DNA from: an uncultured Candidatus Micrarchaeota archaeon | GTDB taxonomy: Archaea > Micrarchaeota > Micrarchaeia > Anstonellales > Bilamarchaeaceae | Direction: 5' to 3' | Length of the DNA: 64,000 bases | Assembly: GCA_963804385.1 (NCBI GenBank) | Contig: CAWDQD010000007.1 | Span: 100-64,099 of the forward strand | Shown here: positions 1 to 64,000 of the stretch, piece after piece | Position numbering within the stretch: position 1 is the first letter of the stretch | Layout: each line of letters opens with the position of its first letter | Made by a program: the position numbers and the translations under genes | Notes under the pieces: model-generated | Told to the model about the DNA's origin: nothing | Databases searched by the model: none | The model's input: the letters and a program-made list of their open reading frames with translations, nothing else

Positions 1-33
1 GATCTTCCACAAAGGAGAACTGGTAGTCTGCAA

Positions 34-774
34 GTGATTTTCATGACCCGCATCGTCCATCATGGAAGAAAGGATACCGCTTCGGCATCCGGCAAATTCG
101 GGGTATTCAGGCCCGAACCCCTGATTGAAACGAGGGTCCTGAAGATCGAATCCGCGCAAGCCCTTGAAGTGATCAGGAATGCATGGACGATGTACTGCAT
201 TTTTGACGAAGAGACGCCCCATGAAAAATTATATGCCGCGGCGTATGAAAAAATACAGAAACTCGGATATTCCGCGAAAGACGTCGAAGCCTTTTCAATC
301 GCCTTGGCAGAATCTCAGGATGGGGAGGATTTCCAGAGAAAAGCCGGTTTTTTCCTGAGCGCGCTGATAAACCACTGCCCGGAAGAGAGATTCGTCATAC
401 ATACGACGCACTTCGCCAGGCCGATCAATTACATCGGGACGCAAAACGCGAAGCATATCGTTGTGGAAGGCGATGCAGGATCCAATCTCGGTCTTAAAAT
501 GGAGGGCGGTTCGATACTGGTGACCGGGGATGCCGGTGTTAAGGTCGGCAATAGCATGAACGGCGGCATCATAACCGTGAAAGGCGATGCTAATAGTAGC
601 CCCGGTTCGGATATGAACGGCGGGACCATCATAATCGATGGTGATTCCGGAGGCGCGATCGGGCCGGTGATGAATGACGCCGAAATCCATTTCAATGGCA
701 ATTATAGCGGGGGCGTATACCCCCAATCCACCGGAAAAATCTTCCATAAAGGGAAAAAGATATACCCGCGGTGA
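34..774 (+). CDS. GXGXG-repeat beta-helix protein (FwdC / glutamate synthase C-terminal domain-like)
   Basis: 246-aa ORF. The C-terminal half is a run of the periodic motif VEGDAGSNLGLKMEGGSILVTGDAGVKVGNSMNGGIITVKGDANSSPGSDMNGGTIIIDGDSGG, typical of the GXGXG beta-helix fold. Confidence 0.55.
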   Translation: MIFMTRIVHHGRKDTASASGKFGVFRPEPLIETRVLKIESAQALEVIRNAWTMYCIFDEETPHEKLYAAAYEKIQKLGYSAKDVEAFSIALAESQDGEDFQRKAGFFLSALINHCPEERFVIHTTHFARPINYIGTQNAKHIVVEGDAGSNLGLKMEGGSILVTGDAGVKVGNSMNGGIITVKGDANSSPGSDMNGGTIIIDGDSGGAIGPVMNDAEIHFNGNYSGGVYPQSTGKIFHKGKKIYPR

Positions 775-782
775 ATCGCCTG

Positions 783-1295
783 TCATCGTGACCTGCTACG
801 CAGGAACCTGGCCATGAAATCCTCCGCGACGCCCTTGTTCATCTTATGCAGTTCCATCATATGGGACATGGCGAGATCCGCATCGTTGAGCGCGAGCGCG
901 AACAGGAACATGAGCTGCTCTATCTCTTCGTTGTCCTTCGCTTTCCTGGCTATCTTGAGGATCTCGTACCCTTTGTGGAATTCGCCGAGCCGGTAGTAAA
1001 CCGCGCCAGCGAGCACCGCGCAGGCAGTCATATCGCCTGCATCCGTGCTCATGTTGAACGCCTTCCTGCTCTCGAGTTTGGCTTCTTCGAAATGCTCTGT
1101 CCAGAAAGCCGCTTTGGCCAGGAAATAATGCGATATCACCTCCGAATCGAATGCGGAGGCGAATGCCTTGGAGAGATCGTAAGCCTGAATATAGTCCTCG
1201 TTGTTGAGGTAGAAAGCGATCTGCTTGATGAACGCGCTCTTTTTCGTTATCACGGTATGCGATTCCAACGATAATTTATAAGAATTCTTTTTCAT
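783..1295 (-). CDS. helical-repeat (TPR-like) hypothetical protein
   Basis: ORF 783..1313. I prefer the MKKNSYKL start at 1295 because the 1313 start overlaps the divergent gene starting at 1307. Amphipathic helical-repeat composition, no catalytic motif. Confidence 0.4.
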   Translation of the reverse strand: MKKNSYKLSLESHTVITKKSAFIKQIAFYLNNEDYIQAYDLSKAFASAFDSEVISHYFLAKAAFWTEHFEEAKLESRKAFNMSTDAGDMTACAVLAGAVYYRLGEFHKGYEILKIARKAKDNEEIEQLMFLFALALNDADLAMSHMMELHKMNKGVAEDFMARFLRSRSR

Positions 1296-1306
1296 ATCAT
1301 ATACGC

Positions 1307-2746
1307 ATGCCATCTCAAGCGCAATCCAAGCAGCAAGATGTCCAAGACATGGCGCAGCAGACGATCGCCACCCTCACCAACCAATTCACCGGCCTCAACC
1401 TTGGCAACGAGACCCAGAACATAGTGAACCGCGCTCTTCAGCAGCTTCCCTCCGACGCGACGAGATCCCAGGTGGAACTGCGGGTGACGGAGCAGGTCTT
1501 GGGGTTCCTTTCCAGGGAGAACCCTGAACTCGCGAACCAGGTGCGGACAAAGCTCCCCGCGTCTGTCATATCAAAGGAAGGCAGCGAGATCCCGTGGGTC
1601 AAGGAGATGGGATTCCTGCTCTTGCACATGAATGCGGGTCTGGAGATCGGGGAGGTAGCGAAAGATTCTTTCGGCCGCACCTCCAAGTTCGAGGATAACA
1701 TCTCCACCGTAGGCACAAGGATATCCATCCGCTCCGGATTGGATGATAAGGCACCTGGCCCCCGGGAGGGCACCGAGGTAAACGCGCTCCGCCATACCAT
1801 CTGGCAGGCAGCAATCGCCTCGAAATTCGGAGTCGATATCGCTGTCGAAGCCGGCAAAGTGCATGAGAACAACCCCGATATGGTCCGGGATATCTCCTCC
1901 AAAACATCATTCACCACGCTCAGCCTGGCTGATCAGGGCACCGACCTGCTGAACAACGAGATCGGCAGGTATATCGGCAAGAGCAACACTGGCCTGCAGC
2001 CGCAGGAGCTGGCCTTGAAATCCTTGGATTATTTCCACAGCAAGGGCCTATGGATGGCCGCAAAGCAGAGCGACGGCACCTTCAAGCTCGTGCAAACGAA
2101 ACTCCCGGATGCGGAATACGCGAGGGCGAAGAAAGAGATCATGAAGCTCGACCGCGATGGCTTGACCCGCGAGGAAAGCAGGGTGGTCAAGTTCATCTCG
2201 GGATTCCAGCTCACGAACATGAAGGACGTCCGGGACGTGGAGCTGCAGACCCTATCCAAGCTTTCCAAAGAGTTCAATATCGACCTGGGCGGGGAGGCGC
2301 AAAAAATATCAGAACGGATGTCCTTCCAGCTTTCGGAAGCGGGGGCGATGACGCGGTCGCAGGTGGAGCAGGCCGTGGTGCAGCAGATCGCGGATGCCAT
2401 CTCCAAAGGGGGGAAACAGGATGTCGCAAATCGAATCCTGGCCAGGTTCCCGGCGGAGCGCCCTCTTGCCAACCACAGGGAGATGAAGGATGTGGCGCAG
2501 CAGACTTTCGCCGCCATAAAAAAAGAGTTCAATATAGATCTGGGCGAGCAGTCCCAGTATATGACGCTCATTGCCTTGCGGCAGCTGCAGCCCGGCGCGA
2601 CAAGATCGCAAGTGGAAGAGAACGTCGTTTTCTATGTAGTGAACTCCCTCTTCAGGGGGAAGAACCCGGATCTCGCGAGCCCCGTGCTGGAAAAATTCCA
2701 TCAGGATTATATGGATAAGCGGCTCCCGGGTTCCAAATCCCATTGA
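1307..2746 (+). CDS. hypothetical protein with three ~70-aa TRSQVE repeat modules flanking a central HE-containing domain
   Basis: 479-aa ORF. TTTATAAG lies about 25-30 nt upstream of the ATG (leaderless-type layout). Three internal repeats each contain an invariant TRSQVE. Central segment: NALRHTIWQAAIASKFGVDIAVEAGKVHENNP...DLLNNEIGRYIG. Confidence 0.6.
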   Translation: MPSQAQSKQQDVQDMAQQTIATLTNQFTGLNLGNETQNIVNRALQQLPSDATRSQVELRVTEQVLGFLSRENPELANQVRTKLPASVISKEGSEIPWVKEMGFLLLHMNAGLEIGEVAKDSFGRTSKFEDNISTVGTRISIRSGLDDKAPGPREGTEVNALRHTIWQAAIASKFGVDIAVEAGKVHENNPDMVRDISSKTSFTTLSLADQGTDLLNNEIGRYIGKSNTGLQPQELALKSLDYFHSKGLWMAAKQSDGTFKLVQTKLPDAEYARAKKEIMKLDRDGLTREESRVVKFISGFQLTNMKDVRDVELQTLSKLSKEFNIDLGGEAQKISERMSFQLSEAGAMTRSQVEQAVVQQIADAISKGGKQDVANRILARFPAERPLANHREMKDVAQQTFAAIKKEFNIDLGEQSQYMTLIALRQLQPGATRSQVEENVVFYVVNSLFRGKNPDLASPVLEKFHQDYMDKRLPGSKSH

Positions 2747-2836
2747 ATGCCCCAAATATCTCCATACCTGGGGTGTTCTCCATCTGATATCTGGCGTTTC
2801 TCCCGAATCGATAGCGATTAATTCGGTTCGCTCCCC

Positions 2837-3409
2837 ATGCTATCCATGCGGTTTTTCGCTCTAGTTATGGTCATGGTCTCCATGGTCTGGGCAGCCGGCC
2901 TCAACCTAACCACATCCACATCCTGCCCGGGAGACGTGCTCACCGTCCATGCGCAGACATCGGACAACAGCAGCCCGAGCGGCTTCCAGCTCCGCCTCCT
3001 GCTCTACAATCCCTACAACGGCCTCGTCGACACCTTCTTCACCGATGCGAACGGATCGGCTTCAATTAACCTCTCGCGGGCAGGGTATTATCGCATATAC
3101 TTCAATACGACTGCCTACACCCACCCCGATTATGTCGATTTCAACCATGCACTATGCCCGCCGCTTCCGCCAGACCAGATCAACCTCTCGATTTCCGCGG
3201 ATTGCTCGCGCGATATCCTGCTGATCAATGCCACGTCGCAAGGTGCACCTCTCGGAGACGTCTTCCTCTCTGCAGATTCATGGTCCTCCATGACGAGCCA
3301 AAGCGGCAGCGCGGCCATCCCATTCCAAGGCGGGGATTACGCGTTCATAAGCGCGCAGAAAGGCTCTTTTGCGCCATGGGGCGGATGGTTCGCGACCGGC
3401 TGCGGATAG
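2837..3409 (+). CDS. secreted hypothetical protein
   Basis: 190-aa ORF with an N-terminal hydrophobic signal-like segment (MLSMRFFALVMVMVSMVWAAG) and several N-x-S/T sequons. Confidence 0.5.
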   Translation: MLSMRFFALVMVMVSMVWAAGLNLTTSTSCPGDVLTVHAQTSDNSSPSGFQLRLLLYNPYNGLVDTFFTDANGSASINLSRAGYYRIYFNTTAYTHPDYVDFNHALCPPLPPDQINLSISADCSRDILLINATSQGAPLGDVFLSADSWSSMTSQSGSAAIPFQGGDYAFISAQKGSFAPWGGWFATGCG

Positions 3410-3439
3410 AGCTATAATGATTCGGCAGCATTTCCATCC

Positions 3440-4465
3440 ATGCTCCGCAGGCTCGCGCTCCTGGTCATTCTCCTAGCATTCTTCGGCTGCGTCAGCCAGA
3501 ATCCGCCTGCGCCAAATCAAAGCTATGCCCAGAACGTCTCCAATGAAACGATCAACCAGACGTATAATGGGACAACGGAGAACATCTCCATCGTGAATTC
3601 CACTTCGATTGAGAACGATTCAAGCCAGAATGCTTCGATCGTGAATGTCTCCGTCGCCAACGGTTCCGCGGGGAACTCATCGATCTCGAGCAGCTCCAAT
3701 GCTTCGCTCATCCCTTCGGTCTGCGGGAACGGCATCCGGGAAGGCAGCGAGCAATGCGATGGTACGGATGATTCCGCGTGCAAGCCCTTCCAATACTGCA
3801 GGGGCTGCAAGTGCATAGACAAGCCCCAGGTCTGCGGGGACGGCAAGATTGAAGGGACAGAGCAATGCGAGAACGATTCGGATTGCAGAAGCCCGCTCGT
3901 CTGCGTCAAATGCATGTGCGTCTGGAACCAGAGCGTTTGCGGCGACGGCATACTGGAGGCCGGAGAGCAGTGCGATGCGGGTCACTCCTGCGCCTCAGGA
4001 TACCACTGCAGCGGCTGCAAATGCCTCGCGAATCCCGGCTATTGCGGGGACGGCAAGATCGATCCCGGAGAGCAGTGCGATCCAAACGCCAATCCGACCG
4101 GATGCAAGAGCGGCGTCTGCTCAGCGACGTGCCAGTGCGTCTCGCCGCCGACTCTCGACTGCGGCCAGATCTGCGGGAACACGCCAGGAGCACAGAATAT
4201 CGGAGGCAATTACACGAGCCAGGACGAATGCGCCGCAGCGGTCCAGAGCATCTACAACGAGAGCTGTTCCCTTTCATGCAGCTACGCCCAACTCTACAAG
4301 GTCAGCAACCCCGCAGGTTCAGCGACCTGCTGCTGCGCCGTGGCAGGGCCGGTCTATCCCTGCTCGAACTGCTCCTGCCTGGGGATGGGGTGCAATCAAA
4401 GCTGCCCAAGCGAGCAGACCTGCCAGCAGGACGCTCCAACCTGGTACCAGATCACAAATACTTGA
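3440..4465 (+). CDS. secreted cysteine-rich repeat protein (CGDG-x5-EQCD repeats) with a sequon-dense stalk
   Basis: Signal/lipobox-like N-terminus (LLAFFGCVSQ). 13 N-x-S/T sequons within about 65 aa. Four repeats: CGNGIREGSEQCDG, CGDGKIEGTEQCEN, CGDGILEAGEQCDA, CGDGKIDPGEQCDP. Further Cys-rich C-terminus. Confidence 0.7.
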   Translation: MLRRLALLVILLAFFGCVSQNPPAPNQSYAQNVSNETINQTYNGTTENISIVNSTSIENDSSQNASIVNVSVANGSAGNSSISSSSNASLIPSVCGNGIREGSEQCDGTDDSACKPFQYCRGCKCIDKPQVCGDGKIEGTEQCENDSDCRSPLVCVKCMCVWNQSVCGDGILEAGEQCDAGHSCASGYHCSGCKCLANPGYCGDGKIDPGEQCDPNANPTGCKSGVCSATCQCVSPPTLDCGQICGNTPGAQNIGGNYTSQDECAAAVQSIYNESCSLSCSYAQLYKVSNPAGSATCCCAVAGPVYPCSNCSCLGMGCNQSCPSEQTCQQDAPTWYQITNT

Positions 4466-4964
4466 GCAGGTACTCCTTCTTGGACGGTATCTTCACTCCG
4501 CTCGTCTTCTCCAATTCAGCGACCATGGCTTTCCAGTCGTCGAAAAGTCGGATGTCCAATGTCACGGCGTCTGGTCCTTCGTTGACCTCTAGGATCGGCG
4601 ACACCGTCCATATGTACTTGACATCGCCGAAAGCCATGCTCTTTATCGGTATGGTCCTTTTCCTGTTGAGGAGATAAGTCAATTCCACAGAGCCCTTATC
4701 CACGCTCGCTGAGGTCATGGTGGAATTGAATGTGGACACACCGACCATGATGGCGAGCAGCCCGGCGAACCCTATTATGATGAACCAGAGCACGGTATCC
4801 AGGTTCCGGAGGGCCAGGAGCAATAGCAACAACCCCGTCGCGATGGAAGCGACTATCGTGTCGATCTGGAAGAACAAGGACCAGCCTTTCACTTTGAAAA
4901 TCATGCGCTCACCTGGATTATAGGTGGGCTTCCGCTTGAAAGCCCGGCTTTCAAGACCGCCCAT
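4452..4964 (-). CDS. membrane protein, hypothetical
   Basis: 170-aa ORF with two adjacent hydrophobic helices (IVASIATGLLLLLLAL, VLWFIIIGFAGLLAIMVGV) followed by a soluble C-terminal domain. The start is uncertain (alternative MIFKVKG). Confidence 0.5.
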   Translation of the reverse strand: MGGLESRAFKRKPTYNPGERMIFKVKGWSLFFQIDTIVASIATGLLLLLLALRNLDTVLWFIIIGFAGLLAIMVGVSTFNSTMTSASVDKGSVELTYLLNRKRTIPIKSMAFGDVKYIWTVSPILEVNEGPDAVTLDIRLFDDWKAMVAELEKTSGVKIPSKKEYLLKYL

Positions 4965-4971
4965 CTGTTTG

Positions 4972-5228
4972 AGATGGGCTTCCCGGTTTGCACTGCAATA
5001 TATGCGAGGAGCCTGCGCTTCTACACTCGACCCTGTATCTCACAAGCACGGCTCAAAACGTTTATGGCTGCTCCTTTCGGCCTGACCAGATTCACGCATC
5101 GCGCCGCCACATGAGGCAGGGCGTCAACGCTTGAAACGAAGGGCACGCATGCACTGCAGAACGCCCCGGGCATTCGAGCCGCTTAAAGGGGATGCGCGGT
5201 GCTGGGACCCCTAGCCCCACTCTAGCCC
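4972..5228 (-). ncRNA. signal recognition particle RNA (7S/SRP RNA), boundaries approximate
   Basis: The minus strand reads CUGGUCAGGCCGAAAGGAGCAGCC (plus 5066-5090), matching the universally conserved SRP helix-8 motif (E. coli 4.5S: GGUCAGGUCCGGAAGGAAGCAGCC) with a GNRA loop. The 5' part has Alu-domain-like hairpins: CUAG-AGUGGGG-CUAG, and GUCCCAGC as in the human 7SL loop. 5' UGGGCU can pair with 3' AGCCCA. A TATA box lies about 24 nt upstream. The region is a 390-bp gap without a convincing ORF. Confidence 0.6.
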
Positions 5229-5251
5229 ATTCCATATTCCACCGACGTTCT

Positions 5252-5259
5252 TTATAAGG
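5252..5259 (-). promoter_or_regulatory. TATA box (TTATAAAG on the minus strand) for the putative SRP RNA
   Basis: Plus-strand tttataagg at 5251-5259. Spacing to the proposed RNA 5' end (about 5228) fits the archaeal TATA-to-TSS distance. Confidence 0.45.
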
Positions 5260-5357
5260 CTAATCCATGGTTTCCGGGGTCTTTCCATCAAATTCCACTT
5301 TATATACGATTTTCCATAAAAGATAACTTTATAAGCACTTTCAGCTATATTATATGT

Positions 5358-6062
5358 ATGGCAAGGCCCCTTATCGCGACGATCGAATACAACCACGATT
5401 GCATCTGCTCCGACGTCCCGGAGCGCTTCCCGGATACCTCGATTCGGTATCTGGCCGAACTGGGAGAGCAGGGCAAGGCCATCAGGCATTTCTTCAACGT
5501 CTCGGGCCCGGACATCCAGGGTTTCATCAAATCCGTCCGCATGCACCCGACCACCTTCGACGTGAAGGTCGTCCGGAAAGGCAAGGATTCATCAGAGATA
5601 ATAACGATAACCAAGAAAGACGCGTCGACGAAATTCGCGCTTAAGAAATCCGGCAGCGCGTTCATATCGAACCCGGTCTACGATGGCGGGATCGAGAAAG
5701 CGCACCTTTTCGCCCCCTCGTTCGACGCCCTCAAGATATTCCTCGATTCATTGAAGAACAGCTATAACGTGAAGGTCGCGTCCAGGCACTTCCTGAAAGA
5801 GGACGAGCGGGTCCGTCCGGACAGCCTGGTGAAGAGCGGTTTCATGGAATTCGTATCCGCAGCAGACCTCCTCACCAAGAGGCAGGCGGAAGCTCTCCGG
5901 CTTGCCGGAGACCTGAACTATTACGATATCCCCAAGCGCGTTTCTTTGGAGCAGATCGGCCAGAAGATGGGCATCAGCGAGGCCGCGGCTGGGGAGCTGC
6001 TGCGGAAGGCCGAGCACAAGCTCATGCCCGCGATAGCGAAGATAATCGAGCTCCAGAACTGA
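5358..6062 (+). CDS. HTH_10 (bacterio-opsin activator-type) DNA-binding protein
   Basis: C-terminal LTKRQAEALRLAGDLNYYDIPKRVSLEQIGQKMGISEAAAGELLRKAEHKL matches the archaeal HTH_10 module. Confidence 0.7.
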   Translation: MARPLIATIEYNHDCICSDVPERFPDTSIRYLAELGEQGKAIRHFFNVSGPDIQGFIKSVRMHPTTFDVKVVRKGKDSSEIITITKKDASTKFALKKSGSAFISNPVYDGGIEKAHLFAPSFDALKIFLDSLKNSYNVKVASRHFLKEDERVRPDSLVKSGFMEFVSAADLLTKRQAEALRLAGDLNYYDIPKRVSLEQIGQKMGISEAAAGELLRKAEHKLMPAIAKIIELQN

Positions 6063-6106
6063 TTTTGCTCATATCCCGTACGGCATCAGCCACGCCGGAA
6101 AAAGGC

Positions 6107-6185
6107 CAAAACGCTTGCCTGGACAAGGGTCAGGCTAATGCGGCCTTGTTTGCACTAATTACCCCGTGCAAACACAAAAGAAGAA
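6107..6185 (+). repeat. 79-bp duplicated leader, copy 1, containing inverted repeat TGTTTGCAC-N10-GTGCAAACA over the start codon
   Basis: Aligns at roughly 85% identity by eye, without gaps, to 6857..6935, exactly 750 bp downstream. Stem arms are 6147-6155 and 6166-6174; the second arm begins with the GTG start of ORF 6166. Confidence 0.8.
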
Positions 6186-6759
6186 ATTACAGGCTGATAA
6201 CAGAGCCAGATACGAAAGAACAATCGACCCAAAGAGGATGCTGTCTCATCCGTTAGTTGATAGAGCCATTCGCGAAGATTTACAAAATATTAAGCACTTC
6301 TTGCCGGCCGTAACAGCGACCAATATCAGATATGGGCGGGGTGCAACGAGAGCCGTGGTCTGGAACGAAGGCGGGAGTGGAAGCGAGATATACCTGCCTC
6401 CCCGGGACGGCTGGTACGTGCCCGACAATCCGTTTGCCATTCCAAACGGTAGGCCAAGTAATATCAATGATCTCAATGCCCTTTTCCTTATGCGTGAACG
6501 GTATCATGAATTTAGCGGCCGCGTGGCACGCTGCTTTGGTGTTTCAGATCGCGACGCCGGCAGGCGTTACGTCCTTGTCAATGACTTCTCGTCTGATGTT
6601 CCGGGGGTGGCGTTGGTTAACCACGAACCGGCCGCGACGCTTGAAATGCCAACTGCTAGACTTGAAGCTATTCAAGAAATAGAAAAACTGATTCGTTTAG
6701 GTTCTGATGAGGATATCCAAACTCTCTTGAGGCATCTCCAGTCGAGGAATTTGCTCTAG
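6166..6759 (+). CDS. hypothetical protein (GTG start) sharing its leader and first residues with the downstream radical SAM gene
   Basis: 197-aa ORF. N-terminus MQTQKKKLQ versus MQTQIKKLE of ORF 6916. No recognisable domain. Confidence 0.5.
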   Translation: MQTQKKKLQADNRARYERTIDPKRMLSHPLVDRAIREDLQNIKHFLPAVTATNIRYGRGATRAVVWNEGGSGSEIYLPPRDGWYVPDNPFAIPNGRPSNINDLNALFLMRERYHEFSGRVARCFGVSDRDAGRRYVLVNDFSSDVPGVALVNHEPAATLEMPTARLEAIQEIEKLIRLGSDEDIQTLLRHLQSRNLL

Positions 6760-6856
6760 CTCATGCCGACAATCACGAAAGTCATGGGGCTCCAGAACCG
6801 ATTCTATTCACCCATAATCATCATTTTTCCAGCGTCAGCCACGTCGTAAAAACCAT

Positions 6857-6935
6857 CAAAACCCTTGTCTGGACAAGGACCAGGCTAATGCGGCCCTGTT
6901 TGCACTAATTACTCCATGCAAACACAAATTAAGAA
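6857..6935 (+). repeat. 79-bp duplicated leader, copy 2 (TGTTTGCAC-N10-ATGCAAACA)
   Basis: See copy 1. Arms are 6897-6905 and 6916-6924; the second arm begins with the ATG of the radical SAM gene. Confidence 0.8.
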
Positions 6936-8082
6936 ACTGGAGTTCCCGGATGTGGCTGTGAAGTTTCCAGGTCGTTTCCCGACCGGCCATGTGAATGATA
7001 CGAAGGGGTGGAATTTCCCCCAATCCGTTCTTAGCGAGGCCGCGCAAAAAGGGCAGATGCTATCCATAGATCTCGATATGACGGGGAGCCCTAGCTGCAG
7101 CCTCCGGTGCTCGCATTGCTTCAACCCGACCGCGAAGCTGCTGCAGATCCGCAATGCGCTCCTTACCGATTCAGAAGTCCTGAGCGTAGTGGACCAGGGA
7201 AAGGCGCTCGGGCTGCGTTCGGTGAAGATAATCGGCCCCGGCGAGCCCCTCGAGACGAAGACGCTGCTCCATTTCCTGGAGTACCTCGCGACGCGCGATA
7301 TCACGCCGATGATATTCACGAAAGCGACGGCACTCGGCGACGGGCGCATCTCGAAGAGCGTCCACGGTCTGACCCCGGAGGAGCTGGCGATAAGGATCCG
7401 CGATTTCGGCGCCACGATACTCCTGGGCGCGAATTCGTTCGATCCCGAGACCCAGGCAGGGATAGTGGGGCGAAGCAATTATCCGGACGTCCGGAACCGC
7501 GCGATGGAGCTCCTCGCAGCCTCAGGCTTCAACGATTTCATACCAGGCGAGCCGACACGGCTTTCGATAATCCTGAACCCGATACTGAAGAGCAACTATG
7601 ACGAGATCTTCGATATCCACGTATGGGCGAGGCGCAGGCACATCTACATCATCTCTTCCCCCACCATGGTCTCCGGATCCTGCAGGGACGCCTCCGTCTA
7701 CAATTCCATCAATCCATCCGAGGCAGAGCTCGTCAGCCTTTACGTGAAGATAAACGCATGGGCCATACAGAACGGCATCTACACGCTCGATGATGTCGAG
7801 CGCGACGGCGTCAGCCCGTACGTGGGCGTGCGCCCCTGCCAGCAGCTCGGGCACGGGATGTTCATCCGGCGCGATGGTGTGGCATTCAGATGCCCCGGCG
7901 ACGACGTGAGCATCCAAGGCAACCTGAAGAACCAGAGCCTCGAGGAGATCTGGTCCGGAAGCGAGAATCTCCTCAAATTCGGAGGCATGATGAACGCGGG
8001 CTGCCCGCCAAAACTAGGCAAGACCATACCGGAAGGTTTCTTCGAAAAGGTGCTCGAAGGGCTGAGAGCGGCTTTGATATGA
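6916..8082 (+). CDS. radical SAM enzyme with SPASM/twitch-like C-terminal domain
   Basis: CX3CX2C cluster CSLRCSHC, then GPGEPLE. C-terminal Cys-containing segment RPCQQLGHGMFIRRDGVAFRCPGDDVSIQGNLKNQSLEEIWSGSE...AGCPPK. Confidence 0.85.
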   Translation: MQTQIKKLEFPDVAVKFPGRFPTGHVNDTKGWNFPQSVLSEAAQKGQMLSIDLDMTGSPSCSLRCSHCFNPTAKLLQIRNALLTDSEVLSVVDQGKALGLRSVKIIGPGEPLETKTLLHFLEYLATRDITPMIFTKATALGDGRISKSVHGLTPEELAIRIRDFGATILLGANSFDPETQAGIVGRSNYPDVRNRAMELLAASGFNDFIPGEPTRLSIILNPILKSNYDEIFDIHVWARRRHIYIISSPTMVSGSCRDASVYNSINPSEAELVSLYVKINAWAIQNGIYTLDDVERDGVSPYVGVRPCQQLGHGMFIRRDGVAFRCPGDDVSIQGNLKNQSLEEIWSGSENLLKFGGMMNAGCPPKLGKTIPEGFFEKVLEGLRAALI

Positions 8083-8104
8083 TCTCCAAATTGGAAGCGT
8101 TCTC

Positions 8105-8833
8105 TTAGGGCCGAACGATCCCCAACATCTCTCCCAGCCGTTTATGCCATGGCTTTTCGGAGGTGTTGGGTTCGGTGACTTCCATCGCCACCCCGAGAGG
8201 ATCGTCGGTCCGGTTATCCGCCAAGATGGTCAGTCTGAAGTCCCCATGCGGATCATAGGCGCGGGCAAGAGGCACCACTCCATTGCCAATCGACCTGCGA
8301 AGTATCCTTTTCTCCAGTTCTGCCCGGCACTCGCGATCAAGCGGGATTCCGGTCTCTTCATCCACCTTTCCAGAAGACGCATCTTTCTGAATGAAAGGGT
8401 ACATTACCGTGATTGAAGCAGGGATGACCACGATCCTGCCGCCTTCTTCTCTGAGATCCTCCGGATCGACCATCAGACCCATCCCACGTTCGCTGAACGT
8501 TCCCCTTCTGAAAAGATCCGTCTTGAGGTATTTTTGTTCCAGATACTCGGCTGGTAGACACCAGTGCGTATCAGAATCGAAGACATCCTTCCCCTTTATG
8601 AACTCCAATCCTGGCGCCGGATACACGAGCACTTCCCTTGCCCATGCCCAATGCGGCATCCGTTCCTCGAGCGAATATGGCCATGCAGACCTCCATTTGT
8701 TCGTCCTGACCAGATAGTCGTCATGCAATACATTGGATGCCAGTTTTTTGCCCCTATCTGCTGCCAATTTCCGTGCATCTAGATAGCCGGCCCGGTGGTC
8801 TAAGAACACGATTTTTTTCGAATTAACGGTCAT
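8105..8833 (-). CDS. hypothetical protein
   Basis: 242-aa ORF, 9 nt downstream of the preceding minus-strand gene (operon-like). No recognised motif. Confidence 0.5.
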   Translation of the reverse strand: MTVNSKKIVFLDHRAGYLDARKLAADRGKKLASNVLHDDYLVRTNKWRSAWPYSLEERMPHWAWAREVLVYPAPGLEFIKGKDVFDSDTHWCLPAEYLEQKYLKTDLFRRGTFSERGMGLMVDPEDLREEGGRIVVIPASITVMYPFIQKDASSGKVDEETGIPLDRECRAELEKRILRRSIGNGVVPLARAYDPHGDFRLTILADNRTDDPLGVAMEVTEPNTSEKPWHKRLGEMLGIVRP

Positions 8834-8842
8834 GATATCACC

Positions 8843-9571
8843 TCATAAAGCGTTACCTATGATCTCGAGCAGCTGCTCGTGGAGGCCCGGCTTCGCAGCC
8901 ACTACGTTAGTGGATTCGTTGTCGAGCGCCTTGCCCCTGCTGTCGGTGACCATTATCTTCGCTTCTTCCATCATGAGATAGCCGCCTACATGCGAAGGGT
9001 CTATGCAAGGCGAGACATACCCGTCCACCTTCCCGCGGATCAATGACATGAAAGCCTCTGCCGGAGAACCGAAATTCTGCCACTCCACTTCGTTCTCTAT
9101 CAAAGCCTGGATGACCCAACCGACCTGCTCTTTCCCATCGTAGACCAGGTGGTCGCAGCGGACTATGGCACCATGCAGTTCATCGCGTTCAGGCACGACT
9201 ATCTTCGAATCGTTGTAATACGCCCCCTTTCCCCTCTCAGCGACCACGAACTCCCCATGCTTGGGCAGGAAGATCGCCCCGAGCTGCGGTTCGCCCTCAT
9301 ACATGAGCGCCGCCATCAACCCATATGGGCCATGGTGCCTCGAGAAGTTGATCGAAGAATCCAGCGGGCACAGCACGACGCTCTGGTCGGAACGCCCTCC
9401 GTTCCATTCGCTTATCTGCGGCATGGCGCGCCGCAACTCATTCATCATCCTGTTGCGGCATCCCTTCTCGATCTCGCCGACCTTTCTATGCTCTGGCGCG
9501 GATATCAGGTAGCTCCCGCCTTCATGGACCGATCTGGTCATGGCGGCACGAATGTTTCTATCAAGATTCAC
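8843..9571 (-). CDS. inositol monophosphatase / FBPase-family protein, divergent
   Basis: CPLDSSINF sits at the position of the canonical DPIDGTxNF motif. C-terminal FGSPAEAFMSLIRGKVDGYVS resembles the family G-S-x-A...G-x-x-D-x-Y segment. Metal-site residues look degenerate. Confidence 0.55.
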   Translation of the reverse strand: MNLDRNIRAAMTRSVHEGGSYLISAPEHRKVGEIEKGCRNRMMNELRRAMPQISEWNGGRSDQSVVLCPLDSSINFSRHHGPYGLMAALMYEGEPQLGAIFLPKHGEFVVAERGKGAYYNDSKIVVPERDELHGAIVRCDHLVYDGKEQVGWVIQALIENEVEWQNFGSPAEAFMSLIRGKVDGYVSPCIDPSHVGGYLMMEEAKIMVTDSRGKALDNESTNVVAAKPGLHEQLLEIIGNAL

Positions 9572-9603
9572 ATCGTGATATTAAATAAAACAATTTATAT
9601 TCA

Positions 9604-10524
9604 TTAGGCTATCGTGCTGTCGGCGAAGACGCTCGCGCCATCAAGGTAGATGTTGCGTATTGACATCTTTCCTTCGAAGTGGTATTTGTACGATGCCGCG
9701 GCCTTGTCCAGGCAAGGGTACTCCTCCTTGACCATCGTGCTAATCATATTCTCGAAGCCTAGCCTCTCGAATTCCCGGAAAACCGTCGCGGCGAGGAACG
9801 AGCAATATGGCGCGCCGTTAGGATTGGTGATGGTCACTGCCTGAGGAGAGAGCTGCGGCCTTCTGCTGAATGTGTCGACTATGCTCGAAGGTACGATCGC
9901 CCTTCTTCGGCCTGAGGGCTCGCTTTGTATATCTTCAGCATGCTTCACCCTGCCCGTCCTGAGAGCTTTTGCCGCCAGGTTCTGGGCGAAACTTTCGAAG
10001 ATCACGATTAGTTTCGCGGTCCCTCCTGCTGCGATGCGATTCCTGATGCCGTTGAATTCCCTGGCCGTCTCCTTCTCCGTCCTTCGGAAATCGCGGTTGA
10101 AGAAATAAGTCGGCTTGCTAGTCATGCCTGCCGCAGCCAGCAGGGCGCGGACCTCTACCGGAATCTCGTAACCTTTTTTGAACGCCCGCTCCTCAGCAAG
10201 GCTTTGGAATGTTTCCGGCGCTATGTCGTTAGGTACCAGCAGTACGGCTGGCGGCCATACTCCGGCATCGACGCATCTCTTGTAGATCCGCGCGCAAAAC
10301 TCTATCGTCATGAGCATTCCCTCTCCAAGGAGGCGCGAGTCTCCGCTCTCGATGTTCGGCCCTTCCCGCACCACATAGTTTCCGGTCTGTATTAGCGTCT
10401 GCTTTAAGTCGCAGCTTTTCACTATGCTATCCAGCATGGCCTCCTCGTTCTGGTAGCCTGGGGAAGGCACTATCCGTGAAGACTGGACTTTTGCGACCAG
10501 TCTGTTTTGCACACACATAGTCAT
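9604..10524 (-). CDS. hypothetical protein
   Basis: 306-aa ORF, first gene of the minus-strand trio 10524->8105. AT-rich divergent promoter region 10525-10599. Confidence 0.5.
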   Translation of the reverse strand: MTMCVQNRLVAKVQSSRIVPSPGYQNEEAMLDSIVKSCDLKQTLIQTGNYVVREGPNIESGDSRLLGEGMLMTIEFCARIYKRCVDAGVWPPAVLLVPNDIAPETFQSLAEERAFKKGYEIPVEVRALLAAAGMTSKPTYFFNRDFRRTEKETAREFNGIRNRIAAGGTAKLIVIFESFAQNLAAKALRTGRVKHAEDIQSEPSGRRRAIVPSSIVDTFSRRPQLSPQAVTITNPNGAPYCSFLAATVFREFERLGFENMISTMVKEEYPCLDKAAASYKYHFEGKMSIRNIYLDGASVFADSTIA

Positions 10525-10599
10525 TAATTGACATTATTTCTTATATTAAATATACTAAAAGATTTTCAGCGAAAAATGGATATAATTAAATAAAATTCC

Positions 10600-11583
10600 A
10601 TGAATTACATAATAATGAAAGAAAACCTCGACAAAATAGACATGCGCCTGCTCTACGAGCTGGATTGGGATGCGCGCCAATCCGAGACCGCAATAGCTAA
10701 AAAAATCGGACGCTCGCGCGAGACCGTCCGCTATCGCATCTCGCAACTGGAGAAACGCGGCATCATCTCCGGCTATGCGACCTGGTTGAACGTCTCGAAG
10801 CTCGGCTACCAAGGCTACAAGATATACCTCAAGATAGGCGGCAGCGAGGAAGAGAGGGAAGGGTTTTTCGATGAACTGAAGAAGCGCGCGGACCTGTTCT
10901 GGTTGGGAACCGCGGACGGCGCATGGGACGTGGGATTGACATTCTTCGCGAAAGACAACCGGGACTTCTTCGAGAAGAAGAACGAGCTGTTCTCGAGATA
11001 CAGCCGCATAATCCTCCAGAAATTCACCGGCATCGCAGTCGTTGCATATGCGTATCCCCAAAAGGTCTTCTATCCGGAGCCGAAAGACTACTACTACATG
11101 TTCGGCAGGATAGAGGAGAATGAACTGGACATGATGGACCGGAAGATCCTGTCATCGCTTTTGCACGACTCCAAGATGAAGCTGGTCAAGCTCGCGGGCG
11201 AGGCGGGGACCACCGTTGATATAGCTAGAAGCAGGATGAAGAAACTCGAGGACAAGGGCGTCATCGTCTGCTACACCGCCGTGATAGATTACCAGAAGCT
11301 CGGACTGGAGTTCTACAAGGCGTTCCTGTATTTCGATTCCTTCTCGGAAGACGATGAGAAGAAACTGTTCGAGATCGCCAAGCAGGACCAAAACATCCTG
11401 CACGTCGTGACGGTCATCGCACCCTGGGACATCGAGCTGGAGATAATGGTGGAGGATTACCAGAAGTTCAATTCCATAATGCGGAGGCTCAAGGCCGAAT
11501 TCCCTTCCTTGCGCAACATCGAGACCGCGACCATGTGGGGCGATTTCGTCTTCCCGGCCAAAGGGACGATAATGAAGCTATGA
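10600..11583 (+). CDS. tandem (double) Lrp/AsnC-family transcriptional regulator
   Basis: Two HTH_AsnC modules: MRLLYELDWDARQSETAIAKKIGRSRETVRYRISQLEKRGIISGY and DRKILSSLLHDSKMKLVKLAGEAGTTVDIARSRMKKLEDKGVIVCY. Each is followed by an effector-type domain. Confidence 0.8.
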   Translation: MNYIIMKENLDKIDMRLLYELDWDARQSETAIAKKIGRSRETVRYRISQLEKRGIISGYATWLNVSKLGYQGYKIYLKIGGSEEEREGFFDELKKRADLFWLGTADGAWDVGLTFFAKDNRDFFEKKNELFSRYSRIILQKFTGIAVVAYAYPQKVFYPEPKDYYYMFGRIEENELDMMDRKILSSLLHDSKMKLVKLAGEAGTTVDIARSRMKKLEDKGVIVCYTAVIDYQKLGLEFYKAFLYFDSFSEDDEKKLFEIAKQDQNILHVVTVIAPWDIELEIMVEDYQKFNSIMRRLKAEFPSLRNIETATMWGDFVFPAKGTIMKL

Positions 11584-12129
11584 TTGCGCGTACCGGACCC
11601 GCATCTCGACGTCCTTCACTCTCTTCAGCACGCTTGACGCCTTGGCATACGAGCTGTAGCCCTTGATGAACCTCTCTTTCTTATCCGGAATCATCCTGAG
11701 CATGGTGAAGACGTCCACGGCCTTGTCCTCTATGTCGTTTGAGATGAAGCCCAGGCCGAAGTCTATGACATAGAATGTTTTCCCGTCAGTCAACAGATTG
11801 GCGGGAGTGAAATCCCCGTGGATTATATCCGCGGCATGGAGCTTCGCGAGCAATGCGCCGGCCTTCTCGCAATCCGACGCGTCCATTATCGGCCGCTCGC
11901 CATCTATCCTCTCCATCACTATGTCGAATTCGTCCACTTCCAGGACCGTAGGGCACGGGACCCCGGCGAGTTTCGCCTTGTTCAATAGCCGCGCCTCCAT
12001 TTTTGTCCTTTCAGAGCGCAGCCTGGAATCCAATTCCTTGATGCGGTAGCCTTTGGCTATCCGGCTCTTGATGAGCGCGTCCCTGCCGATGACCTTCGTC
12101 CTTGTCAGTACGGCTTCCGCGCCTTTCAT
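11578..12129 (-). CDS. bud32: KEOPS complex kinase Bud32 (PRPK)
   Basis: 183 aa from MKGAEAVL. Kinase motifs HGDFTPANLL and VIDFGLG. ATGA overlap with the stop of the upstream M50 gene at 12126-12129. The long N-terminal extension in the ORF track is rejected. Confidence 0.8.
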   Translation of the reverse strand: MKGAEAVLTRTKVIGRDALIKSRIAKGYRIKELDSRLRSERTKMEARLLNKAKLAGVPCPTVLEVDEFDIVMERIDGERPIMDASDCEKAGALLAKLHAADIIHGDFTPANLLTDGKTFYVIDFGLGFISNDIEDKAVDVFTMLRMIPDKKERFIKGYSSYAKASSVLKRVKDVEMRVRYAQS

Positions 12130-12878
12130 TGGTTCAGCCTCTTGCCCATGTCCCCGAAGAGCAGGAACGAGAGCAGGCCGAAGAACAGCAGCAGGATGAC
12201 CCATCCGATGACGATCTCCCAGCCTATGACCATGATCCCTACATAGAACAGGAGCAGTATGAACGCAACCCAGGCGGGCTTGCTCCACGCGAAGACCTTG
12301 CTCCCGTCGAGGGGGAACGCGGGTATCATGTTGAAGAGCGCGAGCATTATATTCATCGCGGCGCCGAACCACCATACCTGGAGCACGCCGTTCGATATCC
12401 CGTAGCCAGCTAGGTCTGTCCCGTTGGGGAGCAGGAAGCTGTACGACTGCCGGATCGGCGCGAGGAACTGCAGGCCGATGAAGACCCCGGCTATGACCAG
12501 GTTGAGCATCGGGCCTGCCAGGGAGATTATCCCGTTCTGGCGCTTGTTGATGTTGTTCGAGTAGATGTAGACCGCTCCGGGGGCCGCGAACAGCACGCCG
12601 AAGATCGATCCTATGAGCATGATGACGAGGCCCTGCACCCACATCCTGAACCTCGCCTGCGCGCCATAGTACATGGCCACGAGCTTGTGGGACATCTCAT
12701 GCAGGATGAATCCGCTCCCGACCGTCACGAGCAGCGGGACTATGAACACGAGGAATTCCAAGGGATGGCTGAGCAGGCCCTCGGGGCTCGCGAAGACTAG
12801 CGCGAACGCGAACGATATGGCTATGACACTGATGGCTATCTGGAATATCTCATCCCTCTCAAGGTTGATGCCGTACAA
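12126..12878 (-). CDS. site-2 protease family (M50) membrane metalloprotease
   Basis: HEMSHKL (HExxH) within a TM helix, plus FNMIPAFPLDG (NxxPxxxLDG). Multi-pass membrane protein. Confidence 0.8.
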   Translation of the reverse strand: MYGINLERDEIFQIAISVIAISFAFALVFASPEGLLSHPLEFLVFIVPLLVTVGSGFILHEMSHKLVAMYYGAQARFRMWVQGLVIMLIGSIFGVLFAAPGAVYIYSNNINKRQNGIISLAGPMLNLVIAGVFIGLQFLAPIRQSYSFLLPNGTDLAGYGISNGVLQVWWFGAAMNIMLALFNMIPAFPLDGSKVFAWSKPAWVAFILLLFYVGIMVIGWEIVIGWVILLLFFGLLSFLLFGDMGKRLNQ

Positions 12879-12891
12879 TTTCCCATCTCCG

Positions 12892-13293
12892 TTATTCTAT
12901 CAATCTCTCCTGGCCTGGCGCCAGCTTCTCCTCGTATATGAGCTTGACCTTCGGCGGGCTTATTATCCCGGTGTAGCTCTCTATCAGCCCGAGGACCTCG
13001 GAGCCGTTGTCGAGCCTGACCTTTATCTTCTGGTTCTTCCTCCCGTCAGCCGCCGCAGTGCCCATCTTCCCGATCAGGCTCGGTATCGCGGAATCAGGCA
13101 CCACGGACACGGCGTCGCCGTTCTTGATCCCCCTTATCTCGGGATAGAAAGCGACTATGCCGACAGATGCCACTGTGCCGATGGCTATGAGTTTCGCCGT
13201 CTCGAGCATGCCGACCGCTGGCGCGAGCCCGAAGTAGAGCAGCGGCGCGCATATGGCGATCAGCATAAGCTTCCCGAACAGCATTATCCTCAT
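12892..13293 (-). CDS. small membrane protein, hypothetical
   Basis: 133-aa ORF with two N-terminal TM segments and a soluble beta-rich C-terminus. Sits between Cdc48 and the M50 protease in the same operon. Confidence 0.5.
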   Translation of the reverse strand: MRIMLFGKLMLIAICAPLLYFGLAPAVGMLETAKLIAIGTVASVGIVAFYPEIRGIKNGDAVSVVPDSAIPSLIGKMGTAAADGRKNQKIKVRLDNGSEVLGLIESYTGIISPPKVKLIYEEKLAPGQERLIE

Positions 13294-13297
13294 GTCT

Positions 13298-15445
13298 TCA
13301 CCTGTACATCGTGGCGGCGCTCATCTTGAATTTCTGGACGCTCTCCACGTCCTCCTTCTTTATCGTGGGGACTATGGATTTGAACGAGGCCTCGAAATGC
13401 TTGATGGCGACCTTCTTGGCGCCTTCCCTTATCGCGGCCATCCCGGCTTCACGCACCAGGTTCTCTATGTCCGCTCCTGTATATCCATCTGTATTCTTGG
13501 AAAGGTCTTTTAGAATGACGTCCTTCTCCAGCGGCATCTTGGAGGTGCATATCTTGAATATCTCCATCCTCGCAGCCTCGTCAGGTGGCGGGATCTCTAT
13601 CAGCCTATCGAACCTGCCGGAGCGGATCAACGCCGCGTCCAGCATGTCCGGCCTGTTCGTCGCCGCTATCACTATGACGTTCTTCAGGCTGCGCAGGCCG
13701 TCCATCTCGACGAGTATCCCGTTCACGATGTCCTCGTGGATTATCGAAGGGCTGTTGGACGAGCGCGACCTGGCTATGGTGTCTATCTCGTCTATGAAGA
13801 TGATGCTCGGGGCCGCTGTCCTCGCTTTCCTGAAAAGCTCCCTTGTGCGCTTGGCCGATTCGCCGACATGCGCGTGCATCAGGTCCGAGCCCTTGGTGGC
13901 GATGAAATTGACCTCGCTCTCGTTCGCGACCGCTTTGGCCAGCAATGTCTTCCCGGTTCCCGGCGGGCCGTAGAGCAGTATCCCCTTTATCGGGCGGATG
14001 CCTATCCTCTCGAACAGCTCGGGCTTCTTGAGCGGCATCTCCACAGCCTCCTGCAGCTCGCTCTTCACCTGGACCAGGCCGCCGATGTCCTCCCATTTCA
14101 CGGACGGCCGCTCCACGTAGAACTCGCGCAGCGCGGATGGCTGTATCTCGTGCATTGCGTTGAAGAAGTCCTCGCGCGTGACGCTCAGGCGCTCTAGTAT
14201 CTCGGACGATATCGTCTCCTCCTGGATGTTGATCGCGGGGAGCACCCTTCTCAGGGATTTTATCGCGGCTTCCTTGGATAGGAGCGAGAGGTCGGCACCA
14301 GTGTATCCGTGGGTCACGGCGGCTATCTCAGCGACGTTCACGTCCTTGTCGAGCGGCATGTTCCTGACCTGGATGTTCATTATCTCGTTCCTGCCCTGCT
14401 TGTCCGGCACGCCGATCTCTATCTCGCGGTCGAACCTTCCGGGCCTGCGCAACGCCGGGTCTATCGTGTCCTGCCTGTTGGTGGCTCCGATGACTATCAC
14501 TTCGCCCCTGGCTTTCAGGCCATCCATTATCGTGAGGAGCTGGGAGACCATCCTTTTTTCGACTTCCCCGATGACCTCCTCCCGTTTCGGGGCGATCGCG
14601 TCTATCTCGTCTATGAATATTATCGATGGCGCGTTCTCCTGTGCTTCAGCGAACAGTTTCCTGAGCCTCTCTTCGCTCTCTCCCACGTATTTGCTGATTA
14701 TCTCGGGCCCCCCGACATAATAGAAGTTAGCGTCGCTCTCGTTCGCGACCGCTTTGGCCAGGAGCGTCTTCCCGGTTCCGGGCGGACCATAGAGCAGGAT
14801 GCCTTTCGGCGGGTCTATGCCCAATCTTTCGAATATCTCGGGATGGCGCAATGGCAGCTCGATCATCTCGCGGACCTTTTGTATGGTGTCCTTGAGCCCG
14901 CCTACATCGTCGTACGTGATGTTCGGGACGTTCTTGATGTCCTTCATGGGCTCGCGGTTTATCTTTATCTCCGTCTCTTCAGTGATCATGACCGGGCCCT
15001 GCGGGAACACCTGCGTGACTACGAGCGGGATGGAGGTGCCGAATATGCCGACCGGGAGGAGATTCCCTTTGAGTATGGGTTTTCCTATCAATCTCTTCTT
15101 GACGTACTGGTCGAATCCCACCGAATAGCGGACCGCCTCCTGCGGCGCGAGCACTATCTTCTTCGCGACCTTGGTCTGCACCTGCTCGATGCGGACCTTT
15201 TCCCCAAGTCCGACGCCCACGTTCTGCCTGAGGATGCCGTCCATCCTTATCATTTCGAGGCCATCGTCGTCTGGGTGCGCCTGCCATACTATGGCGAGGG
15301 CGGATTTCTTCCCGATGAGCTTGATTATGTCCCCTGTCGAGACGCCCAGCTCGCTCTTGGCCTTGGAGTCTATCCTGGCGATTCCCCGTCCGATATCGTT
15401 CTGGAACGCTTCCGCAACCTTGAGATTCGACGCCATTTCAACCAC
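13298..15445 (-). CDS. cdc48: Cdc48/VCP/p97-type AAA+ ATPase (two AAA domains)
   Basis: 715 aa. N-domain start [20 protein letters not shown]. Two Walker A sites [17 protein letters not shown] and two Walker B sites IIFIDEID. Confidence 0.95.
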
Positions 15446-16361
15446 CTATCACTATCTGCCCGTCCTTCTCCTCCGCCTTCACTGCTACTTTCGTGTTTAT
15501 CAGCGCATGCTTTTTAAGGCTCACAATCGTCGAGAGGGCGATATCGTCCGCCGCCTCGACCCGTATGAGCCGCAGCGCGTTCCTCCGATCCAGGCTCAAT
15601 GTCCTCTCGCCGACCTTCGCGATGAGCTTCTCCCCCTCGCATTCGAGCGTCTTTATCTGGCCGATCAGCATCTCCTTGGTCCTGCGCATGTGCATGCGTG
15701 ATGAACCGTCTATGAGCAGTCTCCCTTCTTTGACCTGCGCGCCTTCGAGGATCACTTCGTCCCCTTCGCGCAGTTTCGCAACCCGCTCTTCATTGACGAT
15801 GCACTCCGTCTCGCTCTTCCCGTCGCTGAGGGTGAAGCTGGACGGTCCGGAGACCTTGGACACGAAGCCCCGCACGTGCGCCCTCTCGCCTTCGATGAGG
15901 CTTCCGAGCTCCGAGAACGTCGCGTGTTTCGAGACCTCTATCCTTCCGCTGTATCCCAGGTGCATCTCGCCGTTGCTCTCGTACGCGCCCTTCACCATTA
16001 TCTCGTCCTTGAGCCGGATCCCTTTGCCGAGCTCGGTGTCCTGGTTCCAGAGCACGAGCGGCACCGTGGTCCCATCCGCGGATACTTCGACGACTCTCGA
16101 GCGTTTCCCGGAAGCGTAAGTCGCGACCGGCCATATCCTGGAGATCTCTGCCCGAAACGTGACCTTCTTGGCCCCGCGCGGTATCTGGCCGAGTATGTAT
16201 TCTTTTTCTTCCTCAGCTTTGAGGAGACCCTTCTCCTTAGCGATCAGTCTGAGCGCCACCTCCCGCGTGAGCAGCCCCTGGAACGATTTGATCCTTTCGG
16301 CTATCTGCGATTCCAGCTCCTCTTTCGGAAGCGATTTGAGCAGCTCTGCCTCAAGGTCCAT
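15438..16361 (-). CDS. OB-fold-like hypothetical protein (possible RPA-like ssDNA-binding protein)
   Basis: 307-aa ORF overlapping the Cdc48 start by 8 nt. Repeated beta-rich segments (VTFRAEISRIWPV..., AHVRGFVSKVSGP...) are reminiscent of OB folds. Weak call. Confidence 0.4.
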   Translation of the reverse strand: MDLEAELLKSLPKEELESQIAERIKSFQGLLTREVALRLIAKEKGLLKAEEEKEYILGQIPRGAKKVTFRAEISRIWPVATYASGKRSRVVEVSADGTTVPLVLWNQDTELGKGIRLKDEIMVKGAYESNGEMHLGYSGRIEVSKHATFSELGSLIEGERAHVRGFVSKVSGPSSFTLSDGKSETECIVNEERVAKLREGDEVILEGAQVKEGRLLIDGSSRMHMRRTKEMLIGQIKTLECEGEKLIAKVGERTLSLDRRNALRLIRVEAADDIALSTIVSLKKHALINTKVAVKAEEKDGQIVIGG

Positions 16362-16476
16362 GCATTAGATAGCCAGATTAGGGATAAAATGCTGCTCCTT
16401 CTAGTTATGACCGTGTTCATCCCAATCAATGAATATTTAGCATGATTAACCACTAAAATTAACATTTAAAAAGCCT

Positions 16477-17628
16477 TTGGAGCACAATATATGTATGGCA
16501 AGCGACTCAGCAGAATCCCTGGCCCAGTCCTATCTCGATAAGCATAAAACACCCGATCTCTTAGTCGGACTTGGGCCTGTTTTAGGCGATGGCATCAGTT
16601 TATACGCCGGAGCTTCTGCGATGATTGACGGGTCGCTCCATTTGACGTTCGATGAGACAAAATACGTGGATTGCAGGGTCATCGCAGAAAGGATGTACTC
16701 TGATATCCTGGCTCATAACCCAGAACTGAAACCAAGGATCGTGATGCAGGACGGAAGGCTTCAGAATTGGGTCGAGATCACTGATCCGCAGGATGGCAGG
16801 ACCATCCAGATCGATGCGACCCCTTGGTACGGCAGCCTGAACCCTGGGCTGGTAGGTAAAGAGAGCAACAGTCTCCATTCGATTGATGGCAGCGAGTTGC
16901 AAAAAGACCGGGGTCCGATACTATCCGTGAAAAGGACGGATGTCGGTGTGATAACAATCAGTCTCGCAGGATATTTGCCTAAAGTTGCGGCTAAAGAGAA
17001 ACTCGCTCAAATAAGGAAGCTTCAATCGTATGCAATAACCGATGATAAACCCCAACCAGAATATTCATTCGTTCTCAGCGCGATTTACAGGCGCGGTTTC
17101 ATACCGGCAGACCCGGAATTCGGAATCAACGTATACATCGATGTCATGGACTCCGCGAAATTGCAGAGATGCATCCAAAACGCTCATTGTATCGAGGATC
17201 TCGTAAAAGCCGGTGCGGTTGAGATTGGCACTATGTTCTCTATGGAAATGAAATTGCCAATGCCCATGGAAACGATAAGCCTTATGAGCAATTCTTCTGA
17301 AAAAAGAGAAGTCACTGAAGAGATAACACGGAATCTGCCTGGGATTATGGAGCTGCTCAGGCAAGCGACCCCCGTTCTGCCGGTTTACGGAAAAGGGGGC
17401 CGGGTCGAAGTGAAGTATGGCATAATGCACAACTCAAATGAATACCGTGACCTCAGACTCCCCTCGGGCTTCAACAAGAATCCATCTGTTTTCAGCGGTT
17501 TAATCATTCCGGAAGCAGGTATGCGATCGGATTACGCGAACTACCTAAGGAATCTGAAATTCAAAAGCCCCATCATCATTCATAAAGAATCTCTTGACGC
17601 ACCCTTGAAAGGCAGGCAGACGGGATAA
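16477..17628 (+). CDS. hypothetical protein (possible degenerate transglutaminase-like core)
   Basis: 383-aa ORF (alternative start MASDSAE at 16495). DCRVIAERMYSDIL and NWVEITDPQDGRTIQIDATPW loosely resemble the Cys and His/Asp segments of transglutaminase-like proteases, but the His position is Asn. Confidence 0.45.
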   Translation: MEHNICMASDSAESLAQSYLDKHKTPDLLVGLGPVLGDGISLYAGASAMIDGSLHLTFDETKYVDCRVIAERMYSDILAHNPELKPRIVMQDGRLQNWVEITDPQDGRTIQIDATPWYGSLNPGLVGKESNSLHSIDGSELQKDRGPILSVKRTDVGVITISLAGYLPKVAAKEKLAQIRKLQSYAITDDKPQPEYSFVLSAIYRRGFIPADPEFGINVYIDVMDSAKLQRCIQNAHCIEDLVKAGAVEIGTMFSMEMKLPMPMETISLMSNSSEKREVTEEITRNLPGIMELLRQATPVLPVYGKGGRVEVKYGIMHNSNEYRDLRLPSGFNKNPSVFSGLIIPEAGMRSDYANYLRNLKFKSPIIIHKESLDAPLKGRQTG

Positions 17629-17690
17629 ACCAAACGCCAATGCGTGCGTCCAGGTCAACTTTCTTTAACCTCTCCCGCCATAGATAATCC

Positions 17691-18668
17691 ATGCACAAGA
17701 TGAACAATCTCGAATACTCAACAATGGTGAAGGAGCTTTCTCACCTGGTAGGGAAGCACTTCAACCGCATGCGAAAGATTGGCCAGAATATTTACCGTCT
17801 CAAGATAGGCACCACCGAGATACTCTGCGAGCTCGGCATCCGTATCCATCAGACCATGATAATAGAATCCAGCGAGCTGACGGACAAATTCGTGGAGAAA
17901 GTCGGCAAAGAGCTCGACAATGCTAGGCTCCTCTCGCTGGAGCAGGTCAACAAGGACCGCATCGTCGCCTTCAATTTCGACAAGGGCAGCCTGATATTCG
18001 AGATGTTTGGTGAAGGGAACGCCGTTCTGGTGCGGGATGGCAAGACGGTCAGCGCGACGACCTTCCAATCCTGGTCTGACCGCGAGATCAAGGCCGGGGC
18101 GCCGTATTCGCTTCCGAAGAACGTCCCGGCAGAACGCATCGAGCCATCTGACAGGTATATCATCGTCTCGCTCATGAAGCTACCTATGGGCAAGGAATAC
18201 GTGGTGGAGGCGTTGCACCGCGCTAAGATCGACGAGAAGGCCGCAGGCACTTCACTATCCAAGGATGATATCTCGCGCCTCGAGCACGAGATCGAGAATA
18301 TAAAAAATAATCCGAAGCCGTGCATGTTCGTCGATTCAGGCAAGGTCGTGGACATCTCCCTTTCCCCGCTATCGAAATACGAAGGCATGGATGTGCGCTC
18401 TTTCCCCACGCTGAGCGCAGCTGCCGATGCATATTATCCGGTCGCTGAGCGGCCGAACCCGAAACTAGAGAAACTCATGAACCGTCTCGAGAAGCAGCAG
18501 GAGCGCCTCCTTGAATTGAGGGATGAAGAAAAGCAATACAAAGAGGCTGGGGATTTGATTTACGGCAAGTACCAAGAAGTTGAAAGCATACTGGCCCTCG
18601 CCAAAGAAGGGAAATTCGGTGAGATGAAAGCGGACAAGAAAGAGAAGAGCGTGGAAGTCGAATTATAA
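17691..18668 (+). CDS. NFACT-N (FbpA/RqcH-like) protein, truncated relative to full-length family members
   Basis: N-terminus NLEYSTMVKELSHLVGKHFNRMRKIGQNIYRLKIG, plus a coiled-coil segment. Only 325 aa, with no NFACT-R/DUF814 part. Confidence 0.6.
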   Translation: MHKMNNLEYSTMVKELSHLVGKHFNRMRKIGQNIYRLKIGTTEILCELGIRIHQTMIIESSELTDKFVEKVGKELDNARLLSLEQVNKDRIVAFNFDKGSLIFEMFGEGNAVLVRDGKTVSATTFQSWSDREIKAGAPYSLPKNVPAERIEPSDRYIIVSLMKLPMGKEYVVEALHRAKIDEKAAGTSLSKDDISRLEHEIENIKNNPKPCMFVDSGKVVDISLSPLSKYEGMDVRSFPTLSAAADAYYPVAERPNPKLEKLMNRLEKQQERLLELRDEEKQYKEAGDLIYGKYQEVESILALAKEGKFGEMKADKKEKSVEVEL

Positions 18669-18757
18669 GCCGGATATCGAGCTTATGCTGTGTTAGTTTT
18701 TGGTAAATTAAATATATTTAAAAATAGTTTGGCGGATAATAGACTCAGTGATATTCA

Positions 18758-19087
18758 ATGCCTCCAGAACAAAAACCAAAGACGCCAGAACCGACCGTAA
18801 AGCCAGCCCCACCAAAAACCAATGGCACGCCGCAGCCATTCAGGACGCAAACCCCGCTTCCACCGGAACAATCCAAGTCCGGAGAAACAGCGGTCCCAAC
18901 CCAGGTGCAACCCTCCGAGTCTTCCGGACCTACCAAGCCGAACCCGGCGGCGAGTCTGGATGAGGCGATTGTTCAGGCTATAGATGATAACCACGAGACC
19001 CGTCCGGTCGATGTCGCATCGGCTGCCAATGGTCATGCGACCGTGCCGATCTCGGTCGAAGAATTGAGGAGAAGGGGATTGCTCTAG
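18758..19087 (+). CDS. proline-rich low-complexity ORF, doubtful
   Basis: 109-aa ORF, P/T/Q-rich. Followed out of frame by a copy of the NFACT-gene tail (19087-19164). Confidence 0.3.
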   Translation: MPPEQKPKTPEPTVKPAPPKTNGTPQPFRTQTPLPPEQSKSGETAVPTQVQPSESSGPTKPNPAASLDEAIVQAIDDNHETRPVDVASAANGHATVPISVEELRRRGLL

Positions 19088-19263
19088 TGATACTGGCTAA
19101 AGAGGGGAAATACAGAGAGATGAGAGCCGACAAGAAAGAGAGATTTGCCGAAGTAGATATCTAATCCTGCCAGCCAATCCTTCCTTTTCCGCTCGGGTTT
19201 TTCCTGTGTTAATAAATGTAAATTCGCATATATTTATAAACTGTTTCAAACACATAATTAATC

Positions 19264-19947
19264 ATGTTTGCTCACAAGTTGGACCGCCGGGAAGACGCTC
19301 GTGGCTTCATAAAACTAGCCCCCCTCAAACCGAATCCTCTCAAGGCAGTGGAGCCTCTCAACGAAGCGGCCCGTCTCGCACCCAAACCGACGGACAAAGT
19401 GTTCTCATACGGATGGGGCGAGCATGGCCCCAGGTTCCGGGTGAACGGCCAGATGCGCGAGATCGATGTGGTGAATCGCAAAGTGATGTTCGAGCAGGTT
19501 CCGGCGAAGAAGATCCCCCTGGTCAGCGACACCCAGGAATGGAACATCCTCACGCCTCCGGATTCCTCGAGCGCCAGCAACGTAACCCGGTTCCCGGGAG
19601 TGGTTTATGTCGGTCAAAGGGAAGGCTGCAAGAAATTCATGATCGGTAATCGGGTGTACGCGGTCTCGCCTGACGGCACATCGAGCGCGCTGAAGCACAT
19701 CATTCCCCCTGAAACTCCCGCAACAACTGGAGCGAATCCGTCGGCGGCTCCAAAAACCAGATTCATACTAGGCTTCACTGAAGATTCTTTTGTCTGCATG
19801 GATGATGGCGTCCTGCGCCACTACCCACTTCCGGAAGCGCCATCGACCCATTTGAGTGGATCAGTTCCGCGCAAGACCAAACCCAGAAAGTCCGGAGGGG
19901 AAATCCTAGGTGCCATGGGCGGCGGAACGGTCTTCATAGATCAATAG
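19264..19947 (+). CDS. hypothetical protein
   Basis: 227-aa ORF preceded by tatatttataaa. No recognised motif. Confidence 0.5.
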   Translation: MFAHKLDRREDARGFIKLAPLKPNPLKAVEPLNEAARLAPKPTDKVFSYGWGEHGPRFRVNGQMREIDVVNRKVMFEQVPAKKIPLVSDTQEWNILTPPDSSSASNVTRFPGVVYVGQREGCKKFMIGNRVYAVSPDGTSSALKHIIPPETPATTGANPSAAPKTRFILGFTEDSFVCMDDGVLRHYPLPEAPSTHLSGSVPRKTKPRKSGGEILGAMGGGTVFIDQ

Positions 19948-20363
19948 GCCGAATCGTTCGTTATCAGGTAGGGCCGCAGTATCATCGCGGCCTTCTTCGG
20001 CTTGTCCGTGGATATGCCGAGGACGGTCATCTTGTCGTCTTTGGCTATGACATTGACTGTCTGGACGTTGAGGCCCTCCTTCGAGAGCATGCCCGTTATC
20101 CTCTCCGTCTCGCCCGCTTTCTCGATGAATTTCACGATCGTGGTGTTCGGGTCCTCGACCTTGTATCCGGCGCCCTGCACGACGTCCTTGCCTTTCACGA
20201 CGTCGGATATGGTCATGGTGATTATGGCTTTGCCCCCTATGACATCCACGCTGAGGGCTTCGATGTTTATCTTGGATTTTGCCAGTACGTATGATATGTC
20301 AGCTAAGAGCCCGACTTTGTCATCGGCTACGATTGCAAGGTTTTTCACAGTCCCACCAGTCAA
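19941..20363 (-). CDS. ACT-domain protein
   Basis: Two ACT-like halves: LAIVADDKVGLLADISYVLAKSKINIEALSV, and a second beta-alpha-beta-beta-alpha-beta half. Confidence 0.65.
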   Translation of the reverse strand: MTGGTVKNLAIVADDKVGLLADISYVLAKSKINIEALSVDVIGGKAIITMTISDVVKGKDVVQGAGYKVEDPNTTIVKFIEKAGETERITGMLSKEGLNVQTVNVIAKDDKMTVLGISTDKPKKAAMILRPYLITNDSAY

Positions 20364-20656
20364 ATATTGTAAATCTGGATATATGGCGTCTTATTTATAT
20401 ACATAATGTCCCGTTTCCCGGCAACCCCGGCATCGACCGCGGAGCCCACGGAATCCTTCCCCACGAGGTTCGCGGATACGAACCCGCGCAGGGCCTTCTT
20501 GACGGCCTCCGGGTCCGCCTTCTCCCCGACATAGAACGACCGGTAGCGGTCGAGGTCCATGTAGACCCTGCCGTCATCGAGCACCTTCCCCACGAGGTCC
20601 TCGTCGCATACGGCAACGACCTTGCCTGCCTGCGTCTGGTGTATCCTGAGGTACAT
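20360..20656 (-). CDS. DUF424-family archaeal protein
   Basis: MYLRIHQTQAGKVVAVCDEDLVGKVLDDG...FYVGEK...ANLVGKDSV...TPYIQIY matches the conserved DUF424 pattern as I recall it. Confidence 0.65.
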   Translation of the reverse strand: MYLRIHQTQAGKVVAVCDEDLVGKVLDDGRVYMDLDRYRSFYVGEKADPEAVKKALRGFVSANLVGKDSVGSAVDAGVAGKRDIMYINKTPYIQIYNI

Positions 20657-20726
20657 GGAGAATCATTTGAACATATCGGTTTATGTTCCTTGGTATCAAA
20701 AATTCGGGAAAACACCGTGATAAATA

Positions 20727-21365
20727 CTACATAAACCCGGCAATAGAGTTCAAAATCAACGTTCCGAACATGCATATCACCGCTATGAAGAACAGGAAGT
20801 TCGCGATCTCGAGCATGCCGAATATATCGTTTATGGAGGTCTTGGTGCTCTCAAGATCCGCGATCTGGTTGGCGATGTCGCTGTTTATCCCAGCGACGGA
20901 CTCTTGCATGCCGGACACGTTCCCCTCCACATTGGAGAAGCCGGAGATCGCATTCCGCAGCTCCGTAGCCGAGTCCTGCATGGACGTGGCGGCGTCGGTC
21001 AACCCGCCGGTCATGCCGGAGCCGAGCATCGGGATGGAGGACGCGGCCTGCGCTATCGAGCTGATGGAGCTGCTGGTGCTGTCCAGCCCGTCCGCGAGCG
21101 GGGTTATGGAGTCCTGCAGCTCATTGACAGTGGTATTGGCGCTTCCAAGCGCGGCTTCTGCGTCCCCGGCCACGTTTTGGAGGCTGGTCAGGTCGCTCTC
21201 GACCGCGTTTATGTTGGATGTGAGTGCCGCCTGGGTCTTGTCCAGCGCGTCGTTCACCATGAACGTGAATACCAGCAGTCCGAAGATCCCGATGAACGCG
21301 ATGACGACCGATGCGCCATACAGCGACTTCTTGAGTCCGGAAGAGAGACCTTCGTCTTTGGCCAT
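20727..21365 (-). CDS. membrane protein with extracellular coiled-coil region
   Basis: TM helices at both ends and a Ser/Thr/Ala-rich helical middle. Last gene of the operon 21961->20727. Confidence 0.55.
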   Translation of the reverse strand: MAKDEGLSSGLKKSLYGASVVIAFIGIFGLLVFTFMVNDALDKTQAALTSNINAVESDLTSLQNVAGDAEAALGSANTTVNELQDSITPLADGLDSTSSSISSIAQAASSIPMLGSGMTGGLTDAATSMQDSATELRNAISGFSNVEGNVSGMQESVAGINSDIANQIADLESTKTSINDIFGMLEIANFLFFIAVICMFGTLILNSIAGFM

Positions 21366-21650
21366 TCATCTCCCCTTCTTCTGCTTGCCTTCGAATTCGT
21401 CCAGCACCTCGTTACCGCTTTCGGTCAGCTCGAGGAAAAGCGGTTTCCCTCCGGGGTTGATGATCCGGACATAGCCTTCTTCTACGAGGAGGTCTATATG
21501 CTTCTTGATGCCCACATGGCTCAGTTTCATGTTGGCGGCTATCGTGTTGAGGTAGCAAGGCTCGTTGCCTTTGCCACACTTGCGGATTTCCTTGAGTATC
21601 CGCACGCGGGTATCCGCCCCCTTGCTCCAGTAGAATAGTACGGTTTTCAT
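21366..21650 (-). CDS. winged-helix (ArsR/PadR-like) transcriptional regulator
   Basis: Start MKTVLFY at 21650, with an ATGA overlap with the upstream gene. RVRILKEIRKCGKGNEPCYLNTIAANMKLSHVGIKKHIDLLVEEGYV is a wHTH segment. Confidence 0.6.
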   Translation of the reverse strand: MKTVLFYWSKGADTRVRILKEIRKCGKGNEPCYLNTIAANMKLSHVGIKKHIDLLVEEGYVRIINPGGKPLFLELTESGNEVLDEFEGKQKKGR

Positions 21651-21961
21651 TCTACCCTCTTTCGGATGTCTTTCATGGTCTTGTATATCCCGTAGCATGA
21701 GACGGCGAAGAGGAGCGTGGCTACGATCTCGCTCGCGTCATTCAATATGCCCAGCGCCTCGGGGCTTCTTATAAGCGGGAAGAATATGATGAGCCATTGC
21801 GAGAGCGCCATGAAGAACGCAGAGAGCAGGAGGGAGAGCCAGTACCAGCCCCGGTCCGTCTCGGAGTACAGCTTGTAAGCGACCACGACCGCTCCGGCCA
21901 CGCTCAGTGCGGCGACCACGCGCAGAACGGGGAAAATCAGGTCTAATTCGGGGGGCATCAT
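21647..21961 (-). CDS. small three-TM membrane protein
   Basis: 104-aa hydrophobic ORF, first gene of the operon. Confidence 0.5.
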   Translation of the reverse strand: MMPPELDLIFPVLRVVAALSVAGAVVVAYKLYSETDRGWYWLSLLLSAFFMALSQWLIIFFPLIRSPEALGILNDASEIVATLLFAVSCYGIYKTMKDIRKRVE

Positions 21962-22010
21962 CTCACCTCATCGAATAAGGCAGGGATAGGTTTATAAATA
22001 CTATTACCTT

Positions 22011-22031
22011 AAGGTTACATTAACATTACAA
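22011..22031 (+). promoter_or_regulatory. 21-nt motif AAGGTTACATTAACATTACAA between TATA box and start codon (copy 1 of 2)
   Basis: TATA tttataaa is at 21991-21998 and the motif starts 12 nt later, in the TSS region. The same motif with one mismatch is at 47883-47903. Confidence 0.6.
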
Positions 22032-22045
22032 AGTCAAGACTTAAA

Positions 22046-22810
22046 ATGCAGCTAAATATATCTGACGAGAGGCCATTCATGTCCGAATTCATACTCGCTA
22101 TTGAGAACGCTACGAAAGACTACCGCACAGACCATACCGTCTTCCAGGCGCTCCGCGGCATAAGCCTGAAGATACGCAAAGGCGAATTCGTGTCCATCGT
22201 GGGTCCCTCGGGGAGCGGCAAGAGCACCCTCCTCCACCTCCTGGGCTGCCTGGACGTGCCGACAAGCGGCGAAGTCTATCTGGACGGAAAGCCGATCTCG
22301 AAGATGAGCGGCGACGAGCTGGCCGAGGACCGGAACAAGAAGATCGGCTTCGTGTTCCAGGCGTTCAACCTGTCATCCACGCTCACGGTGTTCAGGAACG
22401 TGGAGCTGCCGCTCATGATATGCGAGATGGAAGAGAAAGCCAGGGCGAAGATCGTGGACGACCGCCTCAATATCGTCGGTCTCCTGCCCAAAAGGAACAA
22501 CCTCCCTTCGCAGCTGAGCGGCGGGGAGCGGCAACGCGCCGCCATCGCGAGGGCGATAGCTAACGACCCGGAGATGATCCTCGCGGACGAGCCCACAGGC
22601 AACCTGGATTCCAAATCCGGGAAAGTCGTGATGGATTTCCTCTACAACCTGTGGAAGGAGAAAGGCATAACGATAGTCATAGTCACTCATGAGCCCGTGG
22701 TCGCTGCGTACAGCGAGCGGACGATCTATATACGTGATGGGAAGGTCGAGAAGGAGACCACCCAGAAACCCAGGATCGCGACCCATGAAGACCTAAAAGT
22801 GAAAGCATAA
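22046..22810 (+). CDS. ABC transporter ATP-binding protein (MacB/LolD-type)
   Basis: Walker [10 protein letters not shown], signature [14 protein letters not shown], Walker [12 protein letters not shown]. Alternative start MSEFIL at 22079. Confidence 0.9.
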
Positions 22811-22823
22811 AGGTGGATACACG

Positions 22824-24404
22824 ATGAAGATGAACGTTTGGTTAGGGATATTGGTATTGGCACTCATGTGCTCAGTGGGATTCTCCACGAACAACGCGGC
22901 GTTGCAGCTGACTGGTCACACGACCCTTCCGGGTACTATCTATCCCGGCACTGTGGCCCAGCTCGAGATCAGCCTGACGAATTCCGGAACTGATACCGCG
23001 GCCGGTGCGATAGTAGAATACAAGACTCCTTTGGAGAGCCAGTATTCTCAAATCTCATTAGGTGATATCGGAACCGGAGCCACGGCTACCACCACGATTC
23101 CATTCACAGTGCCTGCCAATGTGAGCAGCGGATTCTTCAATATCGATATCAACGTTGTCTATTTCAGCGATGCATCGAAAACCGGCCTTAAGAACAGCCC
23201 GGTATCGATACCGATACAGATATCGCAGCATGAGATACTCAGTGTCAAAACCATTTCCGTGACCCCCCTCTCCATACAAGCAGGGGACCCGGTGACGGTG
23301 CAGCTTCAGATAGAGAACACCGGAGGCGTCATGAACGACGTGACCATAACGACCCCGGATTCATCCACCTTCCTCATCCAAGGCGTCACGCAGCAGGTGG
23401 TGGGCGCGATCCCTTCCGGAGGCAGCACCAATGTTTCCGTGATACTATCCAGCTCATCATCGACCCCGAGCGGTAAATCCACCATACCTCTGATTGTGAG
23501 CTACCAGGATGAGCTATCGAACGTTGTGAACCAGACAATATACGTGGGTCCAGTGACGGTATCCGCTTCCTCGGGCCAGTTCGGAGTGACGATGCAATCC
23601 CTGAACCCGGTGGAAGTCGGTTCAGAAGCGCAGTTCGCGCTCACGCTCGAGAATTTCGGAGGCAGCAGCGCTTCCCCGATCGTGGACATCAACCAGACTA
23701 GCCAGTTCACCCCGATAGGGTCGACGCTCATCTATTTCGACAGCATACCTCCGGGCGAGAACGAGACCAAGATAATCACCGTGGGCATAGGGTCCAGCAT
23801 CGCAGCCGGATATTACAACCTGCCCATGTCGGTAATGGTGAACGGCGGAAGCTATGCAGAGGACGTAGGCGTCGCGGTGGTCGCGACCCCGGACGTGATC
23901 GTCACGGCGACGACGCAGCCGTCTTTCATCTCAGGCGGAACCAGCGGCGCCAAGGTGGTCGCCCAGATATCTAACAACGGCAACAGCGCCATAAGGAGCG
24001 TATATGTGACCACGGAGCCGCAGAGCGCGATGCCCGTGATCGGCGCAACGGACCAGTTCATCGGGACCCTCAACGTGGACGATTTCGCGACCTTCCAGGT
24101 AACGGTCGACGTCCCGCAGAACCTGACCCCCGGCCAGTACAACCTGCCGATAATGGTGGACTTCAAGGACGCGGACAACATACAGCACAACCTGAGCAAG
24201 AACATCCCCATAACCATCTATTCGCCCATGGACGCCGCCAGGCTCAATGGGGGCGCGAGCGGAGGGGCCACCACCAGCGCAGCAGCCGCTGCCAGGAGCA
24301 GGGGCGGGCTCTTCGGCTTCAGCTATCTGGAAATCGGCATCGCGCTGGTAGTGATAGTGGCAGCGTATTTCGGATATAGGAAATGGAAGGGAACCAAGAA
24401 ATGA
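22824..24404 (+). CDS. secreted multi-Ig/CARDB-like (COG1361 S-layer-domain-like) protein with C-terminal TM anchor
   Basis: Signal peptide, repeated beta-sandwich-like modules (LEISLTNSGT.., LQIENTGG.., LTLENFGG.., ISNNGNS..) and a C-terminal TM helix. Typical partner of archaeal MacB-like transporters. Confidence 0.65.
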   Translation: MKMNVWLGILVLALMCSVGFSTNNAALQLTGHTTLPGTIYPGTVAQLEISLTNSGTDTAAGAIVEYKTPLESQYSQISLGDIGTGATATTTIPFTVPANVSSGFFNIDINVVYFSDASKTGLKNSPVSIPIQISQHEILSVKTISVTPLSIQAGDPVTVQLQIENTGGVMNDVTITTPDSSTFLIQGVTQQVVGAIPSGGSTNVSVILSSSSSTPSGKSTIPLIVSYQDELSNVVNQTIYVGPVTVSASSGQFGVTMQSLNPVEVGSEAQFALTLENFGGSSASPIVDINQTSQFTPIGSTLIYFDSIPPGENETKIITVGIGSSIAAGYYNLPMSVMVNGGSYAEDVGVAVVATPDVIVTATTQPSFISGGTSGAKVVAQISNNGNSAIRSVYVTTEPQSAMPVIGATDQFIGTLNVDDFATFQVTVDVPQNLTPGQYNLPIMVDFKDADNIQHNLSKNIPITIYSPMDAARLNGGASGGATTSAAAAARSRGGLFGFSYLEIGIALVVIVAAYFGYRKWKGTKK

Positions 24405-25657
24405 AGCTAAAGGACATCTTCGCACTGGCGATCACGAACATACAGCATCGCCACCTGCGGAGCTGGCTGACCATATTGGGCATCGTCATAGGTGTCGCAT
24501 CGATAATCAGCCTGATCAGCATAAGCCTGGGAGTGAGCGCGGAGATCAACAGCAGGATAAGCACGCTCGGGACCAACATCATAACTATCAGCCCTGGAGG
24601 CCAGCAATCTGCTAGTCTTGGCGGCGGCTTCGGTGGCGGCGCAGGGCCAGCCCGTGGCGCGACCGGCGGAGGCGGAGGAGGCGGGGGATTCGGGGTGCAG
24701 ACCAGCCAGGCGACCCTCTCGTTCGAGGAAGCCAATGTGCTGCGCAGCCTGCCGGGAGTGTATAGGCTCGACGCCAGGCTCTCGAAAAGGGAGCAGGTGC
24801 AATACAAGGAGCGCAACGCCACCCTGAGCATCGTCGGCACCGAGCCGGATGCGTTCCCGGATGACGTCGGGGTCAATCTGACATCCGGCCGTTACCTGAG
24901 CTCGAGCGACCAGTACGCGGCCGTGATAGGATACAATATCGCGAACGAGACATTCAATGATTTCAGCATGATCAACAAGCAGATAAAGATCAACGGCGTG
25001 CCTTTCCGCGTCGTGGGCATACTCCAGCAATCGGGCTTGGGATCCTCTGACAGCACGGTCTACATACCGCAGAGGACGGCGCAGACCCTGTTCAACCAGT
25101 CCACCGACGCGAGCCAGATAGTCGTGGTGGTCTCGCCGGACCATGACACCGATACGGTCGCCTCCGAGATAGAGGACGAGCTGATAATCCTCCATCACGT
25201 CACCGCGACCACCGAAGACTTCACGATAACCACCGCAGCCACATTGCAATCCACGATATCCAGCATAACCGACACGCTGACATTGTTCCTCGGAGGAATC
25301 GCCTCCATCTCCCTCCTGGTCGGAGGCATAGGGGTCGCGAACACCATGTTCATGAGCGTGCTGGAGCAGACGAAGGACATCGGCGTCTTCAAGTCCATCG
25401 GAGCGAAGAACAGGGACATCATCTACCTCTTCCTCTGCGAAGCGGCCACGATCGGCTTCATAGGCGGCGCGCTCGGTGTGGCCTTGAGCTACGCGGTATC
25501 CTACATACTCGCGTCGCTCGGCATACCCAGCGTCCTGGACCCCACCCTCGTCATAGGGGGGCTCGTGTTCTCGGTGCTTATCGGCATAGTCGCTGGCATC
25601 GCCCCGGCGAGGAACGCGGCGTCCATACCTCCGGTCGAAGCGCTGAAGTACGAATGA
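24383..25657 (+). CDS. ABC transporter permease (FtsX/MacB family)
   Basis: N-terminal TM helix, a large extracytoplasmic domain, and a C-terminal FtsX-type 3-TM bundle (LFLGGIASISLLVGGIGVANTM...). Overlaps the upstream gene by 22 nt. Confidence 0.85.
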   Translation: MEGNQEMKLKDIFALAITNIQHRHLRSWLTILGIVIGVASIISLISISLGVSAEINSRISTLGTNIITISPGGQQSASLGGGFGGGAGPARGATGGGGGGGGFGVQTSQATLSFEEANVLRSLPGVYRLDARLSKREQVQYKERNATLSIVGTEPDAFPDDVGVNLTSGRYLSSSDQYAAVIGYNIANETFNDFSMINKQIKINGVPFRVVGILQQSGLGSSDSTVYIPQRTAQTLFNQSTDASQIVVVVSPDHDTDTVASEIEDELIILHHVTATTEDFTITTAATLQSTISSITDTLTLFLGGIASISLLVGGIGVANTMFMSVLEQTKDIGVFKSIGAKNRDIIYLFLCEAATIGFIGGALGVALSYAVSYILASLGIPSVLDPTLVIGGLVFSVLIGIVAGIAPARNAASIPPVEALKYE

Positions 25658-25723
25658 ATTCCTTTTGGTTTTTTTCAACAGATTTATAAGTCATAACTCC
25701 GTCATCAGATGAGAGGTGGAATC

Positions 25724-27142
25724 ATGCCTGATATGCTGAAAACACTCAACCCCCATCAGAGGGCGTATGTGGATCTCGATCTCGCCAACCCGCAAAACGG
25801 CGAATACATGCTCGGCGCGTTCCATCTCGTCCCCGAACCTGGCCTCAATATCCTACAAGCCGCGTGCGAGGTCGCCGCGGAATCATCTACAGGAACGAAT
25901 TTCCTGGTCAAGACCGAGACCCCGTTCTCCAAGCGGATGAACGCGATGGTCTACAAGGTGGACGACGCGAAGAAACTTGTCTTCATCGCCTACCCATGGA
26001 GGCTTTTCGATCGGCACGGGAACGTCCAGAACATACTCACCTACATCGCCGGGAACGTCCTCGGCATGAAGCAGGTCGCGGAGCTGAAGCTGCTCGACGT
26101 CTGGTTCCCGCCATCAATGCTCGAGCAATACGATGGCCCGAGCTACACCCTGGATGACATGCGCGCGTATCTGAACGTCTACGGCAGGCCGATTTTGGGA
26201 ACAATAGTGAAGCCCAAGATGGGGCTGACATCCGCCGAATACGCAGAGGTCTGCTACGACTTCTGGGTGGGCGGAGGCGACTTCGTGAAGAACGACGAGC
26301 CGCAGGCCGACCAGGATTTCTGCCCCTACGACAAGATGGTGAGGCACGTCAAGAAAGCGATGGATGCTGCCGTCAAGAAGACCGGTAGGAAGAAGGTCCA
26401 TTCGTTCAACGTGTCAGCTGCGGATTTCGACATCATGATAGAGAGATGCGAGATGATCCGCAACGCTGGCTTCGAGCCGGGGAGCTACGCTTTCCTGATA
26501 GACGGCCTGACAGCCGGCTGGATGGCCGTGCAGACCCTTCGTAGGAGATACTCCGACGTCTTCATACACTTCCACCGCGCCGGCCATGGCGCTTTCACCA
26601 GGCCCGAGAATCCGATCGGCTTCACCGTGCTGGTGCTCTCCAAATTCGCCCGTCTCGCAGGGGCCTCTGGCATACATACCGGGACAGCTGGAGTAGGGAA
26701 GATGGCCGGGAGCCCGGACGAGGACATAGTCTCCGCCCACAGCATCCTGCGCTTCAAGGACAAAGGCCACATCTTCGAGCAGAGCTGGGCCACCATACCT
26801 GACCAGAACGCCTACGCGATCGAGCTCGACCGCAAGGACCGCTCGAACCAGGTCATACTGAAAGAGGACGACTGGCGCGGGATCAAGAAATGCTGCCCCA
26901 TAGTCTCAGGCGGCCTCAACCCGACTCTTCTCGCGGAATTCATAGACCTCATGGAAGGCATGGATTTCATTACTACCATGGGAGCCGGCTGCAACGCGCA
27001 CCCGTGGGGCACGCAAGCCGGGGCGACCGCGCTCGTCCAGGCATGCGAAGCCTATACGAAAAAAATCGACATCCACAAATACGCCAAGAACCATAAGGAG
27101 CTGGCCGAGGCCATAAAGTTCTTCTCGCCGAAATCAAAATGA
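25724..27142 (+). CDS. rbcL: ribulose-1,5-bisphosphate carboxylase/oxygenase large subunit, form III-type
   Basis: GGDFVKNDEPQ (carbamylated-Lys motif), FIHFHRAGHGAF, SGGLNP. Start chosen at the ATG preceded by GAGGTGG; the ORF track start is 25709. Confidence 0.9.
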   Translation: MPDMLKTLNPHQRAYVDLDLANPQNGEYMLGAFHLVPEPGLNILQAACEVAAESSTGTNFLVKTETPFSKRMNAMVYKVDDAKKLVFIAYPWRLFDRHGNVQNILTYIAGNVLGMKQVAELKLLDVWFPPSMLEQYDGPSYTLDDMRAYLNVYGRPILGTIVKPKMGLTSAEYAEVCYDFWVGGGDFVKNDEPQADQDFCPYDKMVRHVKKAMDAAVKKTGRKKVHSFNVSAADFDIMIERCEMIRNAGFEPGSYAFLIDGLTAGWMAVQTLRRRYSDVFIHFHRAGHGAFTRPENPIGFTVLVLSKFARLAGASGIHTGTAGVGKMAGSPDEDIVSAHSILRFKDKGHIFEQSWATIPDQNAYAIELDRKDRSNQVILKEDDWRGIKKCCPIVSGGLNPTLLAEFIDLMEGMDFITTMGAGCNAHPWGTQAGATALVQACEAYTKKIDIHKYAKNHKELAEAIKFFSPKSK

Positions 27143-27487
27143 GCGGTAGGCCACTTTCTTGGCCTTGAAGAACCCCCTCACTATCTTCACGGCTTTTTTC
27201 TTATCGAAACTCTTGCAGGTGTAGATGACCGTGGAGAAGAATTTTGCGTTGCCCCAAACATACAGAGTGATGCCTGAATCTATGAGCGGTATGAAAGCGT
27301 CGAAGCCCTGGTTTATCTCTTTCCCGCTGCTCGTCATATGTATGGTCGGCTCACCATACGCCCTGAGTCCCAATCCTCCGGTTATCTGCCGGAAGAACTC
27401 GATGATAGTGTCTTTGCCGACTTCTCTCTCGAATACTCCTTCGATGAGTAGCCGTTGCCGGACGATATTCGGAGCCAGGTCTTTCAT
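27134..27487 (-). CDS. S-adenosylmethionine decarboxylase-like (pyruvoyl AdoMetDC fold) protein
   Basis: 117 aa. IPLIDSGITLYVWGN and VIYTCKSFD align with the prokaryotic AdoMetDC segments LxESHIxIHTWPE and DVFTCG as I recall them. The catalytic signature is divergent. Confidence 0.5.
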   Translation of the reverse strand: MKDLAPNIVRQRLLIEGVFEREVGKDTIIEFFRQITGGLGLRAYGEPTIHMTSSGKEINQGFDAFIPLIDSGITLYVWGNAKFFSTVIYTCKSFDKKKAVKIVRGFFKAKKVAYRSF

Positions 27488-27511
27488 GCATCGATAAAGG
27501 AAGAATATGCT

Positions 27512-28795
27512 TTAAGTGATGCGTTTGTCCCCTTCAGCCATATCTTCCGCGATCGCAAGCTCCTCGTCGGTCCCGGTGACCCCCTTCTCCTTCATCAGGG
27601 TAAGATATCCGATCACAGCCGCGACAACCGCCGCGATACCGCCGACAGCCAGACCCCACCTGGGCCCGATGTTCTCCCCGACCCAGCCTATCGCTGGCCC
27701 GCCGATGGCCGTGGAGCCCAGGAAAGCCATGGACCATAACGCCATCACCCTGCCTATCATGGCCGGGTCGCTCTCGAACTGCAGGACTATCGTCCCGATC
27801 GTGATGAAATATATCGAGAACGCACCCACAACCACCAGCGCCAGTGTCATTGTGGCCAGGCTCGGGGCAAAAGCGGCTATGATGACCGCTATCCCGAAGA
27901 GGAGCGATGCCAATGGGAGCATTGAAGGCGAAGTCTTCTTCTGGCCCGCGATGTAGATGCCTCCAAGCAAGGCGCCGACCCCAAGCGCGGCCGTGAGCTC
28001 GGCGTAAGTCCCCGCGTCTCCGTTGAACGTAAATTGCGCTATCAGGGGAAGGCTGACCATGAACTCATAGGTGAGGGTGCCTACGATGGCCACTATTATC
28101 AGCGTGTAGAGAAGGACCTTGGATGATAGCACATACCCGAACCCATCCATTATCTGGCCTTTCGCGCGTTTGACGAGCGGGGCCGGGTTCAGCTCCGAAG
28201 CATTCATCATAAGGAGCACTATCACGACCGCAGCGTACGAGATGCCGTTGAGTATGAAGCATATGGTGATGCCTACGGTGGCGATGAGCGCGCCGGCTAT
28301 GGCCGGCCCTATCACGCGTGCGAGGTTGAACTGGCTGTTGTTCAGGGTGGTAGCATTCTTGAGTTCCTCCTTGCCGACCATCTCCATCATGAACGTCTGC
28401 CGTGCCGGGTTGTCCACCGTAGTGACAAGGCCGAAGAGCAGCGCGAACACATATACCATCCAGAGCCGGACGGCTCCGGTCGCTATCAAGGCCCCGAGGC
28501 CGAGCGCGAGGATGCCGAACAGTATCTGCGTGAGGAAGACCAGCTTCCGCTTCGGGAACCTATCCGTTATCAGGCCGCCCCACGGCGAGAGCAGCAATGT
28601 CGGGAGGTATTGCAGGGCGAGCACGAGCCCGAGCGCTGTGCCCGAGCCGGTTAGCTGCAGCACCAGCCATGGTTGCGCGATGGACTGCATGAACGTGCCG
28701 ATGGAAGAGATTATCTGCCCGAAGAAATAGAGCCGGAAGTTCCTGATGCTCAGTGATGACAATGTGTTATCAACGAATTTCCGGACTGGGCTCAT
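27512..28795 (-). CDS. MFS transporter
   Basis: 427 aa, about 12 TM helices. WGGLITDRFPKRK matches the MFS loop 2-3 motif. Confidence 0.85.
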   Translation of the reverse strand: MSPVRKFVDNTLSSLSIRNFRLYFFGQIISSIGTFMQSIAQPWLVLQLTGSGTALGLVLALQYLPTLLLSPWGGLITDRFPKRKLVFLTQILFGILALGLGALIATGAVRLWMVYVFALLFGLVTTVDNPARQTFMMEMVGKEELKNATTLNNSQFNLARVIGPAIAGALIATVGITICFILNGISYAAVVIVLLMMNASELNPAPLVKRAKGQIMDGFGYVLSSKVLLYTLIIVAIVGTLTYEFMVSLPLIAQFTFNGDAGTYAELTAALGVGALLGGIYIAGQKKTSPSMLPLASLLFGIAVIIAAFAPSLATMTLALVVVGAFSIYFITIGTIVLQFESDPAMIGRVMALWSMAFLGSTAIGGPAIGWVGENIGPRWGLAVGGIAAVVAAVIGYLTLMKEKGVTGTDEELAIAEDMAEGDKRIT

Positions 28796-28874
28796 GCGAA
28801 TCTTCTCTTTGGGTCTGGTCTATGGCATATTTGACGGGCCTAAAACATTTAAATGTAGCTACGGATTATTCAAT

Positions 28875-31031
28875 ATGAGACAACTTTTTATCTTCGTGGC
28901 GTTCATCGTTCTGGCCAGCATCTCATTCCCGTCAACCAGTGTCACGGGTTGCAGGAACATCACCAATGCCGCTGGCAGCCCATATATCCTTGCCAACAAC
29001 ATCAGCGGCGCCAACCTCAGCAACGCCTGCATCTGGATGTGGGCGAACAATACCGTGCTGGATTGCAATGGTTTTTGGATAAAGAGCAACAGCTCCAATC
29101 AGATAGGCATCATGTTCCCCAAATACGTGGTTAATGCTACGATAATCAACTGCAACATCTACAACTACTCCTATGGCCTGGAAACCGGCCTGTGGATCGT
29201 CCATTTGAATTTGACCAACAACACCGTCACCCTTGGGCAATATGGCTTCTATATATTCGCATCTGGTACCAACGACAACGACGTCATGGCGGGAAATACG
29301 GCCAACAACAGCACAGATTACGGATTCTATTTCTATGGCTCCTCGCTCAATCTCAGCTTTTACAACAATAGCGCCAACAACAACGGCGTTTCGACCGGGG
29401 ATGCCGGAATCTACTTCAATTCAATGACGAACAGCACGGTGTACAACAATATCGCCAGCAACAACTACCAGCACGGCATACGGGTAGATAATTCGCACTA
29501 CAATGTCTTTTACAATAACACCGTGCATGACAACACCCAAACAGGATTTTACCTCAATTCCAATTCCTACAACAATACCTTGCATGACAACATCGCCCAA
29601 AACCACCCCGGAGGCGAAGGTTTCCTTCTTTCTTCAGAGGTTAACGACACCCTGTACAACAACACCGTGACCGGCAGCGGCTTCGGCATATGGCTGGCTT
29701 CGAGCACCTACATCAATGTCAGCAACAACGATCTCGACAACGGTATCGGAAACGGCATCGCCATAGTCACGAGCAACAATAGCGTGATATGCGGCAATAA
29801 TGTCAGCAACCGCGGCAACGGCATCTACATGCAGCTGTCGAGTACCAACAATACGATATGCAACAACATACTCAGGAACGACAGCCAAGTCGGCATTGTC
29901 GTCTATAGTTCGCAGAACAATACCCTGTACAACAACAGCTGCGACGATAATACGTTCGCCGGCATACAGCTATGGTCCGCGATCAACATCACCGTATATA
30001 ACAACTCCGCGTTCAACGATACGACCTACGGCATCTATCTCACCGGCGCCAGCCGGAACACCATATCCAACAATAGCGCCAGCAACAACACGGCGGGGAT
30101 TTTCCTCGCTTCCAGCTCAAACAACAACAGCTTCTATGGCAACTACCTCAGCAACGACAGCGCGGGCGTCAATATCAGCAGCTCGGCCAACACTACCTTG
30201 GGCAACACGCTTTTCAGCAACAATATGCTTGATTTCCAGGTCACCGGAGTTTCCAGCTTCAACATGACCGGCTCCATCTTCGACAATCCTTCGGGCGGGA
30301 TGCAGAACTACACCAACCTGTCCATCAACGACACCGTGGGCAGCGGTGAATCGTACTCCATAGCCTGGACGGCGAACGAGAGCGCGCCGCCCCAGCCGTC
30401 TTTCGCCCAGAAGTTCGTGAACATCACCACCGTGAGCGGCACGCCGTCCATAGATTCCCTGGTGTGGAGCTGGACCACTGCTGAAACAGGCGGTTATACA
30501 CCGGCCAAATTCGGGCTCTGGGAATACAACTCCAGCGGCTGGACCTCTCTGAACAGCACCCCTGACACTGTAGGAGATACATTGAGCCGCCATGGCATGA
30601 ACCCGGGGAGCATCTACGGCATACTGCAGTCGGCGAGCGATTGCCAACTGATAAACGCTCCTGGTTCATACTCGCTTTCCGAGAACGCGACCGGAACGGC
30701 CGCGATACCATACGCAGACGGCAACACCACATGCATCCTGATAAACGATACGGCCAACGTCACATTCGATTGCGCCGGTTATATGATGAATGCGATAAAC
30801 GGCAGCTCTGTTTCCACTCAATTGGTGATACAGGATTCGAATAACGTGACTGTGGAGAACTGCATGCTCAACGTCTCCAATCTGAATGGGGTGGTGCTTT
30901 ACAACGCCTCGAACTCCGTGGTGAGGAACAATTCAGCGTTCACGTCTATCTTCTCTTACGGCCAGGGGGAGTCTCTGACCGCATTCTCCGATGCGGAATC
31001 CCACCAACACAAACAACAGTTTCATCAATAA
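28875..31031 (+). CDS. giant surface protein, N-terminal part: signal peptide plus right-handed beta-helix (PbH1/NosD-like) module 1
   Basis: Start MRQLFIFVAFIVLASISF has catttaaatg about 25 nt upstream. Periodic N-N-x / G-I-x-L beta-helix repeats and very many N-x-S/T sequons. The reading frame ends inside a conserved module. Confidence 0.75.
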   Translation: MRQLFIFVAFIVLASISFPSTSVTGCRNITNAAGSPYILANNISGANLSNACIWMWANNTVLDCNGFWIKSNSSNQIGIMFPKYVVNATIINCNIYNYSYGLETGLWIVHLNLTNNTVTLGQYGFYIFASGTNDNDVMAGNTANNSTDYGFYFYGSSLNLSFYNNSANNNGVSTGDAGIYFNSMTNSTVYNNIASNNYQHGIRVDNSHYNVFYNNTVHDNTQTGFYLNSNSYNNTLHDNIAQNHPGGEGFLLSSEVNDTLYNNTVTGSGFGIWLASSTYINVSNNDLDNGIGNGIAIVTSNNSVICGNNVSNRGNGIYMQLSSTNNTICNNILRNDSQVGIVVYSSQNNTLYNNSCDDNTFAGIQLWSAINITVYNNSAFNDTTYGIYLTGASRNTISNNSASNNTAGIFLASSSNNNSFYGNYLSNDSAGVNISSSANTTLGNTLFSNNMLDFQVTGVSSFNMTGSIFDNPSGGMQNYTNLSINDTVGSGESYSIAWTANESAPPQPSFAQKFVNITTVSGTPSIDSLVWSWTTAETGGYTPAKFGLWEYNSSGWTSLNSTPDTVGDTLSRHGMNPGSIYGILQSASDCQLINAPGSYSLSENATGTAAIPYADGNTTCILINDTANVTFDCAGYMMNAINGSSVSTQLVIQDSNNVTVENCMLNVSNLNGVVLYNASNSVVRNNSAFTSIFSYGQGESLTAFSDAESHQHKQQFHQ

Positions 31032-31952
31032 CAGCGGCACCAACCTGAGCCTCTTCCTCACGTCAGGAGGTCTGAATTCCATTTACGCGAATAATACCGC
31101 GATCGGCTGTGATTGGGCGATCATATTCGGCGGCTGGGGAAATAACGTAAATGCCACGCCAGTCCGGAACAGCACGATATCAGGCAACACCGTGATCAAT
31201 TTCAATAGCGGATCCGAAGCGTTCGTGGTCAACGGAACCGGAAACAATATCACCGGCAACCTTGTAGAAGGGACTGGCGAGGATAGCGGTACTTTCGTGC
31301 TGGACGGTTCATGGAACCTCATGGCGGGGAACACAGTCACGAACAACTACGAAAATGCATCTCTACATCCTGGGAGACAATAACCTTATAATCAACAACT
31401 CCGCCCTGGATGACAATAATTCCGGTTTCGCGATTACCTCTCGCAGAACGATACGTTCATCAACAACACAGCCGCAGGCAATGGTGAGAACTACGGCGCG
31501 GGGTTCTACGTATACGCTTCAAATATCACCATGTCAGGAAGCCATTTCTACAACAATACCCTGGACTTCGACGTTCAGGGAGTGGTCAACGTCAGCACGT
31601 CTGATTTCAATATGACTAATTCAATCTTCGACAATCCATCCGGCACCATGGCCGACTTCACCAATCTGAGCATCAACGACAGTGTGAATCTACTGGCGAA
31701 GAATACTCCATATACTGGTCCACCAACTCATCAGTGCTTCCAGCGGGCAAGCTCTCATTCGCCCAGAAGTTCGTGAACATCTCCACCGTGAGCGGCACGC
31801 CATCGATAGATTCCCTGGTGTGGAGCTGGACCGATTCAGAATCCGCCGGGCACACAGAATCCAATTTCGCTCTCTATAAATACAACTCCAGCGGATGGAC
31901 CAGCTTGAACAGTACTCCGAATACCGTCGGCGGACACATTGAGCCTCCATAG
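30991..31952 (+). pseudogene. module 2 of the giant surface protein, broken by about five frame changes
   Basis: Consecutive overlapping ORFs start at positions 28746, 30991, 31355, 31531, 31734 and 31939, whose values mod 3 are 0, 1, 2, 1, 0 and 1. Together they spell one homologous module: FDNPSGTMADFTNLSINDS / LPAGKLSFAQKFVNISTVSGTPSIDSLVWSW / MNPGSIYGILE. Confidence 0.7.
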
Positions 31953-34900
31953 CATGAACCCAGGTAGCATCTATGGCATACTCGAGCCATCATCCACTAT
32001 AAGCGGTTGCGAACAGATAAGCACTCCGGGCTCCTATGTGCTCACAAGCACCTTGACCGGCACTGACGGCGCGATACCATACTATTCCGGTTACTTCACC
32101 ACGTGCATCCTGATAAACAGCACATCCAATGTCGATATCAATTGCCAGGGGAACACGATCAATGTATCCGGCTTCGAGTTCTACTACCTCGAATTCGACA
32201 CCGCCATGGCTATAGAGAATTCGACCAACGTGACAATACGGAACTGCAAGTTCGATGTCAGCACCTCAGACGGATTGGCGCTTAATGTAGACACCAACAC
32301 AATGTTCCGGAACAACACGGCATTCGGTTACAACCCCAATTACAATACCACCGCGTTCTATGGCGGAAGCTATGATGGTGAGGATAGCGTGAACACGAGC
32401 TTCATCAACGACAGCGCCTCCGGCGTCTACAGGTTCGTCGGGATCTCAGGCTACAATTCCACATACGCGAACAACACTGCGCTGAACACCGTTTCCTCAG
32501 CGTTCTACTACGGGGCAGGTGTGCTTGACAACAGCACGGTCAGCGGAAACACGGTGACCAACTGCTCTGAGTTCAGCATCGTGGGCTCCGGCGACAACAT
32601 CACGGACAACCTGATCAAGAACGACCACTACATTGGATTAGACATCGCAGGTATAGACTACGGGGGCAACCTGGTGAGCGGAAACAACGTCAGCGGGACA
32701 ACCGGCACCGACGCATACGAAGGCGGCAGCGGATTTGTTCTAGATGGGCTTACTAATGCACCAGCCACACTGGTAAATAATATAGCGTATAACAATTCCG
32801 GGCCGGGGTATCTCATATTCCAGGATACGGACCTGAACGTCCTGAACAACGATCTCGCATACAACAACACGATCGGTTTCAGCGTAAGGGGCCAATATAA
32901 TCTCGCAAGCATGGTCAATCCTGGATATACCTTCGGAGTCGGCGCCCCCACATTGCAGCTGTGCGATAACGAGAGCAACTGCTTTGATATGCCAGTATCC
33001 AACAACCTCTCGAATGACGTGGCCGTGAACAACACCTATGCAGGTTTCTATACCGTATTAGGATTATCCACCACGTATCTCAACGACACAGCCACGGGCA
33101 ACGGTTACGGTTTCCTGATATCGAACTCCAACGACACAGTTCTCTCGGGCATCCACTTCTACAACAACTCGAACGACTTCATGTTCAACAACACCGCCAG
33201 CCAGTCCAACTACACCATGGTCAACTCCATCTTCGACAACCCGAAGGGGAGCATGCAGAACTACACCAACCTCTCCATCAGCGATACCGTAGCCATCACC
33301 GATGCCTACACCATAAACTGGAGCAGCAACTCATCATCGCTTCCAGCAGGCAAGGTCTCCTTCGTACAGAAATTCGTCAACATCTCGACAGTGAGCGGCG
33401 CGCCGTCCATAGACTCCATAGTCTGGAGCTGGCTAAGCAGCGAGCTCACTGGCTACAATGTGAGCCGGTTCCAGCTCTGGAAATACGATTCCAGCGGCTG
33501 GTCTTTGCTGAACAACACTCCGGGCGCCACCGCCCTAAGCCTCGCAAACATGAACCCCGCGAGCATCTACGGTGTCCTTCAGGACAATGACACGACACCA
33601 CCAGTGGTCAATCTCATCTCTCCGGTGTCGGGAGCTATAACCAATCTCACAGCGATGAATTTCACCTTCAATACGACTGACGACTCTTCGCCCACCATGA
33701 ACTGCTCGATGTACTTGGATGGCGCAGTGAACCAGACCAATTCATCTGTCCAGAACGCTACGACCACGATGTTCCAGGTTTCAGGCATATCAGACGGCGT
33801 CCATACCTGGAATGTCACGTGCATGGATCAGTCGAACAACCGGGGTTCATCAGCAACGAGGAACTTCACGGTAAATACGGTAGCCCCGTCAGTAACCCTC
33901 AATTCCCCAGCCAACCTCTCGATATTCAATGTCTCGAGCGTGAACTTCAACTTCACGACCGTGGACAACCTATCCTCGACAATGAACTGCTCCATCTTCC
34001 TGGACGGAGCACTCAACCAGACCAATGCCTCGACGAGCAATAACACCGCTACGATCTTAACCATAAGTGGGATACCAGACGGCTTCCACTACTGGTCGGT
34101 CCAGTGCAAGGATAATGCCAACAACGTAGGCACGAGTGTCAAGAGGAACTTCACGGTCGACACCACGGCTCCGGTAGTAACCCTCAATTCCCCAGCCAAC
34201 CTCTCCATATTCAATGTCTCGAGCGTGAACTTCAACTTCACGACCGTGGACAACCTATCCTCGACAATGAACTGCTCCATCTTCCTGGACGGAGCACTCA
34301 ACCAGACCAACGCGGCTACAGCCAACAACACACCAACGCTCTTCACGATCAGCGCCATCCCAGACGGCTTCCACTACTGGTCGGTCCAGTGCATAAGCAA
34401 TGCGAGCAACGTGGGCACGAGCGTCAAGAGGAACTTCACGGTAGATACGGTGCCCCCGACAGTCACCTTGAATTCCCCAGCCAACCTCTCGATATTCAAT
34501 GTCTCGAGCGTGAACTTCAACTTCACGACCGTGGACAACCTATCCTCGACAATGAACTGCTCCATCTTCCTGGACGGAGCACTCAACCAGACCAACGCGG
34601 CTACAGCCAACAACACACCAACGCTCTTCACGATCAGCGCCATCCCAGACGGCTTCCACTACTGGTCGGTCCAGTGCATAAGCAATGCGAGCAACGTGGG
34701 CACGAGCGTCAAGAGGAACTTCACGGTAGATACGGTGCCCCCGACAGTCACCTTGAATTCCCCAGCCAACCTCTCGATATTCAATGTCTCGAGCGTGAAC
34801 TTCAACTTCACGACCGTGGACAATCTATCCTCGACAATGAACTGCTCCATCTACCTGGACGGAGCACTCAACCAGACCAATGCGGCTACAGCCAACAACA

Positions 34901-36375
34901 CACCAACGCTCTTCACGATCAGCGGTATCCCGGATGGATACCACCTCTGGTCAGTCCAGTGCGCGGACAATGCGGACAATGTGGGTACTAGCGTGGCGAG
35001 CAACGTCGCGGTCGATACAAGTATACCCGTAATCCAGCTCAATAGCCCAGTGGGCGGAGCCACAGTGACGACTTCCACGGTCCCGTTCAATTTCACCGTA
35101 GTGAGCAATTTCTCAGCCACGATGAACTGCTCGCTGTACCTGGATGGCAACCTCACTGCGACCAATATCTCGGCAGCCAACGATACCGCAATATCATTCA
35201 GCGTATCAAGCGTAATGGATGGGAGCCACAATTGGTCAGTATCCTGCATGGACATATCATCGAATGTCGGAGTCAGCGCAACTCAGAGTTTCATAGTGAA
35301 TACGTTCACCAGCGAACCGACCAACCCTCCGACGTTGCCTCAGCTCTCTGCCAGCCTCTCCAGCAACTGCACGGGCAATGTCGTCACCGTGTCTAACGGA
35401 GGCTCGCAGATAAGCGGCGTCACCGTCATAGTGGATGACGCCTCTAGCTTGGGTACATTGTACTCAGGAACCTCTGACGACAGCGGCCATCTGAACTTCT
35501 CGGGATGCGGCCTCAGCGTAAGGATAACGGTTGAGAAAGACGGCTACCAGACGGAGCAGTTCAACGAGCAGACCGTAGCGTGCGGGCAATGCGTACAATG
35601 CACGCAGGACAGCGACTGCCCTGATGCCGATAGCTGCGTCAACCAGAGCTGCGTGGCTGTCCAATGCAGCTGCGGCCAGATAGCCAATCATACGTGCAGC
35701 GCGTACGGATGCTGCTCTGACAGCCAATGCCCATCCGGCCAATACTGCCAGGGTCACACCTGCCAATACCCGAGCACTACGACGTCTAAGCCGGTATATC
35801 AATGCACATCGGATGGAGATTGCGCCAGCGACCAATCATGCAACATCCCGGCCGGGGCCAAAGGAGGCAACTGCCAGCAGATCACCGGATGCGGCGCGGT
35901 GGCCAACCATGTCCTGAGCCCGTACCAATGCGGTTCGGGTCCTTATTGCCCGTCCTGCGGCGATGGCCAGATCTGCCTGGATAACGTGTGCAAGAGCTTC
36001 GATCTAAGGGGACCAAGTTCAGGATTCATAGGAGATGCCCCTAGTGTGCAGGCGCTGGAGGATAATCTTACCTGCAGTGGATGCGACCTGAGGATAACGG
36101 ATCCGACCGGGAAAGTCCTCACAGGGAAGACGGACGCGTCCGGCAACTTCTCATTGCCGTTGAAGGTGACCGGTACATATACCGTCGCGTATATGAAAAA
36201 CGGCACCGTGGTGAAGACAGTGGAGATCAATGCGCTGCCAAAATCCGCTCCGCTATTGCCTTCGCTCCCTACAACGGTAATATCCAATCAGAACTGGTTC
36301 CCATGGATGCTCCTGCTGCTCATAATAATCGCGGTGGCACTCTACTGGTTGAGGATAAAGAAACCTAGAAAATGA
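31939..36375 (+). CDS. giant surface protein, C-terminal part: beta-helix module 3, six Ig-like repeats, Cys-rich region, C-terminal TM anchor
   Basis: 1478-aa ORF. Its first Met lies inside the conserved MNPGSIYGIL element, so it is not a true start. Six 95-aa repeats. CxxC-rich segment CGQCVQCTQDSDCPDADSC.... Terminal WFPWMLLLLIIIAVALYWLRIKKPRK. Confidence 0.8.
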   Translation: MSLHSMNPGSIYGILEPSSTISGCEQISTPGSYVLTSTLTGTDGAIPYYSGYFTTCILINSTSNVDINCQGNTINVSGFEFYYLEFDTAMAIENSTNVTIRNCKFDVSTSDGLALNVDTNTMFRNNTAFGYNPNYNTTAFYGGSYDGEDSVNTSFINDSASGVYRFVGISGYNSTYANNTALNTVSSAFYYGAGVLDNSTVSGNTVTNCSEFSIVGSGDNITDNLIKNDHYIGLDIAGIDYGGNLVSGNNVSGTTGTDAYEGGSGFVLDGLTNAPATLVNNIAYNNSGPGYLIFQDTDLNVLNNDLAYNNTIGFSVRGQYNLASMVNPGYTFGVGAPTLQLCDNESNCFDMPVSNNLSNDVAVNNTYAGFYTVLGLSTTYLNDTATGNGYGFLISNSNDTVLSGIHFYNNSNDFMFNNTASQSNYTMVNSIFDNPKGSMQNYTNLSISDTVAITDAYTINWSSNSSSLPAGKVSFVQKFVNISTVSGAPSIDSIVWSWLSSELTGYNVSRFQLWKYDSSGWSLLNNTPGATALSLANMNPASIYGVLQDNDTTPPVVNLISPVSGAITNLTAMNFTFNTTDDSSPTMNCSMYLDGAVNQTNSSVQNATTTMFQVSGISDGVHTWNVTCMDQSNNRGSSATRNFTVNTVAPSVTLNSPANLSIFNVSSVNFNFTTVDNLSSTMNCSIFLDGALNQTNASTSNNTATILTISGIPDGFHYWSVQCKDNANNVGTSVKRNFTVDTTAPVVTLNSPANLSIFNVSSVNFNFTTVDNLSSTMNCSIFLDGALNQTNAATANNTPTLFTISAIPDGFHYWSVQCISNASNVGTSVKRNFTVDTVPPTVTLNSPANLSIFNVSSVNFNFTTVDNLSSTMNCSIFLDGALNQTNAATANNTPTLFTISAIPDGFHYWSVQCISNASNVGTSVKRNFTVDTVPPTVTLNSPANLSIFNVSSVNFNFTTVDNLSSTMNCSIYLDGALNQTNAATANNTPTLFTISGIPDGYHLWSVQCADNADNVGTSVASNVAVDTSIPVIQLNSPVGGATVTTSTVPFNFTVVSNFSATMNCSLYLDGNLTATNISAANDTAISFSVSSVMDGSHNWSVSCMDISSNVGVSATQSFIVNTFTSEPTNPPTLPQLSASLSSNCTGNVVTVSNGGSQISGVTVIVDDASSLGTLYSGTSDDSGHLNFSGCGLSVRITVEKDGYQTEQFNEQTVACGQCVQCTQDSDCPDADSCVNQSCVAVQCSCGQIANHTCSAYGCCSDSQCPSGQYCQGHTCQYPSTTTSKPVYQCTSDGDCASDQSCNIPAGAKGGNCQQITGCGAVANHVLSPYQCGSGPYCPSCGDGQICLDNVCKSFDLRGPSSGFIGDAPSVQALEDNLTCSGCDLRITDPTGKVLTGKTDASGNFSLPLKVTGTYTVAYMKNGTVVKTVEINALPKSAPLLPSLPTTVISNQNWFPWMLLLLIIIAVALYWLRIKKPRK
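33595..35304 (+). repeat. six tandem 285-bp (95-aa) repeats; the central copies are almost identical at the DNA level
   Basis: Repeat starts are 33595, 33880, 34165, 34450, 34735 and 35020. Copies starting at 34165 and 34450 are identical by eye except for about the first 20 nt and one later base. Confidence 0.9.
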
Positions 36376-36503
36376 TTTTTTTACTCCATCCCAGTGTCCG
36401 GCCAATGAAGCGGGCATGCCATGCCAACTCCATCATATAATGTGTCAGCTTGTGTCTTTTTAAAGTGTCTATCCCATAGGATATACGGCTGGGACCGCAT
36501 TTT

Positions 36504-37628
36504 ATGACAATACAGAGATCTTTCAGAGCGGTGGGAGAGGACACCACGATCGTGGGCAAGACCCAACCCTGGTCATATAGCGACAGCAAGTTCAGGAGAT
36601 CGATTACACTCGAATTCCATCCTTCTTCCAAGTGCGGATTCTCATGCCTGCACTGCCAGGGGTTGCCATACCGGAAAAGCTGGGGGGATACGCCTCCGAA
36701 GATGCCCGTGGCCCTTGTGGATCGGGTTTTCTCTGCCTATGACAGCAGGCCGGATAAGAGCGTCGGGATGTGGAGGGTGATCATCTCCGGCATGACTGGG
36801 GAGCCGACACTGAATCCGACAGTGACACGCTCCGTGATCCGGAAAGCGAAAGAGCGCGGGATAGCCGCCGGATTGTCCACCAACGGCATCCTGCTCGGAG
36901 CGGAAGACGTCGATCTCATGACGTCCGATAATACTCCTGACGACTGGCTGAACCTCAGCGCCGACTCCCCTCTCGGGGCCGACCCCCGCCTGGATGATAT
37001 ATTCTGCCGGGCGCATGGATGCAATGGCGGAGCGCTCGGCCGGTTCATGGAAAACCTGGAGGGAGCTGCCGAAATAAAATCCAGGAAAGGGTCTTCGATG
37101 CAGATCAATGTCGATTGGATAATGTCCGACCTTTCATTCGATTCCGGCCACATCCGCGATGACGTCGTAGGGACCATCGAGTACCTGAATTCGCTCCGAG
37201 GCGTCTCACTGCTGCGCCTCCAATTCCCGTTCTATCTTCATCCGCAGGTCCCGCGATTGAATGATGCGAACAGCTCGGAATTGGCCGAAGCATTGAAAGA
37301 CATGATTGAAGGCAAAATCATTTTCCCTGGGCTGCGACCTGATTTCGTAGTCAAGCTGAGGAATAACTGGTACAAGCGGCTACCGGGGATCAGCGAGTGC
37401 TCGGCTGCAAGCGACTACGGGGTTGTGATAGGTCCGGATTCCCGCGTCTACCACTGCCCGTATCTGGCTGCCCCGGCATTCGAAGAGGCCAACGCTCCGC
37501 TTGCCGGCGTGACTCCGGAAAATCTCTGGGGCATGCTCGATAAACTGGGCCCGATCAAGGCGCTCAGCAGGTGCAACGCGGTCTGCATACTGAAGGATTG
37601 CTTCGTTGGAACCGGAATCATCAGGTGA
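36504..37628 (+). CDS. radical SAM enzyme A
   Basis: CX3CX2C cluster CGFSCLHC, then GMTGEPTLNP. C-terminal Cys set: C..HC...RCNAVCILKDC. Confidence 0.8.
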   Translation: MTIQRSFRAVGEDTTIVGKTQPWSYSDSKFRRSITLEFHPSSKCGFSCLHCQGLPYRKSWGDTPPKMPVALVDRVFSAYDSRPDKSVGMWRVIISGMTGEPTLNPTVTRSVIRKAKERGIAAGLSTNGILLGAEDVDLMTSDNTPDDWLNLSADSPLGADPRLDDIFCRAHGCNGGALGRFMENLEGAAEIKSRKGSSMQINVDWIMSDLSFDSGHIRDDVVGTIEYLNSLRGVSLLRLQFPFYLHPQVPRLNDANSSELAEALKDMIEGKIIFPGLRPDFVVKLRNNWYKRLPGISECSAASDYGVVIGPDSRVYHCPYLAAPAFEEANAPLAGVTPENLWGMLDKLGPIKALSRCNAVCILKDCFVGTGIIR

Positions 37629-37632
37629 TGAA

Positions 37633-38988
37633 ATGCTTGCGCAGAAGAACATACTGTTGAACTCTAGGAAAGAGATATTCCGAATCGCCGAGCCTGACCG
37701 GCTGGTGAAGGCCGATCGGCTTTCAACGGAAGAGAAGAAAATCCAGGGATTGACTTCGTTGCAATACTATTTCAGACCGTTCTGCGGCATCATCGCCGCG
37801 GTGGATGACAGCATCCGCTCGCGATGGGACGCCCACCCGAACGACTTCTATCCCCTATCCCCGCTGGATTACGCTTCGGCGGTGGAGAAGTTCCTGAGGG
37901 GGGAGCGGGTGATGCCATTGCAGATATTCACGACCCTCACCAACCGCTGTAATTTCTCCTGCGCGCTCTGCTTCAGCAGGAAGGATCATGAGGGCAAAGA
38001 ATCGCACGATCTCTCCGCAAGCACCTATATCCAGACGCTTGAGTACCTCCTGAGTTTCGGCGGCCCTCTCGCGCAGAACATCTCCTCGGGCGCATCCGGG
38101 GAGGCCATACTCCACAAGGATTTCGACCGTATCATGGAATTCTCAGGAGATAAGGGGATCCTCACTTTCCTGACCACCAACGGAAGCAGGTCCGATCCGG
38201 ATTTCATCGACTGCGTGGCCAGGAACTCGTCCATCCTTACCTTCAGCATCCACGGGATCCACGAAGACGCGTTCAGGAAACTGGAGCGCCCCCCGGCAAG
38301 CATCACGCTCGAGAGGATATTGCGCACAATCGAATCCGTGGTGAGAAAACGGGAAGAGCTCGGGCGCTCGAAAGACATGATAGTCGGAGTCACGTCCCTC
38401 GTCCATCCGGATAATCGCGGGCATTTCATAGAGTTTGCATCGAGGCTTGCCGAGATCGGGGTGGATTACGTGCATTTCAACCCGATCCTTCCGAACCTTA
38501 AATCCCACAACATAATATTTTCTGAAGATGCGTGCCGCAGGGTCGAAGCGGAGCTCCTCCTGCTGCAAGGAATCTTCTCCGGATCCCAGACATACGTGCG
38601 GTCGCCCCTGAAATTCGATCAGAAACTCGATGATCAGACGTATTATTTCGACCCTACCGGCAGGAAAGTCCCCGAGACCTGCCTGATCGCCCTGCTACAG
38701 CCGAGCATCCATCCGATGTACGGAACTGATACCGCGAAGATGACCGCATGCCGATTCTATCCTGACGTGACCGAGAACCCGGACTTCTGGTACTCTTCGG
38801 AACTAGGGCCCCTCAGCTTCGAATCCGTCTGGACACAGGATAATCTCGCCCGCATCCAGCGGCAGACCATGAAATGCAGCGCCTGCTCTTCCCAGAGGCA
38901 GCTGGCGGAACTGGACTGGATGCTCCACACCAAAAAGTCGCATCCTAACGCGGAATTCTACCTGGACTTCTCATCCGAAATGCCTTAG
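37633..38988 (+). CDS. radical SAM enzyme B
   Basis: Start MLAQKN is 5 nt after the stop of enzyme A, preceded by AGGTGA. CX3CX2C cluster CNFSCALC. C-terminal cysteines (ETC, ACRF, KCSAC). The 3' end overlaps the convergent gene by 18 nt. Confidence 0.8.
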   Translation: MLAQKNILLNSRKEIFRIAEPDRLVKADRLSTEEKKIQGLTSLQYYFRPFCGIIAAVDDSIRSRWDAHPNDFYPLSPLDYASAVEKFLRGERVMPLQIFTTLTNRCNFSCALCFSRKDHEGKESHDLSASTYIQTLEYLLSFGGPLAQNISSGASGEAILHKDFDRIMEFSGDKGILTFLTTNGSRSDPDFIDCVARNSSILTFSIHGIHEDAFRKLERPPASITLERILRTIESVVRKREELGRSKDMIVGVTSLVHPDNRGHFIEFASRLAEIGVDYVHFNPILPNLKSHNIIFSEDACRRVEAELLLLQGIFSGSQTYVRSPLKFDQKLDDQTYYFDPTGRKVPETCLIALLQPSIHPMYGTDTAKMTACRFYPDVTENPDFWYSSELGPLSFESVWTQDNLARIQRQTMKCSACSSQRQLAELDWMLHTKKSHPNAEFYLDFSSEMP

Positions 38989-41655
38989 CTGGTCCATGAA
39001 CACCGAAGTCCTGAACTGCCCTGCCGCGGGAAGGCCGGATACTCCATTCGATTTGAACCCGCCGGTCGGGCCGATAACCAGATCCGCTTCGCCCAGGCGG
39101 TCCCTTATGTATCTGGCGTATGTGGCGTCGTAGACCATCATCTGCTCTTTCGAAGGGAGCAAAGAGTCGAGGCCTTTCCTCCTGAAAAGTATCTGCCTGA
39201 AACATAGCGAAGGCGCCCAGACCTCCCGCGGGAAATCGAACGCGATCGTCAGGTCCCATCCCATCCCGTGATTGAACTCCGGGGCCAGGATCCATGTCCC
39301 TTCATACAATAATCTTTCCCCGGAACTCTCACGCAGGTCGTTCGCTATCGCAGGCATGTCATAGCTCGGTTCGACCTCGGTGATCCCGGACATCATCTGG
39401 CTCTCCCCGCCCTGCTGGACCTTCCGGTATCTATCCAGGTTGACCAGCTTGAGATCCATGCCGCGAAGCAGCTGGTTGCGCAGCATCGTTTTTCCGGTCG
39501 CGGGGTGCCCTCCCAAGCGTATCCGCAGCGGCCTTCCCAGCCCCTGCTCCATCCTCCCTATCACGCCTGACAGGTCTTCCGCGAGGGAATGGACGTCGAT
39601 GACCTGCCTCAATGGATCCATCTTCAGATCCTGCGGCCCGATCCCGGCTGCCGCGAACCTCTCCGGGTTCATGCCGGCGAGCTCTTCCACGTGGTCGTTG
39701 TACGCCTGTATGGCTTCCCCGTATGTCCCGTCGATGAATGCGTGCCGCATCCTCCGTTGCAGGGCGGATGGCGTCTTCGCGAACGGGCGGACGTTCCTAG
39801 ATTCCGCGCACATGTGCTCGTCTATGAGCCATTCCGCCTTCTCCGCGAGCTCATCATCACCGGCGGCATGGGCGGTGGCCCAGAACAGGGCGAGGGATTT
39901 CACGTGAGTGGAGAATGTCTTGAACGGGTACCTGTACCCGAGGAATCTCAGGATGCTCTCCTGCTTGGCGAGCGCATCGTCCGCGAATCCCTCCAGTTCC
40001 CTGTTGGTGTAAACCATCTCGGACTGCTTGTACGGCGCCCGCATCCCCGGCCTGTCGAGCATCCCGTAGCCGATCCTTCCCGGATGCTTGCGCATCGCCC
40101 TCTCGGACGCGTACATGCGCGGCACCACGTTCACCGTGGCCCCCTTCCCGATGAAATCGAGCGCCCTGCTCACCGTATGCAGCACGTCCGCGGGGCGGTC
40201 GTTGAACCCCCCGAACAGTATCATGTTCATGCCCGGCGTGATGCCGGCGTCGATGACCGCCTGCAGCACGTTCTCGTTCTGCTCGACCGTTATCCCCTTG
40301 TCCATGCTGTCAAGCGCGCCCTGCACGAAACTCTCGTTGCCGAAGTATAACCGTTTGAACCCCGCGCGGGCGAGAAGCCCTATGAATTCCCCATCCGGCA
40401 CATCGGAATCGCGGCTGACGCAGAATTCGTTGACCCTCCCCTTGCAGGATTTCCTGATGCCCTGGAGCCCCTGCCTTATCACCTCGCGGCAGAATTCCTC
40501 CACCACGTCCCTGTGGGTCGTGAAATTGTTGTCGAATATCTGCACGGCGTCATGGGGTTCGTGGCCCTCGGATGTGCCTTCCTGCAACTCCTTCCTTATC
40601 CTATCAACCGCAGCCCGCGCGGCTTCGATCCTCTCTTCCTTCCCCATCCTCATGGTGTTCCTGGGGGTGTCGCAGAATACGCATTTGCCCCGGCAATGGT
40701 CCGTGATCGTTATGGCGATCGGTTTCGAGCCGATATGGTCTCCTTGGACCGTGGCTTTCTTCTTGCGCGCCCTGACATACGTGGTCCCGTGGTAGACGTC
40801 CTCCTTCCGTATGGGCACGTCCTCCGGATGGCTCTCCAACGACGTATTGGCGGGCCTCTTCAGGTCATCCGCGTGCGTGACCTTCCCGTCCTCATATATC
40901 CATATCCCTCCCAATGCGGAGAGCCGCTCCTTCTTGAAAACCGTCTCAGCGATGCGCGCCAGCGTTCTCTCGCCCGGACCTTTCACGACCACGTCAACCG
41001 GGAACGAGCGGAGGAACTCCTCGGGAGGGATGCTGAAGAATTCCGGGCCTCCGGCCACCCTCAACGCATCCGGATTGAGCCTGCCGACCCGCGTCATCAC
41101 CTCCACGTCGTTCTCGAGGACTATGGGGCACATCCCGATGATGCCGAATCTTTCGTTGGCAAGTATCCACTCCAGCCTATCGAGCCCGCCCAGGTTCGGG
41201 TTGTACACCCGCGAATCGACGAAATCCGTCTCCCTCAGCATGAAATGGCTGAGATTCTCGACGCCGTATTCCGGATCGATGACCCTGAGCTCGCCTTCGA
41301 ACGCCCCGTAGGACGCGATGATGAGCATTTTCAAGAAATCTTGCCTGGCGGATATGCCGTACCTGGAGAATGCGTCTTTATCGCCACCTATCGTCTCCCT
41401 GAACGCGCCTTCTATGTCCGATTGCGTATGCTGCCTGAGCGACAGGAGCACTTCGGTATCCCATATCTCCAGGAGGGCCTTCACGAAATCCCTAGGGACA
41501 GCGACAGGCATGGTGCCCCTGCGGAAGCCGTATGCAATGCCCCGGCTTTCGACTTCGTTCTCGAGTATCTGTCCGCGGAAAGGCGCCCTTCTGTAGAATA
41601 GCACGTTCGCCTTCTGCAAAGACAGGGCATCAGAAGCGCTTTTGATCAGCGTCAT
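38971..41655 (-). CDS. B12-binding-domain radical SAM enzyme fused to a uridine kinase/PRK-like P-loop domain
   Basis: Start MTLIKSAS, with an ATGA overlap at 41652-41655. Rossmann-like FGIIGMCPIVLEND...VDVVVKGPGERTLARI. CX3CX2C cluster CRGKCVFC. C-terminal Walker A GGHPATGKTML followed by LVNLDRY. Confidence 0.75.
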   Translation of the reverse strand: MTLIKSASDALSLQKANVLFYRRAPFRGQILENEVESRGIAYGFRRGTMPVAVPRDFVKALLEIWDTEVLLSLRQHTQSDIEGAFRETIGGDKDAFSRYGISARQDFLKMLIIASYGAFEGELRVIDPEYGVENLSHFMLRETDFVDSRVYNPNLGGLDRLEWILANERFGIIGMCPIVLENDVEVMTRVGRLNPDALRVAGGPEFFSIPPEEFLRSFPVDVVVKGPGERTLARIAETVFKKERLSALGGIWIYEDGKVTHADDLKRPANTSLESHPEDVPIRKEDVYHGTTYVRARKKKATVQGDHIGSKPIAITITDHCRGKCVFCDTPRNTMRMGKEERIEAARAAVDRIRKELQEGTSEGHEPHDAVQIFDNNFTTHRDVVEEFCREVIRQGLQGIRKSCKGRVNEFCVSRDSDVPDGEFIGLLARAGFKRLYFGNESFVQGALDSMDKGITVEQNENVLQAVIDAGITPGMNMILFGGFNDRPADVLHTVSRALDFIGKGATVNVVPRMYASERAMRKHPGRIGYGMLDRPGMRAPYKQSEMVYTNRELEGFADDALAKQESILRFLGYRYPFKTFSTHVKSLALFWATAHAAGDDELAEKAEWLIDEHMCAESRNVRPFAKTPSALQRRMRHAFIDGTYGEAIQAYNDHVEELAGMNPERFAAAGIGPQDLKMDPLRQVIDVHSLAEDLSGVIGRMEQGLGRPLRIRLGGHPATGKTMLRNQLLRGMDLKLVNLDRYRKVQQGGESQMMSGITEVEPSYDMPAIANDLRESSGERLLYEGTWILAPEFNHGMGWDLTIAFDFPREVWAPSLCFRQILFRRKGLDSLLPSKEQMMVYDATYARYIRDRLGEADLVIGPTGGFKSNGVSGLPAAGQFRTSVFMDQLRHFG

Positions 41656-42956
41656 AGTCCATCCTCGCTGAAGATGAACGCGGAGGTTATGCCGTACCCC
41701 TCCCTGCCACGATAGAGGAGGTCCGTGCATCCGATCCTATCGATGAGAGCGACCTTGCCGTTTTCGAGCTGCCCTAGCCGCTGGTCCCCGCCGTTCGACA
41801 TCAGCAGCCCGTCCCTGATGTTCAATCCGAATGCCCGCGAGATCCTGAGCATGAGCTCCGCGACCTGCTCCACCATCAGCCCCTTCCTTGAGAAATCGGT
41901 GTATACCTTCAGCATGGACAATGTTTTCCCGTCATAGTCCATCCCGATCATGGAATGTCCGAAGCATGATCGCTTGAGTGCTATCCACAATCTTCCCTGG
42001 TGGAGGTCATACTCGTCCCGGGAATATCCTGCATCGCCCAGCTTCTCGACGACTACGTCCTCCTGTTCACTCACGTGGAACGTCACGTGGTCCCCGCGTA
42101 TCACGCTCCTGATCAGCGGATCCAGCCTGTTCGTCTTTGCGACGAGGTTCTTGCAATCCTGCTCGGATGCCAATCTCGAAAGCTCGCTCATCTGGGCAGT
42201 ATCCACCAGCCCATGCAGCATCTGGATGTTCGCCTCGAAGATCCTCCTGTTGATGGAGGCCAGGTAAGGCAGCTTAACGATATGGCTGAAATCGCCCGCG
42301 AATTCAGACGCGAGCGGCCGCTTGGTGTCCCTGTCGCAGCATAGGAGTCCGACCGGGTCTCCGCCCTTTATCAGCTGCTGGCCGTACACCGCGTGCGCCA
42401 CCCATTCCGGTATGCGGTCGAGCTCCAGGGCTCCAATCTCCGGGGAACCGCAGTCCGGGATTATTAGCGCGGTCTGGGGGCCGAGGAACCTCTCGCGGTA
42501 ATGCTGGTGCAGTTCCCCGTCGGTGTATATCCAATGCCCGAGATTCCAGAACAGGTTCCCGTTGGCATCGGTCACCATCGCTATCTTCTCGTCAGGGAAA
42601 CTCTCCTTGTGCCTAGCGACGTAGTCCTGGGGCGTGGAGCGCCGGAATAACGATGAGATCTGCCCGAAATACTCATCCATCCTCCCTCCAAGGTTCCCAT
42701 CTATGCAGCCCCTCACTGTGCCGTCGCCCCATGCATAACCGCTGGCGCGGGAATTGACCGCGGGGGTGATTTTCGTCCTCTCGGTGTCGACCATGGCGAA
42801 ATGGAAACCTACCATGGAATCCTTCATGATCTCGCCTTCGAAGAGGCTGATGCCGCTCCAGTCGCTCTTGCTCCTCATGCTCACGGTGCCGAACGGCATG
42901 TCGAATGCGGCCGGCGGCTTGTATCTCAAGCTCGGGGTCATCACGCCCGGCATCAT
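41652..42956 (-). CDS. hypothetical protein; the C-terminal third resembles phosphodiester glycosidase (NAGPA/DUF2233)
   Basis: Start MMPGVM, with an ATGA overlap at 42953-42956. HSMIGMDYDGKTLSMLKVYTD...GLMVEQVAELMLR..GLNIRDGLLMSNGGDQ resembles the family pattern R-x-x-G..dG..l.lv.vdG...G.tl.ela.lm...G...A.nLDGGGS, from memory. Confidence 0.45.
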   Translation of the reverse strand: MMPGVMTPSLRYKPPAAFDMPFGTVSMRSKSDWSGISLFEGEIMKDSMVGFHFAMVDTERTKITPAVNSRASGYAWGDGTVRGCIDGNLGGRMDEYFGQISSLFRRSTPQDYVARHKESFPDEKIAMVTDANGNLFWNLGHWIYTDGELHQHYRERFLGPQTALIIPDCGSPEIGALELDRIPEWVAHAVYGQQLIKGGDPVGLLCCDRDTKRPLASEFAGDFSHIVKLPYLASINRRIFEANIQMLHGLVDTAQMSELSRLASEQDCKNLVAKTNRLDPLIRSVIRGDHVTFHVSEQEDVVVEKLGDAGYSRDEYDLHQGRLWIALKRSCFGHSMIGMDYDGKTLSMLKVYTDFSRKGLMVEQVAELMLRISRAFGLNIRDGLLMSNGGDQRLGQLENGKVALIDRIGCTDLLYRGREGYGITSAFIFSEDGL

Positions 42957-44236
42957 ATGAACGACGTCCCTCCGGGATCCCCAGCGTTCCTTATGACGTC
43001 CAGGAATGCCTGGAACTCTTCGATCTCGCGCTCGGCCAGCCTCCCTTCGGAACTCAGCACTCCAAGGAGCGTGTTCGTCCGGTGGATCTTGCATGTGGGA
43101 GGGCAGACGCCGATCCTGCCTATGGCCGCTTTCCTCTCTACGGATTCCCATACCCTCTCCAATGGCTGCGAACGCAGGTCCCCGAGCAGGAAATCAGGAT
43201 TGCCGTCGCGTTCCGAGCACAGGTAGACGCGCCCGTCGTATGCGATGCTCGCCGCCCACGGGTGGCCGAGGCATGATTTGCAGTCCTTCCCGCCTATGGG
43301 CTGGCCGGCCGCGGCATCAACGAAATAATCATCCGCGATTATCGGGACGATCGGGTATCCGGATAATATCGCCTTCACTTCCTGGAAGTTCTCAATCGCC
43401 CTTCGAGCGACGTCCTGGGTTATCTGCTTCCTCAGGTCGCATCCGCTCTGCCCGTAATTAAGGACCGGGCGGTATCCGATGTAGCTGACCAGGGCCTTCG
43501 GATCCTTATCCAGCAGCTCCTTCGCGAACAGTGCGACGCTTCGCATGAATTCCACGTTGATACCGTTCACGATCATCCCGAGGCCGAAGCTCGTCTCGGT
43601 CCCGGAGAGCGCTGTCGCCATGAGCCTGATGTTCTCCTTAGCTTTGTGGTAAACCGCAGGATTCTTTATCCTGTGGAATCTCAGGTAATTCTCCTGGTCC
43701 GCGCTGTTGAAGCTCACCCTCACGAAACTTATGTTCGATTCGGCCAGGTCGGCGGCTTTCGCTTCATCGAACAGCGTGCCGTTCGTGAAAAAGCCGGTCT
43801 CGAATCTCTTCTTGCCCGCATACTTCAGGCCGTCTATGGTGCGCGGGTTGGTCATCGGTTCCCCGCCCCCTGTGAATATCACGCCGTTGACTCCTGCGTC
43901 TCCTATCTTGTCGAGCAGGTCCGTCATCACCTCGTACGGCATTATCCGTTTCCCGGCATCGGAGATCGTGCGCTCTTTCCAGAGCCGGTAGGTGCAATCG
44001 CCGCAGCTGAGGTTGCACTCCAGGGACGGCACGAGCTCCACCGTGATCGGTGTGACCTTCTCCGGCTCTCCGCGCAATACGTGCCCGATCCGTTCGCGGT
44101 GCCACAGCGCCTTGATATGGTGCTGCATGCCGATCGGGAATTCCGGCTTGAGCAATGAGATGACCCCGCGCTCCAAGCGGGCCAGCCGCTGATCAGCGCT
44201 GATTCTCGACTCTAATACTGGAATGAGCGTCTTCAT
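42953..44236 (-). CDS. radical SAM enzyme C with SPASM/twitch-like C-terminus
   Basis: CX3CX2C cluster CNLSCGDC, then FTGGGEPMTNP. C-terminal CKSCLGH...YLCSERDGNPDFLLGDLRSQPLERVWES...VCPPTCKIH. Own TATA (minus-strand aatataag, plus 44292-44299) and GGAGGGG upstream. Confidence 0.85.
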   Translation of the reverse strand: MKTLIPVLESRISADQRLARLERGVISLLKPEFPIGMQHHIKALWHRERIGHVLRGEPEKVTPITVELVPSLECNLSCGDCTYRLWKERTISDAGKRIMPYEVMTDLLDKIGDAGVNGVIFTGGGEPMTNPRTIDGLKYAGKKRFETGFFTNGTLFDEAKAADLAESNISFVRVSFNSADQENYLRFHRIKNPAVYHKAKENIRLMATALSGTETSFGLGMIVNGINVEFMRSVALFAKELLDKDPKALVSYIGYRPVLNYGQSGCDLRKQITQDVARRAIENFQEVKAILSGYPIVPIIADDYFVDAAAGQPIGGKDCKSCLGHPWAASIAYDGRVYLCSERDGNPDFLLGDLRSQPLERVWESVERKAAIGRIGVCPPTCKIHRTNTLLGVLSSEGRLAEREIEEFQAFLDVIRNAGDPGGTSFI

Positions 44237-44318
44237 CTGTCCCCGACCCCTCCTGTCCTGTTGGAATTATAGTAGAAAGTAGTAAAAAGTGCTTATATTC
44301 TTTCCTATCCGCCCTGGT

Positions 44319-44831
44319 CTATCCCAAAACGCTGGAAAACGGCTTCTTGAAGCCCGCCGGCGCTTTCTCCCACGCGGTTTCCAGCGCAAGATAGCCCGCG
44401 ACCCCGATGGCCATCCCGCCGAAGACGTCGAAGAATGTATGCACTCCCAGATAGACCCTGGTGAACGCGACGAACACGGCGAATGCGGTGTATATCCATC
44501 CGTTCGGTTTCTTCCATAATCCTGCCGCGAGGGCGAACGCGACGACCGCATTGCTGCTCGGGAACGAATAGCCGTCCGGGCATTGCACCTTGGATGGGAT
44601 CAACAAGCAGGGCCGTTGCTCCTGGACCAGGTATTTCACTCCGGTCCCCAGAAGATAGACGATCACGAGCGCCAGTATGAGGCGATTCCGCTTCTTGCCC
44701 TGTTCGGCGATGAACGCGATGATCAGGACGATCGCCAGGAACAGGAAGTCGTTGTCGATGAGCTGGGCTATGGGGGTAAGCAGGGGGATGCTCAGCTGGC
44801 TGGCCCACATGGTTATGATATCGAGCATCAT
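44319..44831 (-). CDS. PAP2-family phosphatase (candidate dolichyl/polyprenyl-diphosphate phosphatase)
   Basis: Motifs KYLVQEQRP, SFPSSNA (PSGH position) and FTRVYLGVHTFFDV (SRxxxxxHxxxD position). ATGA overlap with the AglB stop at 44828-44831. Confidence 0.7.
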   Translation of the reverse strand: MMLDIITMWASQLSIPLLTPIAQLIDNDFLFLAIVLIIAFIAEQGKKRNRLILALVIVYLLGTGVKYLVQEQRPCLLIPSKVQCPDGYSFPSSNAVVAFALAAGLWKKPNGWIYTAFAVFVAFTRVYLGVHTFFDVFGGMAIGVAGYLALETAWEKAPAGFKKPFSSVLG

Positions 44832-47779
44832 TTCCCCGTGTAGTACTGGTCCTGCATCCTGAAGATCCTCACTTTCGGCGAATCATAGACCAAATCGAAA
44901 CCAGGGATCGAGCCTAGCATGAACCCCTGGTACAGCGTGGAGCTGTAGAACGGGGTGGTCCGGTAGGCGTAGCTGCTTATCGGGTTGCCCAATGCATCGG
45001 TCCAGAGCTGCTCGTTGTCGTATATGGCCACGAACTGGAGGATGTTGTTGCTGTTGCTCGTGAGGATCCATCTTGCCGGGTGCAGCTGGAGGCTGCCGTC
45101 CTGGGTCTTGTTGTCGAGGTCGTATGTAACCAGGGCCTGCTGCCCGTTTATGGTCCCGACCACTCCGCAGTAGGCCGGAGGAGTGCTGTTCGAGGCGTAA
45201 TCCTCCTTGTAGACCAGGAAGCCCGTCAGGTTGGCCGAAACCGCGCATGCGGTCCCTCCCTGGGCCGGGGCGATTATGGTCTCCCACATGTGGTCTAGCT
45301 CGCAGGTCGATGTGCCGGGATCATGGTTCACGTCCGTCTGGTTGGCGTAGGCGCACGCGAGGTAGTTGAGCGCGCTGTACTTGCCTCCGAAGGAGATGTC
45401 CTGGTTGCTGTTGCCGCTGCCGAGCACCTCGATGTCCATCAGGGCGTACTGCGAACCGTATGCATTCATGGTGTTCCTGAGGTTGGACGCGTCTCCGTCC
45501 AGATAGGCGTAGGCCGTCGCCCCTATCATGTCCGAGCTGGCATGCTCGTTGCGGAGCACGGTGTCATGCATGCCGAAGAAGTTGATCCAGTGGCCATAGT
45601 CCCACCAGGATATGATGCGGCCGTCCGCAGGCACGTTGTCCTTTATCCATTCCATGGAGCTCATCCAGTAGTCCGGTATGAACGAGCAGCGGTATTGGAT
45701 GCCGCCCATTAGCTCCGGCGCGATGCCGGCAGAAGCGTTCCCGTCCAGGCTGTAGATGCACAGATCCTGGCTGAAGAACTGCACCGGGTCCGTTGTTATA
45801 TTGGCGATGTTCTGGGAAGCCGCGCAGAGAAGCGGGTTGGTCTGGCAGTAGCCGGCGAACCTGGCCGCCGTGGCTTGCGGAGCCTGCGTGAACGTAGGCG
45901 TGAAAGAAGTGAGCAGGATGCTGCCGCCCATCGATGGCGCCGGCGCTATCGGGAAACCCAGCTCCATCATCAGGACCAATACGACAAGCACCCACATGAT
46001 CGCGTTCAGGTCCGGTATCCTGCCTTTCAGCAGGTCGGCCGCCTCGCCGAAGACCGCCACCGTGGAGAATATCAGCGTCATGCCTAGGTATGTTATCAGC
46101 TTCTCCTTCTCGAGGCCCATGAACGTTATGGGGAGGATGAAGGATAGCAGCAGCAGAGCGTATATCGGCCACTTGCCTGTTTTGGCCGCCTTGAAGAACG
46201 ACACGAGCAGCAGCAGGATGCCCCAGAAGAAAAAGAGCGTCATCAGGGTGTCCGAGCGCTCTATTATCGGGAAATTGGCGGGTGCGCCGTTGGAGAATGT
46301 CAGCAGCGCGTTGAGCACCGAGGCTGTCCCGTTGAACAGCAGGTTGAACAGTATCGTGGGTATGGCGTTGATGAGGCCGACGGCGGATGTCACGATCCCC
46401 AGGGATCCCGTGCCTGTGAGCTGCATGGCGACGAATCCCAGCGTGTCGTCATAGACCGCCAGGCCCGGGGCCTGCTCGGCTATAGTCCTCTCGAGCGGCT
46501 GGGTATATGCGCCCCAATCCTCGTACGCGGTCATGAACTGCGCGAAGAACGACGTGTGCATGAAGATGAAACCCAGCACCACCAAGGAGCCGATCACGGC
46601 CCCGATGCGCTCGGTCTTGCCGATTTTCGGCGCGTAGCGGTCGAATACGAAATCCACCGCGAGCGGGAACGCCAGCGCGAGAGCGGGCAACCCGACATTC
46701 TCGAGGATGCCTTCGATCCCTGCCTTCAGATCCACCTGCGTCGAATACACGGTCAGGATGATCTGGACCAGGAGCATGCCGGCAAGGATCATCGCGAGCT
46801 GCTTGTTCCCCTTCTCATCCTTCTGCTGGATGTGGCGCAATCCCATGCAGAAGAAGAACACCGCGAGGCAGAAAGTGATGAGTATGTCCACGTTCGAGCC
46901 GAGCACCACGGCCCCGTAGGCGACGATGGCTAGCAGGGTGAACCTCATGGATTCGCGTTTGAGGGCTATGTAGAACATCGCGAGGAAGAAGAACAGCGCG
47001 AAGATGCTGTAGGGGACGATCTGCGCGTCGCCGCCCTGGAACTTGAGGAGGAAGAACGGCATGAAGGCCGTGAGGCCTGCCGCGAGTATGCCTGCGCGCT
47101 CGTCGTACATCTCCCTGAAGAACAAGTAGATGAAGAACACCGCGAGCCCTGCGGCGAGGGGCGGATAGACCGAGCCCACGCCGGTCAGGGTATAAGGCGA
47201 ATATGGCGCCTGCCCGTTGTACAGCGAGAACCATGGGGCGATCAGGTATTTGTAGAGCGGCTGGCCGAGGTGGTTCGACACGGTGAGCGGATACCACCCG
47301 GTCATGTCGTCGGCGAAGTTATGGCCGACCGTCACTATCTGGTGCACGCCTTCCAGGTAGAAGTACGGGTCCAGCTCGTAGAGCAGCCCCCCGGAAGAGG
47401 AGAGCGCGAGCCATACGGAGAGCGCGAGTATGAACAGCATCCCGATGGCCGGTGCGTTCGATTTGAGCGTGGCTATGTTCAGGCTCTTCATGCGCTCCTG
47501 GACGTCAGGGAACACCTTGTCCTTGTAGAGGAGCGCGACTCCTGCTATGAAGACGATGCCCCAGTTGATGAATATCCACGGAGTGGAATACAATATGCCT
47601 ACGAGGGATTCGAGGGTGAAGAGCAGCGGTACGGCGACCCAGCCCAGCGTATAGCCTATGAGCGTCTTGTCGATCGCGGATAGCTTCTCCTGGCGCAGGA
47701 ACCAGAACGCTAACGGTATGCCTGATGCGCCGAACGCCAAAGCGATCACGATTACCAATGGGATATCTGTGAAAAGCAT
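44828..47779 (-). CDS. aglB: archaeal oligosaccharyltransferase AglB (STT3 family)
   Basis: 983 aa. Multi-TM N-terminal half, WWDYGHWI catalytic motif and a large C-terminal soluble domain. Confidence 0.9.
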   Translation of the reverse strand: MLFTDIPLVIVIALAFGASGIPLAFWFLRQEKLSAIDKTLIGYTLGWVAVPLLFTLESLVGILYSTPWIFINWGIVFIAGVALLYKDKVFPDVQERMKSLNIATLKSNAPAIGMLFILALSVWLALSSSGGLLYELDPYFYLEGVHQIVTVGHNFADDMTGWYPLTVSNHLGQPLYKYLIAPWFSLYNGQAPYSPYTLTGVGSVYPPLAAGLAVFFIYLFFREMYDERAGILAAGLTAFMPFFLLKFQGGDAQIVPYSIFALFFFLAMFYIALKRESMRFTLLAIVAYGAVVLGSNVDILITFCLAVFFFCMGLRHIQQKDEKGNKQLAMILAGMLLVQIILTVYSTQVDLKAGIEGILENVGLPALALAFPLAVDFVFDRYAPKIGKTERIGAVIGSLVVLGFIFMHTSFFAQFMTAYEDWGAYTQPLERTIAEQAPGLAVYDDTLGFVAMQLTGTGSLGIVTSAVGLINAIPTILFNLLFNGTASVLNALLTFSNGAPANFPIIERSDTLMTLFFFWGILLLLVSFFKAAKTGKWPIYALLLLSFILPITFMGLEKEKLITYLGMTLIFSTVAVFGEAADLLKGRIPDLNAIMWVLVVLVLMMELGFPIAPAPSMGGSILLTSFTPTFTQAPQATAARFAGYCQTNPLLCAASQNIANITTDPVQFFSQDLCIYSLDGNASAGIAPELMGGIQYRCSFIPDYWMSSMEWIKDNVPADGRIISWWDYGHWINFFGMHDTVLRNEHASSDMIGATAYAYLDGDASNLRNTMNAYGSQYALMDIEVLGSGNSNQDISFGGKYSALNYLACAYANQTDVNHDPGTSTCELDHMWETIIAPAQGGTACAVSANLTGFLVYKEDYASNSTPPAYCGVVGTINGQQALVTYDLDNKTQDGSLQLHPARWILTSNSNNILQFVAIYDNEQLWTDALGNPISSYAYRTTPFYSSTLYQGFMLGSIPGFDLVYDSPKVRIFRMQDQYYTGK

Positions 47780-47882
47780 CGATTACCCTCTCCAATCATG
47801 TGTTTACCGGAAAGTATATTATATCATGCGGACGGCCCGCAAGATCCTATTTGAGCCGAAAGGATTAAATATAAGTAACAGT

Positions 47883-47903
47883 AAGGTTACATTAGCATTA
47901 CAA
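47883..47903 (+). promoter_or_regulatory. 21-nt motif AAGGTTACATTAGCATTACAA (copy 2 of 2)
   Basis: Lies between ttaaatataag and the ATG at 47921. One mismatch to 22011-22031. Confidence 0.6.
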
Positions 47904-47920
47904 TAAACGAAGGTGAAATC

Positions 47921-48373
47921 ATGGACATGAAAATAATAGGGGCGGTATTCGTTGTAGCGATACTCGCGTTCGTAGGGATAGGGTACGCCACCAATTGGTA
48001 TCATGGGGGCATGAACGGCACAGCCATGAACCAGACTTGGAGCGGCCATGGGAATATGAGCAGGACCGGACACGGATTCCAGACACCGCCGGGCAACTTC
48101 ACGAGAGCCAATTCCACCACGATCCAGCAGTTCGAGCAGTCGATCAAGAGCGACGACTTCCAGACCGCGATGGAGCTCCACACGACCTACGGTCTCGGCG
48201 GGCCGATATTCGACAAGCTGAATTCGACCACGTTCTCGCAGTACTCGCAGATAGCCGATCTGCAGGCGCAATTGGATCGGGAGCTCGGGATGAACCGGTC
48301 TATGGGCGGTTTAGGCGGATTCGGAGGTTTCGGGATGTCGCACATGAAGCCTCAAATGAACCAGACAAGGTAA
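47921..48373 (+). CDS. small secreted/anchored protein, hypothetical
   Basis: 150 aa. N-terminal TM/signal IIGAVFVVAILAFVGIGYA, sequons, Gly/Met-rich tail. Confidence 0.55.
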   Translation: MDMKIIGAVFVVAILAFVGIGYATNWYHGGMNGTAMNQTWSGHGNMSRTGHGFQTPPGNFTRANSTTIQQFEQSIKSDDFQTAMELHTTYGLGGPIFDKLNSTTFSQYSQIADLQAQLDRELGMNRSMGGLGGFGGFGMSHMKPQMNQTR

Positions 48374-48383
48374 TGTTAGCGGG

Positions 48384-48917
48384 GTGTATCCTATGGATTC
48401 AGGGGAACTGTCGAGCATACTGGCCAAAGAGCTGAAATTCCATGACTATCGCATAGAAGCACCCGCCAATCTTTTTCACAAACTGGCGGCCAGCGGCAGG
48501 CCGGAGATGGATCCGGACCAATCCGATTCAGCTTTCGAGGTGGGCATGCTGATAAGCAAGGTGATGCGGGAGGCTCCCATCCCGCGGGAGATGGTGGTGC
48601 CGAAAGTCGCCATCGAAGTGATAGGCGGGATTACCGCCGACGACATCATCCTGCAAAGCGACAAGGCGCTCAAACACAAGGACCTCTACCCGTACCTCAG
48701 GTGCGGCATCGTCCTCTCGGACGAGGAATCCATCCCGAACAAATTCTTCAATTACGGCCGGGGCATAGATTTCGCGTTGGCCATAACCGCGGTAGACGAG
48801 GAATTCGTGAGCGAGGTCAAGAGGCAGCTGCTGATCGCGGATAAATTCGAGAGCAACCTTTTCGGAGACGCTCCGCTGAAGTTCTACTCCACGGAGCCGA
48901 TCTTCCGGAAAGCCTGA
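48384..48917 (+). CDS. hypothetical protein
   Basis: 177-aa ORF, 10 nt after the previous gene. No recognised motif. Confidence 0.5.
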   Translation: MYPMDSGELSSILAKELKFHDYRIEAPANLFHKLAASGRPEMDPDQSDSAFEVGMLISKVMREAPIPREMVVPKVAIEVIGGITADDIILQSDKALKHKDLYPYLRCGIVLSDEESIPNKFFNYGRGIDFALAITAVDEEFVSEVKRQLLIADKFESNLFGDAPLKFYSTEPIFRKA

Positions 48918-48920
48918 TCA

Positions 48921-49448
48921 TCAGAAGCCCAGGCTGTCGAGTATCTTCGAAGTCTTGAATTTCTTGTCGTCGATTTTATTTTCAAGCTTCACTATCTCCA
49001 CGCCTTTGGGCCTGATGAAGTCCTTCTGGTCGTACCCGTAGACAATGACGTCCGGAGATACGAACTCGATCATCTTCTTCGCATCGTCGAAACCAGAGAC
49101 CGATGCGTCCACCATCTTGAGAGACTCCACCATCAGCCTGCGGTATTCCTGCGGGTGGATCGGTTCCCTGCCCTTCTTCTTGATGTGCTCGTCCTTGGCT
49201 ACCGCCACTATGAGCACGTCCCCGTGCTTCTTGGCTTCGCTCAGCGTGAACACGTGGCCGATATGCAGGATGTCGAACACCCCTCCTGTGAGCACGACGC
49301 GTATCTTTTTCCTCTCGTCATCCTTCAGGTAGAACCTGCCCTTTTTTCCGATGAGCATCTTTTTCTCGTTCTCGGGGAGGCAGTGGTACGCTTCCTCTGG
49401 TATGCCCGCGTACTGTATCTGCATTATGAAAAGCTTCTTGGCTGTCAT
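48921..49448 (-). CDS. cytidylyltransferase-family nucleotidyltransferase (RibL/TagD-like)
   Basis: VVLTGGVFDILHIGHVFTLSEAKKHGDVLIVAVAKDE carries the GxFDxxHxGH signature. Confidence 0.7.
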   Translation of the reverse strand: MTAKKLFIMQIQYAGIPEEAYHCLPENEKKMLIGKKGRFYLKDDERKKIRVVLTGGVFDILHIGHVFTLSEAKKHGDVLIVAVAKDEHIKKKGREPIHPQEYRRLMVESLKMVDASVSGFDDAKKMIEFVSPDVIVYGYDQKDFIRPKGVEIVKLENKIDDKKFKTSKILDSLGF

Positions 49449-49452
49449 GTCA

Positions 49453-50913
49453 TCACTTGGTGTCTATCTGCGCCCTCTGCAGCTTCCCGGAATAATCCAC
49501 GTAGACGCTCTTCACGTGCGAGAACTCGTCGATGCCCAGGATGCCCGCTTCCCTCGTGTGGCCTGTGCCCTTGACTCCGCCGAACGGGAGGTGGACCTCC
49601 GCTCCGATGGTGCTGGAATTCACGTAGGTTATCCCGCTCTCGATGCCCTCTATGGCCCGGAACGCGTTGTTGACATCCTTAGTATATATAGAGGAGCTGA
49701 GCCCGTACTCCACGGAGTTCGCGATGTCTATCGCCTCGTCCAGCTCGTCGAATTGGAGGATGGAAAGAACCGGGCCGAATATCTCCTCCCTCGCTATCCT
49801 CATCTCTTTCTGGACGGAATCGAACACGGTCGGCTGGAAGAAGAACCCATTGCCCGGGCTGCGCTTCCCGCCGCAGAGCAGTTTAGCTCCCTCGTCCTGG
49901 CCGATCCGGACATATCTCTCGGTCTTCTCCAGCGCTGCCTTGTTGATGAGAGGGCCGACATCCGTGGTCTTCAGCAATCCGCTGCCCAAACGGAGCTTCT
50001 TCGCACGCGCGACGATCTCGCCGACCAGCTTCTCCTTTATGCAGCTGTCCGCTATCACCCTGCTCGTCGAAGTGCATCTCTGCCCCGTAGTGCCGAACGC
50101 GCCCCAGATTATGCCGTCCACCGCTAGTTCGAGGTCCGCGTCGTCCATGACTATGATCGCGTTCTTCCCTCCCAGTTCGAGGCCGACCTTCTTCAATCCG
50201 GCGTTCTTCGTTATCCATTCCCCGGTGGCTTTCGAGCCTGTGAACGAGATGCCGTCTATCTCCGGATGCTTCACCATCGCTTCGCCGACCGTGGATGCCG
50301 GCCCGGTCACGAGATTGAGCACGCCCGGTGGCAATCCGGCCTTCTCGAAGAGCTTCACCATCTCGTACGCGCACAGCGGCGTGTCCGAGCTGGGCTTGAG
50401 GACCACTGTGTTGCCGCACACCAATGCTGCGCCGAGCTTCCAGGCCGGTATGGCGAAAGGGAAATTCCATGGCGTGATCAGGCCCATCACTCCGACCGGC
50501 CGTCTCACTGTCATGCAGAACTTGCTTCTCAGCTCGCTCGTGGTGGTGTTGCCTAAGAGGCGCCTGCCTTCGCCTGAGAAATATTCGAGCATGTCTATGG
50601 CTTCCTGCACGTCTCCGAGCGCTTCGGGAAGCACTTTCCCCATCTCGCTCGATACCAATCTGCCGAGCCTCTCCTTGTCGGCTTTCAGCATCATGGACAC
50701 TTTCAGGATAATATGCGCCCGCGTAGGCGGGGGCGTCTTTGACCATGCATCGAGGGCCTCGTGCGCGGCGAACACCGCTTCGTCCACGTCGTTCTCATCT
50801 CCCATCGGGAACCTGGCTATGACCTTTCCCGTCGCAGGGTCGTGGTCATCGAAATTTTTGTTCTTGCCAATCCATTTCCCGTTGATGCACATCTTCTGCT
50901 TTCCAATGAACAT
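49453..50913 (-). CDS. NAD(P)-dependent aldehyde dehydrogenase
   Basis: ELGGKNAIIV and FGTTGQRCTSTSR are the active-site Glu and Cys motifs. Start MFIGKQKMCINGKW is preferred over the ORF-track start 51078, which would overlap the divergent dut gene. Alternative start 50946. Confidence 0.85.
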   Translation of the reverse strand: MFIGKQKMCINGKWIGKNKNFDDHDPATGKVIARFPMGDENDVDEAVFAAHEALDAWSKTPPPTRAHIILKVSMMLKADKERLGRLVSSEMGKVLPEALGDVQEAIDMLEYFSGEGRRLLGNTTTSELRSKFCMTVRRPVGVMGLITPWNFPFAIPAWKLGAALVCGNTVVLKPSSDTPLCAYEMVKLFEKAGLPPGVLNLVTGPASTVGEAMVKHPEIDGISFTGSKATGEWITKNAGLKKVGLELGGKNAIIVMDDADLELAVDGIIWGAFGTTGQRCTSTSRVIADSCIKEKLVGEIVARAKKLRLGSGLLKTTDVGPLINKAALEKTERYVRIGQDEGAKLLCGGKRSPGNGFFFQPTVFDSVQKEMRIAREEIFGPVLSILQFDELDEAIDIANSVEYGLSSSIYTKDVNNAFRAIEGIESGITYVNSSTIGAEVHLPFGGVKGTGHTREAGILGIDEFSHVKSVYVDYSGKLQRAQIDTK

Positions 50914-50960
50914 GACGATTCCCCCCGGTTTTCCGGACAATTCCATGAACCGTCCAAGGA

Positions 50961-50968
50961 TTATAAAT
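50961..50968. promoter_or_regulatory. shared TATA element TTATAAAT between divergent ALDH and dUTPase genes
   Basis: 22-29 nt upstream of the dut ATG (50990, leaderless-type). On the other strand it lies 48-55 nt upstream of the ALDH start at 50913, which is preceded by GGGGGG. Confidence 0.45.
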
Positions 50969-50989
50969 CTTTGGCGGCCTTTCCTATAC

Positions 50990-51475
50990 ATGATTCTTCC
51001 GAAGCAGCATCTGGAGGCAGCGAATCTCATGGACAACGTCCATGCAAGCCAATTCCAGCCCTGCGGCATAGATGTCACGCTGAAGGAAGCGTATCATTTC
51101 AGATCAGCAGGCAAGATCGACTTCGACAACAAGGAGAGGAAGATAAGCGACGTGGAGCCGGTCCCGTTCCAGTCCGAAGACGTCCATCTCCAGCCCGGCG
51201 CTTACAAGGTCATGTTCAACGAATACGTCCGCATCCCGAAGGACGCGGCAGCATTCTGCTTTCCCCGCTCATCGCTTCTGCGGTGCGGAGTGAGCCTGGA
51301 ATGCGCGGTCTGGGATCCCGGCTACGAAGGCAGGAGCGAGGCATTGCTCATCGTGCGCAACGAGCACGGAGTGACGCTCAAACGGAACGCTAAGATAGGC
51401 CAGATGGTCTTCATCAAGCTCGTGGATGCCACGAGCTCTCTTTATGAAGGGAAATACAGGGGGGAGAACAAATGA
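50990..51475 (+). CDS. dut: dCTP deaminase/dUTPase-family protein (archaeal-type dUTPase)
   Basis: 161 aa from MILPKQHL. FPRSSLLRCGV and VWDPGYEGRSEALLIVRN...IGQMVF match the family. The long upstream part of ORF 49643..51475 is antisense to the ALDH gene and is rejected. Confidence 0.75.
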   Translation: MILPKQHLEAANLMDNVHASQFQPCGIDVTLKEAYHFRSAGKIDFDNKERKISDVEPVPFQSEDVHLQPGAYKVMFNEYVRIPKDAAAFCFPRSSLLRCGVSLECAVWDPGYEGRSEALLIVRNEHGVTLKRNAKIGQMVFIKLVDATSSLYEGKYRGENK

Positions 51476-51624
51476 AAGAACCAATCTATCAGTACAGGAA
51501 GGGGGGCAAGCTGATAATAGTCTACGACGACGACAGCGTGGAGGAGCATCGCGATGATGAGCGCGATATCGTCTCGTCGATCTGCCCGGAATGCATGAAG
51601 ATTGAATGCGTGTGCAAGAAATGA
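51472..51624 (+). CDS. 50-aa Cys-containing mini-protein, translationally coupled to dut
   Basis: Not in the ORF track (below 60 aa). ATGA overlap at 51472-51475. MKEPIYQYRKGGKLIIVYDDDSVEEHRDDERDIVSSICPECMKIECVCKK carries CPEC-x5-CVC. Confidence 0.4.
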   Translation: MKEPIYQYRKGGKLIIVYDDDSVEEHRDDERDIVSSICPECMKIECVCKK

Positions 51625-51729
51625 TCGGCATGAACGGCTGGTTTTCCCCGTCGTGGTGCCGACGATAGCATTTATAATCCATCGCCGTGATTATCAAAAG
51701 CTCCCCGAGAGGGGCAAGAAGGTGAAAAT

Positions 51730-51945
51730 ATGGGACAAAAAATAGGAACAGAGAAAATCTCGAGAGAAGACGGATACCTGTACTACATCGGCAAGGATGG
51801 TTTCGTTTGGGCCGCCCCGATGAAGCACAACACAAGGGGAAAGAAGAAGAAAGTAGGTAGCGTGAAGATCAGCAAAGAGAGCGGATACATGTACTACCTC
51901 GGCAAAGACGGCTTCGTCTGCAAGGCGAAACTGAAAAACGCATAA
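51730..51945 (+). CDS. 71-aa internally duplicated mini-protein
   Basis: Two copies of K-I-S-[RK]-E-[DS]-G-Y-[LM]-Y-Y-[IL]-G-K-D-G-F-V separated by a Lys-rich linker. TATA catttataat and AAGGTGA upstream. Confidence 0.55.
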   Translation: MGQKIGTEKISREDGYLYYIGKDGFVWAAPMKHNTRGKKKKVGSVKISKESGYMYYLGKDGFVCKAKLKNA

Positions 51946-51952
51946 ATATTCC

Positions 51953-51984
51953 CCGCCGTTCCAACGGCGGTTTATTCTCTTTTT
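51953..51984 (+). terminator. hairpin plus T-tract terminator-like element
   Basis: CCGCCGTT-CC-AACGGCGG perfect 8-bp stem (51953-51970), followed by tttattctcttttt. Confidence 0.5.
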
Positions 51985-52054
51985 ATCAAATTAATCCCAA
52001 GAAAAATCTGTCCGCTCTTCATCGTCAATTCAAAATCCCACGGGCCCTGGAAAT

Positions 52055-52636
52055 TCAGTTAGGCCCCTGGTAGAGCACCACGCAATTATCCCCTTCGAGT
52101 CCGCAGAATATTTTTCCTGCGAGCATGAACTGTGGGCATACCCACGGTCTCGAGTATATGGCAGCGTATTGCGCCGAGACGTTTCCGGCGTATTGCTGGT
52201 TCACGCAGATGAACTGGGTCGGCACGTTGTTGTCGCACGCGCTTATCAGCTGCTTCGAGCATTGTGAGGATGAATTCGCATAGAACATGGCTTGGGTGAG
52301 GTTGAATCCCGCTCCGGCGGAATTGTTCAATTCCTCGGCCGGATTTATCCCCATCGTGCTGTTGGTGATGTTGACCGGCTGGTTCGGGCAATTGTATATC
52401 GCGCCTGGCACCGCGCATCCGTTGGACGGTATCCCGCAGATATAGCCATCAGGGCATGTAGTATTTTGCGTCGCATTCGTGGTGTTAGGCACCGGAGGAA
52501 CGCACGGCGGGATATCGTTCGGAGCGCGGCAGGTCACCACTCCGTTGCATGTCACGTTCACGCAATTCACCGGAGCGGTCGTGGTGCAGCCTAAGAGCAA
52601 TATCAGGGCCAAACCCAGAAGGGCGAGGTATTTCAT
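52055..52636 (-). CDS. Cys-rich secreted lipoprotein-like protein
   Basis: MKYLALLGLALILLLGCTT lipobox-like N-terminus. About 20 Cys and several sequons. Confidence 0.55.
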   Translation of the reverse strand: MKYLALLGLALILLLGCTTTAPVNCVNVTCNGVVTCRAPNDIPPCVPPVPNTTNATQNTTCPDGYICGIPSNGCAVPGAIYNCPNQPVNITNSTMGINPAEELNNSAGAGFNLTQAMFYANSSSQCSKQLISACDNNVPTQFICVNQQYAGNVSAQYAAIYSRPWVCPQFMLAGKIFCGLEGDNCVVLYQGPN

Positions 52637-52673
52637 TATATCCCATCGGTTCGCGTAAAATAAAAGATTATGC

Positions 52674-54001
52674 CTACTTCAGCACTTTCGCGATGGCCCT
52701 TTCCAGTTCCCCATCCTTGGTCTTCAGGGCGTAGCGGATATGCAGAATCGGTATCTTCAGCTTGAGGACTCGGGTTATGTCCACCGGAGTCCCGGAGACG
52801 ACTATCTCGGCCTTGCTCTTGTTTATGGTCTCTGTCAGCTCGTCGATCTGCTTGCCGTAATAACCTAAGGCTGGGATCACGCATCCGATGTGCTCGTACT
52901 TGGCATACATATCCTTTATGCTGCCGACAGCGAAAGGCCTCGGGTCTATGACATCAGCACCGTTGCGGGCCGCGTATTCGAATCCGGCCCCGAAGCTCAT
53001 GCCGCCGTGCGTTATCGTGGGTCCGTCCTCTATGACTATGACTTTTTTATCGTAGATGTTCATCTCCCTGGCCGGAGAGAGGTCCATATCAGCTTCGATT
53101 ACCATGGCTTTGGGATTGAACTTCTCTATGTTCTTGCGGATCCTCGCCGCATCCATCGGGTTCTCGCTCGTCTTGTTGATTATGATGACGTCGGCGGACC
53201 TGAAATTCGTCTCGCCTGGATAGTACAGCATCTCATGCCCCGGCCGGAGCGCGTCCGCGACAGTGAAATAGACGTCCGGCTTGATGAACGGCATGTCGTT
53301 GTTACCGCCGTCCCATATGATTATGTCCGCCTCTTTCTCGGCTTCCTTGAGTATGGCGGCATAGTCCACCCCTGCGAACACGACGATCCCGTTGTTCACG
53401 TGCCATTCGTATTCCTCCCTCTCCTCTATGGTGCACTTGGCCCTGTCCAGATCCTCCATGGTGGCGAAGCGCTGCACCCTCTGCTTCACGAGGTCGCCGT
53501 ACGGCATCGGGTGCCTGATCACAACGAACTTGGCCTTCTTCCTTTTGAGTATGTCGCCCAAAGCGACCGAGACCGCGCTCTTCCCCGCGCCTGTCCTCAC
53601 CGCCGTGACCGCTATGACCTTCTTGCTGCTTTTCAGCATGGTCTCGCGGGGCCCTAAGAGAACGAAACTCGCGCCTTTGGCCTGCACCCTTGAAGCGAGA
53701 TGCATGACATAGTCGTGCGAGACATCCGAATAGGAGAAATAGACTTCGTCTATGTGATGCTCGACGATGAGCGATTCCAGGTCCTTCTCCTCGAAGATGG
53801 GGATCCCTTTCGGATATAAGCTGCCGGAGAGCTCCGGAGGGTACTTCCTGTTCGCGATGTTCGGTATCTGGGTCGCTGTGAATGCGACTACTTCGAATGC
53901 GGCGTTATTTCGGAAAAAAACATTGAAATTGTGGAATTCGTGGGCTGCTACTGCAGCTAATCACGTCCCGCCGCTCCGAGTATTAGGACTTTTCTAGCCA
54001 T
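52674..54001 (-). pseudogene. COG2403-family P-loop protein (predicted GTPase / cyclic 2,3-diphosphoglycerate synthetase-like) with a 1-nt frame disruption after codon 14
   Basis: ATG at 54001-53999 gives MARKVLILGAAGRD, then TAG. The -1 frame continues LAAVAAHEFHNFNVFFRNNAAFEVVAFTATQIPNI...SYSDVSHDYVMHLASR... to 52674 with no start codon of its own. P-loop AVRTGAGKS. Confidence 0.7.
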
Positions 54002-55046
54002 GAGCTGATTCCTCATCTAGGATTTTTATTAGTTCCCTTCCCGTATCATTCAATGAATAAAAATTGAAATATGGTGCTGCATAGCCGTCAACGTGTTGTC
54101 GTTTTAATGTCACCAAGCCAAGGGTGGTGTCTTTAATCATTGCGTCTCGGACCGCCCAATGGGACCTTCGAGTCATTTTCACAAGATCATTTATCCTGCA
54201 CTCGCCTCTTGTTAATGCAGTCCAATATCTGATGTGGCTTCGAGGATACTCCTTTCTCTTATAGCAGTTAATCAGTTTTTTCCATTGCCTATTAGACGAC
54301 TTGAAATGCCCATCAAGTATGAGCCTGGTCATCAAATGCACTCCTCTTACTCCAATTTCGTTGGCCCCCTTGCTCTTTCTAACAGGCGCCGAATAACCAT
54401 ATACTCTTCTGAAGCAATCGACCAAATAATCTTTCATGACATTGTCCTTCACTGTAATTACAATGCCATGGAGGCAACCATTTCTCTGTATTACCGAACC
54501 ATCACCTACTTCGTATCCATCCAAAAAGGCCAAGATAAGTTCATTATCCTCACTTATTTTCACGAGCGCCTTTTTAGCAAGGAGATTAAAAAAAGCTGAA
54601 AATAACGTACTATTTACCCTAAGTTCGATATTATCGCTTCGTGCGAGACTAGCGAAATTAACAACAACCCAATCCACCCCTAACTGTTCAACCCATCTTT
54701 TTTTTACTTCAACACAATCTCTATTTGAAGTTTTAACATACGCTTTCCATCTATTGTGATTAATTTGGAGACTTTTGCTAATAATAGATTTAAACTTCAA
54801 AACTAAATCCTTCTCGCAATTAGAGATTCCGATACCACTATATGTCTTGCTTCCTTCCGCAGAATAAAAACCTATAGCCCAAGCCAAGTCTCTATCAACT
54901 GAAATAGTGCGGGGCAATGTTAACATTGACCGTTTTGAAATCCCACGTATCCTTATTGTCTGCTTATCTTTGAAAATAACCGCCCCAATTTCTGCAAATT
55001 CTTCACTATCGATAATCGGCCAAGCTTTCATAACTTCCGTCATCAT
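53994..55046 (-). CDS. LAGLIDADG-type homing endonuclease-like protein with C-terminal winged-helix region
   Basis: Two dodecapeptide-like motifs, LAWAIGFYSAEGSK and ILAFLDGYEVGDGSV. The gene is visibly AT-richer than its neighbours. Its stop overlaps the ATG of the COG2403 gene. Confidence 0.65.
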   Translation of the reverse strand: MMTEVMKAWPIIDSEEFAEIGAVIFKDKQTIRIRGISKRSMLTLPRTISVDRDLAWAIGFYSAEGSKTYSGIGISNCEKDLVLKFKSIISKSLQINHNRWKAYVKTSNRDCVEVKKRWVEQLGVDWVVVNFASLARSDNIELRVNSTLFSAFFNLLAKKALVKISEDNELILAFLDGYEVGDGSVIQRNGCLHGIVITVKDNVMKDYLVDCFRRVYGYSAPVRKSKGANEIGVRGVHLMTRLILDGHFKSSNRQWKKLINCYKRKEYPRSHIRYWTALTRGECRINDLVKMTRRSHWAVRDAMIKDTTLGLVTLKRQHVDGYAAPYFNFYSLNDTGRELIKILDEESAHG

Positions 55047-55227
55047 CCATCCCGCATTGAAAAACAGTTTTTCCTTAATAAACGCTTTCCGGGTTCATTT
55101 CCGCAGTACCACGACGCAACGGAAATATTCGGTATTATCATCCAACGGCTTAAGCCGTGTCTCTTTCGCTCGTCTTAAGCTGGGTCCCCGCATGAATCAA
55201 TTAAATATTAAACTGTAAAACTCCGCT

Positions 55228-56073
55228 ATGCGCATAGTTGTGGCACTCGGAGGCAACGCTCTTCTCAAGAAGGGCGCCACTGCGAAGGAGCAGCGCTCGT
55301 CAGCCAAGGCCGCGCTCGACCATCTCGCATCGGTGCTCGATTCTCACGAGGTCGCGCTCACGCACGGCAACGGCCCGCAGGTCGGCTCGCTACTCCTGCA
55401 GCAGCACGCGACCAGGAAAGTCCCGGAGATGCCTCTCGACGTGCTCGATGCCATGACGCAAGGCGAGATAGGGTATTTCATCCAGAGCTCGCTTCCGAGG
55501 AAATCCGCTGTTCTTTTGACCCGAGCTCTAGTGGATGAGAAAGATCCCGCATTCAGGAATCCTACCAAACCGATCGGCCCTTTCTATAAGGAGAAGCACT
55601 CGGGAATGCGCATGGATTCTGGAAGGGGATACAGGTTGGTCGTTCCATCTCCGGAGCCATTAGCCATACTGGAAAAAGATGCTATACTTTCGCTCATGCG
55701 TTCCGGTTTCGTCGTGATATGCGGAGGCGGAGGGGGCATCCCGGTCTCAAAAACAGGCAAGGGCGTGGAAGCGGTGATAGACAAGGACCGGTTCTCTTCT
55801 CTCCTGGCATCTTCGGTCCGCGCGGACATCATCATCTTCATAACTTCCGTGGACGAGGTCTACTCCGATTTCGGCAAGAGATCGCAGAAGGCCATACGGA
55901 AGATGTACGCTGACGAGCGTACTCGTTTCGCGGAAGGCAGCATGGGGCCCAAAGTCGAATCCGCGATACGGTTCCTGAAGAAAGGCGGCAAGAAGGCGAT
56001 CATCTGCTCGATAGACAACGTCCAGGCCGCGCTCAAAGGCAAGGCAGGCACCACCATCATAAATCGACGATGA
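55228..56073 (+). CDS. arcC: carbamate kinase
   Basis: MRIVVALGGNALLKKG...VALTHGNGPQVG... is typical of the carbamate kinase N-terminus. At 281 aa it is slightly short for the family. Confidence 0.8.
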   Translation: MRIVVALGGNALLKKGATAKEQRSSAKAALDHLASVLDSHEVALTHGNGPQVGSLLLQQHATRKVPEMPLDVLDAMTQGEIGYFIQSSLPRKSAVLLTRALVDEKDPAFRNPTKPIGPFYKEKHSGMRMDSGRGYRLVVPSPEPLAILEKDAILSLMRSGFVVICGGGGGIPVSKTGKGVEAVIDKDRFSSLLASSVRADIIIFITSVDEVYSDFGKRSQKAIRKMYADERTRFAEGSMGPKVESAIRFLKKGGKKAIICSIDNVQAALKGKAGTTIINRR

Positions 56074-56485
56074 AGAACGCCTTCCAGACATTGCTCTTCT
56101 CTACCTTGAACATGTGCCAGCTCACGGCTTTCGCATCAATTAAGAGGGTCTGCTTCGTGGGGTCCAGATGGTCCCCGAGCATGGTCGCCGTGAGTTTCAT
56201 GCCCTTTTCCGCCTTCTCTATCTTCAGCTTGTATTCCCTGAATAGCAGGAGCTCCGCGTCTTTGAGGTACAGCAGCTCCTGGAGGAAATCATGCAGAAGG
56301 AACTCCGCGTCTTTCGCTTCGAGGGTGAATCTCTTCTCCGCATTCACGCCCAGCTCCTTCGGGTCCTTGATCATCGTGCTCGTGAGGGCCTCGCCGCAGC
56401 TGGCGAAAAGCTCCTCGAGCGTCTTTCCCGAAGCTTCGAAGGCGACATCCGCCATCGCGAAGCCTTCGACGGATTTGTAAGGCAT
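56057..56485 (-). CDS. archease (RtcB activator)
   Basis: FAMADVAFEASGKTLEELFASCGEALTSTMI plus the C-terminal KAVSWHMFKVEK match the archease pattern. Confidence 0.8.
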   Translation of the reverse strand: MPYKSVEGFAMADVAFEASGKTLEELFASCGEALTSTMIKDPKELGVNAEKRFTLEAKDAEFLLHDFLQELLYLKDAELLLFREYKLKIEKAEKGMKLTATMLGDHLDPTKQTLLIDAKAVSWHMFKVEKSNVWKAFFIVDL

Positions 56486-56511
56486 ATGGAATCAGTTTAT
56501 CTCATATAACA

Positions 56512-57375
56512 TTAAATGGTTCTCAATCTCTCGAGCGCCTGCCTTATGGCCTTCTCGTGCTTCTCATCCCCGATGAACACCAGCTCTGTCATCTGGCATC
56601 CCATGGGCTCCATCGTGTGCCTTCCAGAGACATAGCTCATGAAGAAATCCCCCTTATCCGTTTTCACGAAGCCCTTGGCCCGGATTATGTCGTTCGGGAG
56701 AGTGTCCAGCAATGCCATGAACTTCTCATAGTCCACGCTTCCGCAGGTGAAATCGAAATACCCTGGATTGTGGGATTCGTGCGACGTCTCCCGGATGACC
56801 CGGTCATTTCGTTTCAACCCGAATATCCTATCCATCCCGATATCGCAACGCTCGACCGCCATTATCTCCGCGCGCGGATTCAGCTTCATCAGGCCTATCT
56901 CTATATCGTTTATCTCAGGGACCAGATCCTTCTTGTTCAGGAGTATCAAATCAGCGAGCTCGATCTGTTCCATCCCGGTGTGGCCGATGTTCGGCGATTT
57001 GAGTAGCGCGTCCGCATCGACTATCGTGATGACCGCGTCCAGGCTGACCGATTCCATACGTGCGATGTCGCGCGCTATTTCGGAAGGTTCCGCCAGGCCC
57101 GTAGTCTCGATGACTATTGCATCCGGCTTGGACATGGAGATCAGCTCGTTTATGGCTGCCATGAGCTCCCCTGACAATGAGCAGCAGATGCACCCGCCGG
57201 TCAGCTCAATCACCTTCACGCTCTTCCCTTCGAGCACCCTGCCGTCTATGCCTATCCTGCCGAACTCGTTCATTAGCACCGCTATTTTTTTCCCGGAGTC
57301 GGATATGATCCTGCGGAGGAGCGTGGTCTTCCCGGCACCAAGATAACCGGTCACGAGTATAACATGAGTCTTCAT
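56512..57375 (-). CDS. CobW/COG0523-family GTPase metallochaperone
   Basis: Walker A GYLGAGKTTLL and the GCICCS metal motif. Confidence 0.8.
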   Translation of the reverse strand: MKTHVILVTGYLGAGKTTLLRRIISDSGKKIAVLMNEFGRIGIDGRVLEGKSVKVIELTGGCICCSLSGELMAAINELISMSKPDAIVIETTGLAEPSEIARDIARMESVSLDAVITIVDADALLKSPNIGHTGMEQIELADLILLNKKDLVPEINDIEIGLMKLNPRAEIMAVERCDIGMDRIFGLKRNDRVIRETSHESHNPGYFDFTCGSVDYEKFMALLDTLPNDIIRAKGFVKTDKGDFFMSYVSGRHTMEPMGCQMTELVFIGDEKHEKAIRQALERLRTI

Positions 57376-57380
57376 AACGA

Positions 57381-58463
57381 TCAGAAGAATGAGTCTATAT
57401 CTCTCCTTTCGAACCTTTCCGCAAGGATCCCTATCGCCTTCTTCTCTATCTGCTCGACCCTCTGCTTGCTGAACCCCAAAACAGCTCCCGCCTCTTCATA
57501 CGTGCGTTCGTGCCGGATATCCAAGCCGAACCGCACCTCCAGGACCCTGGCATAATGAGCATAGATCGCCGGGAGCTTGGACAGCACGTGCCTCACGACG
57601 CTCTTCCTGACGGAATCCTCTTCGATCGATCTGGCTTGCTCGGTATCCGGAGGCACGTCGTTCTTTTTCGCCTTGCCTTTCTTCTCATCCGCATCCAAGG
57701 ACGTTCTCGCGATTTTCCGGATGCCGTATTTCTTGACCCTGGCGAGGAGGATATTAGCGCCTTTGGCTATCTGCCTGTCTGTGGGGTCTTTCCCATTCTT
57801 CGTCACGAAATTGTTAGTGAACGCGATGGCCCTCACGGTCTCATAATCCAGGAGCCTCGAAGTCTTGACATCCGTCACCCATTTGTTCGCCTCATCGATC
57901 ATATAGCGTCTTACCCACGCTTTGGCGTATGTCATGAACCTGTTTCCGAGCTCTGGCCTGAATTTCCTTATGGCATCCCTGAGGATAGCTTCATTACCGA
58001 CGCTTACCAAGTCCTCTATCCCGATCCTCGTCGCACCCGCCTTTTTCGCGAGGACCTGCATCGCTATCTTATAGACCATGCCCTGGTTGGCTTGGACGAT
58101 GGCTTCATCGGCGAGCTTCACCACCTGCTCTTTCTCCGAGATCTTCTTCTCCACTATCACAACATCGCCGTTGACCGCTTCTGCGAGCTCGGCCTTCAAT
58201 CCAGCGATCTCTTCCTTGGCGCTCTTGCGGATACCGAATACCCACCGCTCTTCCTGCCTGCTGATGGTGGGGGTGTCTTTCCTTGTGATCCTGCTTTTTT
58301 CCACCCTTTCTCCGAGGGATCGGACCATCTCCTTCAGCTTCTGGATATCAGCCGCGCTGACCGGCTGCTTCATTATGCTCTCGGCCAGAACAGGATTGGA
58401 CCTCTTCTTGGGTTTTTCCCAGCTTGGCTTGAGCTGATGGTTTTTGGCTAAAGCTGATTGCAT
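57381..58463 (-). CDS. bacterial-type sigma-70 family protein, paralogue 1
   Basis: Region 2: [41 protein letters not shown] (E. coli RpoD: [39 protein letters not shown]). Region 4: [43 protein letters not shown]. Confidence 0.8.
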   Translation of the reverse strand: [360 protein letters not shown]

Positions 58464-58486
58464 ATCCTCCGATTTGATTAGTTTTG

Positions 58487-58494
58487 TTTATAAA
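58487..58494 (-). promoter_or_regulatory. TATA box TTTATAAA upstream of sigma paralogue 1
   Basis: 24-31 nt upstream of the ATG (58463). Embedded in a roughly 50-nt block conserved with 59534-59584. GGAGG lies 3-7 nt upstream of the ATG. Confidence 0.6.
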
Positions 58495-58510
58495 TAGTCA
58501 ATTTCGTGGT

Positions 58511-59536
58511 TCATTCGTATGAACGGATGCCTGCTCTCTTGAGCGCCTTGGTCAGATTCTTCTTCGCTCGCGTCTCTATCTGGCCGATGTTCCCCCTCGT
58601 GCATCCTTTCATATCTGCCAATTCCTGCATGGTGTAGCCCATCACGTGCCTCAATACAAGGATCTTAGCATGTTCTGGAAGGATGGTGGATAAGCAGCGT
58701 TGGACCTGGCAATCCTGGAACATCCTGGCTTCCAGCGAAACCCCATTGCCGGCTACCTTCTCATGCATTCCGACGTCATTATTCGTATCCAGGCTCAATG
58801 CTATCCCTTTTCTTATGTCATATTTCCCTACTCTGGATAGCTTCACTTTGGCTCCGGCCGATATCTCCATCTCGCTGGGCTCCGTGCCGTTAGCTTCGCG
58901 GTAGCTGGCGGCGTATGCCGATACCCTATGCTGCTCATCCATGACATACCTCGGCACTTTCAAGTCGCTTCTATGGGCATCTGCTTCGGTCACCATATCT
59001 CTCCTGACCCATGACGCGGCATACGTCATGTACCTGCCCCTTTTCCAATCGAACCTGTCCATCGTATACTTGATCATCGATTCGGTGCCGACCGACACCA
59101 GGTCCTCATGGGAGCTCTTGCTGGTTCTTCTCTTGGACAGCACTTCCCTCGCGATCATATGGAGCATGCCTTGGTTGGCGCACACGATGGCGTCGGTAGC
59201 GAGCCCTATCGTCTCCTCTTTGAGTTCTATCTCCTCATTCAATCTCCTGATAGCCGCAGTCCTCTTCCAAGGGGTCGCTTCGAGTGTTTTCCTCAATTCC
59301 CGGAGCTCTTTCACGGCGGCGCCGCGGGCCTTGAAAACCCATCGCTCCTCATCCCTGCTCAGAGTGGGGTTATTGCTTCTGGCTTTCATGCTGATGACGA
59401 GTTTCGCGCTGAGCGTCCGGTTGATGTCTCTAAGCTTATCTACGTCCGCCTTCTGTATGCCCTCATGCATGACCGTGAGCTTCGGCTTTCTCGCGCTTGG
59501 CCTTGGCTGGGCAATCTTCGCTACAGCTAGCTGCAT
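58511..59536 (-). CDS. bacterial-type sigma-70 family protein, paralogue 2
   Basis: Region 2: DLVSVGTESMIKYTMDRFDWKRGRYMTYAASWVRRDMVTE. Region 4: AKILVLRHVMGYTMQELADMKGCTRGNIGQIETRAKKNL. Region 1.2-like: LSRDEERWVF. Confidence 0.8.
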   Translation of the reverse strand: MQLAVAKIAQPRPSARKPKLTVMHEGIQKADVDKLRDINRTLSAKLVISMKARSNNPTLSRDEERWVFKARGAAVKELRELRKTLEATPWKRTAAIRRLNEEIELKEETIGLATDAIVCANQGMLHMIAREVLSKRRTSKSSHEDLVSVGTESMIKYTMDRFDWKRGRYMTYAASWVRRDMVTEADAHRSDLKVPRYVMDEQHRVSAYAASYREANGTEPSEMEISAGAKVKLSRVGKYDIRKGIALSLDTNNDVGMHEKVAGNGVSLEARMFQDCQVQRCLSTILPEHAKILVLRHVMGYTMQELADMKGCTRGNIGQIETRAKKNLTKALKRAGIRSYE

Positions 59537-59559
59537 ATTCTGGGATTTGGCTAGTTTTG

Positions 59560-59567
59560 TTTATAAA
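59560..59567 (-). promoter_or_regulatory. TATA box TTTATAAA upstream of sigma paralogue 2
   Basis: Same 24-nt spacing to the ATG (59536) as at paralogue 1. Confidence 0.6.
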
Positions 59568-59584
59568 TAGTTATATTTCGTGGT

Positions 59585-61064
59585 CTAGCCCTTCACGTTC
59601 CCGATCGGCACCAGCTTCACTACCTTGTGCGAGATGCCTGCGTTGTGCGCGGTCTCTATCACGGAGTCGATGTCCTTGTACGCTCCGCCCGCCTCTTCTG
59701 CGAGCCCTGCGAGCGAAGTGGTCTTAACATAGATGCCCCGTCCTTCCATGTCCTTCTGGAGCTGGTCCCCGCGGTATAGCTGCTTCGCCCTTGTCCTGCT
59801 CATCGTTCTGCCGGATCCGTGCGCTGTGGTATACCACGTCTGCGCTGCGGTTTCGACTCCTGCGAGAAGCCAGGATCCCGTCTCCATGCTTCCGCCGATG
59901 ATTATCGGCTGGCCGTCCTCGCGGTATTTCGGTGTGACATATTCCGAGCCCGGCCCGAACGCGGCCGTCGCTCCTTTCCTGTGCACTATGAGCTCTTTCA
60001 TGGAGCCGTCCACCTTGTGCTTCTCCACCGAAGCGCGGTTGTGAGCGACATCATATACCTGGTGCATGCCCAGGTTCTCCGCATCCGTCGCGAACACCGA
60101 GGAGAATACCTCGCGCACGCGATGAAGGATCGTCTGGCGGTTGGCGAAAGCTCATATTCATCGCGCATTTCATGGCAGAGAAATAATCCTGCCCCTCCTT
60201 CGAGCTGAAAGGAGCGCTCGCGAGTTCGCGGTCGAGTATCTTGATATTGTATTTGCTCTCCATGACCTCGAGGAAAAGGCTTAGATAATCCGTAGCGACC
60301 TGGTGGCCGAAGCCGCGACTGCCGCAGTGGAACATGATCGACTATCTGGTCAGGGAATATGCCCCACTTCTTGGCTAGCGCCTTGTCTATTATGTTCTCT
60401 TCCTTCACGTGTTGTATTTCCAGGTAATGGTTCCCGCTTCCTAAAGTCCCTATCTGATCTTTCCCACGCTCCACAGCCCTGATGGCTAACAGTATTATTG
60501 TCAGCAGTCCTTCTCCCTTCCCCCGAGTTCCGTGCTCGCGAGGTCCTCGTCCCATCCGTAGCCGTTCGCGATGCACCATTCCGAGCCCTCCTCGACTACC
60601 TTCCTGAACAAGGGCGCGTCCAGGTGCACGAAGCCCCTGCTGCCGACTCCAGCCGGAACTTTCTTGAATAAAGCATCCACAATTCGTGGAGTTTCGGTTT
60701 CACATCGTTGTAAGTCAAATCCGTTCTTATCAACTTCATGCCACAATTGATGTCATACCCTATCCCGCCAGGGGATATGACACCGTCGTTAGCTATGTCC
60801 ATCGCCGCGACCCCTCCTATGGGGAATCCGTAGCCGCTGTGCCCGTCAGGCATGCAGAACGCGTAGTTCACTATCCCGGGCAGCGTGGCGACGTTCGTGA
60901 TTTGCTCAAAAACATGGAGGTCCATCGAATCCAGTATGTCCTTGCTCGCGTATATCCTCGCGGGGACCCGCATCCCAGGCTTGAAATCCCTTGCTTATCT
61001 CCCAGATATAATCGGAAATCTTCGTGAACTCTGGCTTCTTGAATTCGTTTCTCTGGAAATCCAT
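59585..61064 (-). pseudogene. rtcB: RNA 3'-phosphate ligase RtcB, split over six reading-frame segments
   Basis: Segments in order: MDFQRNEF..ISKGF (ORF 60906..61106), MRVPARIY..CMPDGHSGYGFPIGGV..DVKPKL (60596..60973), ALFKKVPAGVGSRG.. (60501..60746), GTLGSGNHYLEIQ (59998..60579), [18 protein letters not shown] (60051..60335), [23 protein letters not shown] (59585..60118). Confidence 0.8.
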
Positions 61065-61137
61065 CAATGACACCTGCAGAATTTGTAGATAAATATACGA
61101 ACGCAAGTTAAATTAAGGTTGGTGGGCAAACTAGTAC

Positions 61138-61938
61138 GTGGTCAGCATGTCTAGCAAGGGCGAAGGATCGGATTTCATCTCACAGGCGCGTACTTTGGCG
61201 GCAGGGACAAGGGAGCCTTACATCGCATGGTCATACCTCAAGCGGTGGTCGAGCGGCAAGGGGCCTCTCGCCATGAAGGCTGCCATGATGGGCTTCCTCG
61301 AGCAGCACGGCTCCAAGCCTGAAGCCGCGGCCATACTTCCGGAGATAATCCGGAACGCCGCGATGCTCCCTCCGTCCGAGCGCAACAGCATAACGGAATT
61401 CACCAACCAGTCGTTCTCATCGATCGCAGGATTCAGCCGGCCGGGGCAGGTCGCTCCCGGATTCGGCCCCAACAAGCAGCAAAAGCCGCAGTTCTCGGTC
61501 CTGAAGCTCAAGCAGGCGGCACCTCTCACAGGCGCGAACGGGCGCTTCGAGATGGACCATTTCGCATCCATGCGGAACGAGGTGCTTAGGGTGAACGAAT
61601 CGGTCATACAAGCCGGCAAGCTCCCTCCGCCGAAGAACGCGGAGGTCCATAACATCAACCGCGAGAGCTTCAAGCCTGTCCTGGGCGCGCAGAAGAGCCA
61701 CGCGATTCTATCTTCGTTAATAGACCGCGTCCGCTCGCACGGGATGAACGAATCCGTCCATACATTCAAGGCGAAACCCGCGAAACGATCCAAATCCAGG
61801 GCCAAGGCGAGGCCGAAGGCCAGGGTGAAGGCCAAGCCGAAGGCTAAAAAGAGGGCCATGGCAAGGGTAAAAGCCAGGAAAACCGCTGCCAAGGCAAGGA
61901 AAAGGCCGATCCGCAAGACGAAAAAGAGGTCGAGATGA
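61138..61938 (+). CDS. hypothetical protein with an extremely basic Lys/Arg/Ala-rich C-terminal tail
   Basis: 266-aa ORF (non-ATG start in the track). Tail: KAKPAKRSKSRAKARPKARVKAKPKAKKRAMARVKARKTAAKARKRPIRKTKKRSR. Confidence 0.5.
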   Translation: MVSMSSKGEGSDFISQARTLAAGTREPYIAWSYLKRWSSGKGPLAMKAAMMGFLEQHGSKPEAAAILPEIIRNAAMLPPSERNSITEFTNQSFSSIAGFSRPGQVAPGFGPNKQQKPQFSVLKLKQAAPLTGANGRFEMDHFASMRNEVLRVNESVIQAGKLPPPKNAEVHNINRESFKPVLGAQKSHAILSSLIDRVRSHGMNESVHTFKAKPAKRSKSRAKARPKARVKAKPKAKKRAMARVKARKTAAKARKRPIRKTKKRSR

Positions 61939-62813
61939 TTAGGGCGTCGTCTTTCTTGCTCTTCGCATTGGTCCTGCTGGTCCCTATCTCTTTCGCTGCG
62001 ATATCCGTCATGACCGTCTCCGGGCAGCTCGACCAGTCCGGGGTGGCGACGCTCATAATAGCATCCGAGCTTTCCGATTCCCAGGGGAAGCAGATATACC
62101 TGAACCTCTCGCATGACGTGGATTCGGTCGTGGTCAAGGACCGGAGCGGCCTCCAGCTCGGATCCACTGTGAAGCAAGTCGGGAATTACACCCTGATATA
62201 CGCTACAGTCCCGACGGATTACGTGGAATTCGACATCTCATCGGATTCATTCACCTCTAAAGTGGGCTCTGACTGGATGTTCGATCTGGGCATAAGCTCG
62301 TCCGAGGACGTGGGCGTGTTCAACGCCACCATCGCGTTCCCGGACGGGACGGCGCTCCGGAGCACCAACGGCATGGTCGAGAACGACGGCAATACGCTGA
62401 GCGTGACCTGGTCCGGCACGAATATGGGCCAGGGAGATAGGGCGCGCATCCAGGCCGGCTATTTCGTATCCCAGACCTCGGACAGCATGCTGCCTTTCCT
62501 AGTGCTCGGAGCCGTGGCCATCATCCTGCTGGCCGTGTTCTCATATACGCGCTCGCACAAGGAATCCCCTGCGGTCCCCAGCCCAGCGCTCGAGTCCAGC
62601 CTGTTCAAGACGCTAGACGAGACCGACAAGGAGATAATCCGCGAGATATCCGCGCAGAATGGCAGGACGACCCAAGCGCATCTCTTCCTGAACACGCATA
62701 TCCCCAAGGCGACTCTCTCGCGACGACTCGCTTCGTTGGAGAACCGGGGGCTGATAACCCGCTCCCAGAAAGGCAACCGCAACCTGGTGACTTTGGGCGG
62801 CGCTTTGAAGTAG
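61935..62813 (+). CDS. membrane-anchored winged-helix regulator (extracellular domain - TM - cytoplasmic wHTH)
   Basis: ATGA overlap with the upstream gene. N-terminal signal/TM, second TM MLPFLVLGAVAIILLAVF, C-terminal IIREISAQNGRTTQAHLFLNTHIPKATLSRRLASLENRGLITR. Confidence 0.6.
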   Translation: MIRASSFLLFALVLLVPISFAAISVMTVSGQLDQSGVATLIIASELSDSQGKQIYLNLSHDVDSVVVKDRSGLQLGSTVKQVGNYTLIYATVPTDYVEFDISSDSFTSKVGSDWMFDLGISSSEDVGVFNATIAFPDGTALRSTNGMVENDGNTLSVTWSGTNMGQGDRARIQAGYFVSQTSDSMLPFLVLGAVAIILLAVFSYTRSHKESPAVPSPALESSLFKTLDETDKEIIREISAQNGRTTQAHLFLNTHIPKATLSRRLASLENRGLITRSQKGNRNLVTLGGALK

Positions 62814-62915
62814 TCCCATGCTTCTCAGTCGATGATCGTTCCACTCGTTCCACGGAGAATATATATAGCGTTCCAAGTCCAAGCGATACACCTGCATCTG
62901 CGGGGGAGTGAAAAT

Positions 62916-63830
62916 ATGGAATTTAAGCATGTGATGGTTTTGTTGCTGCTTGCGCTTCCAATGGCTTATGCCCAGCCTGCCAATATATCTGGCCAGCTGC
63001 TCGGCTCTGCATTGGCGCATGTGGAATGCAAGACCACATTCGAGACGGGTATAGTGAATCTGTTAACGACCAGCACGTCGAGCGCGAATTCGCTCACGAC
63101 ATATGCGGCTACGCTGCAGGATGACCAGCAGAAGCTCCAGACGGATGCGAACAATGCTGATACATCTGCATGGAAGACCGATGTCGCGACCTATGATTCT
63201 GATGTGAAATCATTGAACGGCGCCATCGTCTCATGGCGGCTGGAGGGCGGGAAGAACCTGACCAACAGCAGCAGGCAGAATATCAAGTCCGGGGACACGT
63301 CCATGAGGGCAACGCTTGCTAGCTGCGAGCTCGATGCGCTCAAGGCGTACGCGAACACGAAATTGGCGTGGTACAATTCGGATCTCAGCGACGCACAGGC
63401 CAAGGCCGCCAACCTGAGCTCCAAGGGAGTGGACACGACCGCTTTGACTAGTGCGATATCATCGGCGCAGAGCACGATCGTGACTCCGTTCCAGTCCGCG
63501 ATAGAATCGGCAACCGATGCCAAAGGGGTGCTGAGCGCGCTCCAGCAATACTGCCTGTATGACGGCTGCAAGAGCGGGACCAACTTCCACTTCGCAGCCC
63601 AATGGGACATATCCAAGACCTCAGCGATAGAATCGTATCTCCAGGGTAAGCCGAAAGCCGGCAACTTCACGAGCCAGTTCTCGCAGGTTAGCGGCGATGT
63701 AAGCCAGTCCCAGTCGGCTCTAAGCGCGGTCGGGACGTCCTCGTACGGATCAGGCCAGAGCGATGCGGTCTTCAATCCTCTCAAGGATGCTGCCAGCGTT
63801 CTGAAGCAGATCGTAGCGGGGATGAGGTAA
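62916..63830 (+). CDS. secreted helical hypothetical protein
   Basis: Start MEFKHVMVLLLLALPMAYAQ is preceded by GGGGGAG. Ala/Ser/Thr/Gln-rich helical protein with sequons. The ORF-track start 62832 is rejected. Confidence 0.55.
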   Translation: MEFKHVMVLLLLALPMAYAQPANISGQLLGSALAHVECKTTFETGIVNLLTTSTSSANSLTTYAATLQDDQQKLQTDANNADTSAWKTDVATYDSDVKSLNGAIVSWRLEGGKNLTNSSRQNIKSGDTSMRATLASCELDALKAYANTKLAWYNSDLSDAQAKAANLSSKGVDTTALTSAISSAQSTIVTPFQSAIESATDAKGVLSALQQYCLYDGCKSGTNFHFAAQWDISKTSAIESYLQGKPKAGNFTSQFSQVSGDVSQSQSALSAVGTSSYGSGQSDAVFNPLKDAASVLKQIVAGMR

Positions 63831-64000
63831 TGGACGGGAAACTGTTCGTGCTAGGCGTTTCGTGGTGCTGCTATGCTGGCCTTCGGCTGCGCGGGAACAA
63901 CACGCCTCCGACCCAGTCCCAGCCTGGTCAGCAACCGATCGTTGCGGCAGGCCGGAGGCATCCAGCCAGATACAGCTGGGCGATGCGGACATCTCGCAGG

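Follow-up and report, generated by a model that had tools for sequence, protein, structure and literature searches.

Organization of a radical-SAM gene island in a Micrarchaeota genome

A 64,000-nt stretch of DNA from an uncultured Candidatus Micrarchaeota archaeon (GCA_963804385.1, CAWDQD010000007.1:100-64099), referred to here as the window, contains five consecutive genes of which four carry a radical-SAM motif, flanked by a surface-protein gene and an AglB-PAP2 pair. The locus raises the question of whether these genes constitute a system of their own, whether that system belongs with its neighbors, and on what class of substrate it might act. Inspection of the open reading frames and their translations located the four CX3CX2C motifs where a previous sequence-only reading had placed them (Table 1), and direct reading confirmed both the 18-nt overlap (38971-38988) between the convergent 3' ends of p2 and p3 and the lengths of the two intergenic spacers. 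The positions of the ATGA overlaps at both ends of X (41652-41655 and 42953-42956) and between AglB and PAP2 (44828-44831) follow from the gene coordinates, and genes called independently on a 4-kb Logan contig show 4-nt overlaps as well. The p3 start at 41655 is backed by ortholog alignments and by the L001 gene call.

Table 1. Features of the radical-SAM island and its flanks, in window coordinates.
Feature	Coordinates	Strand	Length	Description
Surface-protein ORF	31939-36375	+	1478 aa	Big_13, CarboxypepD_reg; one C-terminal hydrophobic segment
Spacer upstream of p1	36376-36503	+	128 nt	A/T-rich block catataa...tttttaaag
p1	36504-37628	+	374 aa	Radical-SAM, CGFSCLHC; accessory cassette member
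p2	37633-38988	+	451 aa	Radical-SAM, CNFSCALC; core cassette member
p3	38971-41655	-	894 aa	B12-binding-like + radical-SAM (CRGKCVFC) + C-terminal P-loop kinase-like
X	41652-42956	-	434 aa	Cytoplasmic, divergent NAGPA/DUF2233 superfamily member; cassette signature gene
p5	42953-44236	-	427 aa	Radical-SAM, CNLSCGDC, with SPASM/twitch-type auxiliary-cluster domain
PAP2-p5 spacer	44237-44318	-	82 nt	Possible promoter of the cassette's own, as judged from sequence
PAP2	44319-44831	-	170 aa	PAP2-family phosphatase; neighbor outside the cassette, translationally coupled to AglB
AglB	44828-47779	-	983 aa	AglB/STT3 oligosaccharyltransferase, WWDYG in translation; neighbor outside the cassette

The minus-strand unit begins with p5, and the spacer preceding it holds a TATA-like element (ctataatt) about 35 nt, and a GGAGGGG sequence about 12 nt, before the ATG of p5, consistent with a putative promoter. 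The A/T-rich block upstream of p1 is conserved at the DNA level in L017, a 77% identical Micrarchaeota metagenome-assembled genome (MAG), and this spacer is probably promoter or regulatory sequence.

The island genes form a rare and portable cassette

Orthologs of p5, X, p3 and p2, with or without p1, were found together by blastp in approximately 10 independent contigs, so that their clustering in the window is not due to chance. The island is real, and the linkage among its genes holds in distantly related lineages. All five are colinear in L008 (p5-X-p3-p1-p2), and p2-p5-X-p3 is the order in both L002 and L022, the latter with a convergent p1. L005 and L009 present p5-p2-X-p3, L018 presents APH-p5-X-p3-p2, and the convergent p3/p2 layout of the window recurs in L020 and L024, which carry p5-X-p3 with p2 convergent. 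The L023 context contains p3, p1 and two instances of p2, with neither X nor p5 within 9 kb, indicating that X is not strictly required. Ranking by sequence identity is congruent among the genes (L017 > L022 > L002 > rest), as expected if the cassette genes were inherited as a unit.

Host contigs span 33-59% GC and include Micrarchaeota MAGs and a Nanoarchaeota MAG. L002 is probably bacterial, given that it encodes LytR_cpsA_psr, an SSB of bacterial type and a MurQ-like SIS domain. The cassette is very rare, with 10 proteins found among 5.8 billion searched, while X yields 13 cluster representatives (E<1e-30) among 1.84 billion and occurs in 2 of 185,579 GTDB species. The plasmid and phage collections searched contained no homologs. 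Together, these results show that the five genes (p5-X-p3 plus p2-p1) make up a conserved, portable and very rare uncharacterized cassette shared as a unit by uncultured microbes that are not related. Its deepest core is formed by p5, p3 and X, with p2 nearly always present; p1 and the kinase are optional, the latter being fused to p3 or separately encoded.

Composition of the cassette

The Pfam Radical_SAM cut-off is passed by p2 (42.8 bits), p3 (51.5 bits) and p5 (51.6 bits), and p1 is marginal (29.2 bits versus a cut-off of 29.5). Three of the enzymes, p1, p2 and p5, present SPASM/twitch-like auxiliary-cluster cysteines. For p5, which also matches Pfam SPASM (25.6 bits), residues C74/C78/C81, C322, C340 and C382 are kept in 9/9 orthologs and C378 in eight of the nine. 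All nine p2 orthologs retain C106/C110/C113 and four C-terminal cysteines (C350/C373/C415/C418), and the CX3CX2C motif of p1 (C44/C48/C51) is invariant in 5/5 orthologs, as are five C-terminal cysteines (C299/C318/C357/C361/C366). Ortholog identity is 37-56% for p5 (L002, L005, L008, L009, L018, L020 and L022), 37-49% for p2 (L002, L005, L009, L018, L020, L022 and L023) and 53-57% for p1 (L008, L022 and L023), rising to 75% for p1 in L017; L002, L005, L009 and L018 have no p1. Even L014 and L016, whose cassettes are distant, include a p5-like gene.

The sequence-only reading had described one radical-SAM protein, p3, as fused to a nucleoside-kinase-like domain. That fusion stands, but the description omitted an N-terminal B12-binding-like domain, which scores below the Pfam cut-off in p3 (17.8 bits) and is on record as PF02310 for a p3 ortholog (P0092, 74% identity). 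The top NCBIfam matches of p3 all belong to class-B radical-SAM families (35-38 bits). The kinase part (approximately 38974-39560) contains a Walker A motif (GHPATGKT) and conserved Asp, Glu and Arg residues, and a low-confidence model of the C-terminus (pLDDT 63.8, 4 sequences) retrieved UCK2, uridine kinase, PRK and PanK with Foldseek (E 2e-6 to 1e-4), identifying a uridine-kinase/PRK-like P-loop domain. Most cassettes lack the kinase; p3 has no such domain in L018, where an APH-family kinase gene lies directly upstream of p5.

No direct match to X was found in Pfam or NCBIfam. Its AF2 model (pLDDT 85.5) is closest by Foldseek to the DUF2233 structure 3ohg (E 1e-10) and to NAGPA (6pki/6pkg/6pku, E 3e-9 to 1e-7), and its profile reaches, through transitive sequence matches, proteins that pass Pfam NAGPA. 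Fold and transitive link agree with the resemblance to a phosphodiester glycosidase suggested previously and identify X as NAGPA/DUF2233-like. X shares the fold of the NAGPA "uncovering enzyme" and bacterial DUF2233 proteins (PF09992, 6pki, 3ohg) and retains the Gly-rich loop between two strands, but it carries an insertion of approximately 90 residues and presents S-x-G-G-D-x-R at the position of the invariant DGGGS motif, so that Asp and Ser have exchanged places relative to NAGPA. The NAGPA loop binds sugar-1-phosphate, and the D286A substitution, which affects the Asp of this motif, kills activity (PMC13474241). Since X lacks that Asp, it may bind its ligand instead of hydrolyzing it, or perform a different chemistry. 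Canonical members of the superfamily are secreted or luminal, whereas X is cytoplasmic, has no signal peptide or disulfide-type cysteines and, unlike them, is always found within a radical-SAM operon.

Distant X homologs are fused to PNP_UDP_1 nucleoside-phosphorylase domains, and their neighbors include radical-SAM genes of the p5-like and p3-like kinds, a GT4 glycosyltransferase gene and FGE/EgtB-like genes; L008 harbors a second NAGPA-family gene directly upstream of p5. The PNP_UDP_1 fusions and the second NAGPA gene, like the NAGPA fold of X, the UCK/PRK-like C-terminus of p3 and the APH kinase of L018, are clues to the substrate class. The kinase and PNP accessories could, however, serve only to clear 5'-deoxyadenosine, which radical-SAM reactions release as a by-product, and would then carry no information on the substrate.

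None of the five cassette proteins contains a transmembrane or hydrophobic segment, and all are soluble. No member matches a characterized enzyme. The radical-SAM members reach no curated NCBIfam cut-off, all matches being far below, and have negligible sequence matches to PDB chains, which places none of them in a characterized housekeeping radical-SAM family.

Genomic neighborhood

The island had been described as joined to AglB-PAP2 and to a giant surface protein, and neither link extends to the cassette at large. AglB (Pfam STT3, 34.5 bits; AglB_core-like, 20.4 bits) and PAP2 (Pfam, 63.2 bits; NCBIfam undecaprenyl-diphosphatase models matched below cut-offs only) adjoin the cassette only in the window and L017, where AglB is syntenic and 84% identical and the PAP2 counterpart is divergent or truncated. 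The pair is absent near the cassettes of L002, L008, L018, L022, L023 and L024, that is, from all other contexts with visible flanks. The adjacency characterizes the Micrarchaeota lineage and not the cassette system; in that lineage the cassette may be functionally tied to N-glycosylation, but such a tie is not supported in general.

The surface protein is absent from the matching position in L017, which is missing the whole block of surface-protein, RuBisCO and MFS genes. Nor is it encoded by a single intact 7.5-kb ORF, as had been reported: the region is split among frames, with 28731-31028 in one frame, three short fragments, and then a last ORF in another frame (31909-36372). This 4.4-kb ORF, with 89 sequons and 47 cysteines, is the only one ending 128 nt before p1. 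Across contigs, the surroundings of the cassette are mixed, with hints of conflict systems (restriction-modification in L005, a TIR gene in L013) on the one hand and envelope-glycan genes on the other.

Possible functions

The role in N-glycosylation initially hypothesized, whereby the cassette would alter a dolichol-phosphate-linked or nucleotide-activated sugar before AglB transfer, or act in a wider envelope-glycan pathway, appears unlikely. Dol-P-sugars and NDP-sugars are sugar-1-phosphodiesters, and X has the fold of a phosphodiester glycosidase. The location of the cassette 82 nt downstream of AglB-PAP2 is kept in L017, and envelope-glycan genes lie near other cassettes (GT4 in L014 and L016, LytR_cpsA_psr in L002 and the second NAGPA gene in L008). 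In the window, L012 and L018, genes for sequon-rich secreted proteins are found close to the cassette, but large proteins of this kind are probably common in DPANN genomes, which makes their proximity weak evidence. Against this role, AglB, STT3 and PAP2 are all missing near the six cassettes listed above, a TATA-like element, putatively the cassette's own, lies upstream of it, and the five proteins, all soluble, have no membrane segment with which to meet a substrate linked to lipid. Activated-sugar chemistry is retained in a weaker, AglB-independent form; the link to AglB is not. Defense, in which a viperin-like modified nucleotide or nucleoside would serve as chain terminator or toxin against viruses or competitors, we consider distinctly improbable. 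Viperin is paired with a CMP kinase, and the cassette resembles viperins (pVip) with adjacent or fused nucleotide kinases in combining radical-SAM and P-loop kinase components and in its sporadic occurrence, being patchy, laterally transferred and very rare. Weak pVip matches are seen for p1, p2 and p5, L005 adjoins a DNA methylase, an NgoFVII-type endonuclease and Vsr, and in L013 a TIR_2 gene precedes a distant PNP-X fusion. The pVip matches, however, are confined to the generic radical-SAM core (33-49 bits versus an NCBIfam cut-off of 180). Viperin is one enzyme, whereas the cassette combines X with three or four radical-SAM enzymes and has its kinase fused to the B12-type enzyme and not to a viperin-like one. 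Housekeeping genes (e.g. aconitase-family, Iso_dh, PyrK) are neighbors in most contexts, PADLOC holds no model for X, p3 or the accessory genes, and the absence from phage and plasmid collections also speaks against a conflict function.

Membrane-lipid remodeling, another of the initial hypotheses, has a very low probability; here the radical-SAM enzymes would modify alkyl chains while X and PAP2 handled the head groups, for instance of host lipids scavenged by a DPANN cell. DPANN archaea generally lack lipid synthesis, PAP2 adjoins the cassette in the Micrarchaeota lineage, p3 weakly matches the ladderane, HpnJ and BchE class-B families, and p2 weakly matches tetraether synthase Tes (NCBIfam 20 bits versus a cut-off of 450; PDB 7tol, E 0.0017), an archaeal radical-SAM enzyme like the GDGT ring synthases. 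Yet these scores are generic (20-38 bits versus cut-offs of 360-577, with dozens of unrelated radical-SAM families scoring equally), the cassette has no hydrophobic surfaces or segments, its conserved neighbors include nothing lipid-related and, unlike the archaeal synthases, it also resides on a probably bacterial contig. Similarly, we would scarcely expect the SPASM/twitch enzymes to cross-link a peptide or protein, be it, as initially hypothesized, the Cys-rich surface protein adjoining the cassette in the window, or X itself or an unrecognized small peptide of RiPP type, even if their class is rich in peptide maturases. In L024-L026 (L020 lineage), p2 lies downstream of, and on the same strand as, a 49-aa ORF, an MBL-fold protein and two SPASM-type (MftC/PqqE-like) radical-SAM genes, making a peptide substrate possible in that lineage. 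No small ORF beside the cassette is conserved in any two lineages, however, in agreement with the earlier failure to find a precursor peptide; a 28-aa ORF (36421-36507) in the spacer upstream of p1 is not conserved as coding, being shifted out of frame relative to p1 by an indel in L017 and without a similar peptide upstream of p1 in L022 and L023. The surface protein, besides missing from L017, is located outside the cell and the enzymes in the cytoplasm, and kinase, PNP and NAGPA accessories are ill-suited to peptide chemistry.

The explanation we favor, tentatively and at somewhat less than even probability, is a self-contained, laterally mobile cassette that converts a common cytoplasmic metabolite of the sugar-1-phosphate, nucleoside or nucleotide-sugar type into a modified product. 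Its component logic resembles that of the hopanoid (HpnH/HpnG/HpnJ) and futalosine (MqnE/MqnB/MqnC) pathways, in which radical-SAM enzymes and a PNP_UDP_1-family nucleosidase act on a moiety derived from an adenosyl or ribosyl group. PNP_UDP_1 is the fusion partner of distant X proteins, the hopanoid side-chain pathway includes a B12-type radical-SAM enzyme, and HpnJ is the top, albeit weak, NCBIfam match of p3 (37.9 versus a cut-off of 577.6 bits). Neither pathway has a NAGPA-like component, though, and the cassette has no squalene-hopene or chorismate-pathway genes nearby and, in the window, no PNP domain. B12-type and twitch/SPASM radical-SAM enzymes also tailor sugar and nucleoside molecules (OxsB/OxsA, BtrN, GenK, AprD4, BlsE), often beside kinases or phosphohydrolases. 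The cassette shares these enzyme types, including the APH-family kinase of L018, but no specific similarity (25-35 bits for BlsE, DesII and others), and, unlike such systems, it encodes neither a glycosyltransferase nor an aminotransferase or scaffold-forming enzyme, which requires a common metabolite as its starting material. Under the favored cassette model, X would bind or cleave a sugar-1-phosphate(diester) linkage, the kinase would (re)phosphorylate a hydroxyl group, p3 would perform C-H chemistry such as methylation or rearrangement, and p5, p2 and p1 would contribute C-H chemistry such as oxidation, C-C formation or epimerization.

Gene content of the cassette

The four radical-SAM genes (p1, p2, p3 and p5) and the fifth gene, X, had been delimited in the sequence-only reading, and those gene models match the ORF list and the translations exactly. 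The 18-nt convergent overlap between p2 and p3 and the spacers of 82 nt before p5 and 128 nt before p1 were read directly in the sequence, whereas the ATGA overlaps are implied by the coordinates and recur in the gene call on an independent 4-kb contig. The cassette comprises four to five genes in about 7.7 kb, the spaces between genes around it are mostly below 150 nt and all of its proteins are soluble.

Positions and properties of the cassette genes, their neighbours and other features, in the window and in contigs carrying relatives
Feature	Contig	Positions	Strand	Remarks
SRP RNA	window	4974-5230	-	
RuBisCO large-subunit gene	window	25709-27142	+	about 9 kb from the cassette
Region first read as one surface protein	window	28731-36372	+	
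Beta-helix/NosD ORF	window	28746-31031	+	51 sequons
Short fragments	window	between 31028 and 31909		about 0.9 kb
Big_13/CarboxypepD_reg ORF	window	31939-36375	+	1478 aa, 89 sequons, 47 Cys; only ORF abutting p1
28-aa ORF	window	36421-36507	+	MPTPSYNVSACVFLKCLSHRIYGWDRIL; ATGA overlap with p1 start
p1	window	36504-37628	+	374 aa, CGFSCLHC
p2	window	37633-38988	+	451 aa, CNFSCALC
p3	window	38971-41655	-	894 aa, CRGKCVFC
X	window	41652-42956	-	434 aa
p5	window	42953-44236	-	427 aa, CNLSCGDC
PAP2	window	44319-44831	-	
AglB	window	44828-47779	-	WWDYG present
Aldehyde-dehydrogenase gene	window	49453-51078	-	strong match
dCTP-deaminase-like ORF	window	49643-51475	+	
LAGLIDADG-domain ORF	window	53994-55046	-	
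Sigma-70-like ORFs, tandem	window	57381-58463 and 58511-59536	-	Sigma70_r2 and Sigma70_r4
Operon with an X domain fused to PNP_UDP_1	L013	396-4115		fusion protein of 774 aa
p2 orthologue, split	L017	13985-15375	-	two overlapping ORFs, different frames
Variant cassette	L023	2789-8574		p3, two p2 paralogues, p1
Collagen-repeat secreted protein	L012	3452-5872	-	806 aa, 46 sequons, 20 Cys
Secreted proteins	L018	17664-21174	-	29 and 43 sequons
Radical-SAM gene region	L024	4622-12773	-	also in L020, L025 and L026

The CX3CX2C motif is present in p1, p2, p3 and p5 and is invariant among their orthologues. Scores against the Pfam Radical_SAM model (PF04055) exceed the gathering score for p2 (42.8 bits), p3 (51.5 bits) and p5 (51.6 bits), and are marginal for p1 (29.2 bits, cut-off 29.5). 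In orthologue alignments, conserved C-terminal cysteines accompany the radical-SAM triad in p5 (four), p2 (four) and p1 (five), and we therefore classify these three proteins as auxiliary-cluster (SPASM/twitch-type) enzymes; p5 also matches Pfam SPASM (25.6 bits, cut-off 21.5), while p1 and p2, which do not match that model, are placed by cysteine pattern alone. The p3 alignment contains the triad cysteines and no further conserved ones.

Comparison with described families returned weak matches throughout. NCBIfam scores for p1, p2 and p5 lie between 15 and 62 bits against cut-offs of 180-855, none of which is reached (best 46-62 against 180-650), and those for p3 between 17 and 38 bits against class-B family cut-offs of 251-650 (best 38 versus 578). 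Searches of the PDB with phmmer gave nothing better than E 2e-5 for the radical-SAM proteins, the best matches being NifB for p5 (E 2e-5), Tes for p2 (E 0.0017) and TsrM for p3 (E 0.016). As NCBIfam, Pfam and phmmer searches of the PDB placed no protein close to a family threshold, we rejected assignment to a housekeeping or characterised family (MoaA, QueE, anSME, PqqE, NifB, viperin, Tes, HpnJ, BchE and others), an outcome that the sequence-only reading had named as counting against it. Judged by these comparisons, no cassette enzyme is a characterised one.

X is related in fold to NAGPA

X matches no Pfam or NCBIfam family, and only 10 relatives were found in 5.8 billion clustered proteins. 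Its AlphaFold model, built on the alignment of those relatives, is confident (pLDDT 85.5), and Foldseek matched it to the DUF2233 protein 3ohg (E 1.1e-10, TM (target) 0.67) and to the catalytic domains of vertebrate NAGPA (E 3e-9 to 1e-7), the remaining significant PDB fold matches being the hypothetical proteins 5h3k and 6ozd, ranked directly after NAGPA. A profile search of 1.84 billion representatives yielded 13 family members at E<1e-30 and a tail of distant matches, among which P0042, P0043, P0046 and P0057 pass the Pfam NAGPA threshold (PF09992). The link to NAGPA is drawn from the fold search and these intermediate sequences, since direct sequence searches gave none: the X profile against the PDB returned noise only, and hhalign of X against the NAGPA-like protein of contig L008 reached only 12% probability. 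The original description of X as resembling a phosphodiester glycosidase was thus right at the superfamily level.

A 2026 structural paper describes the NAGPA motif DGGGS as strictly invariant and essential, with D286A, G288A, G289A and S290A all inactive, and shows that this Gly-rich loop binds sugar-1-phosphate (PMC13474241). X does not conform to this motif. In the equivalent columns, taken from an HMM alignment rather than a structural superposition, it carries S387-N-G-G-D391-x-R393, in which S, G, D and R are invariant in 10/10 sequences, and the intermediate relatives carry D-N-G-G-D, so that the acidic residue appears in effect to have shifted from the first to the last loop position. 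Canonical NAGPA/DUF2233 members are secreted or luminal, whereas X has neither a signal peptide nor any N-terminal or other hydrophobic segment. Because of the altered loop and the lack of these segments, we regard X as forming a new cytoplasmic clade within the NAGPA superfamily; by prediction, it probably still recognises a sugar-1-phosphate group.

p3 carries a kinase-like tail in some loci

Against the B12-binding model (PF02310), p3 scores 17.8 bits, under the 32.1 cut-off; the same family is on record for its orthologue P0092 (74% identical), and the best NCBIfam matches of p3 are all class-B families, at only 35-38 bits. A homologue search with p3, limited to 8000 candidates, yielded at least four proteins. 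Residues ~700-894 contain GHPATGKT together with further Asp, Glu and Arg residues that do not vary among the four long orthologues, with the Walker A motif, E190-G-T and R225/R230/K232 invariant across the 4 sequences. A model of this tail, of moderate confidence only (pLDDT 63.8), matched UCK2, Thermus uridine kinase, PRK and PanK in Foldseek (E 2e-6 to 1e-4, TM (target) 0.55-0.62), the top matches falling uniformly in the uridine-cytidine kinase, phosphoribulokinase and pantothenate kinase group, and sequence searches returned only a "putative kinase" (2rhm, E 0.006) and Pfam AAA_33 (E 0.11). This tail occurs in p3 of the window, of L017 (the related Micrarchaeota MAG contig) and of contigs L022 and L002, while the other loci encode a short p3 (~600-640 aa) without it. 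The Nanoarchaeota MAG (L018) combines a short p3 with an APH-family kinase immediately upstream of p5, a single case that would fit a kinase step open to enzymes of different folds. Identification of this APH kinase as MtnK-type was rejected, as it has no NCBIfam match.

The five genes form a portable cassette

To survey the cassette, contigs encoding relatives of X or p3 were compared with the window proteins by blastp. The loci rank alike by identity to the window for each gene, as expected if the cassette genes travel together, and the five genes are a portable cassette.

Cassette gene order in contigs carrying relatives of the window genes
Contig	GC	Gene order
L008	39%	NAGPA-like, p5, X, p3, p1, p2, all colinear
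L022	55%	p2-p5-X-p3 (915 aa), convergent with p1
L002	40%	p2-p5-X-p3 (901 aa)
L005, L009	33-34%	p5-p2-X-p3
L012	33%	p2-X-p3
L018 (Nanoarchaeota MAG)	51%	APH-p5-X-p3-p2
L020	57%	p5-X-p3, convergent with p2
L024		p5-X-p3, convergent with p2
L023	41%	p3-p2 convergent with a second p2 and p1; X and p5 not in view

In the more remote cassettes (L014-L016), radical-SAM genes resembling p5 and p3 are accompanied by X, a GT4 glycosyltransferase and an FGE/EgtB-like gene, and in L014 and L015 X is fused to a PNP_UDP_1 nucleoside-phosphorylase domain. A distant X domain is also fused to PNP_UDP_1 in contig L013, within an operon of overlapping genes and with no radical-SAM gene in view, directly after a short TIR_2 protein (weak ThsB-like match) and a 378-aa protein of no assigned family; this operon may be a conflict system using the fold of X. 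The variant in L023, which lacks X and p5 within its 9-kb contig, adjoins leucine-pathway-type genes. In L017, the p2 orthologue is split either by a frameshift, which would make it a pseudogene, or by an error in long-read assembly.

Among 185,579 GTDB species representatives, a scan with two peptide patterns, which very divergent copies would escape, detected X in two only, a Micrarchaeota MAG and a Nanoarchaeota MAG. Contig L002 is probably bacterial, because it bears LytR_cpsA_psr, a bacterial-type SSB and a MurQ-like SIS domain. A tblastn search with X gave no match in 72,556 plasmids and 50,697 phages, and carriage on a mobile element was rejected on its absence from these collections.

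Neighbouring genes are not conserved across lineages

At the protein level, L017 is 74-94% identical to the window, with which it shares gene order from the aldehyde dehydrogenase onwards: AglB, a divergent remnant of PAP2, then p5, X, p3, p2 and p1. After p1, L017 has thymidylate synthase and Fic genes followed by the FtsX permease, where the window has RuBisCO, an MFS transporter and surface-protein ORFs. The proposed junction of the cassette with a giant surface protein is thus not kept even within the lineage. Its joining to AglB-PAP2 is common to the window and L017 only, which represent one lineage, and AglB is absent from the visible flanks of L002, L008, L018, L022, L023 and L024. The neighbours there are unrelated: a methyltransferase and a phosphatase (L002), a NAGPA-like gene (L008), the APH kinase and a transglutaminase-like gene (L018), aconitase-family and SLOG genes (L022), and an AsnC regulator, an aminotransferase and Iso_dh (L023). 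In the window, the 82-nt spacer contains a TATA-like element and a purine-rich stretch, which make a separate promoter for the p5-led genes plausible.

The 7.5-kb surface protein reported next to p1 is not one ORF, since it is split between frames; the ORF abutting p1 is sequon- and Cys-rich, as described, and the three short fragments in the interruption bear sequons and lie in two frames. The broken region may represent a gene in decay, more than one gene or indel errors introduced by assembly. PAP2 phosphatases have the motifs KX6RP, RX5HX3D and usually PSGH; the AglB-coupled PAP2 keeps the first two, has PSSN at the usual PSGH position and would suit dolichyl diphosphate recycling. Its counterpart in L017 is truncated or divergent. 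Sequon-rich secreted proteins also lie near the cassette in L012 and L018. DPANN genomes are probably rich in such proteins, and their presence near the cassette in these contigs and the window could be chance.

Small ORFs and other features of the window

The earlier observation that no precursor-peptide ORF is evident held up: scanning for small ORFs and comparing the sequences that precede p1 revealed none that is conserved. The 28-aa ORF preceding p1 lies in DNA that is strongly conserved in L017, but its frame with respect to p1 differs there, and L022 and L023 lack such an ORF before p1; a conserved promoter or leader is likelier here than a peptide gene. The cassette thus lacks the precursor-peptide gene, conserved beside the maturases, that marks a RiPP cluster. 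A 49-aa ORF is found only in L024 to L026 (the lineage of L020). In the L024 region, which has six radical-SAM genes in 13 kb, the strand of p2 also encodes an 838-aa MBL-fold protein (weak Apyc1-like match), a radical-SAM/SPASM protein of 719 aa whose N-terminus weakly matches DUF4922 (HIT-like), and one further SPASM enzyme.

Elsewhere in the window, the RuBisCO is presumably of form III. The dCTP-deaminase-like ORF has a long spurious N-terminal extension, antisense to the aldehyde-dehydrogenase gene, and the window also has an ORF with a LAGLIDADG domain. For the SRP RNA, the top-scoring Rfam model is Bacteria_large_SRP (72.6 bits) and not an archaeal one, clan competition having hidden the lower-scoring clan member. 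Two tandem ORFs exceed the gathering scores of Pfam Sigma70_r2 and Sigma70_r4. These ORFs and the bacterial-type SRP match raised doubt about an archaeal origin, which we set aside because DPANN archaea are reported to carry sigma-70-like genes that lack anti-sigma factors (PMC8204110) and because the syntenic L017 is Micrarchaeota; the window is consistent with a DPANN archaeon.

Proposed function of the cassette

Our tentative reading, to which we give slightly less than an even chance, is that the cassette acts on a small cytoplasmic molecule in phosphorylated sugar or nucleoside chemistry. This substrate class would follow from the sugar-1-phosphate-binding NAGPA-type loop, the second NAGPA gene in L008, the UCK/PRK-like or APH kinase beside the cassette, the PNP_UDP_1 domain fused to distant X proteins and the GT4 gene in the distant cassettes. 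Members of the PNP_UDP_1 family make sugar-1-phosphates from nucleosides, and nucleotide-sugars would fit both themes. Several systems are near in logic, namely hopanoid HpnH/HpnG/HpnJ, futalosine MqnE/MqnB/MqnC, viperin and its kinase, and the radical-SAM enzymes that tailor nucleoside and aminoglycoside antibiotics, but none has specific similarity to the cassette proteins. Against a small-molecule substrate weigh the lack of the canonical catalytic Asp in X and the variant L023, with neither X nor p5 in view, and conflict-system genes occur in some neighbourhoods (L005 and L013); moreover, the kinase and PNP modules could merely recycle 5'-deoxyadenosine.

Other readings appear less probable. 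Radical chemistry on a glycan coupled to AglB, suggested by the gene order of the window, is improbable given that the adjacency is confined to the window and L017 lineage. A role in defence, which we consider less probable still, draws on conflict-system genes nearby, a restriction-modification system in L005 and the TIR gene in L013; PADLOC-DB 2.0, however, gives only generic pVip matches to the radical-SAM cores (23-49 bits), and none of its models matches X, p3 or the accessory genes. Lowest, and about equally so, we place membrane-lipid remodelling and the modification of a peptide or protein: p2 lies behind the 49-aa ORF and two peptide-maturase-like radical-SAM genes in L024-L026, an arrangement that favours the latter and also counts against the small-molecule reading, yet no conserved peptide gene stands beside the cassette.

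A more specific form of the small-molecule reading, which we regard as doubtful, is an undescribed radical-SAM pathway in which the cytoplasmic NAGPA clade with its swapped Ser/Asp loop, a B12-type enzyme and two or three auxiliary-cluster enzymes would start from an ordinary nucleotide, nucleoside or sugar-1-phosphate and yield a new metabolite (such as a nucleoside analogue, unusual sugar or cofactor), the pathway being laterally acquired by DPANN and a few other uncultured lineages for host interaction, defence or envelope decoration.

Our literature searches found no paper bringing radical SAM together with DUF2233, phosphodiester glycosidase or NAGPA, and none on the cassette in Micrarchaeota, and among curated families, defence models and papers we found none covering this gene combination. 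The cassette is of the multi-enzyme radical-SAM kind with an unusual partner fold, and the evidence points to no new principle. The tie to N-glycosylation and a giant glycoprotein does not generalise beyond one lineage, and the unit of interest is the portable cassette rather than an AglB- or surface-protein-linked island. Cassettes of several radical-SAM enzymes have time and again been a source of new chemistry, such as cofactors, antiviral nucleotides, antibiotics and lipids. In this one the radical-SAM enzymes are accompanied by a fold whose only known occurrence to date is in the extracytoplasmic mannose-6-phosphate uncovering enzyme, and the set of four to five genes and about 7.7 kb is compact enough for heterologous expression. 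Its host is a genome-reduced DPANN archaeon, in which a retained block of 7.7 kb likely matters for the symbiotic lifestyle.

Follow-up and report, generated by a model that had tools for sequence, protein, structure and literature searches.

Results

Organization of the locus

The window analyzed in this study was a stretch of 64,000 nucleotides from an uncultured Candidatus Micrarchaeota archaeon (GCA_963804385.1 CAWDQD010000007.1:100-64099). It contained a rare four-gene cassette that encodes a SPASM radical SAM enzyme (gene A), a second radical SAM enzyme (gene B), an orphan protein of ~430 amino acid residues (gene C) and the protein of gene D, a class-B-type radical SAM enzyme with a predicted C-terminal kinase domain (Table 1). 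Gene D is the last of the translationally coupled trio of A, C and D, and ATGA overlaps couple it to the two upstream genes. In unrelated genomes from metagenomes, this trio again formed a cassette with one or two more radical SAM genes, and about 11 loci were compared.

Table 1. Features of the cassette and its surroundings, in window coordinates (nt).
Feature	Coordinates	Strand	Remarks
Gene E, radical-SAM-like protein, 374 aa	36504..37628	+	
Gene B, second radical SAM enzyme, 460 aa	37606..38988	+	convergent with D, 18-bp overlap at the 3' end of D
Gene D, whole ORF (class-B-type radical SAM enzyme with predicted C-terminal kinase domain)	38971..41655	-	894 aa and stop
Gene D, predicted PRK/uridine-kinase-family P-loop kinase domain, residues 707-870	39046..39537	-	profile search, fold and motifs
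Gene D, helical bundle, residues 545-706, ~160 aa	39538..40023	-	from the model
Gene D, radical SAM partial TIM-barrel core, residues 311-531	40063..40725	-	CX3CX2C C321/C325/C328 at nt 40672-40695
Gene D, cobalamin-binding-type Rossmann domain, residues ~151-262	40870..41205	-	GxSxL-type, GG and GE motifs
Gene D, N-terminal conserved domain, ~150 aa	41206..41655	-	poorly modelled
Gene C, orphan protein, 434 aa	41652..42956	-	cassette marker; ATGA-coupled on both sides
Gene A, radical SAM/SPASM enzyme, 427 aa	42953..44236	-	
PAP2-family phosphatase	44319..44831	-	83 bp upstream of gene A
AglB/STT3	44828-47779	-	same strand as gene A, upstream

The gene C protein had no match in Pfam, NCBIfam, PADLOC or PDB, and as a marker it identified 13 protein clusters among 5.8 billion. 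Gene B was kept in the cassette at other loci. Gene E is regarded as an optional member, because its orthologues were found at three of them (L001, L004 and L010). Matches of the neighbouring radical SAM proteins to PADLOC models were only generic (15-48 bits).

Phosphatase genes adjoined two or three of the four cassettes with a fused gene D, which were the PAP2 gene of the window, a PTP-like gene in L002 and a short PAP2-similar ORF in L001 that is 90 aa long and possibly truncated. Given that its association was confined to the window and the closest relative, L001, PAP2 is a possible partner of the cassette and not a conserved one. In the kinase-less cassette of L011/L012, an unrelated APH-family kinase gene adjoined gene A on the same strand. 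Each of these kinase and phosphatase genes was found at only one or two loci, and they could be chance neighbours.

Gene D encodes a single polypeptide

An earlier note on this DNA had described an ORF of 894 aa at 38971-41655 and had not given its strand. Translation of the + strand of this region yielded many stops, whereas the reverse strand had a single uninterrupted frame of 894 aa, which places gene D on the minus strand. A mechanical ORF list contained a longer version of 919 aa that begins with the ATG at 41730. All homologues, however, begin at the position of the ATG at 41655, and this start codon and the stop of the preceding gene overlap in ATGA. Both lines point to 41655 as the start, so the coordinates given earlier are right.

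The continuous frame was kept at 894-915 aa in four assemblies from different samples, whose proteins were 43-74% identical; the three orthologues from other samples (901-915 aa) were collinear with the gene D protein over the full length. Moreover, the gene was tiled by contigs assembled from soil metagenomes in four independent runs. They covered 39241-40342, including the domain junction at 39540-39780, except for a 20-bp gap at 39696-39714, and no differences, indels or joints relative to the window were found in them. Gene D is therefore not a chimera, and it encodes a genuine single polypeptide; the objection that two genes might have been joined in assembly failed. It is extremely improbable that the long ORF is an artefact of misassembly or of a stop lost through sequencing error, to which the kinase-less orthologues that end at about residue 620 and a database fragment from the same organism with a frameshift within the kinase domain (P0015) might point, given the four assemblies, the soil contigs and the conservation of residues 625-706 among the fused forms.

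The cobalamin-type Rossmann domain and the radical SAM core

The gene D protein consists of five segments, which are an N-terminal domain, a cobalamin-type Rossmann domain, a radical SAM barrel, a helical bundle and a P-loop kinase domain. The earlier note had recognized the B12-type, radical SAM and P-loop parts, all of which were supported, but had missed the N-terminal domain of ~150 aa, for which no family match was found. The motifs that it had quoted (GMCPIVL, AGGPEF, GPGERTL, CRGKCVFC, GHPATGKT and LDRYR) were all present. Structural models were built from alignments of five sequences. With pLDDT values of 55 (full-length protein) and 67 (kinase domain) they were of low to moderate confidence, and they do not show how the kinase site is placed relative to the radical SAM site.

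Cobalamin is contacted in OxsB, TsrM and TokK by downstream GxSxL, GG and GE motifs (PMC9204698). The gene D protein possesses these motifs as defined there, at residues 174-180 (GMCPIVL, GxSxL-type), 201-206 (AGGPEF, GG) and 226-232 (GPGERTL, GE). The patterns G(M/L/F)(C/S)P..(L/V/F/M), (A/M/L)GG and G(P/E/G/R)GE recurred in every aligned orthologue of the D family, and G202, G228 and E229 were invariant throughout the nine aligned sequences, one of which was a distant paralogue of class B. The Pfam B12-binding model PF02310 scored 17.7 bits against a cut-off of 32.1 (E=0.0033), with only profile positions 65-120 matched. The Pfam Radical_SAM model PF04055, on the other hand, scored 51.4 bits against a curated cut-off of 29.5 (E=1.8e-13). 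The CX3CX2C motif of the core is CRGKCVFC at residues 321-328, and its three cysteines were also invariant in 9/9 aligned sequences.

The alignments to NCBIfam models, such as HpnJ, BchE, MJ_0865, TsrM-type and other class-B models, began in the B12 domain and continued into the core. Their scores were 12-38 bits against cut-offs of 250-750, the best being HpnJ (37.9 vs 577.6), and the cut-off was unmet for HpnJ, BchE, MJ_0865/QCMT, TsrM-type, PhpK, BzaD, HpnR and others. With scores so far under the cut-offs, the gene D protein falls outside all named class-B families. The best Foldseek matches of the full-length model, in which residues 1-311 had pLDDT < 50, were TsrM, OxsB, AprD4, CysS and MgmA; those to TsrM, OxsB, CysS and MgmA had E values of 3e-8 to 3e-5 over 490-610 aligned columns. 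The cobalamin-type assignment of the Rossmann region, made earlier, was thus supported by the motifs and the span of the NCBIfam alignments, with the Pfam B12-binding score under its cut-off; the structural matches agree with it, in a model of low confidence over this region. The assignment of the radical SAM core was supported by Pfam and the cysteines. The B12-like domain of AprD4, one of these best structural matches, is not known to bind cobalamin.

The helical bundle and the P-loop domain

The barrel is followed by a region that had been described as a helical linker of roughly 200 aa; it is helical, but in the model it forms a bundle of ~160 aa. Kinase-less orthologues stop inside this bundle, at about residue 620, and residues 625-706 were found in the fused forms only, among which they are conserved.

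The P-loop domain contains the Walker A motif GHPATGKT at residues 716-723 (nt 39487-39510), LDRYR at 740-744 with Asp741, Tyr765-Asp766, Glu785 in a YEG stretch and the lid residues Arg820, Arg825 and Lys827. In the alignment to uridine kinase, Asp741 was matched to the Asp in 'MDHYY', and Arg820, Arg825 and Lys827 to the R..ERGR lid. The positions G716, G721, K722, T723, D741, Y765, D766, E785, R820, R825 and K827 were invariant in all four fused proteins, so both the GxxxxGKT and the lid, whose conservation in homologues had been put forward as a check, are conserved. From what is known of UCK2, we presume that the Asp acts as base and assign the roles of the acidic residue and the lid arginines in the same way. 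The ribose-contacting Arg of UCK2 (Arg166) has no conserved equivalent in this domain.

A profile made from five sequences of the C-terminal domain (A6) matched the Thermus uridine kinase 3asy (E=1.9e-6) over positions 29-67 and 102-189, two stretches in collinear order that cover both halves of the domain. It also matched 3c8u at E=3e-5 and the PRK structures 6kev/6hzk at E=1.7e-4. With a profile from four sequences only, the match to uridine kinase was at E=0.25. The Pfam PRK model PF00485 had no match up to E 10, neither to the full protein nor to the four isolated domains, and AAA_33 scored 14-16 bits against a cut-off of 27. The 50 best Foldseek matches of the domain-only model (pLDDT 67; E=6e-6 to 9e-4, TM 0.30-0.55) were mostly PanK, UCK2, PRK, uridine kinase and NRK1, with E=6e-6 to 1e-4 and TM of 0.42-0.55, about 0.5, for these named families; other P-loop kinases among them were shikimate kinase (ranks 2 and 17), hCINAP and CMP kinase. 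The same five families were found again with the full-length model (pLDDT 55). The likeness to uridine, pantothenate and phosphoribulo-kinases noticed in the earlier note was thus recovered by the A6 profile and by Foldseek on two models, though not by Pfam PRK. Judged from sequence profiles and models, the P-loop domain is a predicted divergent member of the phosphoribulokinase/uridine kinase/pantothenate kinase group.

Distribution of the fusion

The kinase domain was confined to one orthologue subclade, which comprises the fused proteins of four independent assemblies; 7 of the 11 D proteins were without it. The architecture is rare. When the C-terminal domain was used as an HMM to search 1.84 billion representatives exhaustively, the gene D family was the only one that had the combination. 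A single free-standing relative of the kinase domain was found among these representatives (P0017, E=3.3e-5). The combination of a radical SAM enzyme with a uridine-kinase-like domain is very rare and undescribed.

Discussion

Comparison with known systems

Among the known proteins, TsrM was the best structural match of the gene D protein (E=3.3e-8) and the best match by sequence in PDB (6wte, E=0.016). TsrM, CysS, MgmA/QCMT and other class-B methylases share the GG and GE motifs with the gene D protein, which differs from them by its extra N-terminal domain and its C-terminal kinase. The second-best structural match (E=6.7e-8) was OxsB, a cobalamin-dependent radical SAM enzyme of oxetanocin A biosynthesis (PDB 5UL2-5UL4). 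The substrates of OxsB are the phosphorylated nucleosides dAMP/dADP/dATP (PMC9204698), so that the dependence of a class-B enzyme on a phosphate handle has a precedent. However, phmmer found marginal sequence similarity between it and the gene D protein (56 residues, E=0.17), and its cluster motif is CX4CX2C instead of CX3CX2C. Moreover, OxsB has no kinase domain and its partner is the HD phosphohydrolase OxsA, whereas the scanned neighbours of the cassettes included no HD-domain gene.

The kinase domain shares with the uridine-cytidine kinase/PRK/type I PanK group a collinear series of Walker A, an Asp after strand 2, YD, an EG strand, a lid R..R.K and a final ADxxI strand. Its identity to the solved kinases of this group was 13-19%, and unlike them it is joined to a radical SAM enzyme. 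P-loop kinases that are genetically linked or fused to a radical SAM enzyme and provide its phosphorylated nucleotide substrate are known from viperin/CMPK2 (bioRxiv 10.1101/2023.09.13.557418). Viperin, however, lacks a cobalamin domain, its kinase is CMPK2 or an NMP kinase and not PRK/UCK-like, and the PADLOC pVip/pVip-kinase models (PDLC02905) had no match to the fusion protein. In sinefungin biosynthesis, a cryptic phosphorylation by SinF follows the B12 radical SAM enzyme SinC; SinC and SinF, compared here by description only, are separate proteins of an actinobacterial cluster with other partners.

Possible roles of the kinase domain

The chance is about even that gene D is a class-B radical SAM enzyme that captured a kinase module of the PRK/UCK/PanK group, which phosphorylates a small sugar- or nucleoside-like substrate of the pathway. 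A phosphorylated or nucleotide-type substrate had been suggested earlier from the fusion itself, and this suggestion is still inference. The APH kinase gene beside the kinase-less cassette lends it some support, and the lack of the kinase domain in most orthologues qualifies it. As 7 of the 11 D orthologues lack the domain, the core chemistry does not depend on phosphorylation by it.

An unlikely, though the next most plausible, explanation is that the cassette matures a macromolecule, such as a ribosomal peptide, a protein (maybe the 434-aa orphan) or an RNA, which the P-loop domain binds or phosphorylates. Several radical SAM genes surround one conserved orphan that does not look like an enzyme, and gene A is of the radical SAM/SPASM type that is frequent among peptide maturases. 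Its NCBIfam matches to PqqE, MftC, WgkB and sactipeptide maturases were all weak, however, and those to tetrapyrrole, sugar and nucleotide enzymes were equally good. The many invariant polar/Gly motifs of the orphan (ANGNLFWNLG, TVRG, GGD.R and YGITS) are typical of an enzyme. No short ORF was conserved across the cassette loci, where the tight gene coupling leaves no space for one, and the relatives of the kinase domain (UCK, PRK, PanK and NRK1) are kinases of small molecules, not of proteins or tRNA.

It is less probable still that the P-loop domain is a nucleotide-binding regulatory or cofactor module, such as an ATP-dependent gate or an aid in loading cobalamin or the cluster, and not a substrate kinase. 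Its strong divergence without a significant Pfam kinase model, its dispensability in most orthologues and the missing counterpart of the ribose-contacting Arg would agree with such a module. On the other hand, the invariance of the Asp base, the YEG Glu, the lid Arg/Lys and Walker A would be unexpected for a mere sensor, and a non-homologous kinase of the APH small-molecule type adjoins a kinase-less cassette. CobA is a P-loop corrinoid adenosyltransferase, and its fold was absent from the 50 best fold matches.

Quite improbable is a role in which the archaeal cassette modifies the lipid-linked glycan or polyprenyl carrier of the adjacent oligosaccharyltransferase, while the kinase and PAP2 cycle the carrier phosphate. 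AglB/STT3 and PAP2 do immediately precede gene A on its strand, and the Micrarchaeota relative L001 has the same order. This link, however, was found only in these two close genomes, whose proteins are 74-84% identical, and at none of the nine other loci. Moreover, PRK/UCK-type kinases act on soluble substrates, and no membrane segment was evident in the fusion protein.

If the gene D protein is a class-B enzyme with a captured small-molecule kinase, its kinase domain would bind ATP via Lys722/Thr723 of Walker A and Glu785 and, with Asp741 as base, would phosphorylate a hydroxyl of the sugar- or nucleoside-like substrate or of an intermediate. The phosphate might be a recognition handle for the radical SAM active site, similar to the nucleotides used by OxsB or to CMPK2 feeding viperin, or it might be a cryptic protecting group on the radical SAM product, similar to SinF after SinC. 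The radical SAM half would cleave SAM at a [4Fe-4S] cluster bound by C321/C325/C328 and abstract a hydrogen from an unactivated carbon. The substrate would then be methylated or rearranged, with cobalamin in the Rossmann domain and the helical bundle as a cap, and the other enzymes of the cassette may carry out further radical steps.

Reading Frame and Integrity of the Fusion Gene

On the minus strand, 38971–41655 was a single open frame of 894 codons followed by a stop codon (gene D). A plus-strand reading of the same interval was rejected, as it contained stop codons throughout. In the mechanical ORF list, the start of D was moved out to an ATG at 41730, giving a polypeptide of 919 amino acid residues, which was ruled out by the homolog alignment and by ATGA coupling. 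The start position in every homolog was that of the ATG at 41655, and this ATG overlapped the TGA of the upstream gene C as ATGA. Thus, the coordinates in the earlier note were correct, with the minus strand as the coding strand. Gene C was likewise ATGA-coupled to its preceding gene, at 42953–42956, and D is the third and final gene of a translationally coupled trio.

The earlier note had also considered that D might be two genes joined during assembly. Such an artifact is extremely improbable, as the same unbroken frame was found in three orthologs from different samples (901–915 amino acid residues; 74, 53, and 43% identity) and contigs of four independent soil metagenome runs tiled D without a single substitution, indel or joint. 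Their combined coverage was 39241–40342, apart from a 20-bp gap at 39696–39714, and included the junction of the helical bundle with the kinase domain. The database protein P0015 (78 amino acid residues) was identical to residues about 724–788 of the kinase domain of D and frameshifted at its end, which is probably an assembly error from low coverage in a different assembly of this organism.

Domain Architecture of the Fusion Enzyme

D belongs to the radical SAM superfamily and consists of five segments, the first of which is an N-terminal portion of about 150 residues. The Pfam model Radical_SAM matched at 51.4 bits, above its curated cut-off of 29.5, and B12-binding (17.7 bits) and AAA_33 (16 bits) were below their cut-offs of 32.1 and 27, respectively. 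All NCBIfam matches were weak (12–38 bits) and were to class-B families with B12-binding and radical SAM domains, including HpnJ, BchE, MJ_0865, TsrM-type, PhpK, BzaD, and HpnR. The majority of the alignments began in the B12 domain and extended across the radical SAM core. None of the NCBIfam family cut-offs was approached by D, which is outside every named class-B family in that collection.

In OxsB, TsrM, and TokK, cobalamin is contacted by three motifs: a downstream GxSxL-type motif, GG, and GE (PMC9204698). D possessed all three, as GMCPIVL (residues 174–180), AGG (201–203), and GPGE (226–229), and they were found again in all aligned orthologs of the D family. G202, G228, and E229 as well as the cluster cysteines C321, C325, and C328 showed no variation across the nine aligned sequences, one of which was a distant class-B paralog.

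The AlphaFold model of full-length D was built on five sequences and had a pTM of 0.52. It was good for the beta/alpha barrel at residues 312–531 (pLDDT 80–94) and the helical bundle and moderate for the C-terminal alpha/beta domain; residues 1–311 were unusable and the domain packing was unreliable. The best PDB matches of this model were TsrM (E = 3.3e-8), OxsB (6.7e-8), AprD4, CysS, and MgmA, and its C-terminal part matched phosphoribulokinases (5.3e-5) and human UCK2 (5.8e-4) at lower rank. By its motifs, and probably by its fold, D belongs to the cobalamin-type class B. The order of segments in OxsB is the same as that of the first four segments of D, but the cluster motif and the partner genes differ.

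Features of the fusion protein, its cassette and other genes of the window
Feature	Position	Strand	Length	Remark
Cobalamin-type Rossmann domain	D residues about 151–262
Radical SAM core	D residues 311–531
Helical bundle	D residues 545–706
P-loop domain	D residues 707–870
Cassette gene A	42953–44236	-	about 430 aa	Radical SAM/SPASM enzyme
Cassette gene B	37606–38988	+	440–500 aa	Second radical SAM enzyme
Cassette gene C	41652–42956	-	413–435 aa	Orphan protein
Cassette gene D	38971–41655	-		Fusion enzyme or kinase-less form
Cassette gene E	36504–37628	+	about 370 aa	Radical-SAM-like protein, some loci only
PAP2 phosphatase	44319–44831	-		Undecaprenyl-diphosphatase-like
AglB/STT3 oligosaccharyltransferase	44828–47779	-
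Radical SAM gene outside cassette	6916–8082	+	388 aa
RuBisCO large subunit	25709–27142	+		Pfam E = 2e-88
Probable large surface proteins	28746–31031 and 31939–36375	+		Two genes before the plus-strand radical SAM pair
Aldehyde dehydrogenase	49453–51078	-	541 aa	Single ORF
Sigma70-like ORF	57381–58463	-	360 aa	Weak Sigma70 region 2 (35 bits) and region 4 (31 bits)

The C-Terminal P-Loop Domain

When the isolated C-terminal domain was searched against Pfam and NCBIfam, no kinase model was matched and only AAA_33 or Zeta_toxin appeared, at uninformative E-values above 0.03. The domain is too divergent for Pfam PRK by the threshold of PRK itself. A profile built from four sequences was collinear with the uridine kinase of Thermus thermophilus in the PDB, at an E of only 0.25. 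When the profile of the domain was run exhaustively as an HMM against 1.84 billion representative proteins, the matches were the other two 50%-identity clusters of the fusion family, a fragment of the window protein itself and only one convincing relative that was free-standing, P0017 (335 amino acid residues; E = 3.3e-5, positions 7–194). P0017, which by itself matched no solved kinase, was linked to the kinase domain by hhalign with 96% probability. Once P0017 was added to the profile, uridine kinase was matched at E = 1.9e-6 with both halves of the domain covered, and this match was significant only with P0017 in the profile. The same profile also matched 3c8u (3e-5) and phosphoribulokinases (1.7e-4).

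In a separate model of the domain only (pLDDT 67), the folds matched were mainly those of type I pantothenate kinase, UCK2, phosphoribulokinase, Thermus uridine kinase, and nicotinamide riboside kinase, with E from 6e-6 to 1e-4 and TM of about 0.5. A minority among the best 50 fold matches were other P-loop kinases (shikimate kinase, hCINAP, and CMP kinase). A CobA-type corrinoid adenosyltransferase was rejected, given its absence from the fold matches of this model.

The Walker A residues G716, G721, K722, and T723 were invariant in all four fused proteins, as were D741, Y765-D766, E785-G786, R820, R825, K827, and A857-D858. D741 was aligned with the Asp of the uridine kinase motif MDHYY, E785 with the LEG strand, and R820, R825, and K827 with the R..ERGR lid. 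From the roles in UCK2, we take D741 to be the catalytic base, E785 the acidic residue of the Mg site and R820/R825/K827 the phosphate-binding lid; one ribose-binding arginine of UCK2 has no counterpart in the fused domain. Together, the profile matches, the fold matches and the invariant residues aligned to uridine kinase support the assignment to the uridine/pantothenate/phosphoribulo-kinase type in the earlier note. Judged from its sequence, the domain looks catalytically competent.

The Gene Cassette and Its Distribution

The cassette was recovered by BLAST of the window proteins against loci retrieved with the fusion and with its upstream neighbor. Orphan C, a protein of 434 amino acid residues in the window, matched nothing in Pfam, NCBIfam, PADLOC or the PDB sequences. 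Its homologs formed only 13 clusters among 5.8 billion proteins, and the cassette is therefore very rare. The motifs ANGNLFWNLG, TVRG, SNGGD.R, and YGITS were strongly conserved in the alignment of orphan C (A4). Its assignment as a NAGPA phosphodiester glycosidase, at an hhalign probability of only 12%, was not adopted and remains a lead.

In a scan of the genome collection, the D gene was found in only one species representative, a Micrarchaeota MAG, and the nearest relative was on a contig of a MAG labeled Candidatus Micrarchaeota. Four of the 11 D proteins examined contained the kinase domain, and the remaining seven stopped at 602–640 amino acid residues, within the helical bundle. When a neighbor-joining tree was built on the 600 residues that all forms share, the four fused proteins grouped with weak support (54%) beside a kinase-less form, which would fit, without proving, a single gain of the kinase domain. 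Near one cassette (L013/L014, 6881–12773), extra radical SAM genes (719 amino acid residues and SPASM type) and a gene for a metallo-beta-lactamase-fold protein of 838 amino acid residues were also found.

Neighboring Genes

In L011/L012, whose D protein was without a fused kinase, an unrelated APH-family kinase gene (L011 7677–8633, plus strand; Pfam E = 1.1e-11) was located just 5' of the SPASM gene A on the same strand. This gene may stand in for the fused kinase as a non-orthologous replacement. In the window, the PAP2 phosphatase gene was directly upstream of gene A; its counterpart in L001, the closely related Micrarchaeota locus, was a 90-aa ORF with a BLAST match to PAP2 only and no Pfam match. 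AglB/STT3 was also upstream of the cassette with PAP2 and on the same strand, and the order AglB-PAP2-cassette was common only to the window and L001. Moreover, a PTP/dual-specificity-type phosphatase gene was near the cassette in L002 (4475–5110). The APH, PAP2, and PTP-like neighbors, each a single observation, together suggest that phosphate addition and removal is a recurrent accessory of the pathway. A NAGPA phosphodiester glycosidase (L010 2–844) and a SLOG/LOG-like protein (L004 8492–8908) were each found beside the cassette at one locus; these two and the PTP-type neighbor all act on phosphate esters or nucleotides.

The CDC48-type ATPase, STT3/AglB, and RuBisCO large subunit encoded in the window fit an archaeon. 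The RuBisCO gene is presumably of archaeal form III and was about 12 kb from the phosphoribulokinase-like domain of D. The Sigma70-like ORF was odd amid an archaeal-looking window (CDC48, AglB/STT3, and a Micrarchaeota MAG as the nearest relative). The two probable surface proteins contained NosD/beta-helix repeats in one and Big_13, CarboxypepD_reg, and Ig-like domains in the other (1478 amino acid residues). In L001 (940–2401), a Micrarchaeota MAG, the aldehyde dehydrogenase was broken into ORFs of 231 and 247 amino acid residues, which might reflect pseudogenization or a sequencing error.

Proposed Function and Significance

The architecture of D, its motif conservation, the operon structure and the distribution of the cassette are established. 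In the mechanism proposed here, the kinase activity, the use of cobalamin, the kind of substrate and the sequence of the steps are inferred, with about an even chance of being correct. The kinase domain would use ATP to phosphorylate a hydroxyl on a small, sugar- or nucleoside-like molecule, either a substrate or an intermediate, and the class-B radical SAM half would then work on that same molecule. SAM would be reductively cleaved at the C321/C325/C328 cluster, a hydrogen would be abstracted from an unactivated carbon, and the substrate would be methylated or rearranged with cobalamin, the helical bundle serving as a cap. The phosphate would either serve the radical step as a recognition handle or be a cryptic protecting group carried by the product. 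A precedent for cryptic protection is SinF, which phosphorylates what the B12 radical SAM enzyme SinC produces, the group being stripped later by a phosphatase. Precedents for the handle role are OxsB, which acts on dAMP/dADP/dATP (PMC9204698), and viperin, which is supplied by CMPK2, natural fusions included (bioRxiv 10.1101/2023.09.13.557418). D is not a viperin-kinase fusion by PADLOC, whose defense models matched neither the fusion nor orphan C. By-product salvage, in which the kinase would act on 5'-deoxyadenosine, was rejected, because this molecule has no 5'-OH, the UCK-type target, and the domain is missing in most orthologs.

Tentatively, the five-gene cassette, with three to four radical SAM enzymes, an orphan enzyme without detectable relatives and, here, a fused kinase and an adjacent phosphatase, might be a new pathway to a heavily radical-modified, transiently phosphorylated sugar or nucleoside, an antimetabolite or cofactor, with the kinase as a built-in cryptic-phosphorylation or channeling device. 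Its hosts would be a DPANN-type archaeon and a few unrelated microbes from soil and sediment. If true, such a device would be new to class-B radical SAM enzymes. That the substrate is instead a macromolecule, as SPASM enzymes frequently mature peptides, is unlikely, given that the cassette has no conserved short ORF and that the relatives of the kinase domain are small-molecule kinases. Somewhat less likely still, the P-loop domain would be a non-catalytic nucleotide-binding or cofactor-handling module, as its divergence and its dispensability in most orthologs might indicate; its catalytic residues, however, are invariant. We consider it improbable that the cassette works with AglB/PAP2 to modify a glycan or carrier lipid, for the synteny in its favor is limited to two related genomes.

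The literature search returned no account in which a class-B radical SAM enzyme is joined to a PRK/UCK-type kinase, and analogous fusions with canonical kinase domains may exist. Class-B radical SAM enzymes are capable of chemistry that ranks among the most difficult in biology, for example methylating or rearranging unactivated carbons, and, to our knowledge, only a minority of them have been assigned a substrate. A natural fusion with a small-molecule kinase hints strongly at the substrate class, namely molecules with a phosphorylatable sugar-type hydroxyl. It also offers an experimental handle, since screening of kinase substrates is far easier than discovery of radical SAM substrates. Reduced Micrarchaeota-like genomes are thought to be poor in secondary metabolism, which makes the presence of the cassette in such a genome notable. 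Given its extreme rarity and a protein family without detectable relatives, this uncharacterized cassette may encode new chemistry.

Follow-up and report, generated by a model that had tools for sequence, protein, structure and literature searches.

Sigma factors define transcription initiation in bacteria, and archaea are thought to need just TBP, TFB and TFE. Sigma-70 family genes have been described in DPANN archaea, where fam00359 is prevalent in Woesearchaeota (Castelle et al. 2021, PMC8204110). The two tandem genes considered here, s1 and s2, lie on a 64,000-nucleotide stretch of DNA, hereafter the window, and resemble those described cases in that sigma-70 ORFs occur on otherwise archaeal contigs, in a TBP/TFB/TFE genomic setting and with no evident anti-sigma factor; a Woesearchaeota genome (L021) also has two tandem sigma genes. 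The novelty implied by the original prediction was accordingly too high, as DPANN sigma-70 genes are already on record (PMC8204110) and close family members carry that name at NCBI. What distinguishes the window proteins from the described DPANN sigmas is a separate Micrarchaeota clade, marked by ANQG in place of ANLRLV, an NGD linker and a basic N-terminus, and a fixed RtcB-sigma-CobW-archease locus with a conserved promoter box. Their identity to the sigmas of Woesearchaeota and Nanoarchaeota is ~23-25%.

The contig is archaeal and DPANN-like, with Candidatus Micrarchaeota as its nearest named relatives, so that the sigma-70 ORFs stand among archaeal, DPANN-like genes as in the published examples. 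Bud32, Cdc48 and AglB, on which the archaeal context had originally been recognized, were all recovered within a set comprising Bud32/KEOPS, Cdc48, replication factor A, archaeal RqcH, STT3/AglB, Lrp, archease and RtcB. Among the GTDB representatives, the genus to which the window belongs is apparently absent or masked, and taxonomy was therefore taken from cluster names and from matches to RuBisCO, the nearest named relatives of which are DPANN/Micrarchaeota. The SRP RNA scored ~72 bits with archaeal and bacterial models alike and is an ambiguous domain marker.

Table 1. Positions of the sigma-70-like genes, their parts, their promoter spacers and the adjoining genes (nucleotide positions are those of the window; aa, residues of the protein).
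Feature	Position	Strand	Length	Remarks
Archease gene	56057..56485	minus		Pfam Archease E 1e-31; last gene of the co-directional block
CobW/COG0523-type GTPase gene	56512..57375	minus		Pfam cobW and CobW_C
Sigma-70-like gene 1 (s1)	57381..58463	minus	360 aa	ORF intact
s1 basic N-terminal region	aa 1-66			
s1 1.2-like motif and helical linker	aa 67-117			
s1 sigma2	aa 118-200			
s1 sigma3	aa 201-257			
s1 3.2 linker	aa 258-282			non-acidic
s1 sigma4	aa 283-352			
s1 promoter spacer	58464..58510	minus		entire intergenic region; ACCACGAAAT box 58501-58510, TATA box TTTATAAA 58487-58494
Sigma-70-like gene 2 (s2)	58511..59536	minus	341 aa	ORF intact
s2 sigma2	~aa 113-193			
s2 sigma4	~aa 273-334			
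s2 promoter spacer	59537..59584	minus		entire intergenic region after the RtcB stop codon; ACCACGAAAT box 59575-59584, TATA box TTTATAAA 59560-59567
RtcB RNA ligase gene	59585..61067	minus		directly upstream of s2; Pfam RtcB on fragments

Both ORFs code for true members of the sigma-70 family that contain sigma2, sigma3 and sigma4 and stand closest to the primary-like group 1/2 sigmas, and the initial reading of the pair as sigma-70 paralogues is upheld by Pfam, TIGR02937, hhalign and AF2/Foldseek. The two proteins are 33% identical across their full length (E 4e-54), with s2 the older paralogue of s1. The NCBIfam sigma-70 superfamily model TIGR02937 scored 71.5 bits on s1 and 62.5 bits on s2 (cutoff 42.9), and Pfam Sigma70_r4 scored 31.1 and 31.8 bits, respectively (cutoff 24.1). 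Sigma70_r2 reached 35 bits on s1 (cutoff 24) and fell slightly under the cutoff on s2 at 21.5 bits, yet sigma2 of s2 is covered by TIGR02937 and by the structure, and we therefore count the domain as present. Among the 15 family members, Pfam matched r2 (E <= 1) and r4 in 15/15 each and r3 in 9/15. The RpoD_Cterm model aligned end to end with both window proteins, a family profile matched PDB SigA/RpoD chains at E 1e-26, and hhalign against bacterial RpoD returned 99.7% probability over residues 115-339, which correspond to regions 2.1 to 4.2 including region 3. For the AF2 models (pLDDT 82.5 for s1 and 85.0 for s2), the best Foldseek matches were all group-1 sigma factors in holoenzyme structures, with ~300-370 aligned columns, and the s1 model is helical at 203-260.

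The original prediction had assigned regions 1.2, 2, 3 and 4; the last three are borne out, while region 1.2 is without profile support, as Pfam Sigma70_r1_2 (PF00140) matched 0/15 family members and the hhalign alignment begins only at residue 115. The similarity at this point is one of motif resemblance only, PT[IL]SR[EDQ]EE against PLLTxEEE, with E72 aligned to the conserved region-1.2 E in >=90% of 52 aligned sequences; MAFFT alignment to E. coli RpoD misaligned the N-terminal part owing to the non-conserved region. Region 1.1 (PF03979) gave no Pfam match.

With bacterial RpoD, SigA and RpoS the window proteins share the order sigma2, sigma3, 3.2 linker and sigma4, their best profile and structure matches, the residues D403, G408, N409, F419, G424, Y430, W434 and R436 (E. 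coli RpoD numbering, used throughout) and a general 4.2 helix-turn-helix. They depart from these sigmas in having neither region 1.1 nor a profile-detectable region 1.2, in a 3.2 finger that is not acidic, in a pI of 9.8 against 4.7, and in being encoded in an archaeon behind its promoters. Assignment to group 1 proper failed, since TIGR02393 (RpoD_Cterm), with a cutoff of 354, gave 74.8 and 47.5 bits, none of the RpoD/SigA models came near its cutoff, and neither regions 1.1/1.2 nor the full set of canonical -10/-35 residues were found. Group 3 (FliA/WhiG, SigB/F/G) fits no better, with TIGR02479 at 63.8 bits against 189.6 and TIGR02980 at 45.8 bits against 234, and group 4 (ECF) is contradicted by a sigma3-length segment that is present and aligned by hhalign. 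MzaA of the MZA anti-phage system was rejected as well: NF041931 scored 59 bits against a cutoff of 800, and the PADLOC match reflects the shared sigma domain only, with no partner genes.

The family is small and restricted to Micrarchaeota-like DPANN archaea. A search of 1.84 billion representatives returned just 12 sequences below 1e-30, with scores falling from 570/548 to 159 bits. The next tier (P0243-P0264) carries the clade hallmarks L[ST]R[ED]EE..[IV]F, the NGD linker and ANQG[MLI]V replacing the bacterial ANLRLV, and two of its members bear the NCBI name 'sigma-70 family RNA polymerase sigma factor [Candidatus Micrarchaeota archaeon]'. NQG was found in 0/6 bacterial sigmas inspected in full, all six of which have NLRLV. 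Orthologues of s2 are P0109 (58%) and P0110 (49%). A scan of GTDB species representatives with the family alignment turned up ordinary bacterial sigmas and two DPANN sigmas but no close relative, and a metagenome scan with motifs generic to sigma-70 recovered ordinary bacterial sigmas at 80/80 loci, none with RtcB, cobW or archease nearby. The phylogeny proposed earlier as a check gave, in a neighbour-joining tree, bootstrap values of 100% each for the narrow, s1 and s2 clades and 66% for all 15 family members; a DPANN-wide sigma clade received 2%, and the window clade did not group with the Woesearchaeota or Nanoarchaeota sigmas. The nearest representatives outside the family are mixed and include Clostridia and cyanobacteria. 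CPR/Saccharibacteria were considered as the donor lineage and set aside, their matches being just 28% identical.

An ancestor of the lineage acquired a bacterial-type sigma gene, which has since been inherited vertically at one position, between RtcB and the CobW GTPase-archease pair, with a tandem duplication that predates the divergence of the window's close relatives. At least 11 independent assemblies (JGI, ENA, Logan, NCBI), two of them deeply diverged NCBI ones and one of these two named Micrarchaeota, share the order RtcB-sigma(-sigma)-CobW-archease, and the block DUF7343-basic protein-RtcB-sigma-CobW-archease-AA kinase is identical in L001/L002, L004, L007, L049, L050, L051 and L052, which come from different samples. 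The sigma genes evolve fast, yet under purifying selection: dN/dS is 0.20-0.22 for s1 and 0.40 for s2 against 0.07-0.19 for neighbouring genes, and few genes of the block change faster than sigma, which shows 27-30% identity where RtcB has 77-82%. Their composition is like that of their neighbours (tetranucleotide z = 0.2, GC3 0.68-0.71, RSCU correlation 0.77-0.79). Together with the synteny and the dN/dS, this agrees with the early view of the genes as domesticated and not a recent contaminant, and it speaks against a recent transfer as well.

These data also bear on two rival accounts of the origin of the pair. An assembly chimera, bacterial contamination or decaying pseudogenes might be suspected because the adjoining RtcB carries six frameshifts in this assembly, which makes local sequence quality or decay a concern; nucleotide alignment with three intact orthologues shows it to be broken by six single-nucleotide indels, and tblastn finds it in four frame segments. 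Both sigma ORFs are nevertheless intact and native in composition, and the RtcB-sigma and sigma-cobW junctions are reproduced in the same independent contigs, by which this account is effectively refuted. The other account, that the genes are left over from a virus or mobile element (a prophage sigma) and serve that element and not the cell, has a slim chance of being right. The best PHROG match is indeed the phage sigma family phrog_351 (E 1.6e-27), whose members are likewise compact sigma2-sigma4 proteins without region 1.1, rpoS-like genes are known from DPANN viruses and a DPANN prophage (PMC12647753), a foreign LAGLIDADG ORF lies ~2.3 kb from the sigma genes, and these genes evolve fast, with duplication and loss. 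Unlike phage sigmas, however, those of the window clade are inherited vertically in cellular genomes, within housekeeping synteny that is the same across deeply diverged genomes. The block holds no viral hallmark genes (Pfam, PHROG), PADLOC gave no defence-system context, the scan of viral contigs yielded no relative, and matches in BFVD (best E 5.7e-8) are weaker than those to cellular sigmas in the PDB. A viral origin of the present locus, which the original prediction had offered, is unsupported.

Alignment to E. coli RpoD locates the changes that separate the window subfamily from working bacterial sigmas. S/V stand in place of Q406/E407, the pair that contacts the beta-prime clamp helices; Y425 and W433, two of the aromatics that melt the -10 element, are lost, as is R588 of the -35-reading helix, at least in s1. 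Q437, T440 and E585 are likewise replaced, and R584 is K in s1 and kept in s2, so that, R584 aside, just Y430 and W434 are kept among the -10/-35 reading and melting residues (Y425, Y430, W433, W434, Q437, T440, R584, E585, R588). Across the family, D403, F419, G424 and Y430 are kept by all 15 members and W434 by 13/15. The charge is shifted as well: s1 has a pI of 9.85 and a net charge of +21 (pI ~9.8 and net +19 to +21 for the window proteins), the N-terminus carries +8 against -19 for E. coli region 1.1, and the 3.2 linker -1 against -11 in E. coli, the acidic sigma finger being absent. The pI is 9.1-10.2 in all 15 family members, but some bacterial non-primary sigmas are also basic, which makes charge weak evidence for a regulatory role.

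When it lacks region 1.1, sigma-70 binds to promoter DNA on its own, with no need of core enzyme. The loss of Q406/E407, Y425, W433, R588 (s1), the acidic region 1.1 and the acidic finger, combined with strong basicity, leads us to propose a free DNA-binding regulator: the chances are about even that s1 and s2 are domesticated, sigma-derived, sequence-specific DNA-binding regulators acting on the archaeal transcription machinery, and we infer that the window-subfamily protein would no longer serve as a canonical bacterial initiation factor. The sigma4 helix-turn-helix, perhaps with sigma2 and sigma3, would bind DNA and modulate initiation by TBP, TFB and the archaeal RNAP.

Deeper Micrarchaeota members of the family (P0243, P0247 and others) present a different picture, with nearly canonical motifs, including SRERVRQIE, and most reading and melting residues kept; P0243 shows 35-45% identity to ordinary bacterial sigmas. 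These features are hard to reconcile with a mere helix-turn-helix regulator and hint at an RNA-polymerase-like partner. The Rpo1 clamp coiled-coil, which TFE and Spt4/5 use as their site, corresponds by homology to the beta-prime clamp helices. With sigma2 docked on this coiled-coil, s1 and s2 could be true initiation or melting factors for archaeal RNAP, helping to open or choose certain promoters in the role of an alternative or auxiliary general factor beside TBP/TFB. We consider this unlikely. In its favour, deeper members retain nearly all core-binding, -10-melting and -35-reading residues after long vertical inheritance in archaea, which keeps a clamp-docked initiation factor open as a reading, the full sigma2-sigma3-sigma4 architecture is kept under purifying selection, and there are the invariant residues listed above. 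No anti-sigma factors were found in DPANN archaea by Castelle et al. 2021 (PMC8204110), who left the mechanism open; sigma and TFB have also been argued to be distant homologues (PMC4581349). Against such a factor are the replacements at Q406/E407, Y425 and W433 in the window subfamily, its non-acidic 3.2 linker, the fact that none of the papers found describes an interaction of a sigma factor with archaeal RNAP, and the lack of enrichment of sigma-type promoter motifs at the locus. Somewhat less likely again is a sigma integrated in archaeal transcription as a clamp-docked promoter-selecting or DNA-melting factor alongside or instead of TFE/TFB, which, if true, would amount to a naturally occurring cross between bacterial and archaeal initiation systems.

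A bacterial partner is harder to accommodate. We see very little prospect that s1 and s2 target the bacterial RNAP of a neighbour or host, for example as exported effectors, or that the organism has a bacterial-type core enzyme, even though deeper family members resemble competent bacterial sigmas and genes elsewhere in the genome lie beyond the 64-kb window. Neither a signal peptide nor a secretion context is present, the promoters in the window are of archaeal type, and the Micrarchaeota hosts known so far are archaea (Thermoplasmatales). Loss of the beta-prime-binding QE pair in the window proteins makes the suggested role with a bacterial partner's RNAP less likely, and DPANN genomes encode TBP, TFB and TFE (PMC8204110).

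Both sigma genes have an archaeal TATA-box promoter of their own, spaced for a leaderless mRNA and preceded by a conserved ACCACGAAAT box. The conserved blocks of roughly 50 nt noted upstream of both genes proved to be the entire intergenic spacers, which are 47-48 nt long and 85% identical (41/48 aligned columns match) and share an exact 19-mer, CTATTTATAAACAAAACTA, present in 2 copies in the window against 0 expected. The reported distance of 24 nt from TATA box to start codon also holds, in that 23 nt separate the last TTTATAAA base from the ATG, which starts at the 24th base in both spacers. TATA lies at the same position (-26 to -32 from the ATG) in six other window genes, in line with the archaeal promoters originally proposed, and a leaderless transcript is predicted for s1 from this spacing. 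The s1/s2 spacer is conserved at orthologous loci, but the RtcB promoter is conserved between genomes to about the same extent (39/50 positions), so that conservation of the sigma promoter alone is unexceptional. A bacterial-promoter reading of the spacer was discarded because TTGACT occurs in the s1 copy only, with no acceptable -10 at 16-18 nt; between 56 and 61.3 kb, 3 bacterial-type promoters were found against 3.7 expected, none on the gene strand. With <=1 mismatch, ACCACGAAAT occurs at 10 sites against 3.2 expected, and its combination with TATA was seen nowhere beyond the sigma genes in the 64-kb window and related loci, leaving no regulon visible there. If s1 and s2 act as DNA-binding regulators, the promoter box that they share would probably mediate their co- or auto-regulation, although the ACCACGAAAT box could be bound by a factor other than s1/s2.

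Downstream, cobW starts 5 nt past the s1 stop codon and has no TATA or promoter motif of its own upstream, which makes co-transcription of s1 with cobW probable; L051 has a 4-nt overlap between its sigma and cobW ORFs. Archease occupies the same position in L002, L049 and L051. The output of s1/s2 may be linked with the RNA-ligation module of RtcB, CobW and archease, or the adjacency may be historical and not functional.

Kept under purifying selection at a single chromosomal locus throughout an entire archaeal lineage, duplicated and wired to archaeal promoters, sigma appears here as a protein that is useful without its normal partner enzyme. The locus therefore bears on the re-use of sigma domains as ordinary DNA-binding regulators as against contact with archaeal RNAP. 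It is also relevant to the suggestion that sigma and TFB are deeply homologous, and to the way in which mixed sets of bacterial and archaeal genes are run in DPANN archaea. The locus provides two paralogues with an identifiable promoter box in a fixed neighbourhood of RtcB, CobW GTPase and archease, and a graded series of proteins from near-canonical (P0243-type) to strongly derived (window-type). As regulators, s1 and s2 would resemble the archaeal HTH_10/Bat-type and LuxR-type proteins in binding through a sigma4-like helix-turn-helix and modulating TBP/TFB-dependent initiation; those regulators have the helix-turn-helix only, whereas the window proteins keep complete sigma2 and sigma3 domains. 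Apart from the sigma locus, the window itself codes for one HTH_10 protein, at 5358-6062.

The tandem genes s1 and s2, the latter being the upstream copy, are a real, selected and vertically inherited pair of the sigma-70 family that carries archaeal promoters. Both open reading frames are intact and paralogous over their full length (33% identity, E 4e-54), and both proteins belong by definition to the sigma-70 superfamily. In the HMM search proposed with the original prediction, Pfam matches Sigma70_r2 and Sigma70_r4 in each, with s1 exceeding the gathering scores for both regions and s2 exceeding that for r4 and falling slightly short for r2. The NCBIfam superfamily model TIGR02937 scored 71.5 bits for s1 and 62.5 bits for s2 (cutoff 42.9), and a profile from the six closest family members matched SigA/RpoD chains of the PDB at E 1e-26. 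Alignment with hhalign against bacterial RpoD places residues 115-339 over regions 2.1 to 4.2, with region 3 covered, at 99.7% probability. The AlphaFold2 models are all-helical (pLDDT 82.5 for s1 and 85.0 for s2) with the expected predicted layout of sigma2, sigma3, a disordered linker and sigma4, and their top Foldseek matches in the PDB are only group-1 sigma factors within holoenzyme complexes. The two tandem paralogues of the original prediction were thus confirmed with regions 2, 3 and 4, and its interpretation was supported in part. The exception is region 1.2, as Sigma70_r1_2 matches 0 of the 15 Micrarchaeota-type family members in Pfam searches and the hhalign alignment does not reach N-terminal of residue 115. 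The trace of this region is a motif likeness only (PT[IL]SR[EDQ]EE..VF versus PLLTxEEE), in which the conserved region-1.2 glutamate is matched by E72 in 90% or more of the 52 sequences aligned.

Coordinates of the sigma pair and other features in the window
Feature	Position	Strand	Remarks
SRP RNA	4972-5232	-	
RqcH (NFACT) homologue	17691-18668	+	
Proline/threonine-rich ORF	18758-19087	+	separate, downstream of the RqcH homologue
Form II/III RuBisCO	25709-27142	+	type common in DPANN and CPR organisms
Ig-like/CarboxypepD_reg surface protein	31939-36375		1478 aa
Radical-SAM genes	36504-44236		four genes, one with SPASM
AglB/STT3	44828-47779		
LAGLIDADG-like ORF	53994-55046	-	free-standing, 350 aa
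s1	57381-58463	-	intact ORF, 360 aa
s1 spacer	58464-58510		47 nt; complete intergenic region, directly after upstream stop codon
s2	58511-59536	-	intact ORF, 341 aa
s2 spacer	59537-59584		48 nt; complete intergenic region, directly after upstream stop codon
RtcB	59585-61067	-	directly upstream of s2
Basic protein	61138-61938	+	long K/R/A-rich tail; no Pfam match
DUF7343/HTH_24 winged-helix protein	61935-62813	+	winged helix at end; apparent membrane-spanning segment

Three established sigma groups do not fit the window proteins. Group 1 fails on missing regions 1.1 and 1.2, scores under cutoff and altered recognition residues, group 3 on scores under cutoff, and ECF on the presence of sigma3. 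The NCBIfam models for RpoD_Cterm, cyanobacterial RpoD, FliA and RpoS align to both proteins from end to end, all far under their equivalog cutoffs.

The archaeal surroundings of the pair, likewise part of the original prediction, are evident in genes for the KEOPS kinase Bud32, Cdc48, replication factor A, archaeal RqcH, the STT3/AglB oligosaccharyltransferase, Lrp, archease and RtcB. RuBisCO has metagenomic relatives at 97% and 91% identity, and its closest named relatives are DPANN, led by Micrarchaeota (80%) and Bilamarchaeum (79%) and followed by Aenigm-, Woese-, Pace- and Nanoarchaeota. Since the next-tier sigma relatives also include proteins carrying the NCBI name 'sigma-70 family RNA polymerase sigma factor [Candidatus Micrarchaeota archaeon]', the contig belongs to a Micrarchaeota-like DPANN archaeon and not to a bacterium. 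Within it the sigma pair is compositionally native (tetranucleotide z = 0.2, in a further proposed check; GC3 0.68-0.71; RSCU r 0.77-0.79), and the order RtcB-sigma-CobW-archease-(amino-acid kinase) is repeated in independent JGI, ENA, Logan and NCBI contigs. The locus is therefore neither a chimera nor a recent transfer, in line with the original view that it is no recent contaminant, and the reading of the pair as an artefact is poorly supported. A viral or mobile origin, for which rpoS-like genes in DPANN viruses offer a parallel (2025 study; PMC12647753), likewise finds little support at the present locus.

The conserved block is usually headed by a divergent pair encoding the basic protein and the DUF7343 winged-helix membrane protein, which is found beside the RtcB-sigma locus in those relatives whose contigs reach far enough (L004, L049, L050, L051 and L052); the basic protein matches the sigma genes in evolutionary rate, with 29-32% identity at the same depth. 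The shared order extends to the genomes encoding P0243 (GCA_033853355.1) and the NCBI-named Micrarchaeota protein P0247 (GCA_040758595.1), where the sigma proteins are just 27-30% identical to those of the window and RtcB is 77-82% identical. A neighbour-joining phylogeny, also proposed at the outset, recovers the s1 clade, the s2 clade and the narrow clade of six with 100% bootstrap each, and all fifteen Micrarchaeota-type proteins together with 66%. The locus holds a single sigma gene in the relatives L001/L002 and L004 and the s2-s1 pair in L007, and on the contig of P0110 another gene lies downstream of the s2 orthologue. The tree and the coexistence of one- and two-sigma loci place the duplication early and the losses later. 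Values of dN/dS (0.20-0.22 for s1, 0.40 for s2 and 0.07-0.19 for neighbouring genes) indicate purifying selection, though with rapid evolution. Very few proteins make up the family: among 1.84 billion cluster representatives only twelve score below 1e-30, and scores of 570 and 548 bits are followed by 159. One Micrarchaeota-type member, P0245 (L053, 10001-11041), lies between the two GMP-synthase subunit genes near archaeal PurP genes, so family members also occur away from the RtcB locus, and there may be several copies per genome.

The conserved block of about 50 nt and the archaeal TATA promoter predicted before each gene were both found, the block being the whole spacer. The two spacers are identical at 41 of 48 aligned columns, counted by hand, with downstream proteins 33% identical, and they share the exact 19-mer CTATTTATAAACAAAACTA, which occurs nowhere else in the window (0 expected). 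The TATA box TTTATAAA lies 23 nt from the ATG of both genes, and as six other window genes, among them RuBisCO and the amino-acid kinase, also have a TATA-like motif at -26 to -32 relative to the start codon, the sigma promoters have the normal archaeal, leaderless geometry of this contig. Further upstream than the TATA box lies the conserved box ACCACGAAAT, and in the window and eight related loci the combination CCAYRAART-N4-9-TWTAWAA precedes sigma genes exclusively, remaining present in degenerate form in the deeply diverged L049 and L051. Because the RtcB promoter, examined as a control, is about as conserved between genomes (39/50 positions), conservation alone is not unique to the sigma genes, but the specificity of the box is. 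Bacterial-type promoter prediction over 56.0-61.3 kb returned none on the gene strand, and action of s1 and s2 on the polymerase of a bacterial partner, another suggestion of the original prediction, is poorly supported.

Alignment to E. coli RpoD reveals a gradient within the family. Near-canonical sequences, SRERVRQIE among them, characterise the deeper Micrarchaeota members, of which P0243 shares 35-45% identity with ordinary bacterial sigmas across regions 2-4. In the window subfamily, Q406/E407, which contact the beta-prime clamp helices, are replaced by S/C/N/A and V, Y425 by N/G/F, W433 by A/S/R/F and Q437 by R, and T440/R441 are altered; in s1, the -35-reading residues R584/E585/R588 have become K/Q/E. 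Retained are D403, G408, N409 (T in s2), F419, G424, Y430, W434 and R436. Region 1.1 is absent from s1 and s2, their N-terminal 60 residues are basic (+8) in contrast to those of E. coli (-19), and in the 3.2 'finger' linker the acidic sequence of E. coli (-11) gives way to a lysine-rich or neutral one (-1). The window proteins have a pI of 9.8 and a net charge of +19 to +21, with a pI of 9.1-10.2 across all 15 family members, and some bacterial non-primary sigmas are likewise basic. Hallmarks of the clade are ANQG[MLI]V in region 2.1, whose bacterial counterpart is ANLRLV (NLRLV in 6/6 bacterial sigmas inspected in full), an NGD turn within a helical linker of about 40 residues, and L[ST]R[ED]EE..[IV]F.

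The very basic character of s1 and s2, without an autoinhibitory acidic region, an acidic finger or the beta-prime-contacting pair, suggests free DNA-binding regulators. We give roughly even credence to a reading in which they would modulate initiation by TBP, TFB and RNA polymerase, be co- or auto-regulated through the sigma-specific promoter box that they share, and possibly be tied to the RtcB-CobW-archease RNA-ligation module. A gap of 5 nt separates the end of s1 from cobW (in L051 the sigma gene and cobW share 4 nt), and cobW lacks its own TATA, so s1 and cobW probably form a single transcript. In the main alternative, the family would make direct contact with the archaeal RNA polymerase. 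The best argument for such contact is that the deeper members keep near-canonical core-binding and DNA-melting motifs, and the sigma2 docking site has its structural counterpart in the archaeal clamp coiled-coil; with Q406/E407 replaced in the window subfamily, we consider it unlikely.

Sigma-70 genes in DPANN archaea are not newly discovered here, being known (fam00359) above all from Woesearchaeota in a study that excluded mis-binning, detected no anti-sigma factors and did not settle on a mechanism (Castelle et al. 2021; PMC8204110). A full-text literature search found neither a functional study nor a description of the Micrarchaeota locus. New here are the conservation of the locus, the age of the tandem duplication, a promoter box specific to sigma genes and the canonical-to-derived gradient in one archaeal lineage, and the pair is a genuine oddity of archaeal transcription. 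An unrelated DPANN genome, Woesearchaeota CG10 (L021), has tandem sigma-70 genes at 9605-10774 (389 aa) and 10780-12195 (471 aa), and tandem pairs may be recurrent in DPANN; a Nanoarchaeota contig (L040) encodes a 262-aa sigma with a beta-CASP RNase on one side and a proteasome alpha subunit on the other.

Several further features of the window were observed. Compared with three intact orthologues (L004, L001 and L007), RtcB carries one extra nucleotide at each of five sites and lacks one at a sixth, and these six indels break the gene. No indel falls within a long homopolymer, the final 188 codons retain 96% identity to L004 and the remaining long ORFs nearby are all intact; RtcB has either been recently pseudogenised or contains local assembly errors. 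The LAGLIDADG-like ORF, in a low-GC patch about 2.3 kb from the sigma pair, occupies a part of the block that varies among relatives, is clearly foreign in composition (GC3 0.38 versus about 0.75 for the contig; RSCU correlation -0.26) and has the look of a mobile homing-endonuclease gene that was inserted recently. For the SRP RNA, both models give a score of about 72 bits, above the bacterial large-SRP cutoff of 60 and below the archaeal cutoff of 96.5, and this RNA appears atypical or reduced. The RqcH homologue matches the N-terminal half alone of a 645-position model and may be split or truncated. The radical-SAM genes, preceded by the Ig-like surface protein and adjoining AglB/STT3, may form a surface-glycan or peptide-modification island.
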